A stretch of DNA of 64,000 bases from an uncultured Planctomycetota bacterium (GCA_963845755.1 CAWJTV010000005.1:64001-128000), one strand, 5' to 3'. Shown: positions 1-64,000, counted from the first letter of the stretch. Program-made: numbers and translations. Notes: generated from the letters alone by a model not told the origin.

Positions 1-120
1 CAGAATACAGGGTCCTCAGCCGGCACCGGGGGTGCATCCAATAACCTGGGGACGCCGCAAAGGGGAGGCGTGGTCGTAAACCTTCTTGACGATGACGACA
101 ACTTCGAACGATTCTCATAA
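1..120 (+). CDS. 3' end of a probable methyl-accepting chemotaxis protein (partial)
   Basis: Frame 1 reads ...RGGVVVNLLDDDDNFERFS-stop. This is an acidic tail with an NWETF-like pentapeptide (NFERF), directly upstream of cheW-cheR-cheB. Confidence 0.65.
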   Translation, partial: QNTGSSAGTGGASNNLGTPQRGGVVVNLLDDDDNFERFS

Positions 121-242
121 GAAGTGGCCTCATTACGCCGTCAAAGTCGCTTATCAATTGCGGGCGGCTTTCCATCGGCAACCGGAATAACAGAGGAGGC
201 GCGGAAATCCCGTCTCTGGGTGGACGTCAAGGTGAAGGTGGG

Positions 243-752
243 ATGATGGTTGATGTCGTCATGGAAACTAGCGTGGACACCGAGCGGGATCACACGCAAT
301 CGTTCGTGGTCTTTCGGCTGGGAGGGGAAGGCTATGCTTTGGAAGTCATGCGCGTCCAGGAAGTCCTGGACATGCAGTCCTTGACGGAGGTCCCCGGCGG
401 CCCAAGATTCATGCTGGGAGTGATCAATCTCCGGGGTCGCGTGGTTCCAGTCTATGATCTACGGATGCCTTTTGGATTGGCGAGAGATTCCAAGTTGACA
501 CGGGCCCCTTGCGTCCTGATCGTTGAATCCTCGTCGAACGGCGTCGACCAGATCACGGGTTTGTTGGTGGACAGGGTATCCGACGTCCTTGAGTTCTCGC
601 CGGACGAGGTGCAACCCCCTCCTCAATTAGGACTTGGGAAAGCGACTCCATTTGTTCGCGGTCTGATACGTCACCAGGACGGCTTCCTGCTCGTATTGGA
701 TGTAGATCGTGTCTTTTCGACCCTCGGGTCGTTGAACGGTGAGGGAGTGTGA
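243..752 (+). CDS. cheW: Chemotaxis coupling protein CheW
   Basis: FVVFRLGGEGYAL...VQEV, GVINLRGRVVPVYDLR and GLLVDRVSDV motifs; chemotaxis gene context. Confidence 0.93.
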   Translation: MMVDVVMETSVDTERDHTQSFVVFRLGGEGYALEVMRVQEVLDMQSLTEVPGGPRFMLGVINLRGRVVPVYDLRMPFGLARDSKLTRAPCVLIVESSSNGVDQITGLLVDRVSDVLEFSPDEVQPPPQLGLGKATPFVRGLIRHQDGFLLVLDVDRVFSTLGSLNGEGV

Positions 753-1614
753 CGTGGCAACATCGGGCACGCCGTCACTCCCGCCGGAGATTGAAGCCTG
801 GTCCGAAAAGGACTTCGCTCCGATCATGACCTTCCTGCGCAACCAGATCGGGATTACGCTGGAAAGTCATCGAATGGGGTTGATGCAGGCTCGATTGCGA
901 TCACGCCTTCAAGTCAAGAATCTCCATAGCTTCACACAATTTCACGAACAGGTCCTCAGGGTCGAGCCGACGGGGTGGGGCACCCAGTTGTTGATCGACC
1001 TGAGCACGGTGAATCACACCGCGTTCTTTCGCGAGCCGGCCCATTTCACCTTCATGGCCGAGAAAGTCGCGGCATGGCTCAGGGAGTCGCCGAGCACGCC
1101 GATCCGGATCTGGTCGGCCGGGTGTTCCTCCGGCCAGGAGCCTTACAGCATGGCCATGGTCCTGGCGGAGAGCGTCCCCGCCCCAGCGTTACAGAAGATG
1201 GAGATTTGGGCCAGCGACCTTTCCCTGGAGATGCTCAAGGTGGCCGCCGGCGCCATCTACACGACCCGGGACGTCCAGGGAGTCTCACCGCAACGATTGC
1301 GTCGGTTTTTTCTCCTGGGGCGAGGCCCGCGTGAAGGCTCATTTCGGATCGTCCCCGAGATCCGGGACCTCGTGAAGTTCCGACACGTCGACTTGCGGAA
1401 CCCGGCCTGGCCGGTGCCCACGGATTTTCCCTTGATCTTCTGCCGGAATGTATCCATCTATTTTGCCGAAGACGAGCGGATGGCACTCATGAATCACCTG
1501 TCACAGCACCTCCGACCCGGCGGGTGGCTGGCGATGGGCAACGGGGAGATCCTTCCGGGGGTCACTACGTCGCTCCGCAAGCACTCTCCGTCGTTGTTCC
1601 AGAAGGAGGGATGA
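739..1614 (+). CDS. cheR: Chemotaxis protein-glutamate O-methyltransferase CheR
   Basis: TAFFREPAHF, RIWSAGCSSGQEPYSMAM, IFCRNVSIYF and LRPGGWLAMG motifs. Confidence 0.95.
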   Translation: MRECDVATSGTPSLPPEIEAWSEKDFAPIMTFLRNQIGITLESHRMGLMQARLRSRLQVKNLHSFTQFHEQVLRVEPTGWGTQLLIDLSTVNHTAFFREPAHFTFMAEKVAAWLRESPSTPIRIWSAGCSSGQEPYSMAMVLAESVPAPALQKMEIWASDLSLEMLKVAAGAIYTTRDVQGVSPQRLRRFFLLGRGPREGSFRIVPEIRDLVKFRHVDLRNPAWPVPTDFPLIFCRNVSIYFAEDERMALMNHLSQHLRPGGWLAMGNGEILPGVTTSLRKHSPSLFQKEG

Positions 1615-1620
1615 CCTTCC

Positions 1621-2735
1621 ATGGGTCCTCGCGAACGCCCCGGTCCGGTGCCGCCTTCGGGGGAGCCCGACCCGATCGAGGTCCTGATCGTCGACGATAG
1701 CGCCGTGATCCGGCAACGACTCAAGTCGATCGTCGAATCCGACGCGCGATTCCGCGTGGTCCTCGCGGCCGATCCGTTCGAGGCCGTGGAGCGGCTCAAG
1801 CGATCGGTTCCCGGCGTGATCGTGCTGGACGTCGAGATGCCGCGAATGGACGGATTAACCTTCCTCCGCAAACTAATGCGCCAGCATCCCATGCCGGTCG
1901 TCCTCTGCACGACGCAGGCGGAGCGGGCCGTCACCGCACTGGAGATGGGCGCCCTCGAGGTGATCGCCAAGCCCGACTGGAACAACGCAGGCCGGATGAC
2001 GGAATGGTCGCAAAACCTGCTGGAGAGCATCCGCAACGCCGCTCACGCCGGTCATCTGCCGCTTCGTGAGGATCGTCCGTCGGGGATGGTCGAACGTCGC
2101 TATACAGCCGATGCGATCCTGCGCAGCACCCGTACTCGCGCCACGCCGGGATCAGCGAGCAGATCATCGTCGTGGGCGTCAGCACCGGCGGCGTCCAGGC
2201 GCTCCACCAGTTGCTCCCCGGTTTTCCGGCGAACAGCCCCGGAATCGTCATCGTGCAGCACATGCCGTCGGATTTCATCCCCGCGTTCGCCCAGCGACTG
2301 GATAGAGATCCGACGATCGAAATGGAAGTCGTCGTGGCGCGACAGCATGAACCGATCCGCGCGGGACGGGCACTCGTGATTCCCGGCGACCAACACGGTC
2401 TGATTCGACGGGCGGGCGGCGGCTACCGCGTCGAGTTAGTGGATGGTCCTCCGGTCAGTTGGCACCGTCCCAGCGTGGATGTGCTTTTCCGTTCGGCCGC
2501 GCAGGCTGCCGGGCCGTTTGCTGCCGGCGCAATCATGACCGGAATGCGGGACGACGGAGCCGAAGGGCTCGTCGAGATGCGCGAGGCCGGCTCGTTCACG
2601 ATCGCCCAGAACGCGGCGACCTGCATCGCCTTTGGTATGCCCCGCGAGGCCATCCGCCGTGGGGCCGCGAAAGTGGTGGTGCCCCTCGACTCCATCGCCG
2701 CCACCATCATGGCCTGGGTTGCCAGCACTGCGTAG
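1621..2735 (+). CDS. cheB: Chemotaxis response-regulator methylesterase CheB (frameshift near 2130)
   Basis: The receiver domain (VLIVDDSAVIR, LDVEMPRMDG) is in ORF 1621. The esterase domain (GVSTGG, IVQHMP, HRPSVDVLF, TGMRDDG, FGMP) is in ORF 2172. Confidence 0.93.
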
Positions 2736-2802
2736 CAGTGTTCAGTCGTCTCTTGAACGGGCTGAGTTCGAGAGAAACTGAACACTGAAAAACGAACGCT
2801 GA

Positions 2803-3953
2803 TCAGTACGAATCCGAGCTGATGACCTCGCCACCACTGATCGACCCGAGTTGGACCCAGGTCAGCGGAGAGATCGTATTCTTCATGAAGTGGACCGAGC
2901 CGTCGCCGAAGAGGGTGTTGACCCCGCCGGGATGTTAACTTCGGGTACCGGCCCATTCAGTTCCCTCATTTCCCTGGTTGTTGCAGAGTAGCCCGTTCCC
3001 TTGACTGTCGCAAAGTGAGCCGGGACTCGGAGGGCTGGTGCCTAGTCCCGAACTGCCGAACGACGCGATGTTGTCCGCGGAATTATACTGCACCGCGTTG
3101 GTAGGAGGCGACGTCGCCCAGGGTTGAATCAGCGGCACATAGTCCTGGTAGCCGTTGGGCCGGAACCGCGTCATGTACGAACCCGCGCCGGGATTGTCGA
3201 CCCACATGGTTCCGCGGAGGTCATCCGCCGCCCCTTGCAAGAGCTCCGAGACGAACTGAGTATTGCTGGTCCCGTCCGTGATCGAGGCGATTCGGATCGT
3301 GATCGGGCCACTGCCGGACGTATTCACTCCGAAGGGAGATTGCAGGAATAAGCTTCGACCGTTGGTAACGGAACCCCAAGCCCCGAAGACCCCCTGGCCG
3401 TAATCGAGGTTGCCCCAATTCACACCGTAATTCCCTTTGGACGGCGACCACGGAAGGGCGGGAAACTGGCCGAAGGTAGCGGCGGAGAGTGCGGCAAAGC
3501 TGAAGATCTGCGGGTTATCGCTCGGGCACTGAAAGGAATTGATACGTGCGGTGAACACTGTGCTGTTGATGACGAACCCTAACACGGCAGGCCCCTCCAT
3601 CCCAATCGAGAAATTGAAGGAGTTCGAAAGGGGTCCCTGATCGATATACGGAAGCATCAACGTGAACCACGGAGTGTTCTGGCAGTTGTTATTGAAGCCG
3701 GGACTCGAACACATGGCTCCCGGCATACCACCGGCGCCAACCCCAAAGATGGAACCGCAGGGCAAACAATTATTGGCCGATTCGTAGTTTGCAATGGCCA
3801 GCCCAAGCTGTTTGAGGTTGTTGGTGCACTGGGCCCGTCGGGCCGCCTCGCGCCGGCTTGAACGGCGGGTAAAAGCAAGGCGATCAACACGGCGATGATC
3901 GCGATCACGACCAGAAGCTCGATCAACGTGAAACCGCGGCGTCGTTCTGACAT
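2803..3953 (-). pseudogene. DUF1559 (prepilin-type N-terminal cleavage/methylation, H-X9-DG C-terminal) protein, interrupted by a frameshift (~3850) and an in-frame TAA (2935-2937)
   Basis: N-terminus [26 protein letters not shown], then [25 protein letters not shown] and ITDGTSNT. Past the TAA the same frame continues HPGGVNTLFGDGSVHFMKNTI...GGEVISSDSY-stop. Confidence 0.85.
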
Positions 3954-4258
3954 GGTTTAACCCACCCCTGAAGTCAATCGGTGAATTCTGGATGAGAACG
4001 GGCGTACTCCCGCCCAGGGAACGAGAAGGGCAGCGACGTTCAGTCGGTCTCCCATCGACCAATCCGTCGCCACCATCACACTAACATGACTCTACGCAGT
4101 TTGCGAGAGGTTCCCTCGGAAAAACCAGGATTCCTCCTCGATCCCAGGAATTAAGATGAATCCCCGCGTCGTCGAATTCAAGGACCGACTCGAAATATGG
4201 ACAAACTTCATGTGTAGGACCGTACTTTGAGGCCAGCGAGGCCTTGTTTTCGAAGGGT

Positions 4259-7228
4259 CTATCCGGCCGCAGGACCGCTCTCGGAGTGACGAAGTTGTTC
4301 GGCGAGGATCTGGATCGGGTGCCACGCCGGAATGTCCGCCAGGCCGTGGAGTTGGCTACGGCACGAGAATCCTGGTGCGATCAGCCGGGCTGTGGGATCG
4401 GCCCGGGCGGCCGGGATCAAGACGCGATTGGCCAGCGCCTCGCTGACCTCATAATGGCCCACCTCGTACCCGAACGAGCCGGCCATACCGCAGCATCCCG
4501 AGTCGAGTTCCTTGACTTCGAGTTCAGGGATCCGGCGCAAGGCCGCCAGGGTACTGGCGGTGCCGAGCAATGCTTTCTGCTGACAGTGGCCGTGGACGAG
4601 CACGCGCCCCGGCCGTGGGGCCATCGGCAGTTCGGGTACGCACGCCGGGTCGGCGACGAACGCCTCGACGAGCTGTGCCGCCGCGGCGACCTCGACCGCC
4701 TCGGCACCGAGGTGAAACTCGCGGTACTCGTCGATCAGCGTCACCAGGCAGCTCGGCTCACAGCCGAGGATGGGCATCCCCGAACGGACCGAGGAGAGCA
4801 ACTTCCGGACATTCGCCGCGGCCAGACCGCGCGCCAGGGGCAGCAGTCCCTTCGAGATCGCGGGGCGGCCACAACACGCCAGACCCGCTAGCTCCACGCG
4901 GTATCCCGATGCCTCCAGTACCTCCACCGCCGCAGTGCCCACTTCGGGATTATTGTAGGTCGTGAAGCAGTCGTCGAGCAGCAGGATCGTACCGCGCGTT
5001 CCGGCGCGCGCGTTGGGCCGATGGCGCCGGAACCACTTGCGGAAATGGTCTCTGGCGAACGTCGGCAGTGTCCGCCGCCGGTCGATGCCGGCTGCTTTCT
5101 CCAGCACCCATTTAAAACCCGCGTTACGGAGCATCGCGTTGGCCAGCGGAGCGGTCGCGGCGGCGAGCGGGTTGAGCCGGAAGATCTGGCCGAGCAGGAG
5201 ATGGCCCAGGGGACGCGCCCGGCCCTGATAATGCTGATGGAGTACCTCGGCCTTGAGCTTGGCCATGTTGACTTTCGAGGGGCACTCGGTCTTGCACGCC
5301 TTGCACTGGAGGCACAGGTCGAGCGCTTCGTGCAGGCTTTCGTCGTCGAGCCCGCGATTTTGGCTTTGCAACTCGCCGGTCATGGCCAGGCGGAGCAGGT
5401 TGGCGCGCCCCCGGGTCGAGTGCATCTCGTCGCGGGTGACCATGTAACTCGGGCACATCGTGCCGCTCGAGGTCTTGCGGCAGGCACCGACGCCCGAGCA
5501 CATCTCCACCGCACCGGCGAATCCCCCCTGCCCCGAGAAATCCAGCATCGTGGGATCGGGCTCGTGAGGGAGATAGTTCGGACCGATGCGGAGGTTATCG
5601 CCAGGGTCCGCATCGCCCAGGACCTTGCCCGGATTGAGCCGGTTTTCCGGGTCGAATGCGTGCTTGATCGTCTCGAATGCGGAATACACCTCGGGCCCGA
5701 ACAGTTTGCGGTTCCAGAGGCTGCGGGCCAGGCCATCGCCGTGCTCGCCACTCATCGACCCGCCATACTCGACCACCAGGTCGGAGACCTCTCGGGCGAT
5801 CAGTCGAAGCGTCTCGAGGCCTTCCCAGGTCTTCACGTTGATGATCGGCCGGATGTGCAAGCAACCGACATCAGCGTGTCCATAGCATGCGGCCGCAACC
5901 CCTCGGCGCGATACGATGGCACGGAAACGGCTGTAGAATTCGGGCAGCCGAACGGGGTCGACGGCCGTGTCCTCGACGAAGGCGATTGGCTTGGCATCAC
6001 CGACCATTCCCATGAGCAGCGAGAACCCGGCCTTGCGGATCTTCCAGAAGTCGTCCTTGTCGGCGTTGACGAGGCTGGTCCGAACCCCCAGCACGTCCGG
6101 CCGCCCTTCGAACCGCCGAACGAGGTCTTCGGTCCGGGCGGAGAGGACGTCGGTCGAATCGGCGTAGAACTGGGCGGCCAGGACGGCTGCGGGTCGTCCC
6201 TCGGTGAAGTTCAGGTGCCTGGCAAATAGGGGATTCTCCGCGGCCAGGTCGAGGATCATGCGGTCGAGCATCTCGACGGCCACCGGTCCGGTTTCGACGA
6301 TCTCGGCCAGGCGAGCGAGTGCAGCGGGGATCGTGGCGAACGAGATGACGACGAGCCCCTGCGCGGCCGGCAGCGGGACCAGTTTCAGCTCGGCGGCCGA
6401 GACGACCGCGAGAGTCCCTTCCGCGCCGACGATCAGTCGCGCCAGGTTGAACTGCCAGGGCTCCTCCTGCCACCCCATGGGCCGGACCGGCAGTCCGGGC
6501 ACGAACTCGTCGAGGTTATAGCCGCTGACCCTCCGCAAGATGTGGGGGAACCGTGCTCGGATCGCCGGCTCATGCTGGGCGACCACCTCGCGCACCACGC
6601 GGTGCAGGGCGCCGACCCTGTCTGTTCGCTGGCAGATCCCATCGAGCTGATCGCCCGCAATGGGGCCAAAGCGTGTGGTTGTCCCGTCGGCGAGAACGAC
6701 CTCGACGGCCCCGACGTGGTCCACCGTCTTGCCGTAACGTAGCGAGCGCGCACCTGCCGAGTTGTTGCCGATCATCCCGCCGATGGTGGCCCGGTCGCTC
6801 GTCGAGACGTCCGGCCCGAACATCAGTCCCATCGGCTTGAGGTGGCTGTTGAGTTGATCCAGAACCACGCCCGACTCGACGCGAACCGTCAGAGCATCGC
6901 GGTCCACGATGCCGATCCGATTCAAGTATTTCGAGAAATCGATGACGAGGCCAGCCCCCACAGTCTGGCCCGAGAGGCTGGTTGCGGCCCCGCGGGCGAC
7001 GATCGGGACGTGCTCCTCGGCGGCGATCGACACGGCGGCCCTCACGTCGTCGGCCGTCCTCGGCACGACGACGCCGATCGGTTCGATCTGGTAGAGGCTG
7101 GCGTCAGTCGCGTAGAGGCCGCGTCGTCCCGTGTCGAAATACACCTCGGCGCGGGTCTCGCGGCGCAGACGATCGGCGAGATGGTTCAGTGCGAGAGAAG
7201 GAATCGGGCTCGGCTTGGGGTTCGGCAT
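4259..7228 (-). CDS. FAD-binding and (Fe-S)-binding oxidoreductase (GlcD/GlcF-like fusion, YdiJ-like)
   Basis: ARGAATSLSGQ, ATIGGMIGNNSAG, HADVGCLHIRP, SGEHGDG, CSGVGAC, CLQCKACKTECP, and CCG motifs (ACCGRP, GCCGMAGSFG). Confidence 0.9.
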   Translation of the reverse strand: MPNPKPSPIPSLALNHLADRLRRETRAEVYFDTGRRGLYATDASLYQIEPIGVVVPRTADDVRAAVSIAAEEHVPIVARGAATSLSGQTVGAGLVIDFSKYLNRIGIVDRDALTVRVESGVVLDQLNSHLKPMGLMFGPDVSTSDRATIGGMIGNNSAGARSLRYGKTVDHVGAVEVVLADGTTTRFGPIAGDQLDGICQRTDRVGALHRVVREVVAQHEPAIRARFPHILRRVSGYNLDEFVPGLPVRPMGWQEEPWQFNLARLIVGAEGTLAVVSAAELKLVPLPAAQGLVVISFATIPAALARLAEIVETGPVAVEMLDRMILDLAAENPLFARHLNFTEGRPAAVLAAQFYADSTDVLSARTEDLVRRFEGRPDVLGVRTSLVNADKDDFWKIRKAGFSLLMGMVGDAKPIAFVEDTAVDPVRLPEFYSRFRAIVSRRGVAAACYGHADVGCLHIRPIINVKTWEGLETLRLIAREVSDLVVEYGGSMSGEHGDGLARSLWNRKLFGPEVYSAFETIKHAFDPENRLNPGKVLGDADPGDNLRIGPNYLPHEPDPTMLDFSGQGGFAGAVEMCSGVGACRKTSSGTMCPSYMVTRDEMHSTRGRANLLRLAMTGELQSQNRGLDDESLHEALDLCLQCKACKTECPSKVNMAKLKAEVLHQHYQGRARPLGHLLLGQIFRLNPLAAATAPLANAMLRNAGFKWVLEKAAGIDRRRTLPTFARDHFRKWFRRHRPNARAGTRGTILLLDDCFTTYNNPEVGTAAVEVLEASGYRVELAGLACCGRPAISKGLLPLARGLAAANVRKLLSSVRSGMPILGCEPSCLVTLIDEYREFHLGAEAVEVAAAAQLVEAFVADPACVPELPMAPRPGRVLVHGHCQQKALLGTASTLAALRRIPELEVKELDSGCCGMAGSFGYEVGHYEVSEALANRVLIPAARADPTARLIAPGFSCRSQLHGLADIPAWHPIQILAEQLRHSESGPAAG

Positions 7229-7589
7229 CGCGCTCGCTCCGCCTCAGTGGTCGACTTCGAAGTGCGCGGCGAGAGGCCGTCGAAAGCCTGGTGATCGATC
7301 GCCGCCGGCTAGCCTGGTCGGCGATCGTTGACGATGCGGGCAAACGGGTAGCGGGACTCATCGTTTCCTCCCCTCGCCGCGGGCTCGGCCGCCGGTCCGA
7401 CGGCGCGTCCGATTGTACCATAACGCATTCGATCATCGACTTCGTCCAATTGCATGAGGCCATTCCAGGCCATCGCTTTCACAGCCTCTCAATAATCGGA
7501 CTCCCGACGCGAATACGGGATAGTGCGAACTCTGCTCGGCGATAGATCACCGACTTACAAGCCAACGCCTGCGTGCGAGGAGCGGCCCG

Positions 7590-7970
7590 ATGGCATTGCA
7601 TTATCAAACCGAATATCGGCTCGGGAATCGCGGACGAATCTGTCGCTCATACACCGGGTTCCAGGCGTTGATTGCCATCGTCCTGGACCTGGTCTTCGGT
7701 CTCGCCTTCGAGCTGATCACGATGGTGTTTGCCCTCGCAGTTCGCCTGGTGATTCTGACCACTCGTCTTGCTGTTCGCGTCTTGACGGTCAACTGGCAGC
7801 TCCTGGTTGCTGCAATGACCCTGCTCGTGTATCTCCTCACCCTTCCCTTTGCTCTGTTGCACAACGCCGTTCATCGATTCCGGTCGCGGGGCGAGAACGA
7901 GCCGCACGATCGCGACGCCTATCCCGCCGCAATCCTCAAACCGACCTGGGCACTTAGCCGCGAGGTTTGA
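7590..7970 (+). CDS. Hypothetical membrane protein
   Basis: 126-aa ORF with long hydrophobic segments and an ATG start. Confidence 0.6.
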   Translation: MALHYQTEYRLGNRGRICRSYTGFQALIAIVLDLVFGLAFELITMVFALAVRLVILTTRLAVRVLTVNWQLLVAAMTLLVYLLTLPFALLHNAVHRFRSRGENEPHDRDAYPAAILKPTWALSREV

Positions 7971-7983
7971 GAGGAGCGATCCG

Positions 7984-8472
7984 ATGGAGGTTTTCGCCTT
8001 CGCGGGGTTCATCCTTCTCGATCTGCTCGCCTTCGCGTTTCTCCGCTTGAGGCTCGCCTCGAACGGTTCGGAGAAGCGACTGGCCAAGGGCTCGCCGAGT
8101 GTTATCGACTACCGGAAGATCATCCGGATTGCGTCCTTCTTGACGCTCGGAATCGCGAACGCGTGTCTCCTGATCGGTCTCTCGTTCCTTATCGGCTCGA
8201 AAACGGACGCCTCGCCCCTCCCGAGATCCGACCCCTTCCCCATCATGACGATCACAGGGATTGGCTTTTTGCTGACCCTCGCCACCTGGGTCGGTGCGCT
8301 CGTCGTCGCCGCACTCGTCGCAACGATCCGAGCCGTCGGGGAATTCATCGACGCGGCGCTTGGCTTGTTACTCCTGCACATGCAGCGAGATGGACGACGA
8401 GCCTCACCAAAGCCGCCTCGAATCACGTGTCGGAGCGGCGGCGTTGTGGACGAGTGGCTCGATGGTCCATGA
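7984..8472 (+). CDS. Hypothetical membrane protein
   Basis: ATG at 7984 preceded by GAGGAG; about three hydrophobic segments; ends GGVVDEWLDGP. Confidence 0.6.
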   Translation: MEVFAFAGFILLDLLAFAFLRLRLASNGSEKRLAKGSPSVIDYRKIIRIASFLTLGIANACLLIGLSFLIGSKTDASPLPRSDPFPIMTITGIGFLLTLATWVGALVVAALVATIRAVGEFIDAALGLLLLHMQRDGRRASPKPPRITCRSGGVVDEWLDGP

Positions 8473-8482
8473 CGGACCATCG

Positions 8483-10038
8483 TCACGTCACGGCATCGGC
8501 CCTCTGCCTCGACTGGTTGAACAAAATTCTCAGCAGATGCATCGAGCATGCGGCCAGGGCGTCCCCGCGCCGGATGGATGTAAATCGACCTCGGGTCGAT
8601 CACGTCGATCGGAGGCGGGGGAGGTGCCATCTCGTAGCGGACGGGTTGCTGGTGGTCGGAGATCTGGAGCTGGGGGTTATAGACGCTGTTGAATTTCCAG
8701 AGCATCTTGAGAGTGTTGGTCTGGCCGCGGGCGAGGTTGCCGGCCAGGATGCCGGCCAGTGCCTTGACGGCCGACCAGCCCAGGTGCTTGCGGTTGAGCA
8801 CTTGCTGGGTGCGGACAAGCTCCCCGTAGAACTCGGCAAGCGGGAGTCGCGTCGGCAAGACCGCGTGCTGGATGTCGAAGAGCCGATAGTCGCGCGAGGT
8901 GATTCGCCGCGACTCGGTCAGCCAGCTCTCGGTTCCGGGATACGGGGTGTTCACGCTGATATTGACGATCTCGGGGATCTCCAGGCACCATTGCCGGATC
9001 ACCTCGAACTGACGGTGGTCCCAATCCGGGTCGGCGATGATATTGAGCGCGACCATGATGCCCAGTGAGCGGGCGAACTCGATCGCCTCGAAGTTCTTCG
9101 AGAGTGTCACCCGCTTGCGGAACCGCTTCAGGCCCTCCTCGTCGATGGCCTCGACGCCCAGGAACATGTACTGGAGGCCCAGGGTCTTCCAGAATCGGAA
9201 AACGTCCTTGTTTCGCAGGAGGACATCGCCGCGGGTCTCGAGGTAATACTGCTTGCGGATCCCCCGGCGGGCGATGGCCTCGCCGATGGCCATGCCATGT
9301 TCGCCCTGGATGAAGGCCACGTCGTCGACGATGAAGACGCCGGGCTCTCGGATCCGGGCCAGCTCGTCGGCGGCCGCCTCAGCGTTCTTGATGCGGTAGC
9401 TCCGCCCATAGAAGGTCCAGGCGCGTACAGAACGAGCAATCCCACGGACAACCGCGGCTGAACTCGATCGAGGCACAAGGGTCGAGGACCCCGATGAAGT
9501 ACTTGCGGCGATGGCGCAAGAGATCGCGCGCGGGGAGCAGGTCCTCGAGTCGTTTGATGAAGCCTGGCGCCGGCCCCTGGCCTTCCGGCGTCACCACGCC
9601 GGGCACTTCGAGCAAACTGGGGCCGTCGCCGTGGGCGGCCGCATCCAGCAGCGGGACGATCGAAGCTTCGCCCTCGCCCTTGAGAACGCAATCGATGGCC
9701 CCTCCAGCGTGATCGAGCAAATCCGGCGCGACGAACGATGCACTATGACCGCCGACGAACACGAAGGTTTCCGGTCGAATCGATTTCGCCGACTTCGCCA
9801 GGTCGATGACTTCGGGCACGTTGGCGAGGTAGTTGTTCGAGATCGCGACGGCATCCGGCCGCCATTCCCGCACCATTCGCGCATAATTCTCGACCGGTTC
9901 CACCTGGAGGTCGATCAACCGCACGTCATGCCCCGCGCGCCGCGCCGATGCAGCGATCAGCTCGATCCCCAGCGGCTCCAGCCGCAGGAAGATCTTGGTG
10001 TACATCAACGGACTGGGATGAACGGCGAGGATTCTCAT
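8483..10038 (-). CDS. hpnR: B12-binding radical SAM methyltransferase, probable hopanoid C-3 methylase HpnR (frameshift ~9425; 3' end approximate)
   Basis: N-terminus MRILAVHPSPLMYTKIFLRLEPLG, B12-binding region (FVGGHSASF) and CxxxCxxC motif RGCPWDCSFC. These are followed by WTFYGRSYR, YYLETRGDVL, TPYPGTESW, RDYRLFDIQHAVLPT and MLWKFNSVYNP, as I recall for HpnR. Confidence 0.8.
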
Positions 10039-10872
10039 TGTGATTCGTGGCAAGTGGTTGGTGGCTCGGGAATGCGTGGCCACGAACGCTCTCCGGCCAT
10101 TCCCTGGCCGGAGACCAAGAACGCGATCCTTCCGGAAGCGAGCTTGTATCAGGAAATCGTCAGGCCGGCTATAAGAAGGCAGCGGCTTTCGCTGAATTCC
10201 CCGTGGTTTTGACGGTACTCGCAAAGCAAACGCCGTCAAAGTCTTCTCATCTTTCGAGAGTTCTCACCGACCGGCTCCTGTGCTCGAGGGCGGTGCGGTG
10301 ACCCGCTCCGGACCGCGGGGATTCTCCGGGACGATCCGCGCACTCGTCTCGTTCGTCGCCGAGCGGTCGCATCCACCCCGGATCTCGGCACGGGTTGGCA
10401 CTCATGGACTGTTATTTGACAGGCCGCCCTCGCCGATCTCAGTGGCCCGAACCGATTTCGGGATATGTGCGTCCTGGCGCGGTCCGGTCCGGTTTTTGAC
10501 CCGCGGCTTTCAAAGGTCGAAAGGTGGATTGTTCAGGTTTGTGCACTTGATCTGTCTCGGAAGGCCGAAGGCGGAGAGTGGGGATCGTGCAGAATAGCGC
10601 CCTATGAGATAGGATGCCTCAACTTGGGAAAAACGTTAATGCACCTAGTCCCGAAATCGAGGATTTCGACTTCCGAACTCTCAATCGCAGAAGGAGTTAC
10701 GAAAAGTGAAAAAATATTTTTGATGGGGGATTGCGCATCGGCTACTTCTGCACAAATGAATAGAGAATTGAGGCAGGTAAGGAGCACACCGACGGACCCA
10801 CGTCACTTCCCATCCCGCCACCGCGAACGGCGCGGTCATCGGTGTTTCCGCTTTGGCGAGTAAGAACCTCTG

Positions 10873-11088
10873 GTTGTCCAGGGGAGGTCCGGGTTCAGAC
10901 CCACAGGAACCAGCGTTCACACCCCTTGAGGAGGCACCTTCGGCAGCCAGGATGCCCTCGTCGAGAACCGGATGGTTGACCCGGTAGCAACGCCCGAGGA
11001 GACTGGAGACGGCCCACGAAAGGTCGCGCTCCCGAGCGGTCCGGCGGCGGGAACGTGAGATTCCCCGACGCCCCTCTGCGCCGACAAC
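10873..11088 (+). ncRNA. Candidate ~215-nt rod-shaped structured RNA (6S RNA-like); strand tentative
   Basis: Nested complementary segments: GTTGTC/GACAAC, CAGGGG..GTC.GGG/CCCCGAC.CCCCTCTG, CGTTC/GAACG, CCAG/CTGG, CCTCG/CGAGG and ACCGG/CCGGT, around a large central weakly paired region. A -10-like TAAGAA lies at 10861. Confidence 0.45.
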
Positions 11089-11236
11089 TTGGATCAGGAT
11101 CGTCGGCAACCGATTAGCGCGCATCAGTCGAATGACTTGCCCAGACTCATGCGTGCCAAGGTGGGAGGGACTGGAAGAAGAGCGAGCCAGGACCGCGATC
11201 GACCGATCACGGAATGGCTCAACTGGCTCTCCGACA

Positions 11237-13302
11237 ATGACTCGCTTCCTGACCGCTGCCGACAACTTGATCGCAAGGAGTTTGCCCATGTCGAACAGTC
11301 CGGTCCAGAGACTGTCGGCCAGTCCCGGGAATCGATGTCGGAGCCGGGTCATCCCGGCTGCACTCCTCCTCTTGATCCCCGGCGTGTTCGTCGTGAGGGG
11401 CGACGAGGAGGCCAACTCGGTTTGGCCGAACACCCTTCGGTTGCAGCCGCTCGCCCCGGGGAGCCAGGGCCGCGACATCATCAAACTTCGGGCCTATGAC
11501 CATATCGGCTCCCCCTCATGCTCTCATGACGGCCGCTGGGCGGCCTTCGATGCGTTCAAGATTGTTTCCCCGGAAAAGGTGAGTTCACCGGAATGCTTCA
11601 TTGTGCGGTTGGACGGTACAGGGTTGAGCAAGCTGGCGGAGGGGACAACCCCGCGGTGGTCCCCTGATGGAAAGCGATTATTGTTCATGCGTGAGGGCCA
11701 AGGCGACCCCGATAAGGACCTGGGCGTCTTCGTGATCGACCGCGACGGCACTGGCAAGCGGCGGATCGGTCCGGGACGCTGGCCCGACTGGTCGCCCGAC
11801 GCATCGCAAGTCGCCTATTCACGAGGTGGTCCGGATGGCGGCGGTGCGCGACCTGGGGCCCGGATCTATATCGCCAAGATTGACGGATCCCGCCCCAGAC
11901 AGCTCTGCGATGGAGATTGCCCAAGCTGGTCGCCCGACGGTCGGAGGATCGCCTGTTGCCGCGTTGATCCAGGCCGTCCGGCGCCCGAGATCCGAGTCGT
12001 CAACGTCGAGACCGGCAAGGGATCGACCGTGGGAACCGGATGGTACCGCCCCGACTGGTCGCCCGACGGGAAGAGCCTGATCTGTAACGGGCAGGTGGAT
12101 CGGGATCAGGTCATGGTCAAGCTCTCGCCAGACGATCCCGGAATGCCACCTGTAGCACTCCCAGCAGGCAAAGGACACGGAACGTCCCCCTGTTATGCCG
12201 GCGAGGCGAGCGCCTGGGTCTTCGTCGATGAGCGCTCGCGGGCCGGGAATGCCGATCCACCGCATACCTTCGACGGGAGATATGATATTACGACGATCGA
12301 TTTGACGGTTGTTTACCTCGTGCCCAAGGACCGGCGGGCGTTGGTTGACTGGCGCGAGCGAGTTCGACTACTTCACGAGGCGCATCGCGGCGTTCCACCA
12401 TCGAGAGTCGGGGGGCCGATCGACGCTGCGGATCCATGTTCATCCCGATCCGCTGGTCGCTCCACGGACCGCGCGGGAAATCCGCGGCGACGACCCCGAC
12501 CAGACCTTTGATCACTCGCTCCATGAGGCGCGATCGGCTCTCGGCTGGCCGCGAAAACGGGATGGATTTCCCATCCTGTTCGTCCTGAGTGACATCAACT
12601 GGCGCGAACTCGACGATTTCCATCGGACGATACTCGTCGATCGTGTTCCGCAGTTCGAGGGATCGGTCGATGCGGAAGGACGCCATTTTCCTGGTGCGCC
12701 GTCAGGTGGCTCTCGGGCGATGTACCTTCCGGATGAGGGGATTGGGCTCGGTCTGATCAGCGGCGACGGCTGGCGCGTGCCGTACAGCGGTTCGGACAGT
12801 GCGGTCTATCACGAGGCCATCGGCCACCCGATCGGCCTGCCACACCCAGAGCCGATCGATGATTCGGTGATGGGCGTGGCCCAATACCGGTACTGGATCA
12901 ACCAGACCTGGCTCAATGATTCGCAGAAGCGGGCTCTGGGCTTCTTGGTCCGCGAGGAGCCCGGCGCCGCGAAAGCGGCCCGGCCAACGGTGCGCGACGA
13001 CCTCTTCACGGCCTTCACGGCGTTGCAGAACCCAGTCGTCCCGAGGACCAACGAGCCCGTGACGCTTCGGCTCCGTTGGCCCGAGGGCGTGAAGGTGCGA
13101 GAGCTGAAAGCTGCGCGTGCAAACCGAGCTGTCAGGGCCGTGGCTGGCCCTCCCCATCGGTTCTCCGGATCGACTTCCGTCCACTTTGGATGTGGGACAA
13201 TTCGACCGTCCCACGCCAGTGAGCTATCGCCTTGATGCGACCCTTGAGGACGGACAGTCGGTTGAGCTTTGGGGTTATTTCCAGGTCGTGTCACCCAAAT
13301 GA
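11237..13302 (+). CDS. Secreted TolB-like (PD40 repeat) beta-propeller fused to a zinc metallopeptidase-like domain (frameshifts ~12370 and ~13110; start uncertain)
   Basis: Repeated PxWSPDG motifs; hydrophobic signal-like stretch; HEAIGHPIGLPH zinc-binding-like motif followed by DSVMG. Confidence 0.7.
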
Positions 13303-13399
13303 CACACAACCGGGGTTACGCCCAAGCTCGGCGGCCCGCGCAGCCGGTCCGCTGCATCGCCTCGTTAGAGACGATGTCCGGAGCGACCGGGCAGAAAAC

Positions 13400-13703
13400 T
13401 GTGAGCTGCTGATGGCCGGCTCCTGAGAAGAGGTCGTTCACCAAATCCCTCTCGACCAGGAGTCTCACCCTGTCAGCGACCCACGACCTTCATCCTACCA
13501 CCACCGGCTCGAACCCGTTCTACCTCGCGTTCGACCTCGGCTGGATTACCTGGAGCCTCGCTCTCACCACCGCCATGGCCCAGAAGCCTCGGCTCCGGAC
13601 CATCCCCGCTCTCGAACTCGACGGACTGGAGCGGGAGATCCTCTGCGCCCGGCACCGTTTCGCCCTCCCCGGGGACGCCGCCGTCCTCTCCTGCTACGAG
13701 GCC
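13400..13703 (+). mobile_element. Truncated IS110-family element: left-end hairpin plus N-terminal ~78 codons of the DEDD recombinase
   Basis: The frame from 13470 (CTG after AGGAG) reads ...FYLAFDLGWITWSLALTTAMAQKPRLRTIP...LEREILCARHRFALPGDAAVLSCYEA, resembling IS110 N-termini. Similarity stops after CYEA. Confidence 0.7.
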
Positions 13704-13787
13704 GACAATACCAGGGGAGCCACTTCCCGATCTCCGTTGCTGAATGCCGGTCGATCGACAACCACTCTCACCAAGGTCTCTCCAACA

Positions 13788-13856
13788 GTGAGAGGCTCCG
13801 TCCCGGCCGACCATAAACTGGGAGGGATGAAGAGGCTCGGAAGGAGCCTCGCCCTC
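13788..13856. repeat. Degenerate REP-like inverted repeat
   Basis: GTGAGAGGCTCCGTCCCGGCC ... GGCTCGGAAGGAGCCTCGCCCTC form imperfect complementary arms. Confidence 0.45.
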
Positions 13857-14075
13857 GCATTCACGGACGAGGTCGAGGATCAAAGGTCCCGTTAATGATC
13901 TCCAGGCGCGGTTTTCAGACGGATGGGTGCTCTGGTAAGATGGATCTCTCATGGGGATGAGGGAGCCGGCAGCTTGGCTCGACCGAGCGGACAATGGTCC
14001 GGGTCGGGTTCGATGGATTGCCGACGGATGGGATGCTCCATCCCCAGGGCCATCGCCTGCCAGGGAACCGCAATA

Positions 14076-15516
14076 ATGTCCGCCGATGCTCCCTCACCCA
14101 CTACCAAGAAAAAGCTCTATATCGAGACGGTGGGCTGCCAGATGAACTTGCTGGACAGCGAGCTCGTGGTCGCCAAGCTGCGCCAGGAGGGTTACGAGCT
14201 GACGGACGACATCAAGCAGGCCGATGCCATCCTTTATAATACCTGCTCGGTCCGACAGCACGCCGAGGACAAGATCTACAGCGCTCTGGGACGGATCAAG
14301 CGGATCAAGGAGAACAAGCCCGAGGTCGCTATCGGTGTGCTCGGTTGCATGGCGCAGAAGGATCAGGAAGACATCTTCCGGCGCGCTCCCCATGTAGACA
14401 TCGTCGTGGGACCCGGTCAGCTCGCCCGTGTGCCGGAACTGCTGGCAACGGCGCGGGACGAAGGTGCGACAAGACTGGCGGTGAGCCGGGCGCGGCATGA
14501 TGGCTCCCTGGAAGTGGTCACGGCGAGCTTTGAGAGCTACGACGCTGATCGCGAGCCGGCGATGCGCCCGACCCCGTTCCAGGCGTTTGTTCGGGTCATG
14601 ATGGGCTGCGACAAGTTCTGCACCTACTGCATCGTCCCCTCGGTTCGGGGGCCGGAACAGGGGCGATCGCCCGCTGCGATCCTGGCCGAAGCTCGGCTGC
14701 TGGCCGACCAGGGCGTCAAGGAAATCACGCTGCTCGGTCAAACGGTCAACAGCTACCGGTTCCGTCATCCCGACGGCCGGACCTGGCGCCTCTCCGACCT
14801 GCTGGCGGAGATTCACGACGTTCGACGGCATCGAGCGGATCAAGTTCATCACGAACTTCCCCAACGACATGACCGACGACCTGCTCCAGGCGGTTCGGGA
14901 CCTCTCGAAGGTCTCGCGATACCTTCATGTCCCCGCCCAGAGTGGCTGCGACGAGGTCCTCAAGCGGATGAAGCGCATGTACACAGTGGCATCCTACGAG
15001 GAGATGCTCGCTCGGACTCGCGAGACGATTCCGGACGTGGCCGTCTCGAGCGACTTCATCGTCGGTTTCTGCGGCGAGACCGAGCCCTCCTTCGAGCGGA
15101 CCGCCGAGCTGGTGAAACGGTCCCGGTTCAAGAACAGCTTCATCTTCAAGTACAGCGCGCGGCAGGGGACCAAGGCCGATCAGTTGTACGCGGACGATGT
15201 GCCCGAGCCGGTCAAGAAGCGGCGGAACAACGAGCTACTTGCGCTCCAGACGGCGATCAGCCTGGAGGACAACCGGTACTGGATCGGCCGGACGGTCGAG
15301 ATCCTCGTCGAGGGTGCGAGCCGATCGACGACCCGCCGGGAGGGCTGGGACGGCATCGATCAGCTCATCGGCCGGACGGCCTGCGACCGGATCGCGGTCT
15401 TCGCCGGTGCTGAGCGGTTGATCGGCCAGGTGGTGCGGGTGGTTGTGGAGGATGCCAGTGCGGTCACACTGTTCGGTCGGGTGGAAACGACCGAGTGTGT
15501 TGCCACCCCGGCTTGA
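14076..15516 (+). CDS. miaB: tRNA (N6-isopentenyl A37-C2)-methylthiotransferase MiaB (frameshift ~14820)
   Basis: ETVGCQMNLLDSE, NTCSVRQHAEDK, GCMAQ, GCDKFCTYCIVP, HVPAQSG, SDFIVGFCGET, FKYSARQGT and a C-terminal TRAM-like region. Confidence 0.93.
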
Positions 15517-15528
15517 AGGGGAGAGCCG

Positions 15529-16278
15529 ATGGCCGTCTCGCTCGGGGATCTGGTGAGGTGCTGGATGGCCTGGGGAGGGATCGACGCCCGCCTGGCGCCC
15601 GACCCGGCCGTGCTCGCATCGGGATTTCCGGACGACGGCAACCCCTGCCGTCCCGGAGCCGAGCCCCAGTCGATCGCCGCCTGGGAGGAGCGGCATGGCT
15701 ACGCCCTGCCCGCCGGTCTTCGGGCCTGGCTCATGCTCTCCAACGGCCTCTATCGTAACAGTCCGCTCATTCATCCCATCTCGGCGATCGGGCCCATGAT
15801 CCCGTTCGCGCGCGTGCCCGGGATGATCGTGCAGCCCGAGAGCTGGTTCGAGCTGGGCAATCCCAATCTCCAAACGGTCTGTATCGATCTGGCCTATCAA
15901 CTCCCCGGGGCCGGGAACCCGATCTTCACGTCGGGTGACGATGCCCGCGGCAGCACCCCTCGGATCATCGCGCAAAGCTTCGCGGAATGGTTCCTCGAGC
16001 TGCTGAGGAATGGGGGCCGCGAATACTGGTTCGATCCCGATTTCGAGGACTTCGGTGACCCCTGGGCGTCGCATCGGCGGCATGCCCCGAGTCCCGAGTT
16101 GTGCGATTGGCTTCGGCCATTCGCCGACCGGGTCGGGCCCTTGCTCGACAAAGGAGCCGATGAGCGGGACATCGCGACCCGACTGGGACTCAGCCGGCCA
16201 GACGTCGAGTTGATCTTCCGCCATCTTCAGCATGTCGGGGAGGTGCCGGCGTCTCCGGTGGAGCGGGCCCAGGACTGA
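15529..16278 (+). CDS. SMI1/KNR4 (SUKH) family protein with possible C-terminal HTH
   Basis: GAEPQSIAAWEERHGYALPAGLRAWLMLSNG and IIAQSFAEWF are SUKH-like. The C-terminal ERDIATRLGLSRPDVELIF is HTH-like. Confidence 0.7.
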   Translation: MAVSLGDLVRCWMAWGGIDARLAPDPAVLASGFPDDGNPCRPGAEPQSIAAWEERHGYALPAGLRAWLMLSNGLYRNSPLIHPISAIGPMIPFARVPGMIVQPESWFELGNPNLQTVCIDLAYQLPGAGNPIFTSGDDARGSTPRIIAQSFAEWFLELLRNGGREYWFDPDFEDFGDPWASHRRHAPSPELCDWLRPFADRVGPLLDKGADERDIATRLGLSRPDVELIFRHLQHVGEVPASPVERAQD

Positions 16279-16485
16279 CGCTGTAGCGTAAGGACCTCTG
16301 TGGAGTGGGTGAAACGCACCAAGAAGTGACCCGATCCGGGTGGGTTTCATCCACCTTACACAGGCACCTGGAATAGGACTGACGTTGCGGCGTACGGGTC
16401 TCCGTGGATTGGGTGAAACCGAACAAGACGTGCTCCGATCCTGGTGGGTTTCACCCACCCGACACGGGAAACTTGGACTGACGCC
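16271..16485. repeat. Tandem ~104-bp units, each containing a REP-like palindrome pair (BIME-like)
   Basis: GGACTGACG recurs at 16272, 16376 and 16475. Each full unit carries TGGGTGAAAC...GTGGGTTTCA(T/C)CCACC. Confidence 0.75.
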
Positions 16486-16509
16486 TGCAAGGCCAGCATG
16501 AGGGTGGGG

Positions 16510-19500
16510 ATGAACGCGGGTTGGTTCTCGACCTATCACGAGATCCCCGAGCTGGTCCAGAACTGGCTGGCCGGGCTAGGCGTTCGCGACCCGGAGCGGG
16601 GCGCGCGCGATCTTGCCGACCTCACCCGGAGGGCTGGCCTGGCGCATCGGGATCAGGTGGACCGGATCGCCGTTCAGCTCGACACGGTCCTTCCGGGATG
16701 TCCCGACCCGAGCATGGCGCTGACCAATCTCGAGCGGTTCCTCGCCGCCGTTCCCCGGCTCGATCGGACGCTCGCGGAGCTGGCCGGCGATCCACGGACG
16801 ACCGAGATCCTGCTCCAGGTCTTCAGCACCAGCCAGTATTACAGCGAGGTCCTGATCCGCGATCCGGAGCTATTCGACTGGCTCCAGACCGGCGCCGACC
16901 TTCGCGACCGGACCATGCTCGTCGATCAGCTCTGGGAAACGCTGTCCGCCCTGACGGCCGAGGAGGAACAGAAACTGGCCTTGCGCCGGTTCCGACAGCG
17001 CGAGAGTCTCCGCATCGGCTATAACGACATCGTTCGCGGGCTTCCCCCTCGAGTTGATCACGCAGGACCTCTCCCACCTGGCCGATGCCTGCGTGGAAGG
17101 CGCCGTGCGTCTAGCCCGGGCGCGGGCTGAGGCGCGGTTCGGCGAACCGACGACATCGCGGGGCTCGCCCGCTCGGTTCGTCGTCCTGGGCCTGGGAAAG
17201 CTCGGGGGCATCGAGCTGAACTACAGCTCGGACATCGACCTCGTCTTCCTCTACGATGAGGACGGCCAGACCACCGGGCCCAAGGTCATTTCCAACGCCG
17301 AACTTTTCGCGCGGATGGGGAGCGAGGTGGTCCGCCTGCTGGCCGAGCACACCGCGCTGGGGATGGCCTACCGGGTCGACATGCGCCTCCGTCCGGACGG
17401 GGAACAGGGGGCGATGGCCCGCTCGCTCAATGCGACGGTCGACTATTACGTGACCCGAGGGCGGACCTGGGAACGCCAGGCGCTGCTCAAGTGCCGGCCC
17501 ATGGCCGGCGATCTGACGCTGGGCGGGACGTTCCAGGAGGCGATCACCCCGTTCGTTTATCGCCGATACCTTGCCGCGGCCGAGATCGCCGAGATCAAGG
17601 CCCTCAAGCGCCGGATTGAGCAGCGCACCGTCTCGGCCGGCACGGCGGAGGTCGAGGTCAAGACGGGGCGGGGCGGCATCCGCGACGTCGAGTTCGTCGT
17701 CCAGTTCCTCCAGCTCCTCCATGGCGGCGAATACCCCGAGGTACGAGGCGGCAACACGCTCCACGCCATCGCGCAGCTCGAGCGGGTCGGCTGCCTCAGC
17801 GCCGAGGAGCGGTACATCATGGACGACACATACCGGTTCCTGCGGAGGGTCGAACACCGGCTCCAGATCGTCTTCGACCGGCAGACACACGAGATGCCCC
17901 GTGAGATGGAGTCCGTGCGCACACTGGCCCTCCGGATGGGCTACGCGCCGGCCAGTGCCTGGGAGGAGCGGACCGGACCCGCGGTCCGCTTCCTTGGCGA
18001 CTACAAGAGCAAGACCGAGCTGAACCGGCGGATCCTCAATCATCTGTTGCACGATGCCTTCAGCGGCGACGATGGCGCGGCCGCCGACCCGATCGTCAAC
18101 CTCGTACTCGACCCCGATCCCGATCCCGAGCTGATCGTGGAGGTCCTGGCCCGATACCCGTTTCGCGACCAGTCGACGGCTCATCAGAACCTCCTGGCCC
18201 TCGCCCGCGAGGACATTCCGTTCCTGTCCCAGGCGCGTTGCCGGCACTTCCTGGCCGCGATCGCGCCCCGGCTGCTCGACGCCGTCGGCCGCACACCCGA
18301 CCCCGACATGACGCTGACGAACCTGGAGAAGGTGTCGGCATCGCTGGGCGCCAAGGCGGTGCTCTGGGAGCTATTCAACTTCAATCCGCCGAGCCTGCGT
18401 CTGTATGTCGAGCTGTGCGCAACCAGCCAGTTCCTCTCCGAGATCCTGATTAACAACCCCGGCATGATCGACGACCTGGTGGACTCGCTGGTCGTGGACC
18501 GGCCCTCGCCGGGAACGGCGATCGCGGCGGAACTGCAGGAACTTTCCGCGGGGGCGGAGGATCCGGCCCCGATTTTATGGAGCTTCCGGAACAAGGAATG
18601 GGTGCGAATCGGGACCCGCGACATCCTGGGTCGGGAACCGGTCCGCGAGGTGACGCGCGAGCTGGCCGACGTCGCCGAGGCCGTGGTGACCCAGGTGGCG
18701 CGCGACCAATGGGAGCGACGCGGAGCGCTACGGGACGCCACGAGGATCGACCGGCGGCCGCCCCGACCGCTGGGCGATCGTCGGTCTGGGAAAATTCGGC
18801 GGGCGCGAGCTAAACTATCACAGCGACCTGGACCTCGTCTTCCTCCACGAGTCCGACGGAATGACCGCCGGTGGACCTACGTCGATCTCGAACGACCAGT
18901 TCGTCACCGAGGTCGTGCAACGGGTACTCAAGGCCCTGGGGAGCGGCTCGGACTCCGGCCCGTTATATGTCGTCAACGCCCGGATGCGGCCTCACGGTGC
19001 CTCCGGGCCGCTGGTCTTGACCCTCGATGCCTTTCGCGATTACCTCGAGCGTTCGACGCAGCCCTGGGAGCGGATGGCATTCAACCGGGCGCGCGTGGTC
19101 TTCGCGACGGGCGGATTCGGGCGAAAGGTGACCGAGGTCATCCGTTCCATGTTGTCGGCCCCGGCCGATCCCGTGCAACTGGCTGCGCAGGCGCTGGCGA
19201 TGCGCCGGAGACTCGAGTCCTCGCGCCCCCGACGGCATCTGAAGCGCGGGTTCGGCGGTGTGGCGGACATCGAGTTCATCGTCCAGTACCTCCAGCTTGC
19301 CCATGCCGCCACGCTACCGGATCTGCTCCTTCCCAATCTCTGGGACGCACTCGACGCACTGAGGCGCCACGGCCTGATCGGCGACCAGATCCACGCGGAT
19401 CTCCGCGATGCCTACGACTTCCTGCGCGCCGTCGAGGGCCGGCTCAGGCTCATCCAGAATCGCAACGTCGGATCACTCCCCGAGCTCCCCGATGACCTGG

Positions 19501-19676
19501 AGCGCCTGGCTCGCCGGTTCAACGACGAGGACCCGGCCTGCTCCGTCGCGTCGTTCCTGGACGACGTCGATCGCACGACCCATCGCACGCGAGCGATCTT
19601 CGATCAGATTATTACGGCGCAGGCTCAGCAGGCAGTTCGAGCCGTTCCTGGTCAAATGTCCGCCGCGAACCCCTGA
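16510..19676 (+). CDS. glnE: Bifunctional glutamine synthetase adenylyltransferase/adenylyl-removing enzyme GlnE (frameshifts ~17050 and ~18720)
   Basis: Two nucleotidyltransferase motifs, GKLGGIELNYSSDIDL and GKFGGRELNYHSDLDL; also YRVDMRLRPDG, WERQAL, KTGRGGIRDVEF and KRGFGGVADIEF. Confidence 0.93.
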
Positions 19677-19710
19677 GCGAACGACTTGCCTCTTCAGGAG
19701 CAGCCCGTTG

Positions 19711-22700
19711 ATGAACGAATCCGGCGATCAGCGCAGCCTCATCGATCTACTCGCGGAGGAGTTCCTCGAGCGGAAGCGTCGCGGAGAAGAGCCCTCGGTC
19801 GCCGAGTACGCCGTACGTTTTCCGGAGCTTGGGGACGATATTCGGAAGGTTTTTCGCGCGATCGCCATGATCGAATCGCTCAAGCCGGGGTCGAAGGAGT
19901 CGATCGACGCGATCTCTCCCGTCATACCGGGGGGCCGCGGAGCCATCCCCGAGCGTCTGGGCGATTTCCGCATCCTGCGATTCGTGGCCGAAGGAGGAAT
20001 GGGTTATGTCTTCGAGGCCGAGCAGGAGTCGATGAACCGTCATGTTGCGCCTCAAGGTCCTGAAACCCCAGGCCCATAGTCCGAAGATGCTGGCCCGGTT
20101 TCTCCGCGAGTCGAAGGCGCCGGGCCGTCTGCATCATACGAACATCATTCCGGTTTTCGGCATCGGCGAGTGCGACGGTCTCCACTTCTACGCGATGCAG
20201 TTCATTCACGGCAAATCCCTCGAACGAGTCATCTCCGACCTTCGTCGCCTCCAGAATCGCGACGATGAGACGGTGGCACGAAGCGCCACGGGCTCGGGAG
20301 CCGAGAGATCGTCAACCCTGGCTTCAATCTCTCAAGGACTGAGGACCGGGGTCTTCGGTGGCACCGTGCTGATCGAGGCGTGGCGGCAGAACGGGACTGG
20401 CGCGGACGACTCCGGGTCGGCGGGCCTATCGCCGACTCAGCTTTCCGACGGCGCGATCGCTCGACCAACTGAGGCGGAGAATCACGCCGACCCATCAACA
20501 GCCACGGACCAGTCGGGCTTGAGTTCCTCCGCCCGTGACACGTTTTACAAGAGCGCCGCGCGAATCGGCGAGCAGGCAGCCCGCGCGCTGGGAAGCGCCC
20601 ACCGCAACGGCATCCTCCACCGAGATATCAAGCCATCCAATCTTCTGATCGACCTCCAAGGCAATGTCTGGGTCGCTGACTTCGGACTGGCGTATGAAGA
20701 AGACGCCGAAGACATCTCCCACGGCGACGTTGTCGGAACCCTCCGGTTCATCCCACCCGAGCGGTTCAGGCAAATGTCGTTGCCGCAGGGCGACGTGTAT
20801 TCGCTCGGTCTGACCCTCTACGAGCTCGTCACGCTTGAGCCGGCGTTCCGGAGCAGCCATGCGCGTCACCTGCTGCGGTCGCTGGAGTACGAGCAGCCCA
20901 AACCTCCGCGGGCGATCGATGGGAGAATCCCGAAAGACTTCGAGACGATCATCCTGAAGGCGATCGATAAGGACCCCGCTCGTCGTTACGAGACGGCCGA
21001 CGCGATGGCCGACGATCTGCTCGCGTTCCGTGAGGACCGGGAGATTCGGGGCCGGCGCGTCCGATGGGATGAGAGGCTTGCGCGATGGTGCCGGCGCAAT
21101 CCCGTCATGGCCGTCCTCGCCGCCTCGGTCTTGTTGCTGTTGTCGACGATCGCCGCGGGCATGTCGCTCTCGGTGGTCTGGCTCAGGAAGGAGCGCCAGG
21201 CCACACTCCAGCAGCTCAGCCTGACCCGCGAGGCTGAGGACCTCGGCCACCGCCGCCTGTTGGACTCGCTTCTGGCGCAGGCGCAAGCACGTCGGCGGGG
21301 AGTCGAGGTCGGCCGCAGGTCCCAGAGTCTGGATGCGGTCGCTCGAGCCGGCCGACTCATGCGGGATCTTGGCCTGACCACCGAGAAACAGCTCCTCTTG
21401 CGTAATGAGGCGATCGCCTGCATCGCGCTGGTCGATCTCTTGCCCATTCGAACCCTTCCCGAGCTGCCGGGAGCGGATCGCGGCCCTGGCGGGGAGCTGT
21501 CCGATATCTATCTCCCGTTTGATGCCGATTTCAGTCGCTGCGCCCGCATGATCGAAGATCGATGTCTCGCGATCCTCGACACGACACAGGGGACAGTCTT
21601 GAGGCGGCTGGCAGCACCCCCAGGGATTTTCGCCGGTGGATTCAGTCAAGATGGCCGATATGTCCTGGCTACGGCCTCGGAACCGACCGCGGGACCGACC
21701 CTTGCCGTGTGGGATCTGACCCGGGACGGGTCGGCGCCGACGATCCTCATGGAGCGTTCCGTGATCTCCTGGGCATTTCACCCAGACGGCCATCGGCTGG
21801 CGATCGGCCGGCCACAAGACGGAGTGATTACTCTGCTCGAACTCTCCTCCGGACGCCAGTTGGGCCTGATCGGATCGGGCCCGGCCCCGACGCAAAATGA
21901 GCAGGCGATGGCCTTCTCGCCGGACGGGACGCGTCTCGCCGTGGGGACCGATGAGGGGGAATCCGTTCGGATCTACGACCTCGCGAGCGGCGCCCTCGCG
22001 GACGAGTGGCACGTCGGAACCTCGGTCTCCTCCCTGGCCTGGAGCGACGACGGCCGACTGCTGGCCGCGGGCTGCGACGACCTGCAAATCTATCTCAGAG
22101 ACATGGCCCCCCTGCACGGTGCCCCTCCGGTTGTCGTCTCCACCTTGTCGGGACACAAGAACAACGTGTTCAAGGTGGCGTTCGTCGGCGGGCTCCTCGT
22201 ATCGACGTCACATGACGAGACCGTGCGCATTTGGGATCCGATCCGTGGGGCCGAATTGACCTCTTGTCCGGGTCAGTACTTCCATCGGGGGCCCGACAAG
22301 ACGGTCCTGATCGAAGCACCCTCCTTGAGGTTGAAGTACGAGGTGATGTCGATTGTCGGAGGCGAGTTCCGATGGATTCCGCAGGGGTTGTTCGGCAACC
22401 GGATGGCCCGGCCTTCGGGCATAACGTCCGCAGTGAGCTTCCATCCGAGTGGCGGTTGGCTAGCAACAGCCAACTCGGATGGGGCCAGGCTCTACGACAC
22501 CGAGAAGGGCATCGAAGTCGCCTGCCTGACTGGTAGTGATCCGAAGTTCAGTAGTGTGGCGTTTCACCCCGAGGGCCGTGAATTATTGACCCACGGCGGT
22601 GCCGGGGTTCAGCTCTGGCCGATCCGCATGGAATCCGGTCCGGCGGCAGGCTTACGGGTCGGAGTACCAAGTCTCGTGGCGTCAACAGGTTTTCAGGGTC

Positions 22701-23404
22701 CTTGCAAAGCACCCTACCGCGCCGATGGTCAGGCGCTGGCCTTTGCCGTACCCAGCGAGGGCTGGGTCGGCGTGATTCCCGATGGCAAACCGGATCGTTT
22801 GGTGCGCCTCGGTCCCCATCCGAGGGTCCGGCACGTCAGCCTCAGTACCGATGGGCGTTATGCGGCCACCAGCACCTGGAAGGGTTCCGGTGTCAAGATA
22901 TGGGACCCGCTCGGAGGCTCCCTGCTCCATGAGATCACCAGCCATTCCGCGCGCTGCGAATTCAGCCCGGACGGCCGTTGGCTGGGCACCTCGTTTCATG
23001 GCAAGTACCAGCTATGGCAGGTGGGATCCTGGCGGTCGGGTCCCGTCATCCACAGCGAGGATAGCGACAGCCACGGACCACTGGCGTTTTCACGCGACGG
23101 AACCCTCGTGGCGGTGAGCGTCGATTTTAGCCGCCTGATCAAGCTCGTCCGCCTCGATACGGCCTCCGAGATCGCCACGCTCGAGCCGCCCGACCAGGCC
23201 ACGATTCACGATCTCGCGTTCAGCCCCGATGGCGCCCTGCTCGCCGCAGCGACCAGCGACCACGCCACTCATCTCTGGGACCTTCGTGCCGTTCGTCTCG
23301 AACTGGCACGAATCGGCCTCGACTGGGACCTGCCCCCACACTCCTCCCCGCGCTCGGCCATGACCCTCGGCCCGCGCCGGGTGACGTTCAATCTCAACGA
23401 TTGA
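19711..23404 (+). CDS. Ser/Thr protein kinase with hydrophobic segment and WD40 repeats (frameshift ~20050)
   Basis: EGGMGYVF, HRDIKPSNLL, DFGLA and GTLRFIPPE; hydrophobic helix after WCRRNP; multiple AFSPDG/GH...IWD repeats. Confidence 0.9.
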
Positions 23405-23993
23405 TCGGAGGATCGTCCGACACCCTTGCCGAGCCCGATTCCGGTTTGACGGTCCTCAATGCGCGGTAAAGGACATGGCGTCGGAGTGGATGGCCTTCGG
23501 GAAGGAGCGGATGATCGTAATCGTCGGCGGGCGAGTGGGTCATGCCGATCCGCTCCATGACACGCCTCGATCGCAGGTTTGCCGGCACGGTGAATGAGAC
23601 GATCTCATCGAGGGCGAGGTCCTGGAATCCGAATTCGAGAACGGCACGGGCCGCCTCCGTGGCGTAGCCGCGCCCCCAGTGCTCGCGGGCCAACCGCCAG
23701 CCGATCTCCACACACGGCGTGAAGTGCGCCTCGAAGGCCGGCACCGAGAGTCCGACGAAGCCGATGAAGCCGGCGACACCCGGCACTTCCACGGCCCAGA
23801 GTCCGAAACCCCGACGCGCCAAGCCGTCGCGGATTCGGGTTGCCAGGGCATCGCTCTCCGAGCGGTCGAGCGTCTTCGGGAAGAACTCCATCACGTTCGG
23901 GTCGGCATTCATCGCTGCGAAGACCGGTAGGTCCTCATCGCGCCAGGTGCGAAGGTGGAGACGGGTTGTGCGGGGCGTCGAGTCATCTGTCAT
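23394..23993 (-). CDS. GNAT family N-acetyltransferase (RimJ/RimL-like)
   Basis: TTRLHLRTWRDED, VEIGWRLAREHWGRGYATEAA and NLRSRRVMERIGM motifs. Confidence 0.92.
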   Translation of the reverse strand: MTDDSTPRTTRLHLRTWRDEDLPVFAAMNADPNVMEFFPKTLDRSESDALATRIRDGLARRGFGLWAVEVPGVAGFIGFVGLSVPAFEAHFTPCVEIGWRLAREHWGRGYATEAARAVLEFGFQDLALDEIVSFTVPANLRSRRVMERIGMTHSPADDYDHPLLPEGHPLRRHVLYRALRTVKPESGSARVSDDPPINR

Positions 23994-24047
23994 CGGTCGC
24001 GATCTCCCGTTTCCTGGCGGAGGGCGTCTTTCGTCAGGGGAACCTGG

Positions 24048-24616
24048 CGCGGCCTTCGGTCGCTACCAAGAAGGGATTCGGGATTCCGGATTCGAGATTC
24101 GAGATTCCGGATTCGAGATTCGAGATTCGGGATTCGGGATTCGAGAATCGGGATTCGAGAATTCGGGATTCCGGACTCGAGATTCGAGATTCGAGATTCG
24201 AGATTTGGGACTCGAGATTCGGGATTCCGGACTCGAGATTCGGGATTCGAGATTTGGGATTCGAGATTCGGGATTCGAGATTCGGGATTCCGGACTCGAG
24301 ATTCGGGATTCGGGATTCGAGATTCGGGATTCGGGATTCGAGATTCGGGATTCCGGAATTCGGAATTCGGAATTCGGAATCCGGAATTCGGGTTCCGGAT
24401 GAAAAAGGAATAGGGAATCCGGAATCAAGGATTCCCAGTTGTGCGCACGGCGCAGGGATCGTACGGAGATCGGCTCTAATGCGGCGATCGGGCCGAAGAG
24501 AATCCGGATTCGCCATTCGCGATTCCAGATGAGCGATGACTCGGGAATCTGGAATCGCGAATCTTGAATCTCCAGGATACGCGCACCGCGCAGGCATCCT
24601 TCGGAGGAATACTCTA
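24048..24616. repeat. Two tandem copies of a heptamer-array repeat element; the first contains ~330 bp of (GGGATTC/GAGATTC/CGGATTC)n
   Basis: 7-bp periodicity from 24072 to 24400, followed by complementary GAATC-type units. The flanks are conserved and shared with 50172-50328. Confidence 0.9.
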
Positions 24617-24638
24617 TCCAAAGTGGCCTGAGAACGCC

Positions 24639-25338
24639 TCAGGACAGCTCGAACAACAAGACTTCGGAAGGTCCTTCGGCCCGGAACCTGGACACCGGGC
24701 TCGTCACTGATCGCCGCGCCATCCCCGCTCGCGAGAGTTTTCCCACTCAGTGCGACCGCTCCGCGCAAGACTTGCAGCCAGCCATGGCGTTGTCGATCCA
24801 GACGGTGCGTGATCTCGGTGCCCGCGTCGATCGAAGCCAGGAACAGTCGCGCATCCTGCCGGATGATCAACGAACCGTCCTCCCCATCCGGCGAAGCGAC
24901 CACGCGAAGTCGATTCCGTCGTTCCGCTTCGGGGAACGTCTTCTGTTCGTAAGACGGATTCAGTCCCTCCCGCTCCGGCAGCAGCCAGATCTGGTAGAGG
25001 TGGATCGGCTCGGTCTCGGACGCGTTGAACTCGCTGTGAGTGATGCCCGTGCCGGCCGTCATCCGCTGGAGCTCACCCGGCCCCAGGACTCCGCCGGAGC
25101 CCAAACTGTCCCGATGCGCCAGGGCACCCTCGAGCACGTACGTCACGATCTCCATGTCGCGATGCCCATGCGTCCCAAATCCCTGCCCCGGTGCGATCCG
25201 ATCTTCATTGATCACACGGAGGGCGCGGAAACCCATCTGCTCCGCATCGAAATAACGGCTGAACGAAAACGTGTGGTACGTGTCGAGCCAGCCGTGGTCG
25301 AAATGGCCCCGCTCGACTCCCCTGCGAACCCGGATCAC
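24639..25338 (-). CDS. Pirin family protein (YhhW-like; frameshift ~24685)
   Basis: HGWLDTYHTFSF, LRVINEDRI, GFGTHGHRDMEI, MTAGTGITHSEFN and YQIW. Removing one C gives the expected ending RAEGPSEVLLFELS-stop. Confidence 0.92.
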
Positions 25339-25642
25339 TGCCGACTCCTTGGTTTTTCCCTAAACCGTTGAGATCCCACGAATCCGGCCAGGCAAACTCC
25401 TCGATCGCTGCCTGGTCCGTGCACCGGCGAACGACTCGTCAACACCCTGATAGTTTACATCTAAACCAAATTCTGTCAAGGGATCGAGGCGCTGAAATCG
25501 AGAGGCGTCGAACCGGAGTGAGTGGACCACCCGTTTTCCTGATAAGCGAGTCGGGCTATAATCTCCTTGCATGCGCGTCAGGATGTAAGTGGCCGAGGTC
25601 AGATTGGCCGAGAATTGTTGCATCAATGGAGTCCGCTAACTC

Positions 25643-27275
25643 ATGGCAGCCCTGCGGATGATCGAAGGCGATCGGCCTGGCACGGTGTACCGGCTGGAGA
25701 AAGACGAGACAGTGATCGGGAAAGCCGCGGAGTGCGACATCCCGCTGTGCGACGTGCACGTTTCGAAGTCGCACGCGAAGATCGTCCGCCAAGCCGACGG
25801 CTTCTACCTCGTAGACCTCGACAGCACGAACCATACGAAGCTCGAGGGGGAGCGTCTGCCGGCGATGCAGCCCCGCCGCCTGCTCGACGGCGACACAATC
25901 AAAATATGCAGATTCACATTTGTCTATAGTGGGGGCGATCTGGCCCAGGAAGGGGCGCCCGACGATCCTCGACTCGATCGAGGTGCTATCGTCCGGCGGC
26001 CGGCCGCGTGCCGGGGCCAAGGCGGAAGAAAAACTCCGGGTCGTCATGGATATCGTCAGGGAGCTGGTCGGGGTCCTGGAGCTTTCGGCCGTGCTCGAGA
26101 AGGTGCTGGAGGCATTATTCCAGATTTTCCCCCAGGCCGAGCGCGGGTTCGTGCTGTTCCAGGAGTCGCGGACGAATCAGTTGCAGGTCCGCGCCAGCAA
26201 GTTCCGGCATCGCGGGACGGAGCGATCGGCGCCCAGCCGCACGGTTTACGATCACGTCACGAAGGAGGGCCTGGCGATCCTCTGCGAGGACGTCCCCGCC
26301 GACAGCCGGTTCGGCTTGATCCATAGCCTCGAGATGAACCAGGTTCGGACGATGATGTGCGTACCGCTCTGGGATCACCAGCACCGGGCGATCGGTGCCC
26401 TCCACGTGGATACTCGCGATGGACGGAGCCGGTTTACCCAGGACGACCTCGATTTCGTCGTCGCGCTGGCCGGCACGATCAGCATGGGCGTCGAGAACGC
26501 GCAACTGCATGAATGGGACGTCATCATGGAGCGCCGCAAGCAAGAGGCGCGAGATGCTCGTGCGGTGCAGTTGTCCCTGATCCCGGTACGATCCCCGGAC
26601 CTACCCGGGTATGCATTCTGGCACGACTACGAACCGGCGGAATTCGTCGGCGGCGATTACTTCGACTATCATCCGCTGCCAGGGGCGGATGCTTCGGCGC
26701 CGTCGAGACGATGGGCCGCCGCCGTGGGTGATGTCGCCGGCAAGGGGATGCCGGCCGCGCTGATGATGGCCCGTCTTTCCGCCGAGGTGCGACTCCTCGT
26801 CCAGGTGGAGCCCGACCCGGTCCGGTTGGTCCGTCGCCTGAATCGCAACCTGTGTGAGGTCGGTGGCGAGAAGTTTGTCACGTTCCTGCTCGTGATCGTC
26901 AACGCGGACCGTCACAGCCTGACGGTGATCAATGCGGGTCATCCGTCGCCGATGATCCGTCGGGCGGACGGACGCCTCGATCTCGTCACGGCGACCAGGG
27001 CCTCGATGCCCCTCGGGGTGAAGGACGACGAGACCTACCATGCCTCAACGACCCCGCTGGCGCCCGGTGATGTTGTCGTGCTCTTCACCGATGGGGTCGA
27101 GACCATGAGTCGAGAGGGCGAACTTCTGGGAATGGAACGACTGAAGCGGATCATCGCCGAGGCACCTCCGGTTGTTGCGTCGGTCGGCGAGGCCATCCGC
27201 GACGCGGTTCGACTCCATTCTGCGGGGCGAAGCCAGTTCGACGATATCACCATCCTCTGCTTCGGGCCGGTGTGA
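25643..27275 (+). CDS. FHA-GAF-SpoIIE (PP2C-type) phosphatase, paralogue 1 (frameshift ~25935)
   Basis: FHA (VIGK...VSKSHAKI...DLDSTNHT), GAF (MCVPLWD...FTQDDL) and SpoIIE (VGGDYFD, GDVAGKG, NAGH, FTDG, DDIT) motifs. Confidence 0.9.
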
Positions 27276-27343
27276 CCCGCGCTCGCCTGTGATCACCCCG
27301 GGAGCCCCGGTCGTGATTCGAGCGCTTAACGCTTGAATGACGA

Positions 27344-27423
27344 TCGCCGGACGGAGCCGGCTCCTACAAAACGACGTTGGTCCGGCTTGCGGTCCGGGTG
27401 TAGGAGGGGGCTCTGTCCCCCGA
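27344..27423. repeat. REP-like inverted repeat with GTAG ends
   Basis: TCGCCGGACGGAGCCGGCTCCTACA ... TGTAGGAGGGGGCTCTGTCCCCCGA. Confidence 0.65.
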
Positions 27424-27590
27424 CCCTCAGCTCCAGCCGATCCCCCTCCCGGACCATTACCCGTTTAACATGAGAAACTCAGCCGGGTAAAATGCAAGGA
27501 AATCGCGCCCGAGCGTCGATCGCGATTGGAGAAGTGAGGAAGGCTTCCTGTCGCTGAGTGCTCGCATGGATCAGCGAGGAGTACGACTCC

Positions 27591-29241
27591 ATGCCGACGT
27601 TGCAGATGATCAAGGGAGAGTGGCCACAGAAGCTGTATCGACTCGCTCAGGAGGAGACGGTCATCGGCAAAGGGCCTCATTGCGACATCATCCTTCCGGA
27701 TGAACATGTTTCGACGCTGCACGCCAAGGTCGTTCGTCGCCAGGACGGCCTCTACATCGAAGACCTCAACAGCAAGAATGAAACGAAGGTCGGTCGAGAC
27801 CTCCTGGAAAAGGTCACGGAACCGCGGCGTCTGACACATGGCGATGAGATCAAGATCTGTAAGTATCGGTTCATTTATCTCGAGGGCGAGCCGATCCCGG
27901 GTGAAACGCTGACGGTGCTGGAAACGATCGGCGTGTTGACGGCCGACGTGCGCAGCCCCGGTGAGTTCGAGTTCCGAGGAGAAGCTTCGGGTTGTCGAGG
28001 AGATGTGCGGCGAGTTGATGGGGGTGCTCGACCTCGACGCGGTGCTGGGGAAGGTCCTTGAGGCGTTATTGCGCATCTTCCCGCAGGCCGAGAGGGTCCT
28101 GCTCGTGTCGCAGGATGGGGATACGCGAGAGCTCCGAGTCCGGGCGAGCCGTATCCGGCACGCCGATCGGGACCGAGCGGCACCCAGTCGTACAGTCTTC
28201 GATCTGGTCACTCGCGAGGGCCACGCAATCCTCTGTGCGGACATCAGCGCGGACGTTCGACTCTCCGAGAGTGACAGTCTCGGCAAAGCCCGGGTCCGGA
28301 CGATCATGTGCGTTCCAATCTGGGACACCGAACGTCGCCCGGTCGGCGTACTGGAACTCGACGCGGAACATCGGCAGGGCCGGTTCACCCAGGAGGATCT
28401 CGACTTCCTCGTCGCCCTGGCGACCACGATCAGCATGGCGCTCGAGAACGCTCGGCTGCACGACCTGGCCCTGAGGCTTAGAGAGTGGGATCGGGAGGGG
28501 CAGGATGCCAGGGTGGTGCAAGACTGCCTGATCCCGGCGCGACCTCCGGAATTGCGAGGCTATGAATTCTGGCATTACTACCAGCCGGCTCGCTTCGTCG
28601 GCGGAGATTATTTCGACTATCGTCCGCTGCGCCGGCAGCGCGCTCTCGCGGCGGCCGCGACGGCGAGACGATGGGCCATCGCGGTCGGTGACGTCTCGGG
28701 CAAGGGGATGCCTGCGGCCTTGCTCATGGCCGGGCTCTCGAGCGAGGTTCGACTCCTGCTCGACACCGAGGCTCGGGCGATTGGTGTGATGGGACGACTC
28801 AATCGAAGCCTCTGCGAGACAAACGTGAGCGGGAGGTTCGTCACCTTCCTGCTGGCCATGCTGGATGGAAAACGTCACGAGCTGACGGTGCTCAACGCCG
28901 GCCATCCCTGGGCGATGATCCGTCGCGCCGATAAGACCGTCGAGCTGATCGGTGAGGGGCTACAGTCGATGCCCCTGGGTATCCAGGATGATGACGATTA
29001 CCAGACGGTCCCGACCGCGATCAAGCCGGGCGATGTGGTGGTCCTCTGCACGGATGGCGTCACGGAGGCGATGAACTCTGACCTCGAAACGTTCGGCATC
29101 TCGGGCCTGAAGCGGTCGCTCTCGGAGGCACCCGCCGGGGCGGCCGCGGTCGGGGCGGCGATCCTCTCCGACGTCCGCCGCCATGCCGCCGGCCAGGATC
29201 CGAACGACGATATTACCCTCCTCTGCTTCGGACGGCCATGA
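27591..29241 (+). CDS. FHA-GAF-SpoIIE (PP2C-type) phosphatase, paralogue 2 (frameshift ~27955)
   Basis: Same architecture as paralogue 1: VIGKGPHCDI...VSTLHAKV...DLNSKNET; MCVPIWD; VGGDYFD, GDVSGKG, NAGH, CTDG and DDIT. Confidence 0.9.
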
Positions 29242-31748
29242 TCCTGGACAGGCACGAACTTGAATCGACACCCCCCTGGCACTCGTCCGGTGAAACAACC
29301 ACGGATTCCCCGTCGCTCGACCCCGGCCGGGGGATCGGCTGGTATCACCTGGAGAGCGTCTTGGGCGAGGGTACGTTCGGACGGGTCTACCTGGCCCAGC
29401 ATGAAGTCCTGGGCCGGCGAGTGGCGATCAAGGTGTTGAATCGACGGCATGGGTCCGGGCGACAGGAAATCCGTGCCTTTCTCAACGAGGCCCTCATTCT
29501 GGCCGAATTCAACCATCCGGGCATCGTGCCGGTCTTCGACGCCGGCTGGACGGAAGATGGTTTGTACTACATCGTGTCGCGTTATGTGGAAGGGGGCGAC
29601 CTGCGTGGCGTTCTTGCGCGAGGCCGGCAGCCCGCCCGGCGCACCGCCGAGATCACGATCGCGGTCGCGGAGGCGCTGGCCTACGCCCATGCTCACGGCC
29701 TGGTCCACCGCGATATCAAGCCGGCTAATATCCTCATGGATCTCGACGGCAAGCCGCTGGTGGCCGACTTCGGGGTGGCCCTCCGAGACAAGGATTTCGG
29801 CCGAGGGACCAGGCTTGCCGGCACACCCGCGTATATGAGTCCCGAGCAAGCTCGGGGCCAGGGGCACCGGGTGGATGTCCGATCGGACATCTTCAGCCTG
29901 GGCGTCGTCTTGTATGAGATGCTGACGGGCCGACGTCCTTTCCGGGGCGCGGACCCGCGCGAGCTCTCGGAGCAGATCATTCGCGGGCCGGCCGTTCCTC
30001 CCCGTGAAATCGACGGGACCATCTCCGAGGCCGTGGAGCGGGTTTGTCTCAAGGCCATCGAGAAGCGGCCCGGAGATCGTTACACGACGGCGCTCGATCT
30101 GGCGAGGGATCTCCGGGAATACCTCGATACCGATGAGGTCCACCTCGGGACGAGCGTCGCGGTCGAACCCGACCCGGATGATCCCGACACCGTCTCACCC
30201 TCGCGGCCGAGCCCCACGTCGTCGGCCGCGAGCCGAGAGATCGTGTTGATCTCGACGAGGACGGGATACTCGACTACGGACTTGCACGCGCTCAAACTTC
30301 GACCGCGCGGATTGCGGCCTTTCGGGCGAAAAGACGCCGGTTTTTTCCAGGACCTGCTCCCCGGGCCTCGCGACCAGAACGGGTCGCCCGAGATCCTGGG
30401 CTTCTGGCGATCTCGGATCGAGGGCTCAGACGGCCGAGAACCCCTCCGGCTCGGTCTCGTGTTCGGCCCCTCTGGCTCCGGCAAGTCCTCGATGGTCACG
30501 GCTGGCCTCCTGCCGCTCCTGTCCGAGCGCATTTCCGTGGTTTCCATCGAGGCGACAGCCGCCGATACCGAGGGCATCCTCCTGACGAAGCTGCGGTCTC
30601 GATATCCCCGCCTGCTCGCCGGATTCAACCTCGCTGCCTCGTTCATCGCGGCCCGGAAGGGCCTTATCCTCCCGCTCGGAAGACGTCTGCTCATCGTCAT
30701 CGATCAGTTCGAGCGCTGGCTGCGTACCGCGCGACCCCGAGACGAGCAGGGATTGCTGGCCGCATTGCGACAGTGTGACGGCGAGCACGTTCAGGCCCTC
30801 CTCGTGGTCCGGGACGACTCCTGGCTCGCCGCCAGCCGGCTCCTGAGAGATCTGGGGGATCGCCTGATCGAAGGGGAGAATATTACACCTATTGATCCGT
30901 TTGATCCGAGACATGCCCGGGCGGTCCTGTCGGCCTACGGCAGGGCCTTCGGGGGCTTGCCCGAGGATGCGACACTCCTCACGGAAGAGCATGAGAAGTT
31001 CCTCGACGATGCGATCTCGGCGTTGTCGAGGGACGGTCCGCTTATCCCCATTCGACTGGTCCTCTTCGCAGGGCTGCTCGGACATCGGGTCTGGAACACG
31101 TCGAGATGGGAGGCCATCTCACGATTGGGAAACGACGATGCGGCCTATCTCGAAGCAGCCTTCGACACGGAAACTGCGCCCGCCGATCGCCGTGCACATC
31201 GACAGGCCGCCCGCTCGGTGCTAAAGGCACTCTTGCCGGCAAACGAGGAGAGGGCCCCGTTGCCAATCCTCTCGTATCGCGACATCGTCGAGGCATCCGG
31301 TCGTGCAACTCAGCCCTTCGAATGCCAGGCCCTCTTTCGCATCCTCGAGGAGGAGCTACGGCTCATCACGCGAGTCGATGTCGCGAGTCGAGCCGAATCC
31401 GAAGGGCCGCCCGCGGAGAGGGAGAGTTTCACCTACCGCCTGGGTCACGACTATCTCGTCGGACCCCTCTCCCTCTGGCTAGCCCGTGATCGAACCTCGC
31501 CATCATGCCATGTTCGAGGAGAGCATCATCCCCGACAAGAACTTACGGATCCCGGCAGGACGCGGAACCAGCCGATCGATCTGAATACGGCCAGCGAGTC
31601 GGAATTGAGGAGCCTGCCGGGCGTCGGACCGGTAATCGCTCACCGAATCATCGAGGCTAGACCTTGGCGGTCGGCCGCCGATTTGTTGAGGATCAAGGGT
31701 ATCGACGAGAAGCGTCTCGAAAGGCTTCAACCCCTGATCCGGCTGTAA
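29238..31748 (+). CDS. Ser/Thr kinase - STAND-type P-loop NTPase - ComEA-like helix-hairpin-helix fusion protein
   Basis: Kinase motifs GEGTFGRV, VAIK, HRDIKPANIL, DFG and GTPAYMSPE. Walker A GPSGSGKSS, Walker B LLIVIDQFE, and YRLGHDYL. C-terminal IDLNTASESELRSLPGVGPVIAHRII...LLRIKGI. Confidence 0.85.
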   Translation: MILDRHELESTPPWHSSGETTTDSPSLDPGRGIGWYHLESVLGEGTFGRVYLAQHEVLGRRVAIKVLNRRHGSGRQEIRAFLNEALILAEFNHPGIVPVFDAGWTEDGLYYIVSRYVEGGDLRGVLARGRQPARRTAEITIAVAEALAYAHAHGLVHRDIKPANILMDLDGKPLVADFGVALRDKDFGRGTRLAGTPAYMSPEQARGQGHRVDVRSDIFSLGVVLYEMLTGRRPFRGADPRELSEQIIRGPAVPPREIDGTISEAVERVCLKAIEKRPGDRYTTALDLARDLREYLDTDEVHLGTSVAVEPDPDDPDTVSPSRPSPTSSAASREIVLISTRTGYSTTDLHALKLRPRGLRPFGRKDAGFFQDLLPGPRDQNGSPEILGFWRSRIEGSDGREPLRLGLVFGPSGSGKSSMVTAGLLPLLSERISVVSIEATAADTEGILLTKLRSRYPRLLAGFNLAASFIAARKGLILPLGRRLLIVIDQFERWLRTARPRDEQGLLAALRQCDGEHVQALLVVRDDSWLAASRLLRDLGDRLIEGENITPIDPFDPRHARAVLSAYGRAFGGLPEDATLLTEEHEKFLDDAISALSRDGPLIPIRLVLFAGLLGHRVWNTSRWEAISRLGNDDAAYLEAAFDTETAPADRRAHRQAARSVLKALLPANEERAPLPILSYRDIVEASGRATQPFECQALFRILEEELRLITRVDVASRAESEGPPAERESFTYRLGHDYLVGPLSLWLARDRTSPSCHVRGEHHPRQELTDPGRTRNQPIDLNTASESELRSLPGVGPVIAHRIIEARPWRSAADLLRIKGIDEKRLERLQPLIRL

Positions 31749-32024
31749 TGGCGGCGCGATCGACCATCACGCCCGCTCATTCGAGCCTGTTCCCATCCGG
31801 GATCCCGTCAGGGAATCCTCGAGCCTCGACGTTACGTGGGGCCCTGGGGCCGAACTGGTCCCGAGAGTGATCCATGGGGGGATTCTGGAGACATCAGGTT
31901 GGCGCGAAGGTATTCTCGATGGGGTGGCGAAGGATTGCAAATTCGAGGGACACGAAGGTGGTCGACGTCATCGAGGATGGTGTGGCGACCTGGGTGGACA
32001 CTCGGCCAGAGACTGAGCGGATTG

Positions 32025-32768
32025 ATGATAGGATATGCGACTTCGGTTCACGTCCTGGCCGTGCTCTTCGTCGCGACGTTGATCCGGTCGGCGTTCGGAT
32101 TTGGCGAAGCCTTGGTGGCCGTGCCGCTGCTCGCCTTGGTGATTCCGGTCGAAGTGGCCGCACCACTGGCGACTCTGGTCTCGGTCACCGTCGCCGCTGC
32201 GATCATCGTCCAGGACTGGCGCGAGATCCATGCGCGCAGCGCCTGGAGGCTGGTCTGCTCGACCTTTCTCGGCATCCCGCTTGGCTTGTTGATATTGAAG
32301 ACGGTCCCCGAACCGATCGTTAAGATGCTCCTGGCCATCGTGATCATGGCGTTTTCGATGGATCGCCTGATTCGTCGTCGGCATGCGGAATTGACGGACG
32401 ATCGATGGGCGTGGTTCTTCGGCTTCGGCGCAGGGATCCTGGGGGGTGCCTACGGCATGAATGGGCCGCCGTTGGTGGTCTACGGGACCCTGCGACGCTG
32501 GTCGCCCCAGCACTTTCGCGCCACGCTCCAGGGTTACTTCCTGCCCGCCAGCCTGGCCGGACTCGGCGGCTACTGGTTGGCCGGCTTCTGGGCCCCGGCA
32601 GTGACGAACTATTTCCTGTTGTCGTTGCCGATCGTGCTGGCCGCCATCATCCTGGGCCGCCAGGTCAACCAGCGGTTGAAGGGGTCCTCGTTCATCTTCC
32701 TCATTCATCTCGGACTGGTCGTCATCGGAGTCGTGTTGTTGGGACAGTCGTTGGTCGGCTTTCTGTAA
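32025..32768 (+). CDS. Sulfite exporter TauE/SafE family membrane protein
   Basis: RSAFGFGEALVAVPLL and GILGGAYGMNGPPLV; multiple transmembrane segments. Confidence 0.85.
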   Translation: MIGYATSVHVLAVLFVATLIRSAFGFGEALVAVPLLALVIPVEVAAPLATLVSVTVAAAIIVQDWREIHARSAWRLVCSTFLGIPLGLLILKTVPEPIVKMLLAIVIMAFSMDRLIRRRHAELTDDRWAWFFGFGAGILGGAYGMNGPPLVVYGTLRRWSPQHFRATLQGYFLPASLAGLGGYWLAGFWAPAVTNYFLLSLPIVLAAIILGRQVNQRLKGSSFIFLIHLGLVVIGVVLLGQSLVGFL

Positions 32769-32855
32769 GATGTTCTCAGCGTGTTACGGCCGATCGAGCG
32801 GGATTACTTTCCCCGCACGGCCGGATTCTCAGGTTGAACTCGAGAGGTCAATCCC

Positions 32856-34082
32856 GTGAAGTTTGTTTCTTCAACCGTCCTGATGGTCGTTTTGACTCTG
32901 ATCCCAATCTCATCTGTCGCGCAGGGCCCTGCCCCGCTGCCCAAGCTGGCGACGCGCGTGGCATTCCCGAATCTGTCCTTCGACCGGCCGGTGGCGATGG
33001 CGTATCCGGATGACGGCAGTCGTCGACTGTTCGTCGTCGAGCAGCACGCTGGCAGGATCTGGTCGTTCCTCGACCGCCGCGAGATGCGTTCCAAGCGATT
33101 GTTCCTCCAGCTTCGCGCTCCGATCCACAAGGGGAACGAGGAAGGTCTGCTCGGGCTGGCGTTTCACCCGAAGTTCAAGGTGAACAAGCAGTTCTTCGTC
33201 TACTATTCGGCCAACGATCGAGGAGACAGGCGATCCGTTGTCTCACGGTTCTCGCTGGCTCGCTCGGATGACCGGATCGCCGACCCGTCGAGCGAGCAGC
33301 GGATCTGGGTCTCCGATAAGGATCCGTTCGAGAACCATAACGGCGGCACCATCGCGTTCGGTCCGGACGGGTATCTCTACATCACGCTCGGGGATAGCGG
33401 AGCCGCGGATGATCCGCTCCTGAGCGGCCAGAATCCCCGCGACTGGTTTGCCTCGATCCTGCGAATCGACGTCGATCACCCGGAGGGAGGCAAGGCCTAT
33501 GGCATCCCCCGCGACAATCCGGCGCGGCGCGATTCCAAGTTCGTCCACTGGGCGCCCGAAGTGTATTGCATCGGGCTGAGGAACGTCTGGAAATTCAGCT
33601 TCGATCGGCAGACCGGGGAGTTGTGGGCCGGCGACGTCGGACAGAACCTCTGGGAGATGGTCCATCGGATCGAGAATGGCGGGAACTACGGCTGGAGTAT
33701 CAAGGAGGCCTCTCACTCGTTCCATCCCGAACGGAGGCATGCGCCGGATCCGGCTGCACCCATCCAGCCGCCGATCGTCGAATATCCCCACTCACCGACG
33801 CGCGAGCGGCCCGATAGCGGCCTGAGCATCACGGGGGGCTATGTTTACCGTGGCAAGAAGATCCCCGACCTGGTGGGTGTCTACGTCTACGGCGACTTCG
33901 ACAGCGGACGGATCTGGGGACTCCGCTATCAGGACGGCAAGGTCGTCGCCAAGGACGAGCTGATCGACGTCAGGCGCGGCAAGCTCAACATCGCCTCATT
34001 CGGCGAGGATGCGGACGGAGAGCTTTACATCCTGGCGTTCGACGGCAAGATCCATGAGCTGGTGCGACGCCAGGGGCGTTGA
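32856..34082 (+). CDS. PQQ-dependent soluble sugar dehydrogenase family protein (GSDH), secreted
   Basis: Signal peptide; EEGLLGLAFHP, NHNGGTIAFGPDGYLY, GLRNVWKFSFD, GDVGQ, GGNYGW, SITGGYVYRG and SFGED motifs. Confidence 0.88.
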   Translation: MKFVSSTVLMVVLTLIPISSVAQGPAPLPKLATRVAFPNLSFDRPVAMAYPDDGSRRLFVVEQHAGRIWSFLDRREMRSKRLFLQLRAPIHKGNEEGLLGLAFHPKFKVNKQFFVYYSANDRGDRRSVVSRFSLARSDDRIADPSSEQRIWVSDKDPFENHNGGTIAFGPDGYLYITLGDSGAADDPLLSGQNPRDWFASILRIDVDHPEGGKAYGIPRDNPARRDSKFVHWAPEVYCIGLRNVWKFSFDRQTGELWAGDVGQNLWEMVHRIENGGNYGWSIKEASHSFHPERRHAPDPAAPIQPPIVEYPHSPTRERPDSGLSITGGYVYRGKKIPDLVGVYVYGDFDSGRIWGLRYQDGKVVAKDELIDVRRGKLNIASFGEDADGELYILAFDGKIHELVRRQGR

Positions 34083-34144
34083 ATCCGCGGGTGCCCTGGC
34101 CAAAAGAGTGCTGGCTCCGGGTCTTCGAGGTGCCTGAATTATGT

Positions 34145-34211
34145 TGTAGGGTGCCCTGTGACGACCGGCGAGGGGTTTCTACGGGAATTGGTGCTCGCAG
34201 GGCACCCTACA
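34145..34211. repeat. REP-like inverted repeat (GTAG ends) between convergent genes; possible terminator
   Basis: TGTAGGGTGCCCTGTGACGACC ... GGTGCTCGCAGGGCACCCTACA. Confidence 0.75.
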
Positions 34212-34220
34212 GACCCGCGT

Positions 34221-35439
34221 TCAACCCGACCGTGAGCCATTCTCAATTCGATCGAGGGTATCGAGGGCCCCCAGGAATTCCCGCCAAAGGTCGTCCGGAT
34301 CCTCGAGGCCCACCGAGATGCGAACCGTGCCTTCGGTGAGGCCCTGGCGCGCCAGGAGTTCTGCGTCCTGACCGCGATGACTGGTGGTTGCCGGATGGCT
34401 GAGCGTCGTCTGGACGTCACCCAGGCTCGGGGCGAACGGGATCGATGCGGACAGGCCACGAATCAACGCCTCGGCCTTCGGGCGGGTGCTCAGGTCGATC
34501 GTCACCATCGTGCCCCCGCCGTCCTTGAGCAAATGCGAGGCTAGACCCGAATTCGGATGCGATGGGAGGAGCGGGTAGTAGACGCGATCGACCTGAGCGT
34601 GCGATTCGAACCGTCGTGCCAGCTCGATGCGCCGTGGCGCACGCCCGGCTCATCCGCAGCGTGAGCGTTGAGAGTCCGCGGAGCGCCAGCCAGCTCTCAA
34701 ACGGATTGCCCGTCTGGCCCAGCGTGGAAGCCACGGTCCGGACCTCTTCCACGAATCGGCTTTGACCAATGAGCGCTCCCAGAGTCAGGTCGCTATGGCC
34801 GCCGATCATCTTCGTCACCGAGTGGGCCACCACGCTTGCCCCGTGCTCGAGCGGGCGACAGATCACGGGCGCGAACGTATTGTCGACAACCAGCGGGATC
34901 CCGGCCTCATTGGCGACCGACCCCAGCCCCGAAAGGTCGGCGACGCGGAGCAACGGGTTCGAGATCGTCTCGACGAAGATCAGCCGCGTTTTCGGATTCA
35001 GCAGCGACTTCGCCTCGTGGGGCCTGGCCGAGTCGAAGATGCTGTGCGTGATCCCCCACCGCGTGAGTTGTCGCGTCACCAGCGCGTTCGTCTTGCCATA
35101 GAGCCCCTCGGCGATCAGCGCATGATCGCCCTGATCGAGAAGTGTCAGCATGCATGAAGCCATCGCGCCCATGCCGGAGGCGCAGATCAAGGCCGCCTCA
35201 CCGCCCTCGAGCTGCGCCAGCTTCGCGGCGAGCTGAGCAGCGTTGGGGTGGCCATCACGTGCGTAGATGAAGCCCTTGGCGGAGCCGTTGTACAGTGCGT
35301 TGACGTGATCCAGATCCTCCGGGCAGTAAACGACGCTCAGGTCGATGGGGGGGACCAGAGGCCGGCTGGTTGACGCTGCGGATCCGGGACCGTGCGCACA
35401 GAGGGTCGAGGCGTGGGGACGGGAAGGATTCGTAGACAT
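34221..35439 (-). CDS. PLP-dependent trans-sulfuration enzyme (cystathionine gamma-synthase/lyase family; frameshift ~34625)
   Basis: YARDGHPN, ASGMGA, ETISNPLL, VVDNTFA, HSVTKMIGGHSD (PLP lysine), SLGDVQT..SHPATTSH and RISVGLED. Confidence 0.9.
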
Positions 35440-35473
35440 CGTGAGCACGCTCCGGTCCATGGTTGCGACGGGC

Positions 35474-36628
35474 TCAGGTTGGCAAACTCTTTCGGTGGAA
35501 CCGTGCCCCAAGACCCAGTAGAGAGATGATCTCGCCGAGTTTGCGAAGCGACATCCACGGGTTCTTCGCGGTACGAGCATCGGCTTCCTGGCGACGAAGT
35601 GTGGCCAGGAGAGTCCAGTCGATTGACCAGGCTTGTTCGATCGCCTGCTCCTGTGCGGTCCGGGTCAGATCGTGAAGCCGGCCGATCAGGTCCTCGTCGA
35701 TCGGGCAAGCGGCCGTCCGGTAAGGATGGTCCTCGACGACCGGTGTCGTGCTGGAGCGCCGATTCTTGAAGAGGCCCGTGAAGTGCTTCCGCCATCCCAC
35801 GGAATCGCCGCCGTCATGTCGAGTGATCTGACCGGGCTGTTGCTGAACCTCGGTGGAATCGGGATCGATCCACGCGCCAATCCGGACGATCAGGACCGTG
35901 ATGTTGTCCATCCCTCCTCGCAGGTTGGCCAGATTGATGAGGTAACGACAGGCATCGCGCGGATGGAAGTTCGCGGCAAAAGCACCGAGCTCGCCGTCCT
36001 CGACGGGGCCGGAGAGGCCGTCCGAACAGAGGAGAAAGACGTCCCCAAGTTCGATGGCCAGCGGGCCCTCGATATCGACCTCGATATCGACCTCCGGGCC
36101 GAGGCTGCGCGTGATGACGTTCTTGGGGACCGAGATGTTGGCCTGTTCCGACGTCAGGTGATTGCGGCGAACCAACTCCCAGACCAGGCTGTGATCGAAC
36201 GAGAGTTGGTCAATCCGCTCGCCACGGGTGCGATAGACCCGGGAATCGCCGACATGGGCGATCAGTGCGCCTTCCGGCAGCAGGAGCAGCGCCGACGACG
36301 TCGTCCCCATCCCCTGGAACTCGCGATTGGCCGAGGCACGGCTGTGGATCAGGGCGCTGACGTCGCGAAAGGTCTTGACGATCGCGTCCGACGGCGTCCC
36401 CGACCGCGTTTTCATGTAGTTGTGCGGGATCAAGTCGCAGGCCATCTTGCTGGCCAGCTCCCCGACGGCATGAGCCCCCATCCCATCGGCGACCAGGAAG
36501 ACATGCCCGCGCTGCCGCCAAGCCTCCCCGTGCGGGGCCCGTACGATCGTGTAGCTATCCTGATTATTCGAGCGACGCATCCCGGTGTCCGTCGCGGCTG
36601 CGTCGATGATCACGTCGTCCCAGTTCAC
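35474..36628 (-). CDS. PP2C-family (PrpC/Stp1-like) Ser/Thr phosphatase with C-terminal extension
   Basis: TDTGMRRSNNQDS, VADGMGAH..GELAS, GMGTT, HVGDSRVY, DHSLV, NVITRSLG, LCSDGL and GGMDNIT motifs. Confidence 0.92.
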   Translation of the reverse strand: MNWDDVIIDAAATDTGMRRSNNQDSYTIVRAPHGEAWRQRGHVFLVADGMGAHAVGELASKMACDLIPHNYMKTRSGTPSDAIVKTFRDVSALIHSRASANREFQGMGTTSSALLLLPEGALIAHVGDSRVYRTRGERIDQLSFDHSLVWELVRRNHLTSEQANISVPKNVITRSLGPEVDIEVDIEGPLAIELGDVFLLCSDGLSGPVEDGELGAFAANFHPRDACRYLINLANLRGGMDNITVLIVRIGAWIDPDSTEVQQQPGQITRHDGGDSVGWRKHFTGLFKNRRSSTTPVVEDHPYRTAACPIDEDLIGRLHDLTRTAQEQAIEQAWSIDWTLLATLRRQEADARTAKNPWMSLRKLGEIISLLGLGARFHRKSLPT

Positions 36629-37066
36629 GATCCGACCCTGCTCTGAGGTGTCAGCGGCTGCACGATCCCCGAGGCCCCCCGCACCCACACGCCGACCTTA
36701 CCACGGAATCCCATGATCGGACCTGACCCGTCCCGACTCAAGAGCCTTCCCCGATTCTCGTGGTCTTGGTCGATCGCCGTCTCTGACCGCGGGCCAGGAT
36801 CCTTCGCCATTGTCATCATTAAATTGTATCGTCCGTCCGCGTCAAACAAGAGTGCCCCTGAAGATTGTTCGCGGGTTCGACGGGCAACCGACCGATTCCT
36901 CGATCGCCCCGATCGATAGCGAAGTCCTCCATCGCCCGTGTACGCGTGCGTCTACAAAAATAGAAATTGGGCTCGCGAATTCCCCGGCCACCTCATAATA
37001 CTGAAAAGCCTGAACTCCTGTGACGAGGACTGCGTCAACGACAACCCTATTCCTGCCGGTTCTCCC

Positions 37067-39721
37067 ATGATCGACTCGACGTCCCTGGACTCCTTGCGAT
37101 TTACCAAGACGACCCTGAAGAATGGCCTCGACGTCATCGTACGACATCAGCCACAGCTCCCGATCGTGGCCATAAACTTGTGGTATCACGTGGGTTCCAA
37201 GAACGAGGAACGCAGCCAGCGCGGATTCACACATCTATTCGAGCACTTGATGTTCGAGGGATCCGAACACTACCCGGGCGATTTTTTCAAGCACTTGCAG
37301 CCGCTGGGGGGAAATATCAACGGCTCGACCTCCTCCGACCGCACCAATTACTTCGTTGACCTTCCGACCGCCCATGCCGAACTCGCGATGGCGATGGAAT
37401 CGGATCGTATGGCGCATCTCCTGGCGCTCTCGACGAGGAGAAATTAAGAATCCAGAAGGGTGTCGTCAAGAATGAGTACCGCCAGAACTACGCCAACCGT
37501 CCCTACGGGATGGTCTGGTCGATCGTGGCAGAGGCACTCTATCCACCCCAGCACCCTTATAGTTGGTTGACCATCGGCGTCATGGAAGACATTGAGCGTG
37601 CGACCATGGACGATGTTTCCGCATTCTTCCAGAAGTATTATGTTCCGAGCAATGCGAGCCTGGCGGTTGTTGGCGATCTGGAGGAATCCCGAGCGATCGA
37701 GCTGGCGGAACGTTACTTCGGCTCGATTGCGGGAGGAATGCCGGCCCTTCGGCCGTGGGTGCCGGCACCGAGCCTTCAGGAAAGCTCGCGCGATTGTCGT
37801 GCACGATCGCGTCGAGCTGGACCGACTGTACCTGACCTGGCCGACAGTCCCTCATTTTCACGACGACGACGCCCCCTTGATCCTTCTTGGCGACATCCTG
37901 GCTCGCGGACGAGCGAGCCGGCTGTATCGGAAGTTCGTGATCGAGGAACAGATCGCGCAGGATGTCAGCGCCTATCAATCAGGCCGAGAGCTGGCCGGCT
38001 CGTTCGGCATTGTGGTGACCCTCCGGCCATCGAGATCGACCCACCATGCGCTCGACCTGATCGATGCCGAGCTGGGTCGCCTGGAGTCTTCGGAGGTCGG
38101 CGAGGACGAGCTGCGCCGCGTGCAGAATCTGCGAATCGCGAGCTTTTATTTCGCGCTGGAGCACATGGGTGGCTTCGGTGGGGTCGCCGATCGCCTCAAC
38201 GCCTATAACGTCTTCCGGGGGGATCCCAGTCTGATCGGGAGCGATGTCCGACGGTTTCAGGCGGTCACGGCGGGTCGGTTGCAGGAGGTCGCCGTGCGTT
38301 ATGTCTCGGGACGACCGCGAGTGTGTCTCTCGGTACTCGGCCGGAAGGAAACGGCCAAGGTCACACCGCTGGACCGCTCGACGGCGCCGACCAGTTCGAT
38401 CACGACCGGCTACCGCGCACCAGAGCCGCAGATCCTGCGGCTGCAATGCGGGCTCCCGCTCTGGGTCTTTCCACAGAAAGACCTGCCCACGGTCGCGGGA
38501 TCGATCGTCATCGCCGGAGGAGCCAGCCTTCAGCCTCCGGAACTCCCCGGCTTGAGCCAACTGACCACCGACATGCTCGACGAGGGGACCACGACGCGGA
38601 CGGCAGCCCAGATCGCCGTGACCGTCGAGGAGATGGGAGCCTCGCTGTCGGCGAGCTGCGGGTGGGACGGGGCTTACGTCGGGTTCAGGTGCCTGACGAA
38701 CAACCTGGCGACAACTCTGGACCTGGCCGCCGACATCTTGCTCAATCCGACTTTTCCTGAGGCGGAATGGCAACGGTTGCACGGACAGACCCTCGCGGCA
38801 CTTCGTGCCGAGCGAGACAGTGCCGAGTCCCGAGCCTACCGCGCACTTCTCCGGGCGCTGTATGGCTCGGACCATCTTTACAGGTTCCCCCTGGCGGGTA
38901 CCGAGGAGAGCGTCCGCGCGATCGCGGTGGAGGACTTGAGGGCGTTTCACGCGCGCAGCATGGCACCGACTCGAGCCGCGATCGTCGTCGCCGGTGACGT
39001 CGCGCCTGAGGCTCTGGCCGAAGAACTGGACAGGCGCCTATCCAGTTGGCGAGGCCCGACCACGTCGCTCCCGCAAATCCCCACCGCGGTCCGGTCTGCA
39101 CAGCCCCGGATCCTGGTTCTGGACCGCCCGGGTGCGCCTCAAGCGGTGGTTCGTGCGGGGCATCCCGGCATCGATCGACGTGATCCGAGTTTCGACGGCA
39201 TGCTGCTCTTCAACCAGGTCCTGGGCGGACAATTCACGTCCCGACTCAATTGCAAACTGAGGGAGGAGCGCGGCTTCACCTACGGAGTGCGAAGCTCTTT
39301 CGAGTGCCGCCGAGGTGCCGGGCCGTTCTCGATCAGCACGTCCTTGCAGAGCGACCGGCTTGCCGAGGCACTCGAGGATCTCCGACATGAGGTCACGGCA
39401 TTCGTGACCGGCCGCCCTCCGACCCAGGATGAGCTGGATGACGCGCGGCGCGCACTTGTCGAAGGCCAGCCCCGATACTTCGAGACGCCCTCGGCGCTGG
39501 TGAGCCGGTTTGCCAACCTCCTGATCCACGGCCTACCCGCGGATTACGAGAGCCAGTTTCCCGACCGGCTCCATCGGCTCGACCGCGACGCGGTCATCCA
39601 CGCCGCTCGTACCCTGATCCATCCCGAAGCCCTGGTCCTCGTGGTCGTCGCCTCCGCGGCGCACGTCCTCGAGAGCCTGAAGCAACTGGATTGGGCCGAG
39701 CCGGAGATCATCGAGGAATAG
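37067..39721 (+). CDS. M16 (insulinase/pitrilysin) zinc protease, two-module (frameshifts ~37430 and ~37790)
   Basis: WYHVGSKNE, inverted zinc motif HLFEHLMF and NGSTSSDRTNY. The second module has DEGT...SRLNCKLREERGFTYG. Confidence 0.9.
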
Positions 39722-40162
39722 CGGCGACTCGTTGCCGGTCGGAAAACCAAGCAGGTACGCTCAGTCGGTGAAAAATCTCGATCGCTGCGTTCGACTTCGC
39801 AAGTTTCAGAGGGCTCGCATACGCCGGGTTTCGCCGCGTTGAGCTTGGCTATTATCTGATCCAAGGTCTCATCAGGGAAGTGTACGCCTCGTTCCGGATG
39901 CCCGTGCCTCGTCACCACGCTCTCGCGACCCATTGCGATTGACGATTCGATGATCCGCCGTAAATCTTACTCCGTTGATGACGAACTCTCGAATAGCTGA
40001 CGAGTTGCTCGAGGCATGCCCGATCGGCGGATGGCCTTGTGGGCCAGCCGGCTGCGCGAAGTCGCGCGCGAGTGTGAGTCGGGGAGCGACCCACACGATT
40101 CCGAGCACATCCTTTTGCGCGAGCGAATCGCCCGCCGAGGCGACCGACGAGAGAGGAACCAC

Positions 40163-41143
40163 ATGCTGTCCATTCGCAACCTGGTGAAGATCTATCCGGG
40201 TCCCGTTGCGGCGCTGGTCGGGGTCGACCTGGATGTATCCAATGGGATGTTCGGCCTGCTCGGTCCCAACGGCGCGGGCAAGACGACCTTGATGCGCATC
40301 CTGGCCGGGGTGCTGGAGCCCACTTCGGGCACGGCCACGCTGGACGGCCAATCGATGCTCGATCGGCCCGAGCGGATCCGAGAGCGGCTCGGTTATCTGC
40401 CGCAGGAATTCGGGTTCTTCCCTCACCTCACGGGCGAGGGGATGCTTCGCTACTTGCTCCGCTTGAAGGGCATCCGGGCGCCGGTCGGTGAGAAGGCTTT
40501 GTGCCGGGAGCTTCTGGAACGAGTTCATCTCTCTTTCGCGGCGCGTCGCAAGGTCAAGACGTATTCGGGAGGGATGCGGCAGCGGTTGGGGATCGCCCAG
40601 GCCATCGCCGGGAACCCGCGACTGATCATCGTCGACGAACCGACGGCCGGGCTCGATCCGGAGGAACGCTTGCGCTTCTATCGGCTGCTCTCGGAGCTGG
40701 CCGAGGATCGGATCGTCGTGCTGTCCACTCATATCGTCGAGGATGTGGCGGTGCTCTGCCCGAGGTTTGCCGTCATCCGCAACGGCCGTCTTATCGCCGA
40801 CACCTCACCCAGCCGGGCACGCAGTGCCATCGAAGGGACGATCTACGAGGGGACGATCCCCGCCGAGTCTTACGATCGCCTGCTCGTGGATCCCGATCGG
40901 TGCGTCACGCAGGCTTATCTCGTCGAAGGCCAGAACCGCGTCCGACTCTACCAACCCGACGGGAACTCTCCGCAAGGCTTCTCCGCGGTCGCGCCGACCC
41001 TGGAAGACGCTTACCTCGTCGCGATCAAGGCCGACGGTATTCGGGGGCTCTCCGACAGCGCGATCGAGCGTCTGTCCATCGCCGACGGTTCGATTGATGG
41101 GTTCCCCGCTGAACCGGCCGCCGCCGAGCGAGGTGCGCGATGA
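40163..41143 (+). CDS. ABC transporter ATP-binding protein
   Basis: GPNGAGKTT, YSGGMRQR, IIVDEPTAGLDP and LSTHIV; GAGGA RBS before the ATG at 40163. Confidence 0.95.
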   Translation: MLSIRNLVKIYPGPVAALVGVDLDVSNGMFGLLGPNGAGKTTLMRILAGVLEPTSGTATLDGQSMLDRPERIRERLGYLPQEFGFFPHLTGEGMLRYLLRLKGIRAPVGEKALCRELLERVHLSFAARRKVKTYSGGMRQRLGIAQAIAGNPRLIIVDEPTAGLDPEERLRFYRLLSELAEDRIVVLSTHIVEDVAVLCPRFAVIRNGRLIADTSPSRARSAIEGTIYEGTIPAESYDRLLVDPDRCVTQAYLVEGQNRVRLYQPDGNSPQGFSAVAPTLEDAYLVAIKADGIRGLSDSAIERLSIADGSIDGFPAEPAAAERGAR

Positions 41144-44100
41144 ACGCAATACTGAGTCCTGGCTTGAGGCGGGTGTGGACGGTCTTCAGCGGTGACCTGG
41201 GCACGTATGCCCGACGCCCACTGTTCGCCGTCTGGGCCTTGATCCTGGTCTTCTGCGCATTGGGGTTCTCCACCGGTTCGGTGCGGATCCAGAGCGGCGA
41301 CGCGACGGTCGGGGGGACCAAGTCCCACATCACCTCCGAATTCGCCGTGGCGATGCAATTCGCGATCGTCACGACGCTCTTCTACGGCTTTTTCGTTGCC
41401 GTGGCGGCCGGGATGGCGATCATCCAGGACGATGAGTGGCGGATCGGCGAGTTATTGCATGCCACACCACTTCGTGCCTGGGAGTACGTCTGGGCGAAGT
41501 TCGCCGCCGTGATCACGGTAAGCTCCGTCATGCTGGGCCTGCATCTGGCGGCGATGCTGTTCTTCTACCATGTCCTGCCGAATGCCGATGCCCAGGAATT
41601 CCGCGGAACGTTCCATCTCTCGAACTATCTCCTGCCCGCTCTCTGGTTCTGGGTGCCGACGATCGTCTTTCTCGCGGGCCTATCGTTCCTGTTCGGCGAG
41701 TGGACGCGACGGCCTGTCGCGGTCTTTCTGCTGCCTCTGGCGATCGTACTCCTCGATGCATTCTTCCTCTGGGAGTGGTCGCCGAACTGGCTCGACCCGC
41801 GGATCAACCGCGCGCTCATGCTGCTCGACCCGGCCGGTTTCCGTTGGCTTAATGAGACGTGGCTCAAGGTTAACCGGGGCGTCCGGTTCTACAACACCGC
41901 GTCGATCCCACCGGACCCGGGATTCCTGGTCAGCCGAGTGGTGATGGTGGTGCTGGGTCTGGGAGCCGCAGTCCTCGGCCAACGTCACTTCGCCGCGACC
42001 TCTCGCGGCTCGTCCTCGCGATCGGCACGCCGAGCGGCGGCGGCTAGCCTGCTAGCCGGGCCGCCTTCGATCGCGAAGGTCAACTCGGGGGCCGAGTCCG
42101 TCAGCAAGGCTCCACTGGCCTCGCTTCAGATGACCCTGTCCCAGCCGAGCTTGCTCCGGGGTGCCTGGCACGTGGCGCGGAGCGAGCTGGCCGAGCTGCG
42201 CTCAAGTCCCGGGCTGTACCTGTTCATCCCGCTGCTATTGCTCCAGACGATCGTCACGGCGCTGATCGACGTCGGCCCCTTCGACACGCCGCTCCTGGTT
42301 ACACCTGTCGGCTTCGCGGTGCACGCGATGGGGACATTGACCACCTGCTCATGCCTGCTCCTCCTGTTCTACACCGTGGAATCGCTGGAACGCGAGCGAT
42401 CGACCGGGCTGGCGGCGATCGCCTTCGCCACGCCGATCCGGACCGGCTCGCTCCTTCTCGGCAAGCTCGTCGCGCTGGGGGCACTGGCGCTGGCGATCGT
42501 CGCGGCTGTCGCCGTGGGAGGCATCATCGTTATCCTGATTCAAGGGCAAGTTGGTGTGAGCCTGCCACCGATGTTACTCCACTGGGGACTGCTCCTGCTG
42601 CCGACCATCCTGTGTTGGATCGCCTTCGTGACGGCAGCTCATCGGCTCACACAGAGCCGCTATGCGACCTACGCGCTAGCCCTGGGAGTGATCTACTTCA
42701 CGGGATACCGGCTCGGAACAAACCAGATCAACTGGGTCGGCAACTGGCCGTTGTGGCAAGCGGTCAGGGATAGCGACATGAGCGTGCTGGAGCTCGATCG
42801 TCGCGCCCTGGTCCTGAACCGCGTGATGGCCGTGGGTCTGTCGGTCTTCTTCACCGTCCTGACGGTGCGATTCTATCGACGCCGAGAGGTCAACGCGACC
42901 CAACTCGTGCATCGGCTGCGACCTCGGGCCGTCCTCTCAATGGCCTTGCGGCTGGCGCCCTGGGCCGTGGTCCCCCTGGTCGCAGGCATCTGGCTGGCGT
43001 TGGAAGTCGGCTGGGGGCGAGAGGGCGGCGCGGCCCAGAAGGAGGAGAAGGACTACTGGCGCAAGAACCTGGCCACGTACCGCGACGCCAGGATCCCGGA
43101 CCTCCGTCTGGTGACGTTGCATCTCGACCTGTTCCCCGAGCGGTCGGCCTATCGCGCGCGCGGGACGTTCGACCTGGTCAACGGCACCGACCGACCGCTC
43201 CGCGAAGTCCTCCTGACGGGCGGTCCGCACTGGGAGAAGCTCGCCTGGACGATGGACGGCGAGCCCTTCTCGCCCGCCGACCGGGCGCACCTCTTTGTCT
43301 TCACGCCCCCTGGAGGTACCCTCGCGCCGGGTGGAACGGTTCAGATTGGTTTCGAGCACGAAGGAAGGTTTCCGAGGGGTGTCAGCAAGAGGACGGCTGG
43401 AGCATCCGAGTTCATCCTCCCATCGGCCGTGGTCCTGACGAGTTTTCGGCCCGCCATCGTGCCAGTGTTGGGCTTCCTCGATTCCATCGGCATCGACGAC
43501 GACAATCGCCAGGACTCGAGGGAGTATCCCGACGACTTCTACCTGGGCCAGACGGACTCGTTCATGGGTTACCGCACGCCATTCTCGACGAAGATCACGA
43601 TCACCGGCCCGGCCGAATTCACAATCAACTCGGTGGGGATCAAGACGTCGGATGACGTCCAGGACGGCCGGCGCACGGTCGTCTGGGAGAGCGACCATCC
43701 GGTGAGCTTCTTCAACGTGATCGCGGGCCGTTGGGCGGTCGAGCATGGCGACGGGACCGCCGTGTTCTACCATCCCGGCCATCGTTACAACGTCGCCGAG
43801 ATGCGCGAGGCGCTCGACGCGGCGCACCGCCATTTCTCTCGATGGTTCTTCCCCTACCCCTGGCGCGAACTCAAGCTGAGCGAGTTTCCCAACCTGGCGA
43901 GCTACGCTCAGGGTTTCCCCACGAATATCACCTTCTCGGAAGGGGTCGGCTTCCTCGCACACAACACCCCGGAGATCCACGCCCCGTTCGAGATCACCGC
44001 CCACGAGGCGGCACACCAGTGGTGGGGCAACATCTTGTCGGCGGGTAAAGCTCCCGGCGGCATCTTACTCACCGAGGGTACGGCTGATTTCTCTGCGATC

Positions 44101-44769
44101 CTCCTGGTCGAGCAGGTCAAAGGGATCAATGCCCGGATCGACTTCTGCAAGCGGCTCGAAGCGACCTATGGGAAGTCGCGTCAGGCCGATACGGAGCGGC
44201 CCCTGGTCAAGCTCGACCAGGAGGATCGGAGGCCCGGCGATACCACGGCGATCTACGACAAGGGGGGTTGGGTCTTCTGGATGCTGCTGAACCACCTGGG
44301 GCGAGACCAGGCCCTCGCCGGCATCCAGTCGTTCTTCAAGACCTATCACGGCAACCCCGACCACCCCGTGATCCAGGACTTCGTGGCCGCGATGCGGCCG
44401 TTCGCCCGCGATTCGGCGGCCTTCGATGCGTTCGTCCGCCAGTGGTTCTTCGAAGTCGTCGTGCCCGAATTTCAACTCTCGGAGCCTCGAAAGATTAAAC
44501 GGGGATCGAACTGGGAAGCGACGGTGCGAATCCAGAATGTCGGGACAGGGACGGTGCCCGTCGAGGTCGTCGCCGCGCGGGGAGAGCGGTTCGCCAAGGA
44601 TGGATCATCTTCGTCCGATTACCGTGAGGCGCGCACTACGATCCACCTCGGTCCGGGTGCATCGCACGACGTTTCCCTCATCTGCCCATTCGAGGCGGAT
44701 CGGATCGTTGTAGACCCCGACGCCAAGCTCCTCCAGCTCCAGCGGAAGAACGCCGTGGCCAAGTTCTGA
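41140..44769 (+). CDS. ABC-2 type permease fused to an M1-family aminopeptidase domain
   Basis: Two multi-TM permease halves followed by a soluble domain with YAQGFP, HEAAHQWWG...LTEG and YDKG; ATGA overlap with the ATPase gene. Confidence 0.88.
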   Translation: MNAILSPGLRRVWTVFSGDLGTYARRPLFAVWALILVFCALGFSTGSVRIQSGDATVGGTKSHITSEFAVAMQFAIVTTLFYGFFVAVAAGMAIIQDDEWRIGELLHATPLRAWEYVWAKFAAVITVSSVMLGLHLAAMLFFYHVLPNADAQEFRGTFHLSNYLLPALWFWVPTIVFLAGLSFLFGEWTRRPVAVFLLPLAIVLLDAFFLWEWSPNWLDPRINRALMLLDPAGFRWLNETWLKVNRGVRFYNTASIPPDPGFLVSRVVMVVLGLGAAVLGQRHFAATSRGSSSRSARRAAAASLLAGPPSIAKVNSGAESVSKAPLASLQMTLSQPSLLRGAWHVARSELAELRSSPGLYLFIPLLLLQTIVTALIDVGPFDTPLLVTPVGFAVHAMGTLTTCSCLLLLFYTVESLERERSTGLAAIAFATPIRTGSLLLGKLVALGALALAIVAAVAVGGIIVILIQGQVGVSLPPMLLHWGLLLLPTILCWIAFVTAAHRLTQSRYATYALALGVIYFTGYRLGTNQINWVGNWPLWQAVRDSDMSVLELDRRALVLNRVMAVGLSVFFTVLTVRFYRRREVNATQLVHRLRPRAVLSMALRLAPWAVVPLVAGIWLALEVGWGREGGAAQKEEKDYWRKNLATYRDARIPDLRLVTLHLDLFPERSAYRARGTFDLVNGTDRPLREVLLTGGPHWEKLAWTMDGEPFSPADRAHLFVFTPPGGTLAPGGTVQIGFEHEGRFPRGVSKRTAGASEFILPSAVVLTSFRPAIVPVLGFLDSIGIDDDNRQDSREYPDDFYLGQTDSFMGYRTPFSTKITITGPAEFTINSVGIKTSDDVQDGRRTVVWESDHPVSFFNVIAGRWAVEHGDGTAVFYHPGHRYNVAEMREALDAAHRHFSRWFFPYPWRELKLSEFPNLASYAQGFPTNITFSEGVGFLAHNTPEIHAPFEITAHEAAHQWWGNILSAGKAPGGILLTEGTADFSAILLVEQVKGINARIDFCKRLEATYGKSRQADTERPLVKLDQEDRRPGDTTAIYDKGGWVFWMLLNHLGRDQALAGIQSFFKTYHGNPDHPVIQDFVAAMRPFARDSAAFDAFVRQWFFEVVVPEFQLSEPRKIKRGSNWEATVRIQNVGTGTVPVEVVAARGERFAKDGSSSSDYREARTTIHLGPGASHDVSLICPFEADRIVVDPDAKLLQLQRKNAVAKF

Positions 44770-44862
44770 TCGAGGATGATTCGAGGGATTTGGGATCGGG
44801 ATCGAAGGCGAAGAAAGGATCGATTCAAAATACAAAATTGGGATTGAAAATACATTAACTTC

Positions 44863-45397
44863 TTATTACTATAATATAAATAATTTATTTAATCTTGAAC
44901 CTTCTATCACTCGTTCCCACGCTCGGCGTGGGAATGCCGTCTGCGACGCTCCGCGTCGTCTTCGTCTTGGATTTCCAGTGACCCGTCGGTTGTCACCGAA
45001 ACCCAGGACTCCGTCTCGGCAGGGTTGCGGGCGTCGGAGGATCTCCCAGGCGTCGGATCGAAGGGGAGACCCGCTCCACCGGCTTCTCGGAGATGTCGCT
45101 CAACTTCTGGCTCATCATCGCGTCGGTCCCAAGGATTCTCGGAGGCCTGACTTCGAAGGGGACGACGCCGAGCGTCGCAGACGGCATTCCCACGCGGAGC
45201 GTGGGAACGAGTCATCGCGTTCTGACGGGGTAATCGGCGGCTTCGATGCCGAATGTCACATAAGCTGGCATTAATATTTCCTGATGCCTGAAAACCAGGC
45301 ATCTTACAACTGTTGACCAGGGTGTGAACGGGTACAAAAAAAATTAAATTATTATTACTATAATATAAATAATTTGTTTGATCTTGAACCTTCTATC
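44863..45397. repeat. AT-rich 46-bp direct repeats (44863-44908, 45352-45397) enclosing a ~50-bp inverted REP-like pair (44910-44960, 45161-45211)
   Basis: TTATTACTATAATATAAATAATTT(A/G)TTT(A/G)ATCTTGAACCTTCTATC occurs twice. CTCGTTCCCACGCTCGGCGTGGGAATGCCGTCTGCGACGCTCCGCGTCGTC occurs with its near reverse complement. Confidence 0.85.
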
Positions 45398-45415
45398 CGG
45401 TGTCTTGAGGTAGGG

Positions 45416-46355
45416 TCATGCAGGCAATCCTCCGTCTGCGCGTGGGAGCGCGCCCCATCCGAGCTTGGCGCGGAGGGTCCTGTAGAAGCTGTGGCCCGGC
45501 AGTCGGACCATGGGGAAGGGGGTCTTGCCCCGGCGGATGGTCACGCGGTCGCCGCACCGCAAAGGCACCTGGACCTGGCCGTCGATCACCAGCACTGTGG
45601 AGATTCCGACCCCCAGCGGGGTGGCCTCGTAGACCTTGTGCGCGCTGTTCAACCAAGGGGCGCTGGGTCAGCGTGTGCGGGCAGATGGGCGTAACGACGA
45701 ACATGTGGGCATCAGGGGGGAGGATCGGACCGCCCGACGAGAGGCTGTGCGCCGTCGAGCCGACCGGCGTGGCGATGATCAGCCCGTCGCCTCGGTAGGT
45801 CATCACGCTCTCGCCGTCGATAGACAGGCCGATCTCCACCAGGTGGAAGAACGGGGCGGCGCGGATCACCGCATCGTTCAGACCCCGGAAGATGCGCGTC
45901 GGTCCCTCTCTTGGCGAGAGGGTACATTCCAGGGTCATCAGGTTGTCGATCGTGTACTGGCGTGCGGACAGGTCGATCAGCCGGTCGCGGAACTCGGCCG
46001 GGGTCAGGTCGGCGAGGAACCCGAGTCGTCCGAGATTGACTCCCAGGGCTGGCTTGGGCCGGTCCCCCATCCGACGCGCCGTGTGGAGCACGGTGCCGTC
46101 GCCTCCGAGTACCACGGCCACCTCAGCCGGCAGGTCGGAGAGGTTCGAGTCGGCCGAGAGGTCGACTCCCACCAGCTCCAGCCCGGGAGTCTGCGATAGG
46201 GCTTCGGTCAGCGTTCTGGCGGCCGAGTGGACCTCGGCCTTGGTCCCGTTCCCCAGCAACACCAGTCTCAGAGCTTTCGGTGCCGGCGCCTGGGGACGCG
46301 AGGCTGGCGGGTGCGGATCGGATCCAGGATCGGGGGTGGAGTCCGCGGGTCCCAT
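45416..46355 (-). CDS. nadK: NAD(+) kinase (frameshift ~45655)
   Basis: LGGDGTVL, GVNLGRLGFL, LNDAV, GDGLIIATPVGSTAHSLSSGGP, TPICPHTL, IDGQ and LRAKLGWG motifs. Confidence 0.93.
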
Positions 46356-46420
46356 TCGTCCTTTTGTCCTTGGTGCGTGCGGCTTCGTCCGCAGGCCGCC
46401 TTATGGTGACTGGTGACGGA

Positions 46421-48370
46421 TCATGGGCTGGTCCGGACCACGGTCAAAGGACCCCGGACCAACTCGGGGATGGACATCCCGACGGTTCTGGCGAGTTCCA
46501 GGGCCGCACGGGTGACGCCTTCGACGTCCAGGCCAACCTCGACAAGCTGCTCATCGCGTTCGGCATGCAGGACATACCGGTCGGGGAGGCCGAGCCGGCG
46601 GAGATGGGACGTTGTGATCCCCGCATCGTTGGCCGCCTCGAGCACCGCGGAACCGAAGCCGCCCATCAAGCTGCTCTCCTCGACCGTCAGCACGAATCCA
46701 CATTCCTCGATTGCCTTGCCGATGGTTTCTCGATCCAGCGGCTTGACGAATCGGGCGTTGATCACGCCAACCCGCAAGCCGTAAAGGTTGCGCAGCCGCT
46801 CGGCCACCCGCAGGCACGTCCCGACCGTGGCGCCGCAGGCCAGCAGCATGCCGTCGGTCTCCCATTCGAGGATCTCGGCTTGGCCCAGCTCGACGGGCTG
46901 GACGTCGCGTTCGATCGTGTCGAGGTTGGCCCGGGGATAACGGAGTGCGACGGGCGCGTTCTGCGCCAGGGCGAATTCGAACATCGGGGCGATGTCGTTC
47001 TCGTCGCCCGGCGCCATGACGACCATATTCGGGAAGACACGAAGGTAGGCCAGGTCATACGATCCGTGGTGAGTGGGGCCATCGGCGCCGACGAGCCCGG
47101 CGCGGTCGAGGCAGAACACGACCGGCAGATTCTGGAGGGCCACTTCCTGGAAGATCTGGTCGTAGGACCGCTGCAAGAACGTACTATAGATGTCGACGAT
47201 CGGTCTCACGCCGGTCTTGGCCATACCTGCGGCGAACGCGACAGCGTGGCTCTCGCAGATCCCGACATCGAAGAACTGTTCCGGGAAGGAGTCGCGGATT
47301 CGCTGGAGTTTGTTCCCCTCGCACATGGCGGCGGTGATCACCGCGACCTTGGGGTCGCGGCCACACGCCTTGAAAAGGACGTCGCTGACGACGTCCGTGA
47401 ACGTGCGATTCGACGAGGTCTTGAGAGGGATGATGCCGTCGCCCCCCTGCTGGAACGGGGCGGGTGCGTGGAACTTGACCGGGTCCTTCATCGCCGGTTC
47501 GAAGCCGTGTCCCTTGTTGGTCAGGACGTGGAGCAGGACCGGACCTTCCATCGCCTTGACCCGTTCGAAATAGCTGCGGAGCATCTTGAGGTCGTGGCCG
47601 TCGATCGGCCCGAGGTAGACAAAACCCAGCTCTTCGAAGAGCATCCCGTGGTGGAGCGAAGCCTTGATGCCGTCCTTCACTTGCTGGTACCAGCGGTCCA
47701 CGTGCTCCCCGACCACAGGGATATTCGGCAACAGCCACTTGACTCGCTTGTTCCAGTCGTTGAAGGTCCCGGACATGCGTGCGCGGTCGAGGTATTCGGC
47801 CAGTCCGCCGACCCGCGGGCAAATCGACATCTTGTTGTCGTTGAGGATCACCAGCATCTTCTTCTTCAGCCCGCTGGCATGATTGAACGCCTCGAAGACG
47901 ATGCCGGAGGGGAGGGCGCCGTCGCCGATGACGGCGACCGAATGGCGATCGGGTCTGCCGGCCATCTCGTCGCCGACTTTCAGTCCCAGCGCCGTCGAGG
48001 GCGCACAACCCGCGTGCCCGGTCATGAACAGGTCGAATGCGCTCTCCGTCGGATTCGGGTAGCCCATCAGGCCCCCCTTGGTCCGGATCGAGTGCAGCCG
48101 ATCGGCGCGTCCGGTGATCAACTTGTGAGGGTAGATCTGATGGCCGGTGTCCCAGATCAAGCGGTCCTTCGTGAAGTCGAAGGTGAGGTGGAGCGCCAGA
48201 CAGAGCTCGACTACCCCAAGATTGCTGGCGAAGTGAGCGGAGCGGCGACCGAGTACGCCGATCAGCTCGGAGCGCATCTCCTCGGCGAGCCGTTGGAGCT
48301 CGAGGTCCGTCAGCGCGTTCAAGTCGGCCGGCGATTTGATCCGATCGAGCACCGCGTCCGAAACGTCCAT
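46421..48370 (-). CDS. dxs: 1-deoxy-D-xylulose-5-phosphate synthase
   Basis: HFASNLGVVEL, WDTGHQIYPHK, IGDGAL...ILNDNKMSI, GPIDGHD, DVGICESHA, IYSTFLQR and DRAGLVGADGPTHHG. Confidence 0.97.
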   Translation of the reverse strand: MDVSDAVLDRIKSPADLNALTDLELQRLAEEMRSELIGVLGRRSAHFASNLGVVELCLALHLTFDFTKDRLIWDTGHQIYPHKLITGRADRLHSIRTKGGLMGYPNPTESAFDLFMTGHAGCAPSTALGLKVGDEMAGRPDRHSVAVIGDGALPSGIVFEAFNHASGLKKKMLVILNDNKMSICPRVGGLAEYLDRARMSGTFNDWNKRVKWLLPNIPVVGEHVDRWYQQVKDGIKASLHHGMLFEELGFVYLGPIDGHDLKMLRSYFERVKAMEGPVLLHVLTNKGHGFEPAMKDPVKFHAPAPFQQGGDGIIPLKTSSNRTFTDVVSDVLFKACGRDPKVAVITAAMCEGNKLQRIRDSFPEQFFDVGICESHAVAFAAGMAKTGVRPIVDIYSTFLQRSYDQIFQEVALQNLPVVFCLDRAGLVGADGPTHHGSYDLAYLRVFPNMVVMAPGDENDIAPMFEFALAQNAPVALRYPRANLDTIERDVQPVELGQAEILEWETDGMLLACGATVGTCLRVAERLRNLYGLRVGVINARFVKPLDRETIGKAIEECGFVLTVEESSLMGGFGSAVLEAANDAGITTSHLRRLGLPDRYVLHAERDEQLVEVGLDVEGVTRAALELARTVGMSIPELVRGPLTVVRTSP

Positions 48371-49338
48371 CAACGATCCCTTTCCAAAAGTGCCAGGGCC
48401 AGCTCGCGAAGCGGATTGCCGCGCGCTCCCAATGGCTCCAGCGCAACGACGGCCTCCTCGGCCAACTGTCGGGCGCGGTGCCGGCTGCCGTTGACGCCCA
48501 CGAATCTGGGGTACGTCCATTTGCCCAGCTCGGAATCCTTGCCGACGCGTTTGCCTAGCTTGGATTCGTCCCCTTCGACGTCCAGGAGGTCGTCGACGAT
48601 CTGGAAGGCCAGGCCAACCGACCGGCCGTAGTGATCCAGGGCCGAAGCACACGTCTCCGAGGCCTCGGCAATGGCGGCGCCCATGGTCAGAGGTGCGCGA
48701 AGCAAGGCGCCGGTCTTGCGGCGGTGGATGGCTTCCAGTGCGGCCAGGGTCCCGGCCGCCGGACGTCCCTGGGCCTCGGTGCGACCCTCCGCTTGGAGGT
48801 CGGCCATCTGGCCGGCCACCATTCCCCACGGGCCGGCCGCCTCGGCCAGGATCCGCACGCAACGGATCGCCGACGTCGCGGGGCGGACCTCGCGCGCCAG
48901 AACCTCGAATGCCATCGTCAGGAGACCGTCACCGGCCAGGATCGCCGTCGCCTCGTCAAAGGCTTTGTGGCAGGTCGGACGCCCTCGCCGCAGGTCATCG
49001 TCGTCCATCGCCGGAAGGTCGTCATGGATCAACGAATAGGTGTGCACCATCTCCAGAGCGCAAGCGGCGGGCAGCGCCGCTTCGATCTCGCCTCCGCATG
49101 CCTCGGCCGCCATCACGCAGAGCACTGGACGCAGCCGCTTCCCGCCGCCGAGCAGGCTGTATTGCATCGCCATCGCCAGCCGTGCCGGACACGACGATTC
49201 GGCGTCGGCCTCGACGTCCGGGAGGTACGTGGCCAAGGCCCCCTCGACCCGGCGCCGGATCCGTTCCAGATTCGCGCCCAATCCCGCGAATTCGGTCGTT
49301 CTCGTCTCAGAACTCGTCATGGTCCTCGTCGTGATCAT
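48370..49338 (-). CDS. ispA: Farnesyl/geranylgeranyl diphosphate synthase
   Basis: GGKRLRP, SLIHDDLPAMDDDDLRRGRPT, AGQMAD, KTGAL and FQIVDDLLD; TGATG overlap with dxs. Confidence 0.93.
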   Translation of the reverse strand: MITTRTMTSSETRTTEFAGLGANLERIRRRVEGALATYLPDVEADAESSCPARLAMAMQYSLLGGGKRLRPVLCVMAAEACGGEIEAALPAACALEMVHTYSLIHDDLPAMDDDDLRRGRPTCHKAFDEATAILAGDGLLTMAFEVLAREVRPATSAIRCVRILAEAAGPWGMVAGQMADLQAEGRTEAQGRPAAGTLAALEAIHRRKTGALLRAPLTMGAAIAEASETCASALDHYGRSVGLAFQIVDDLLDVEGDESKLGKRVGKDSELGKWTYPRFVGVNGSRHRARQLAEEAVVALEPLGARGNPLRELALALLERDR

Positions 49339-49722
49339 GGACTGGCCGCGAGCCGATGGCCGGACGCCGCGATCCCCAACAAGCCTTGGGACGCACGCCC
49401 CAATCAGGTCCTCCTCCCCGGACCACCCAGTCGCCAAGCTATTGTGGACTTTCACCCTCCGAATGTCCACATGAGACCCCTCTAAACTTTGGATCACAAA
49501 GTTGAGACAGGCACTCTATATAGGACTCTTACGCATAATCCTACCCTCCGTCCCTGGTTTCCCAGCAAGTCCGAGGGAATTCGTCGAGAAGAATCGCGAG
49601 ATCGGGATCGCCGAACGGCGATCCGCCACTCCGGATCAATGTCGCGAGGACATTCGGTAACGCGAAAAGATCGATCGGCCTGAGAGTCTGCGAATCGGCG
49701 AAGGACGAGGCCAGGGCGGGGC

Positions 49723-50091
49723 TCAGAACGGCGGGTCGGACCGGACGTCCAGGCGAACGTGCTGGATTCGTGAGGGGTCGCTTCGCTCGGACGATGCCGG
49801 TTTCGTCTCCAGGTCGATCGGACTCGGGGACGCCACGGACTGTCGGGCGAGCGTCGCCGTCGCGTCGAACGGCGTGGTGTGAGGATTCCCCTGGTCGTCG
49901 ATGCCGGTGAGGAGTGAGACCGAATGTTCGGCTTGCTCAAGGAGTTGATAGCAGCGCCGCAGGAGTTTGACGCCAGTCTCGTAGCCAGTCAGTGCAGCAC
50001 TCAGGGTAGAATCGCCACGCTCCAGGCTCGCCACGATCCGCTCGATCTCGGTCAACGCGACCTCAAAGGTGGGCTCGGTGTCATCCACCAT
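49723..50091 (-). CDS. xseB: Exodeoxyribonuclease VII small subunit
   Basis: TFEVALTEIERIVASLERGDSTLSAALTGYETGVKLLRRC..LLEQAE; located upstream of ispA. Confidence 0.9.
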   Translation of the reverse strand: MVDDTEPTFEVALTEIERIVASLERGDSTLSAALTGYETGVKLLRRCYQLLEQAEHSVSLLTGIDDQGNPHTTPFDATATLARQSVASPSPIDLETKPASSERSDPSRIQHVRLDVRSDPPF

Positions 50092-50171
50092 GATTCGATC
50101 CGGACTCCATCATGGCCATCGCCTTACCGAGGTCCCGGTCTCTTGCCCGGGGTGAACGCCACACCAAGACC

Positions 50172-50328
50172 CTAACGCGGCATTCGGCCGCAACCCAATC
50201 GGGATTCCCGATTCAAGATTCCGGATTGCCGAAGGAAAATGATCCGGGAATCCGGAATCTCGAATCCGGAATTCGGAATCCCCAGATGTGCGCGATGCGG
50301 AGGGATCCTACGGAGGACGACTCTAACG
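50172..50328. repeat. Third copy of the heptamer-array repeat element
   Basis: CGCGGCATTCGGCCGCAACC, then GATTC units, GAATC units and CCCAGATGTGCGC...GGGATCCTACGGAG...CTCTA. Flanked by CTAACG on both sides. Confidence 0.8.
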
Positions 50329-50728
50329 TCTCGGAGCCACTCTGGCCAGTCGTTCGCTGATTTCTCAGTTTTCCTTTTTCGATTATCCGTGTTCAGTCCG
50401 ACCGCTGCCACCAGTGGACCAGACGTTCCTCACCGGAACGGCAGAAGTATGTACGATGACCCTGGCAGCCACCTGCTTCGCGAACCTCCTGGCCGCGTCC
50501 ATGACGGAGTGCTTGGGCAGCTTGCTCGGGTTGTTGGTGACAGGTAAGTCGATCTTGCCCGGGGTTCGCCGCGTGCCGGGAGGGCTGACCGAGGGCCCTC
50601 GCCCGACCACGGACGAGGGAGCGTTGGTGATATCATGGGTCGCGGTGAGCTGTGCGACAAAAATATCGGGGCCGGCATGAGTACCCGCCCCGATTACTTA
50701 TGTCAGGAGGTTCGATCATCGTCCCCGG

Positions 50729-53700
50729 TCAGCGGCGACGGCGGTGGGTTCCGACTTCCCCGATGAAGAAGGCAAGCGCCGCGTCGTGAGCAGCGTGGTG
50801 TGGGGTCGAACCCGATTGCTTCACCACGTGGTGCACCGTGTGCACGACGTGAACGGCCTTGCTCGCATGTCGGATCTTCACGTGCTTGCCGGTCTTCAGG
50901 TGGGGATGTCCTGGCGCGGGAGGATCGATGACGGCGGCAGACGGCGGAACAAATCCGGCCGGGACAGGCAGGAACGGCTTCACGATGTTGTGAAAGGTCG
51001 TGATCCATGCCTGGAAGTCTCCGCCCGGCCGGCCGTTACCGGTCGGGAAGACGCCGTAGAACGTCCCGGAGAGGGGATTCTCCGCGTTGTCCTCGATACC
51101 TTTGTTCCCGCTCCCTGAGTTGATGTCGATCATGTAGATTCCACCACGCAACTCTCTGCCATGGTGAAAGACTACGTTGACCGTTACCGGAGAAGTCGGC
51201 GTTGCTCCGGGTGTGACCGTGACGCCGGTGACCAGGATCACCGATGGGATGTGCACGTTATGGACGAGCTGCTTGCCCATCAGATGATAAAACGCGCCGT
51301 CCGAGATACTGGCCATGTCCATGCCGCTGAGGTTGTCCTGGTACGTGATCGTCAAGGTCGCGTCGAGCCGATTGAATGCCGCCGCGGTGATCACCGGCCC
51401 GACCGTGTCGATTTCCAGGTTGGCTGCGATCGTCACCGGAGCCGTGGTCGTGGTCATGCCGAACTGATCGACCGCAGTCGCCGTGATCGCGTAGGTGTTA
51501 TCGGGGAGTGCCACGTTGGAACTGATGTTCCAGGCCCCGTTGTTCTGGGCCTGCCCCGTGCCGATCACCATGGGCAAACCGCCGGTCGGAGTCGCGTACA
51601 GGGTGACCGATGAGTAAGGTTCCGAGGTTCCCGAGAAGTCGGGCTGGGGGTTATTGGTCACATCAAGCGTGCCCGTGGACACGCCGCTGACGGTTGCCAG
51701 ATTCACGGACCCGGTCACCACGATGGGCCGATCCGCCACCGAGGCTGTGTTGGTCACGGTCAGTACGGAACCGCCGGCGTCGTGGATGTACACGGTGATC
51801 GGATAGCTTCCCGTGCCACCGTTGACGCCCGCGTCCGCGTAAGTATGCGAGCCGGTGACGTCGAAAGGAGTACCGACCCCGCCGGGTTGCTTAACCGTTC
51901 CGGCCGACTGCGGCGAGCCATCACCCCAGTCGATCGTCACCTCGAAGTCGCTGATCGCCGCCGTGGGATTCGTGTCGTTGAACGATGCGACTGGACCGGT
52001 GAATACCGGGGCGCCGAACTCCGGAACCGGGTAGACGGCCGATTCAGTGGTGCTCACGATGGGTTGGATCAACCCGGTCGCGTTCAGGCGCTGCGTCGGC
52101 GATCACGGCCGACCCGGAGATGATGGTCACCGACCCGCCGTCATCGGTCACGGTGACGGTGTAGGCATAGGTCCCTTCCTCGGCATAGGTGTGGGGAGCC
52201 GTGATGGTGTAGATCACGCCGTTGGGAGAGCCGACGGCGGTGATGTTCGATGTCGTCAAAGTCTGAACCGCGCTGCCGTCTCCCCACTTAACCTTGATCG
52301 AGCCGGGGGCGGTGGTGAAGTCGGCGACGGTCGAGCCCTGATTGGCATCGGTGAAGCTGCCCAGCAGGGTGGTAGTCGCCGTCGCGATGCCCTCGATCCC
52401 AGTGATCACGGTGCCATTGGAGCTCGTCAGGGGTGCATCGAGGACGGTGACTCCGCCGGGAGGACTGGTCAGCGTGGTGCTCACTCCGCCGAGGGTCGTG
52501 ATCACAACGCTGAGGATGTCGGGTGAGCCGGCGGGCGTCTCGTCGGCATAGGTGTGGCTGCCGAGGACCTCGAAGATCGGCGCTCCGGGATCGGTTGCCG
52601 ACGTCAGCGGTGTGACGCCGATTTGCTGGACTACCAGGGTGACCCCCGCAGCCGTCGGCGTACCGTCACCCCAGCCGCCGATCGCGAGCGCCGCGTTCAC
52701 GTCGGCGACAGTAGCCAGTGTATTGGGGTCCACGAAGGTTGCCAGCACGAACAGGCCCGTGTTCGTGCCTTCAACTGCGGTGAAGCTCTTGGTCGAGCCG
52801 GTAACCGCCAGGTCGGTGACGGTGGCAGAGCCGGTGAGCGTAACGGTCGACCCGCCGGCGTCAACCACGTGGATCGTTAGTGCGTACGTGCCCGGCTTGG
52901 CGTAGAGATGCCCTCCCTCGACATTGAAGCCGCCTCCTCCGGTGGATACCAAAGTGCCGAGGCTATTCGCGGTGCTGTCGCCCCAGTCGATGACCGCCGT
53001 GTAGTCGCTGGCCGATGCCGCCGTGTTGGCATCGGTGAAAGTACCGACAACGGTGCTGGCGGGCAGTGCCACGCCCGTATGAGGCGTCAACGCGACGGCG
53101 GGGCCTGCGGTCAAGGCCGCATCGGCGATAACGGCAGTCGCGGTCCCGTCGACGGTGATTGGTGGCGTGCCGGCGCTGTCGGTGACGGACACCACGACCT
53201 TGTAGGTGCCCTCTTCCGGGAGCGTGAACGCCGGGGCATTGACCGTGTACTGGGCCGCGTTGCCATTCTGGGTGATGCTGGCAGCGGCAACCGATACGAC
53301 GGTCGCGCCGGCCGAGTTGATGACGGAAATGTTCGCCGAGTAGTCCGCGATCGGGTCGGCTCCTCCGGCATCAATGAAGGTGGCGATCGGGCCGGCCGCG
53401 ATGGCAATCCCCTCGGTTCCGACTATCGGTACGACCGAAACGGCCAGAGGGCCCTGGGTCACGGTGGCGGTGGCCGTCGAGGTGGCCGTCGCGCCCGGGG
53501 TAATCGGGACGGTTACCGGGGCACCGTTCACGAGAGTACCCGTGACCGGTCCGCTTTGCGTAATGATGGTCAAACTGATCGGGTACGAGCCCGCAGTGGC
53601 GTAGGTGTGCGTTCCCGTGATTTCGTAGACGCTCGGGTTGCTCGCGTCTTGAGTAATCGTACCGGCCGTCGTGGTACCGTCGCCCCAGGCGATCGTCGCG

Positions 53701-56111
53701 CTGAAATCGCTCGCCGGGGCTCCCGGCGGAAGCGTCGTACCTGCGGGGAAAAGGCTGGCCAGCGGGAAGGTGAACGTCCCCACCGTCGCATTGACAAGCT
53801 GGAAGCCTTCGACGCTGTTTATAGTGACGGTCGGTCCGGGCACCGGCGGCACGGAGGGTGAGTTCAGAATGTTGATATTCGAGTAGTTGATCGCGTCGAC
53901 GATACCCGCTCCTGGCAAGGAGATGAGGACTTCGCCGGGGCGCGGACCGGGCGTGATCGTCGGGGTTAGCCCGCCGGCGTTATAGTTCAATGTGTTAAGG
54001 CCAGGGCCGCCGTTGAGCGACAAGGTCGTCCCCGTCGCGACGCCCGTGCCGGTCACGTTGGTGGTATCGGCGACCGAACTGCCGGTGTACGTGGTGGCCA
54101 CGGCCGGTGGCGTGGCGAGGAAAGAGACCAGGTCGTCGGCGACGTTCGGCATGTCGAACGCGAGCGTGGCCAGACCGGTCGATGCCGTCGGGATGTTGAC
54201 CACGCCGTTGATGCCGCTCGGAGGGGTAGCGGGCTGCACGACGAACGTGACGTTCGTCTTGTTGGCGATTGTCGTCGTCTCGAAGTTCAGAGGCGTCAAC
54301 GGCGTTGGCGTGTTCGTGAACTGGATCGTGTTGAAGCCACCAACGACCAGGCCGTCGCTTGCACTGAACGACTGGTCCGGGAAGCCGAAGTTGTTGAATG
54401 TGTAGTTCGACGCGCCGGCCGTGTCGTTGATGGGTTGGAGGCCGGTGTAATCGAGGCCCGTGCTCGTTCCGACCGAGTCGACGAGGTCGATCGAGCCGTA
54501 CTGACCGACCTGGGGGAAGACAGTCTGGTCATTGGCATTGTGAATCTCGCTAGCGAACGGGCCCGAGGGGAGCGTGCCCATCAGGTTCAAGGCATGGCTG
54601 CCTGATGCACTGGTCGCGTTGGCGCCGGCATTGAAGACCAGGCCCGGCACCGTGCCCGACGGGATCGGATTGCCATTGGAGAAATCGATATTCATCACCT
54701 GGGTGCCGGATGGTCCGGTGTCGATGGTCAGCGGACTGATCTCGGACGTCGTATAGGTGATGGCCCCTGGGGAGAGATTGGTGAACGTGCTCTGGGTCAT
54801 GCCCCCGGTCAGGGTGAACGTATGGCTCGCGGTCGCGGCGGAGGCGTCGAGTGTCAAGGCTGTCAACCCATCCACGTTGTCGATCGTGATCGGGTCGAGG
54901 ATGCCCGACATGTCGCCGGCCTTGCCGAGGTCAACCGTGTCCGATCCGGCCTGGCCGTGGAGGTTGAGTGCACCGCGGGTCGCCTGGACATCGACCGTGT
55001 CGTCGCCGGTGCCACTGTTAAGTGTGGTCGTGCTGCCGACGGGAAGCGTGTTGAGTACCGTGAATGTGTTGCCGCCCTGGGGGCTGCCGCCTCCGTCGAT
55101 GGTCAGACTGGTCACGGCGTCGGTGTAGTTGATGGCGGCGGGGGCCAGTCCGCCGATGAAGTCCGAGTTGACTATGACCGTGCGTCCCGTCGTATCGGCC
55201 GAATCGTCCACCGTGATCGTCGTCGGGCTGAAGAGTTCCAGAGTCCCAGCGATGCCCTGGACGCTGCCGGCGTTACCGATGTTGGCCGTACTCGGTGCCC
55301 CTCCGACGTCCAGGATGCTGTTGGCGGTGGTGGCCAGGACGTTGAACGTGTCGCCGCCAGTACCGGCGCTAATTCCGGTCGTGGCGCCGCCTGACGGAGT
55401 ACCGTCGATGGTGATGGTATCACTGTTCGAACCGGCGTCCACCACCAGGCCGGTCAGACTCGCAGACGTCCAGGATATTTCTCCGATCGTACCGGGCGTC
55501 GTAGTTGTGAAGGAGGTCGGATCGAGCGTTGATGTCAAGGCAGGGCCGCCCGCATTATCGATCGTCAAGTTCGTGGACGAACCAGCAGCCGAATTGTTGA
55601 GCGTAACGGATGCCGCGATGCCCGAGAGACCGGTAGCCGCGTCGCCGACCGTCACGATATCGGCCAAACCGGCCGCGTTCGTGATGGTCGTTGCGTTGCC
55701 CAGGGAGTTGAGATCATAGGAAATCGAGGTTACCGTCGGAGTTAAGTCCAGGGTGGCAAAATCCCGAACGACCTTGTTGACGGGTACAAGAGTCGCCTCG
55801 TCGGCGGTGACCTGCGTGTAGGTGAATGCGGCGTCCACCGCCCCGGGAGTGACCCCGGTGCTGTCGTCGAAAGTGTACGTGTCTGTCGATGGATTGAAAG
55901 CGAGCCCCACCGTTGCGGTCGCACCGGAAGAACCAGTCACGGCGCCGCCCGACGTCACTGAGATGGACGATGCCAGCAATGTGCGGTCTTCGAGGCGCTC
56001 AAGTGAGTTGATCGTTCGGCGTCGGCGGGAATCAACGCGGCACTTTCGCATTTTCTTGCGAGACGCAACCGTGCGATCCGGGCCAACAGCAACGAGCCGG
56101 AAGTCCACCAT
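50729..56111 (-). CDS. Large (~1,790 aa) planctomycete LEPRxLL-type surface protein/adhesin with beta-strand repeats and PKD/Ig-like repeats (frameshift ~52085)
   Basis: Basic N-terminus followed by LERLEDRTLLA; T/G/A-rich repeats; at least five WGDG-type PKD-like repeats (HTYA..G.Y); a bacterial Ig-like domain; His-rich C-terminus with HDAAL. Confidence 0.85.
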
Positions 56112-57379
56112 GGTTGTACTCCAGGTTGATAACGATTGTGAGGAAAAGCGAAAGATTGAAGGCTCATGCAACCGACGCGCGCACTGTGCACCAGGCCTGC
56201 TAAAGCGGAGATTCCCCTACGCTGGCGCCGCACCACCAAGGCGCCCTCTGAATCAGCAGAGCCACTCAACTCTGCAATGCTCGCCCAGTTTCCCGCCCGA
56301 GATCGCTACGGAGGCCCTAAAACTAAGACCGTACGTCTTTTGGATTTCACGAGAGTGACATCCTCCCGAGTTTATCGCCCCAGTTGCCGATCCGATCGGT
56401 TGACTCAGGCTCGGGCCGCAACCTCGTCTTTCATCCTACAGCATGTCTGGTGAACGCCAGGCTCCGAGCGGACCGGCTGTGTCACACGACCGACGACAGC
56501 ACCGACCGACGAGAGCCCTCAAATGATGCAACCCGACGGAGACCTTCCTGGAAGCTTCTCCACCAGGATTCCTCGCCCTACCGCGAGGAATCCACATGGT
56601 TAATGCTCTGCCAAGAGGATGGACTCCGCTCCGCGGGATTCATCCTGACTGCCGAACACCCACGGAATCTGACGCGGGAATGTGGATCGACGTCCGCCCT
56701 CCGAAATCCCTGGCGACCATGTCTTGCCAAGTCGAGCGGAGTCCGACTCTCACCAGACTGACCACCCCATCAATTCGAGACGGTGCAGAATCGCACGCCA
56801 CAAGTCCCTCGGGGTTGTTGCACCTCATTCCCATTCCGGACTCGTGAGTATCGGGGTCCTCCCGCGGCTCTCTCCAACTCAAAGACGCTTATTCATGATT
56901 CAAAAGGCCATGAAAAGCGTTAAAGCGCATCTTGCAAAGGCACTCTATTTTGATGAGTCGATTCATCCCGTGCAGCTATCCTAGCATGCCCAAGCTGGAT
57001 AGTTAGTCTAGCGACGTCACAAGATAAGGCAAGAAAAAAACCCCCGAAAACCCCCAAATACTTCCAGTACTAGCCGTTTGTATTGCTTGTGCGTCGAAAC
57101 ACGGCCTACGAAACTGCTTCAACATTGAATAATCCGCAGTCTCGAAGCACAGATATCCGCGCATGCTTGCTGTGTTGATTGATTTCCTGATGGGCTTCAC
57201 GGCTTTGGTCCGATAAGCCATTGAGCAGTTTATTGATTCTATAATAATATTAATGATTGATAAATTGTGGAGTTTGAAACGATTCGGCACGATCGTGTGT
57301 TCCGCGGAACGCCGAGCCTCGTCTCGCTACGGAAGGCGCTCCGAATCCTGACTGTCCGCACTCGAGTGGGCGAGTGGGA

Positions 57380-58520
57380 CTATGGTTGGTGTATGACTCG
57401 GCTGGCGATCTCGCCATCCGAAAGGCGGGTGACGAGGATCTGTCCCGGTGCGACCTCGTCGGCGGAACGGATCAAGGTCTGGCCGTCCTGATGGAATGTG
57501 AGGCTATATCCACGGCCCAGGACGGCCAGCGGGCTGAGGGCTTCGAGGCTGGCGGCGATCCGGGCCAGTCGGTGTCGACGATCCTGGAACCCTTGATGCA
57601 CTGCGTGTTGCGCTCGCTCCGCGAGGCGGTTCAGTTGGAGGCGGGCGTCGACGAGTCGAGCTCGTCCGACCAGCCGAAGACGGTCGGCCAGCCGGTCGAG
57701 GTGGAGGGTGACTTCGCGGCAATCCGGGACAGAGACCTCGCCGGCCTCGCTGGGCGTCAGCGCGCGGCGGTCGGCAGCGAGATCGGCGAGTGTCACGTCG
57801 ATCTCATGACCGATCCCCGTAACCACGGGCACGCGAGAGCCCGCGATGGCCCGGGCCACGGCTTCTTCGTTGAAGGTCCAGAGGTCCTCCAGGCTGCCAC
57901 CGCCGCGGGCCACCACGATCAAATCGGCGCCGGCGACTCGGTTGGCTAATTCCAGGGCCGCAACAACTTCGCGGTCTGCCCCATCTCCCTGGACCCGAGT
58001 CGGAGCGATCAGGATCTCGGCCGTACGCCAACGCCGGCCTGTCACCTGGAGCAGATCGCGGATCGCCGCGCCGGTCGGGCTGGTTACGATCACAATCCGT
58101 CGGGGGAAACGCGGCAGCCGTCGCTTCCGATCCGGATCGAACAACCCTTCGGCTGCCAGTCGGGAGAGCCGCTGCCGGAATGCCAGTTCCAGCGCCTCCG
58201 ATCCCCTCGGGCTCGATCTGACGGACCGTGATTTGATAGTCGCCGCGCGGTTCGTAGAGCGTCAGGGATCCGATTGCCCGAACCGCCAGTCCGTCCGTCA
58301 AGTCGAAGGGCAGCAACCGCGCCTCGCTCTTCCAGATGACGGCCCGGATCGATGCCGATTCATCCTTGAGCGTGAGATACACATGCCCCGACTTCGGTCG
58401 CGCAACGTTCGAAACCTCCCCATGCAAAGCGACTTCTGCAAATTGCTCCTTCAACGCCTGCTTGATGCGCGCCGTCAACTCGGAGACCGACTCAAAGATC
58501 GTACTGAAGGGATGGGGCAT
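57380..58520 (-). CDS. xseA: Exodeoxyribonuclease VII large subunit (frameshift ~58195)
   Basis: SVSELT, GEVSN..SGHVYLTLKD, YEPRGDYQ, VTSPTGAAIRD, VQG, RGGGSLEDLWTFNEE, GIGHEIDVTLAD and LSPLAVLGRGYS. Confidence 0.95.
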
Positions 58521-58685
58521 CCTTCGGTTTTCCTTGTTGAACAGAACGAATCAGGGCACCGAATCGGCAAGAGAACCTTCGGACGAGGCGGGAAACCGGC
58601 GCGATGTTGACATCTTGGACACGCAGGCGTCTCTTGTGGGGAGCTATTCTACAGTCAACCTCGAAAACCGAACACCATAGACCGA

Positions 58686-60554
58686 ATGCCGAATAATATG
58701 CCAACTCCCGTCCACCGCTCCTGGTTGTCGAGGATCGCTCGGGTCGCCATCCTGGCTGGTGTCGGGAGTCTGGCCGTCGTGGCGTGGCTACTCGGTCCCG
58801 CCTGGTTCCGCATGTTTCAGAATCAGGTTTCTCCCGAGGTCGGCCGCAAGATCGCCATCATTTATCTGAATGGATTGCTCGTCGGCTATGCGCTGGGGCT
58901 GACCGGGTCCGTCGGAGTAATCGGGTCCGTTCTGGTCATTCGCATGAGGACGCGGAGAGAGACGGCCCCGCGGCGTCGCCGACAGGCCCGACTCCTGGCC
59001 CTCGGAGCAACGATCTTGATCAGCCTTCTTGTCCTTGACGCGGGTGCTGCGGCGTGGCGGGCCTGGTTGAGTCGCCGACCCCGGCTGCCCGAGATCAACG
59101 GCAGTCACGCCCCCGCCTCGACGGAGGTACCCATGCATCCGTTCGACGCTGTGGTCCCCGAGCTACCGAGCCAGTTCGCCGCCGGAAAGGTCGGGAGCGC
59201 TGCTGCCTCCGGACCGCTACGAATCCTGGTGATCGGAGAGTCTAGCGCGCGGGGCGTCCCTTATGATCCCTGGTTATCCGTCGGACAGATCGTCGGCTGG
59301 AAGCTCGAGTCGGTCTTCCCCGACCGGCCGATCCAGGTCGAGACCTGGGCCAAGGGTGGGGCCAATCTGGCTCAGATGCACAATCGCCTGGCCGACTTGA
59401 CATATCGTCCCGATGTCCTGATCGTGTATGTCGGCCACAACGAATTCCAATCGCGATACCCCTGGATGCGGGATCCGGACTCCTACTACCTGGACGAGAT
59501 ACGCTCGCTGTATGCGCCGAAATCCCTGACGGGGATACTGCGGTATTCGGCATTTTGCCGACTGGTGATGGAAACATCCGAACGGCAGAGAGTCAGCTTG
59601 CGTCCGCCGCGGCGAGTGACGCGCAGACTGGTCGACCGGCCCGTATGTACGGCGGCGGAAGCCGCGCGAATCCTTGCGGATTTCCGCGCGCGGCTCGACG
59701 CGATCGCGGCCTATTGCGAGACGATCGAGACTCTGGGGATCTTCATCATTCCGGCGTCGAACGACGGTGATTACGACCCGAGCCGTTCGTATCTGTCCCC
59801 CGATACGCCCGTGGCCGAGCGGATGGCCCTTGCGCGGTCGGTCGCGATGGCACGCGCCCGCGAAACGAACGACCCGGCCGCGGCGATGCAGATCGACCGC
59901 GAAGTCGTGGCACGACATCCCGAATTCGCCGAGACGCATTTCCGTCTGGCCCGGCTTCTCGAGCAGCGCGGCGAGTGGGACGAGGCGCGCCGGCATTATG
60001 TCGAAGCGCGCGATCGCGACGGCATGCCCATGCGTTGCCCGGAGGGCTTCCGCCAGGCGTACCGGGACGTGGCCGACAAGCACCCGGCCGTATTACTGGT
60101 TGACGGACCACGCGTCCTCGAAGCGGCCAGCCCGCACGACATCCTGAACGACGGGTTGTTCCACGATGGGCAGCATCCCAACTTGCGCGGCTATGTCGCG
60201 CTGGCTCAAGACCTCCTCGATCAGCTTTGTCGCCGACACGCCCTGGGCTGGCCTGCGGCGGTAGAGGCTCCCCGAGTTGATGCTGAAGCCTGTGCCCGTC
60301 ACTTCGCGCTCGACGCGACCCGCTGGGCGTCGGTCTGCCGTCGCGAATGGTCCTTCTACCACGTGGCCGCCTATACGCGGTACGATCCGAAGTACCGCAA
60401 CGAGAGGGCGGTCGACTACCTCCACGCCGCCGAGGCCATCGAAGCGGGACGGCCACCGGCTGAAGCGGGGATACCCAGCGGCGCCCTGCCTCCACGGCCC
60501 GCACGTCCGCCCCGTGTCATCCCATCGATGCCGGCCGATCAATCCTCCCGGTAA
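58686..60554 (+). CDS. Membrane-anchored SGNH/GDSL-like hydrolase with TPR-like segment
   Basis: N-terminal TM helices; ILVIGESSARG, YVGHNEF and FHDGQHPN (DxxH); helical repeat FAETHFRLARLLEQRGEWDEA. Confidence 0.65.
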   Translation: MPNNMPTPVHRSWLSRIARVAILAGVGSLAVVAWLLGPAWFRMFQNQVSPEVGRKIAIIYLNGLLVGYALGLTGSVGVIGSVLVIRMRTRRETAPRRRRQARLLALGATILISLLVLDAGAAAWRAWLSRRPRLPEINGSHAPASTEVPMHPFDAVVPELPSQFAAGKVGSAAASGPLRILVIGESSARGVPYDPWLSVGQIVGWKLESVFPDRPIQVETWAKGGANLAQMHNRLADLTYRPDVLIVYVGHNEFQSRYPWMRDPDSYYLDEIRSLYAPKSLTGILRYSAFCRLVMETSERQRVSLRPPRRVTRRLVDRPVCTAAEAARILADFRARLDAIAAYCETIETLGIFIIPASNDGDYDPSRSYLSPDTPVAERMALARSVAMARARETNDPAAAMQIDREVVARHPEFAETHFRLARLLEQRGEWDEARRHYVEARDRDGMPMRCPEGFRQAYRDVADKHPAVLLVDGPRVLEAASPHDILNDGLFHDGQHPNLRGYVALAQDLLDQLCRRHALGWPAAVEAPRVDAEACARHFALDATRWASVCRREWSFYHVAAYTRYDPKYRNERAVDYLHAAEAIEAGRPPAEAGIPSGALPPRPARPPRVIPSMPADQSSR

Positions 60555-60803
60555 GAGCCACCCGGGCCCGGTCCGGATCTGCTCAGTCACACGGAAATTC
60601 AATTCGAGTTTCAAGACTTCAAGATTCAACAGACTTTATCAGAAACGAGGATTACCCTGCGATCTCTCAAGTTTTTCGGGGCAAGTCTCTTTTATCTGAT
60701 AAAGTCTAATCGAGAGGATCCCGATACGCTCGTTCCGCCTCGGGCCTTGCGTTCGTTGAATACTGAGTATCGAGTTTTCTCGCTCATTCCTTCACATCGA
60801 CCC

Positions 60804-61987
60804 TCAGCGGAACAGCTTCGGCGCAAACTCGTTCAAGTAATGGCGCCAGTTGATCCAGGTGTGTCCGCCTCCGCTGATGTGGAGGTCGTGCCGGATGCCG
60901 TGCTTTTGCAACAGCGCCGACAGGCCCTTGGAGCCGTTCAGCAGAAAGTCCTTGTCGCCGACACTGATCGAGAGCAGCTTGTTGGACTCCTTGAGCTGGG
61001 CGGATCCGTTGAAGAAGGATTCATGCTGCTTCTCGAATTCCTCCGGGTTCCCTCGAAAGGTGGCCGCACTCCAGAGGCCGACATAGGCGAACTTGTCTGG
61101 GTGGGTCGTGAGGACTCGTAAGGTCTGGCCCCCCCCCATCGACAGCCCCGCGATCGCCCGGTGCTCGCTTCCGCTCAGCACGCGGTAATGCTTCTCGATC
61201 GAGGGAACGACCTCCTTGAGCAGCTCGTCGATGAATCGATTCTGGGCGGCTTCCATCGCGGCCCGAGCCTCCGGGGACGGGGTTGATCCGGGCGTGATTC
61301 GCGGGAAGTTCGCGGGACGCGGCAGGCTGCCATTGGGCATCACGACGATCATCGGGACCGCTTTGTTGTCGGCGATCAAATTGTCGAGTATAAATCCGGC
61401 GCGGCCGATCGTGCTCCAGCCTGCATCGTCGTCGCCGGCGCCGTGCAGCAAGTAGAAAACCGGGTACTTGTCGCTACTGCCCTCGTAACCTGGTGGCGTA
61501 TAAATGTGCATGCTCCGTAACGAGTTGAGCGTGCCTGAGTGATACCACCTGATGTGGATCTCGCCGTGAGGGACGTCCCGCGTGGCTTCGAATTCTGCGT
61601 CGTCTCCGGGGACCAGGAACATGCTGGACACGCTGGCGATCCCCGGCTTGACCACCGCGTTTTTCGGGTCGAGGGTCCTGACGCCATCGACGACGAAAGA
61701 ATAGCTATAGAAGTCGGGTGTGAGCGGGCCGACGGTGATCGACCATACGCCCTTGTCATCCTTCGACAGCTTGCCGCCCCCGAAGTCGCCGGAAACCGAG
61801 ACCTCGGTGGCCTTCGGAGCGTAGATTCGGAAGGTCACCTTGTGGTCGTCGGCAACCTCCGTCAACTTCAGGGTAGCATTGGGGGTGCGATCTCCCCGAC
61901 CGAACTGGGCCTCGGCCGGGGTGTTCCCAGGCCCGACAGTGCCAGCAGGGCGATCGAACCGATCGAAGACATGCGCGACAGCATCAT
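60804..61987 (-). CDS. Secreted esterase (enterochelin esterase/CE1-like) with N-terminal Ig-like (CBM48/E-set-like) domain; frameshift near the 5' end
   Basis: [42 protein letters not shown] (GxSxG) and GGHTWINWR. Confidence 0.88.
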
Positions 61988-62228
61988 GGATGCATCTCCT
62001 GGAAGAGGGACAGACGCGACTCGTTCTTGCCGCGAAGGCAAGAGACGTGCGTCGGCCGGAGGGTGAGCCTGACCCCGAAGAGATTGACGACTCCGTTCTA
62101 TCTGAGCGTCATTCGTAGCACGATGCACCAAGAAAACGCAAAAACGTGTGTAGCGCATCGTGCATCGGAAAGACATGGCCCCGGAAACCAGCTCTCCAGG
62201 GTCATCTCGGCTCGTGACGACGGCTTTT

Positions 62229-63228
62229 TCAAGCGAGTCGGTTTACCGTCCGGATGGACTTGCGTCGGCGTCTGCGGAACGTCTGTGCGCCTGGGGTCGT
62301 AGTCGCGGGCCGCGGCTCGTAGCAGGGCCAGATCAGGTGGGCCACGGCGTCAGCAGGGGCATTGGCAATTCGGCTTTCAAGCTGCCTGAGATAATCGGCG
62401 ACGGCGATGGACTCGTCTCCGGCTTTGAGCCATCCGAGCGGTTCGATCTCGAGAGCGAACCGGCCTCCCGGTGCATGAGTGCAGAAGACCAGAAAGACTG
62501 GTGAATGGGTCAAGACAGCGAGCTCGGTCCAGATGGCCAGCAGCCGTTGGGGCCGGCCCAGCAGCCGGCCGGGACAGGTATTCGGCCCGTTCCAAGGGAT
62601 GTCGCCGTTCATGTAAATGGCCATACCATCGCGGAGGGCGGCCCGCGCGCGAAGGAGGCGCTCGACGGCCCCGCACGGGGTCAGGTCTCGCCGCAGGAAC
62701 AGCTCGGATTGCGGATGTGGGCCGCCCATGTCAAACCGGCGATTCAGCTCGTGCGAGACGTGCCGAGGGCGTTGGACCAGCAGCCGTAGGGGAACACCAC
62801 GTCGATAGAGCCAGTGAACCCCCGCGATATGGGCCCCAAGGTGGCTACCCACCAGGATCGCACCACGGCCACCATCCAGCGCCGACTGAAGCCGTCCATA
62901 ACCGTGCACGTCGAAGCGGGCCAGAACCTCCGCGTCCGGCTGGCGATCTAGCGGGTAGTCGCGAGCCAGGAACCGGGCGGTGTTCGCCGCAAGGGCCGGC
63001 CAGGTCGCCTCGAGCGGCCAGTCCGCCTCGAGCGCATCCCCGGCGCGCCGCAACGCCGTGCGCAACCGCGCCCGACGTTTCGGCTGCATCGCCAGTCCGA
63101 TGCGACCCAGCAGGCCCAGAATCCGGTCGCCGCGCGATGGCCCTAGCCATCTTCAGCGCGGGCAGGAGCAGGTCGTAAAAGACGAACTTCCAGCTCCAGA
63201 GCCGGCGTAGTCGTCGCCTCACGTGCAC
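62229..63228 (-). CDS. Lipid A lauroyl/lysophospholipid acyltransferase-like protein (frameshift ~63140)
   Basis: GRGAILVGSHLG, ALRDGMAIYMNGD, GRLLG and IANAPAD...W resemble the LpxL/HtrB family. Confidence 0.6.
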
Positions 63229-64000
63229 GCTCCCCCCCCGGCGGCCAGGGATTTCAGGCGTTGATAATCGACCTTATCGGTCGAGGTCATCGGCAGACCG
63301 TCCACAAACCTGATCGTGTCGGGGACCATGTAATGGGGCAAGTACATCGTGCAATGTCGCTTCATGGCGATGATCGACCGCTTCTGGCCTGGCTTCAGTG
63401 CGACGAATGCCTCGATCGAGACTCCGGTCTCCTCCGATCGTGCCACGACTCCGGCTCGGTCCACCCCCTCGTGGCGATAGAATGTTCAACTCGATCTCGC
63501 CCAGCTCAATCCGATAGCCCCGACGCTTGATCATTCGGTCGCGCCGGCCGTGGAACACATAGCAGCCCGAGCCGTCATCGCACACGAGATCTCCGGTGCG
63601 ATACCAGCGCGTGCCGTCTTCGCGCTGGAGGAACGCTGCGTTGCTCAACTCGGGCTGGCCGAAATAACCGCGCATCACGCCGGGCCCGGCGACCACCAAC
63701 TCGCCAATTGTCCCGGGCGCGACGAATTCGCCCTGCGAGTCGACGACTCGAGCGCAGAGCGGCGGACAGACCCGGCCGATGGGGTAAGGCTCGTTCCGGT
63801 CGTCGGGGATCGAGTCCGGGATCGGATAGGCCGTGCAGACGTTCGTCTCGGTCGGGCCGTAGAGGTTCCACATCCTGGTCCGCGGCCAGGCCGCTCGGAG
63901 TCGCCGCAGCGAGGCGATGGGAAAGACCTCGCCGGCAAAGAGGAGGAGCCGCGGCGCTGGGAAACCCGGTAGGTCCACGCGTCCGTGATCGAGCAAAAGC
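63219..64000 (-). CDS. Amino acid adenylation domain protein (DltA/NRPS-like), partial; frameshift ~63480
   Basis: FAGEVF, NLYGPTETN, PIGR, GELVVAGPGVMRGYF, WYRTGD, GRRDRMIKRRGYRIELGEIE and LPHYMVP...LPMTSTDKVD. Confidence 0.9.

Follow-up and report, generated by a model that had tools for sequence, protein, structure and literature searches.

A planctomycete gene pair coupling an FHA-GAF-PP2C phosphatase to a kinase-nSTAND1 protein that ends in a ComEA-type helix-hairpin-helix

Helix-hairpin-helix (HhH) domains of the ComEA type bind DNA non-specifically; can one of them serve an NLR-like kinase as its sensor? The question is raised by a stretch of 64,000 nt from an uncultured Planctomycetota bacterium (hereafter the window), in which an earlier note proposed that a kinase-STAND-HhH protein, coupled to two FHA-GAF-PP2C phosphatases, forms a nucleic-acid-sensing phospho-switch. 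Answering it requires knowing whether the fusion is real, which phosphatase belongs to the kinase, and what the HhH might contribute.

A kinase, an nSTAND1 NTPase and an HhH in one gene

The kinase gene occupies 29238..31748 on the plus strand, as do all the features described below at its 5' side and within it. As the earlier note had it, this is a single uninterrupted ORF; it encodes 836 aa, and the three profiles anticipated there (Pkinase, an nSTAND1-like NTPase and HHH_3) were all found above their Pfam cut-offs. The gene's ATG overlaps the stop of the second phosphatase within the sequence ATGA (29238-29241), again as described, and 29153-29360 is covered by contigs of the public runs X1 and X2. 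The Hanks-type Ser/Thr kinase domain (aa 36-284, 29343..30089; Pkinase PF00069, E 6.7e-49, 167.1 bits against a cut-off of 31.7; pLDDT ~90) is conserved across 12 orthologs (alignment A3) and has intact catalytic motifs, VAIK at aa 62, HRDIKPAN at aa 157 and DFG at aa 177, with VAIK, HRD...N and DFG almost unchanged throughout the same alignment (at least 90% of rows). From this profile match and these motifs the kinase is predicted to be catalytic. A disordered interdomain linker rich in Ser, Thr and Pro follows (aa 304-347, 30147..30278; pLDDT <50). Its Thr340 is nearly invariant in alignment A3 and falls in a 76-aa stretch (aa 297-372) with 17 Ser and Thr residues; the Thr340 linker is a candidate phospho-acceptor and FHA docking site.

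The NTPase module (aa 350-755, 30285..31502; pLDDT 89) comprises a nucleotide-binding domain (NBD), a helical domain (HD) and a winged helix (WH). The motifs named earlier are all present: GPSGSGKSS, the Walker A motif, at aa 410 (30465-30491), LLIVIDQFE, the Walker B motif, at aa 484 (30687-30713), and GHDYL at aa 736. Residues G413, G415, K416, D489 and E492 are invariant in alignment A3. The nSTAND1 match (PF20703, aa 404-565, 55.0 bits against a cut-off of 27.1) aligns just profile positions 34-197 of 379, and a paralog in this genome aligns positions 34-375. An NBD-HD-WH fold is predicted with confidence (STAND model pLDDT 89.1), and Foldseek searches with this model retrieve Cdc6/Orc1 (2qby_A, 3.4e-10), ZAR1 (6j5t_C), CED-4 (2a5y) and the NRC1 NB-ARC (8bv0_A, TM 0.46/0.62).

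Beyond aa 755, where we looked for a large C-terminal sensor (FGE-sulfatase/FGS, WD40 or TPR), there is none, and the protein consists of a tether and a 59-aa HhH alone. The tether (aa 757-775, 31506..31562; pLDDT <50) is disordered and differs in length and sequence between orthologs (alignments A1 and A3); from GHDYL...WLARDR to the HhH the linker measures about 25 aa, as had been described. The ComEA-type double HhH (aa 778-836, 31569..31745; pLDDT ~95) matches HHH_3 at aa 778-835 (56.5 bits against a cut-off of 27), and its closest solved relative is the ComEA-related PDB 2duy_A (E 2.2e-15 over 59 residues). Kinase, STAND and HhH are the confident regions of the predicted model, and the linkers are disordered. 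Searching the 836-aa protein for a hydrophobic or transmembrane (TM) segment or an export signal returned none; because the highest 19-aa Kyte-Doolittle window reaches just 1.44, it has no TM-like segment, in keeping with the earlier reading.

An assembly artefact can be dismissed as the origin of the kinase-STAND-HhH fusion. As a check on the junction of the kind proposed earlier, one public run yields a 151-nt contig that is identical to 31473-31623 and spans the passage from STAND to HhH. Both genomes and metagenomes hold further examples. The STAND-tether-HhH layout is found in P0132 and in two more genomes of the family, G049 and G010, the G049 protein (823 aa) being 50.7% identical to the window's kinase from end to end; further, Pkinase or nSTAND1 occurs together with HHH_3 in 12 of the 120 relatives listed. 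One candidate explanation, a separate ComEA-like gene joined by an assembly indel to a truncated kinase-STAND gene, was ruled out on the exact contig and on the same fusion elsewhere, and we regard it as extremely improbable. It could appeal to the indels to which this assembly is prone and to the alternative frames, which have stops right after GHDYL and an out-of-frame ATG near 31510, but it is contradicted as well by the diverged linkers of the fusion in those 12 database proteins, G049 and G010, and by the genome's sole other HhH match, just 38% identical. On both sequence-based points that the earlier note named as refuting, a separate HhH gene and a fusion confined to this genome, the outcome favors its reading of the architecture.

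In a tree of 79 tips, the 12 HhH kinases that were placed form one clade with support 1.0 (the HhH-bearing fragment P0153 was left out owing to its coverage). Proteins of about 700 aa (P0160, P0162 and P0163) make up a subclade in which the final ~110 aa of the STAND module are gone and the HhH is retained. The architecture occurs in 3 of 121 family genomes and in none of 400 further genomes of the phylum that were searched; where relatives are named, the label is Isosphaeraceae or Gemmataceae. The earlier note's statement that an FGE-sulfatase or WD40 domain is the usual C-terminus of such kinase-NTPase proteins agrees with the relatives listed, where PF03781 (FGE-sulfatase) is found in 27 of 120 and HHH_3 in 12, and a kinase-WD40 gene lies within the window at 20036-23401. 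Because the fusion recurs in a few relatives, we take it as a real and rare variant of the known kinase-nSTAND1-sensor family, with DNA as its probable trigger.

Two phosphatase copies and one partner

Phosphatase 1 begins with an FHA part (25643..25961; FHA domain 25709-25906, E 5e-17) and continues in the next frame with a GAF and SpoIIE-type PP2C part (25962..27275; GAF 26079-26492, GAF_2 E 9e-13; PP2C 26703-27263, SpoIIE E 4e-44). Phosphatase 2 is built in the same way, from an FHA part (27591..27975; FHA domain 27657-27857, E 4.9e-17) and a GAF and SpoIIE-type PP2C part in the next frame (27976..29241; GAF 28027-28446, GAF_2 E 6.7e-18; PP2C 28666-29232, SpoIIE E 3.8e-46). The claim of two FHA-GAF-PP2C phosphatases therefore stands for the domains of both copies and fails, in both, for a single uninterrupted ORF. 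In copy 1 the FHA lies in the open frame 25643-26326 and GAF-SpoIIE in 25815-27275; the corresponding frames of copy 2 are 27558/27591-28061 and 27940-29241. Taking out one base would join each pair. Copy 1 has one extra base in GCGCCCGACG, at about 25958-25961, and copy 2 loses its frame at about the CC of 27974-27975, a site placed by the 11-residue spacing of VL[ST]-EEKLRV in intact homologs.

Comparison with relatives suggests that these breaks are probably assembly indels. FHA, GAF and PP2C share one frame, and hence one protein, in 104 of the 120 homologs listed, and also in G049, in P0273 and in three other paralogs of the same genome. Independent sequence across the breaks was found for the copy-1 site and none spanning the copy-2 break; at the former, run X3, a ~95% relative, has one base fewer at 25961 and is in frame. 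It is quite unlikely, in our estimate, that the genes are truly split or inactivated, yielding FHA-only and GAF-PP2C products or pseudogenes and leaving the kinase without an FHA-targeted reset. Such a reading would account for the breakage of the FHA-GAF linker in both copies while the other three paralogs are intact in the same assembly, for alternative starts (TTG 25920 and GTG 27961), and for the sister genome G001, of the same genus, which has two bases fewer at the copy-1 site and is also off frame. However, the window has one base too many and G001 one too few within the same very short stretch, a pattern that suggests systematic errors of base calling, and both X3 and P0273 are in frame. 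There is also no decay: the two halves of copy 1 are equally conserved, with 85% identity to aa 1-106 and 86% to aa 103-543 of intact P0273 (the closest copy-2 homolog, among the homologs listed, is just 59% identical). Housekeeping genes within the same 64 kb are frame-broken too, among them those for CheB, GlnE and enzymes of the B12-radical SAM and PLP types. Apparent split genes of this assembly need comparison with relatives before they are given a biological reading.

The proposed coupling of the kinase to two phosphatases holds for copy 2, which is linked to it in other genomes, and not for copy 1. An FHA-GAF-PP2C gene stands directly upstream of the kinase in all three genomic contexts examined, with an overlap of 4 nt in G000 and G049, and the pair is all that the G000, G049 and G010 loci have in common. 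Five kinase/phosphatase pairs from the database sit on contigs of equal size; one is the P0271 phosphatase with the P0151 kinase, and the phosphatase tree mirrors the kinase tree in placing copy 2 with P0271 and the window's kinase with P0151. In G001 copy 1 is kept, and the block of copy 2, kinase and neighboring TauE is missing, with a MarR-like gene at the syntenic site. Judged by gene order and trees, copy 2 alone is the kinase's partner, conserved beside it and diverging in step with it. Phosphatase 1 is an older paralog that shares the site and is not necessarily part of the module.

Together, the pair is a conserved two-gene signaling module of one planctomycete family. Gene 1 (27591-29241) is, by its domains, a predicted FHA-GAF-PP2C (SpoIIE-type) phosphatase; gene 2 (29238-31748) is a cytoplasmic Hanks kinase fused to nSTAND1 and translationally coupled to gene 1; and one tethered ComEA-type (HhH)2 replaces the usual C-terminal ligand sensor of the NTPase (FGE-sulfatase, WD40).

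What the HhH may do

We give about an even chance to the explanation that we favor, in which phosphatase 2 and the kinase-nSTAND1-HhH protein form a DNA-scaffolded switch that the partner phosphatase resets. The HhH would bind dsDNA without sequence preference, and the DNA would act as a scaffold that concentrates protomers and favors ATP-dependent oligomerization of the STAND module. Clustered kinase domains would then trans-phosphorylate the activation loop and the Ser/Thr-rich linker with Thr340, along with other substrates. The FHA of the partner phosphatase would dock on phosphothreonine, its PP2C domain would reset the switch, and its GAF domain may add a small-molecule input. Several observations count against parts of this scheme. 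The FHA 'GR' motif carries the canonical phosphothreonine-binding Arg, and in the five FHA domains read (both window copies, G049, G010 and P0273) an IGK Lys stands at this position; the absence of the usual Arg would weigh against FHA docking. STAS partner-switching proteins are frequent substrates of SpoIIE-family PP2Cs, and the 18 STAS matches elsewhere in the genome would speak against the kinase as the phosphatase substrate. Further, a single (HhH)2 domain cannot tell foreign from chromosomal DNA, and a protein always in contact with the nucleoid fits poorly with DNA as a trigger. The HhH, of 60 aa and flexibly tethered, also has little in common with the large sensors by which STAND proteins are kept closed. 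The interest of the case lies in the sensor: the ligands of bacterial STAND/NLR-like proteins are known to be proteins or glycans, recognized by large repeat or lectin domains, and a clade in which a minimal DNA-binding domain has taken over that position, and has stayed after part of the STAND was lost, suggests nucleic acid as direct ligand or scaffold for a STAND with kinase output. Because the module is compact, with two genes and all domains assignable, DNA-dependent ATPase activity, assembly and phosphorylation are testable in vitro.

A bolder form of the idea, an NLR-like bacterial cytosolic DNA sensor, seems unlikely to us. Here free, foreign or damaged dsDNA bound by the HhH would template a STAND ring or filament, with the kinase as output and the phosphatase providing threshold and reset. 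If true, the protein would be an immune or stress kinase that is templated by DNA and reversible in its action, a functional parallel to AIM2-like receptors, with Ser/Thr phosphorylation as its output in place of a nuclease or a pore.

Activation by DNA, and a role in defense or DNA-stress signaling, are candidate properties with indirect support from context: a rare, patchy distribution, BREX genes nearby in one genome and mobile-element genes nearby in another. It is possible, though rather unlikely, that the pair is an nSTAND1-class counter-invader (anti-phage or anti-plasmid) system with invading or damaged DNA as ligand and the kinase as effector. STAND NTPase-FGS proteins with an N-terminal kinase or FHA, some of them nSTAND1, are predicted counter-invader systems (PMC8195603; PMC10907252). 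The rarity of the architecture fits such a role, as do the missing copy 2-kinase-TauE block of G001, a complete type I BREX (BrxA, B, C, PglX, PglZ, BrxL) ending ~4.8 kb upstream in G010, and the IS66, IS21 IstB, integrase, resolvase and ParB-like genes among which the pair lies in G049. Yet a known defense system is nearby in only one of three contexts, the window's neighbors are housekeeping genes with no specific defense match, and of the 33 PADLOC-DB v2 families matched by the kinase protein, the best 25, with PD-T4-6, mad6, MkoA and C3a189 among them, fall without exception inside aa 17-382, in the kinase region; the phosphatases match 0 families. Nor does the HhH discriminate self from non-self, and a dedicated FHA-targeted reset phosphatase suits reversible signaling better than suicide. 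The kinase output of a counter-invader system could be, for example, cell shutdown by mass phosphorylation, with the phosphatase setting the threshold.

We likewise think it improbable that the protein is a nucleoid-tethered regulatory kinase, whose HhH just localizes it to the chromosome and whose targets are DNA-associated proteins; the STAND would then respond to nucleotide state or another signal rather than to DNA. The HhH is of a type that binds DNA non-specifically, with 2duy as nearest solved relative; its disordered, variable tether is what one expects of a localization domain, and the HhH stays in place in proteins that have lost the winged-helix part of the STAND. FHA-GAF-PP2C genes also pair with several other Hanks kinases of this genome, as in ordinary kinase signaling. 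But localization fails to explain why the HhH sits at the exact place of the paralogs' sensor domains, the shared gene content of G000, G049 and G010 includes no conserved DNA-associated substrate gene, and a patchy, accessory distribution would be odd for a housekeeping role. The DNA-scaffolded two-gene switch remains our preferred reading.

Comparison with known systems

The closest kind is that of the planctomycete kinase-nSTAND1-FGS/WD40 proteins, of the STAND NTPase-FGS class (Kaur, Iyer, Burroughs and Aravind, eLife 2021, PMC8195603). Common to these and the window's protein are a Hanks kinase at the N-terminus, the linker motif that precedes the P-loop and nSTAND1, with 40-50% identity over aa 26-752; upstream of one kinase-nSTAND1 paralog of this genome there is likewise an FHA-GAF-PP2C gene. 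They differ in length (1000-2100 aa) and in their FGE-sulfatase, WD40 or other C-terminal modules: homology ends at about aa 752, where the window's protein has its 59-aa HhH on a short tether instead. Of 80 paralog loci, just 2 have an FHA or GAF-PP2C no more than 7 kb away.

With ComEA and ComEA-related proteins (PDB 2duy, 8dss) the protein shares its (HhH)2 sequence, with LPGVG and KGI hairpins. Unlike ComEA, a small membrane-anchored or secreted DNA receptor, it carries the HhH at the end of a cytoplasmic enzyme with no signal or TM segment, and it scores 36.6 bits against the NCBIfam comEA cut-off of 152.35 (TIGR01259), short of whole-protein equivalence.

Kinase, PP2C and FHA form triads in mycobacteria (PknB/PstP/FhaA-FhaB) and in type VI secretion (PpkA/PppA/Fha1). 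As in those triads, a Hanks kinase gene here adjoins a PP2C and an FHA phosphothreonine reader, and docking of the FHA on the autophosphorylated kinase would follow the same logic. The window's pair differs in that a single polypeptide holds FHA, GAF and a SpoIIE-family PP2C, the soluble kinase is joined to a STAND NTPase, and cell-wall and secretion genes are unlinked. AIM2 has HIN and PYD domains, with neither NTPase nor kinase, and there is no homology to AIM2-like receptors; the likeness to these animal proteins, which assemble on DNA, is a functional analogy only, in which a C-terminal, sequence-independent dsDNA-binding domain would serve an oligomerizing signaling protein.

Domain composition and reality of the HhH fusion

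The kinase ORF (29238-31748) is open throughout and codes for 836 aa, in which Pfam recognizes Pkinase (aa 36-284, 167 bits), nSTAND1 (aa 404-565; 55.0 bits against a cut-off of 27.1, over profile positions 34-197 of 379) and HHH_3 (aa 778-835; 56.5 bits against a cut-off of 27), bearing out the uninterrupted kinase-NTPase-HhH frame described in the earlier note. All motifs cited there for this frame were found in the protein, together with the kinase motifs VAIK, HRDIKPAN and DFG, and its ATG does overlap the stop of the second phosphatase gene (ATGA at 29238-29241). The proposed absence of a TM segment was likewise confirmed, and because the mean hydropathy of 19-aa windows never exceeds its highest value of 1.44, the protein is judged cytoplasmic. 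Judged from its sequence, we assign it to the Hanks kinase and nSTAND1 families as a cytoplasmic protein with this domain set and intact catalytic motifs, and not to the ComEA equivalogs.

A full-length AlphaFold2 model (mean pLDDT 83.9) shows disorder at aa 1-23, 304-347 and 757-775, and places the HhH domain at a pLDDT of ~95. Thr340, within a disordered linker, is nearly invariant in an alignment of HhH-kinase orthologs (A3). In a model of the STAND-HhH portion (pLDDT 89.1), an NBD, a helical domain and a winged helix are visible; Foldseek matches it to Cdc6/Orc1, ZAR1, CED-4 and the NRC1 NB-ARC, and the nearest match to the HhH is the ComEA-related protein 2duy (E 2.2e-15).

The HhH domain is genuinely fused to the kinase-STAND part. 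Public sequencing run X1 has a 151-nt contig that matches 31473-31623 without any difference and bridges the STAND end, the linker and the HhH start, which speaks for one gene rather than a separate HhH gene joined by an indel, the concern raised earlier for 31450-31600; X1 may be the sample of origin, and its exact contig checks the assembly, not the biology. Contigs from public runs also cover the ATGA junction. The same layout recurs, with diverged linkers, in two independent fragments, P0001 (92% identical) and P0132 (41% identity), and an origin of the fusion in assembly error is scarcely conceivable.

Distribution and origin of the fusion

The proposal that other genomes should share this architecture was upheld. 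Matches in 121 family genomes numbered 239; among the 150 listed, the STAND end and HhH occur in one stretch in two genomes besides that of the window (G000): G049, whose 823-aa protein is 50.7% identical to the window kinase end to end, and G010, an assembly full of frame breaks in which the kinase gene is in pieces. When aa 380-836 were used as query, 12 of the 120 listed relatives carried HHH_3 (E 4e-149 to 2e-93) and topped the ranking, bar one paralog at rank 11; in the remaining listed relatives, 27 with FGE-sulfatase, similarity ends at ~aa 752. In a kinase-STAND tree of 79 sequences, from which the fragment P0153 was omitted for low coverage, the 12 HhH proteins placed form a single clade with support of 1.0, which shows that the fusion arose once and was then retained. 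Three members of this clade, of ~700 aa, lack the last ~110 STAND residues and retain the HhH.

Other searches returned no further cases. The fusion was absent from 400 additional genomes sampled from the phylum, where the long HhH ORFs, none of them a kinase, were rejected as relatives (5'-nucleotidase/metallophosphatase-HhH, Tex, small ComEA-like proteins and one unassigned 1361-aa protein). A contig scan of genomes with A3 returned 80 loci, all of them HhH-less paralogs; five apparent matches reaching aa 796-836 (L106, L060, L100, L117 and L111) proved to be extensions into FGE-sulfatase proteins. Metagenome contigs searched with a clade-specific kinase segment yielded no ortholog, just other kinases that lack HhH and reach no more than 67% identity. 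A word-indexed search with aa 700-836 found no match among proteins of 459-1463 aa; the aa 380-836 search did find the family. The genome of the window holds just one other HhH match, 38% identical.

Two observations on other HhH proteins were made in passing. Proteins with 3 to 14 tandem ComEA-type HhH units (G061:C28:6746-7774 and G076:C231:3287-4729, for example) are common in the family genomes and the protein library, and make up most of the best 150 tail matches. A 1361-aa open frame (L039 1-4083, G327:C231) begins with HhH and continues into a large region within which the contig ends.

The phosphatase genes and their pairing with the kinase

The two upstream genes had been described as FHA-GAF-PP2C phosphatases, which was not borne out as such in the window: in both, GAF and the SpoIIE-type PP2C lie in the frame next to that of FHA. 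Copy 1 has FHA in 25643-26326 and GAF-PP2C in 25815-27275; copy 2 has FHA in 27558/27591-28061 and GAF-PP2C in 27940-29241. The intact 543-aa protein P0273 matches the FHA frame of copy 1 over aa 1-106 (85%) and its GAF-PP2C frame over aa 103-543 (86%), which places the frame switch at EGAP|PTIL. A ~95%-identical contig of public run X3 has one base fewer at 25961, restoring the frame, and in the same-genus sister genome G001, which lacks the kinase, the same GCGCC(C)GACG site is two bases shorter than in the window and therefore off-frame by the opposite sign. X1 contigs do not cover the break in the first FHA. For copy 2, where the listed public-run contigs give no independent cover of the break, an extra C can be located at 27974-27975 from the 11-residue VL[ST]-EEKLRV spacing that intact homologs show.

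That these genes are truly split seems quite unlikely. The frames are broken in both copies as assembled; the three other FHA-GAF-PP2C paralogs of this genome are intact, and the window assembly appears indel-prone, with frame breaks in CheB (1615-2732, receiver and methylesterase split), GlnE (16417-19673, spread over three frames), a B12-binding radical SAM enzyme (8112-10239, reverse strand) and a Cys/Met PLP enzyme (34224-35664, reverse strand). Programmed frameshifting was rejected, since the breaks lie at non-homologous linker positions with no 0-frame stop after either, orthologs are in frame, and G001 is shifted by the opposite sign. The evidence strongly indicates an assembly indel in copy 1 and, by analogy, suggests one in copy 2.

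In all three genomic contexts compared (G000, G049 and G010), the kinase is immediately preceded by an FHA-GAF-PP2C gene; in G049 this gene is a single 546-aa ORF with a 4-nt overlap with the kinase start. FHA, GAF and SpoIIE are joined in one ~540-aa protein in 104 of the 120 listed copy 2 homologs, the 16 without FHA each being of 499 aa or less. Five phosphatases lie on contigs equal in size to those of HhH kinases (P0271 with P0151, P0279 with P0154, P0282 with P0155, P0288 with P0158 and P0343 with P0156). Copy 2 groups with P0271, as the window kinase does with P0151, and the partners of P0154, P0155, P0156 and P0158 belong to a different clade of the phosphatase tree; this mirroring of the trees is suggestive only, because the pairs are few and related. 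The kinase and phosphatase genes, whose start and stop overlap, are conserved as a pair and appear to diverge together. Other FHA-GAF-PP2C paralogs of this genome adjoin other Hanks kinases, one of them a kinase-nSTAND1-FGE-sulfatase; at paralog loci of other genomes, FHA or GAF-PP2C occurs within 7 kb in just 2 of 80. One paralogous module (L047, G000:C11:649895-656828) has an intact 597-aa FHA-GAF-PP2C gene and, after it, Pkinase in one frame and nSTAND1-FGE-sulfatase in another.

The earlier coupling of two phosphatases to the kinase held for copy 2 but not for copy 1, whose lineage neighbours that of copy 2 and contains P0273 and the G001 ortholog. Synteny between G001 and the window, compared over 20 kb, extends through GlnE, GNAT, pirin and copy 1 (82% identity) and resumes with the GSDH gene. 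Nothing in G001 corresponds to 27276-32933 of the window, which holds copy 2, the kinase and a TauE-family gene; ~1.1 kb with a MarR-like gene takes its place. Since G001 keeps copy 1 without copy 2 and the kinase, the conserved module is copy 2 plus kinase, which is accessory within the genus. The MarR-like regulator gene (L212, G001:C21, reverse-strand 10640-11720) is frame-broken too. A 1120-aa kinase-WD40 gene (20036-23401) is also missing at the syntenic place in G001, where 89 bases separate the GlnE match from the GNAT match.

Two repeats were noted nearby. Between the GNAT and pirin genes, 24073-24400 is a 7-base tandem array (GGGATTC, 46.7 copies, 81% matches), one frame of which reads as a long SRIPNLE-like repeat. 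The 315-nt gap between the phosphatase genes holds a GC-rich, hairpin-forming REP-like element (27340-27425), which looks like a dispersed repeat because contigs of public runs X2 and X4 are ~90-95% identical to it and continue into unlike sequence.

Proposed mechanism and known systems

We propose that the HhH binds dsDNA, which would serve as a scaffold for ATP-dependent STAND assembly; kinases so clustered would phosphorylate one another and further substrates, FHA would dock on phosphothreonine, PP2C would reset the switch, and GAF may contribute small-molecule input. This scheme has weak points: the HhH cannot distinguish self from non-self DNA, the FHA carries Lys at the usual Arg position, and the SpoIIE-type PP2Cs may instead signal through STAS partner switching (the genome has 18 STAS matches, none at the kinase locus).

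That the pair is a counter-invader system is a possible if doubtful reading. G010 carries a complete type I BREX set (BrxA, BrxB, BrxC, PglX, PglZ and BrxL; L210 78-13819 and L028 16633-18686, G010:C12) whose end lies ~4.8 kb upstream of its kinase-phosphatase pair. In G049 (L027 and L211, G049:C44 166000-205000) the pair is surrounded by genes for IS66 transposase, IS21 IstB, a phage-type integrase, a resolvase and a ParB-like protein, and the next gene downstream encodes the RNA 2'-phosphotransferase Tpt1/KptA. The window's neighbour genes have housekeeping functions and give no specific defence match, and known defence systems (25 listed of 33 families in PADLOC-DB v2) give no match outside the kinase region. 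A kinase tethered to the nucleoid in a regulatory role is rather unlikely. Several BREX genes of G010 are frame-broken, and an AriA/PtuA-like ATPase fragment sits between PglX and PglZ; the G049 pair is immediately preceded by a gene for PP2C alone.

Two papers (PMC8195603, PMC10907252) describe as predicted conflict systems those kinase-nSTAND1 proteins whose sensor is an FGE-sulfatase or repeat domain. No description of the kinase-nSTAND1-HhH fusion turned up in the literature searched, which included passages of PMC10907252, PMC7159879 and PMC8195603; public records name HhH kinases 'serine/threonine protein kinase' or 'ComEA-like protein'. With ComEA, the window protein shares HHH_3 but not equivalog status. 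With the kinase-nSTAND1 proteins that carry FGE-sulfatase or repeat sensors it has both kinase and nSTAND1 in common, and it ends instead in HhH.
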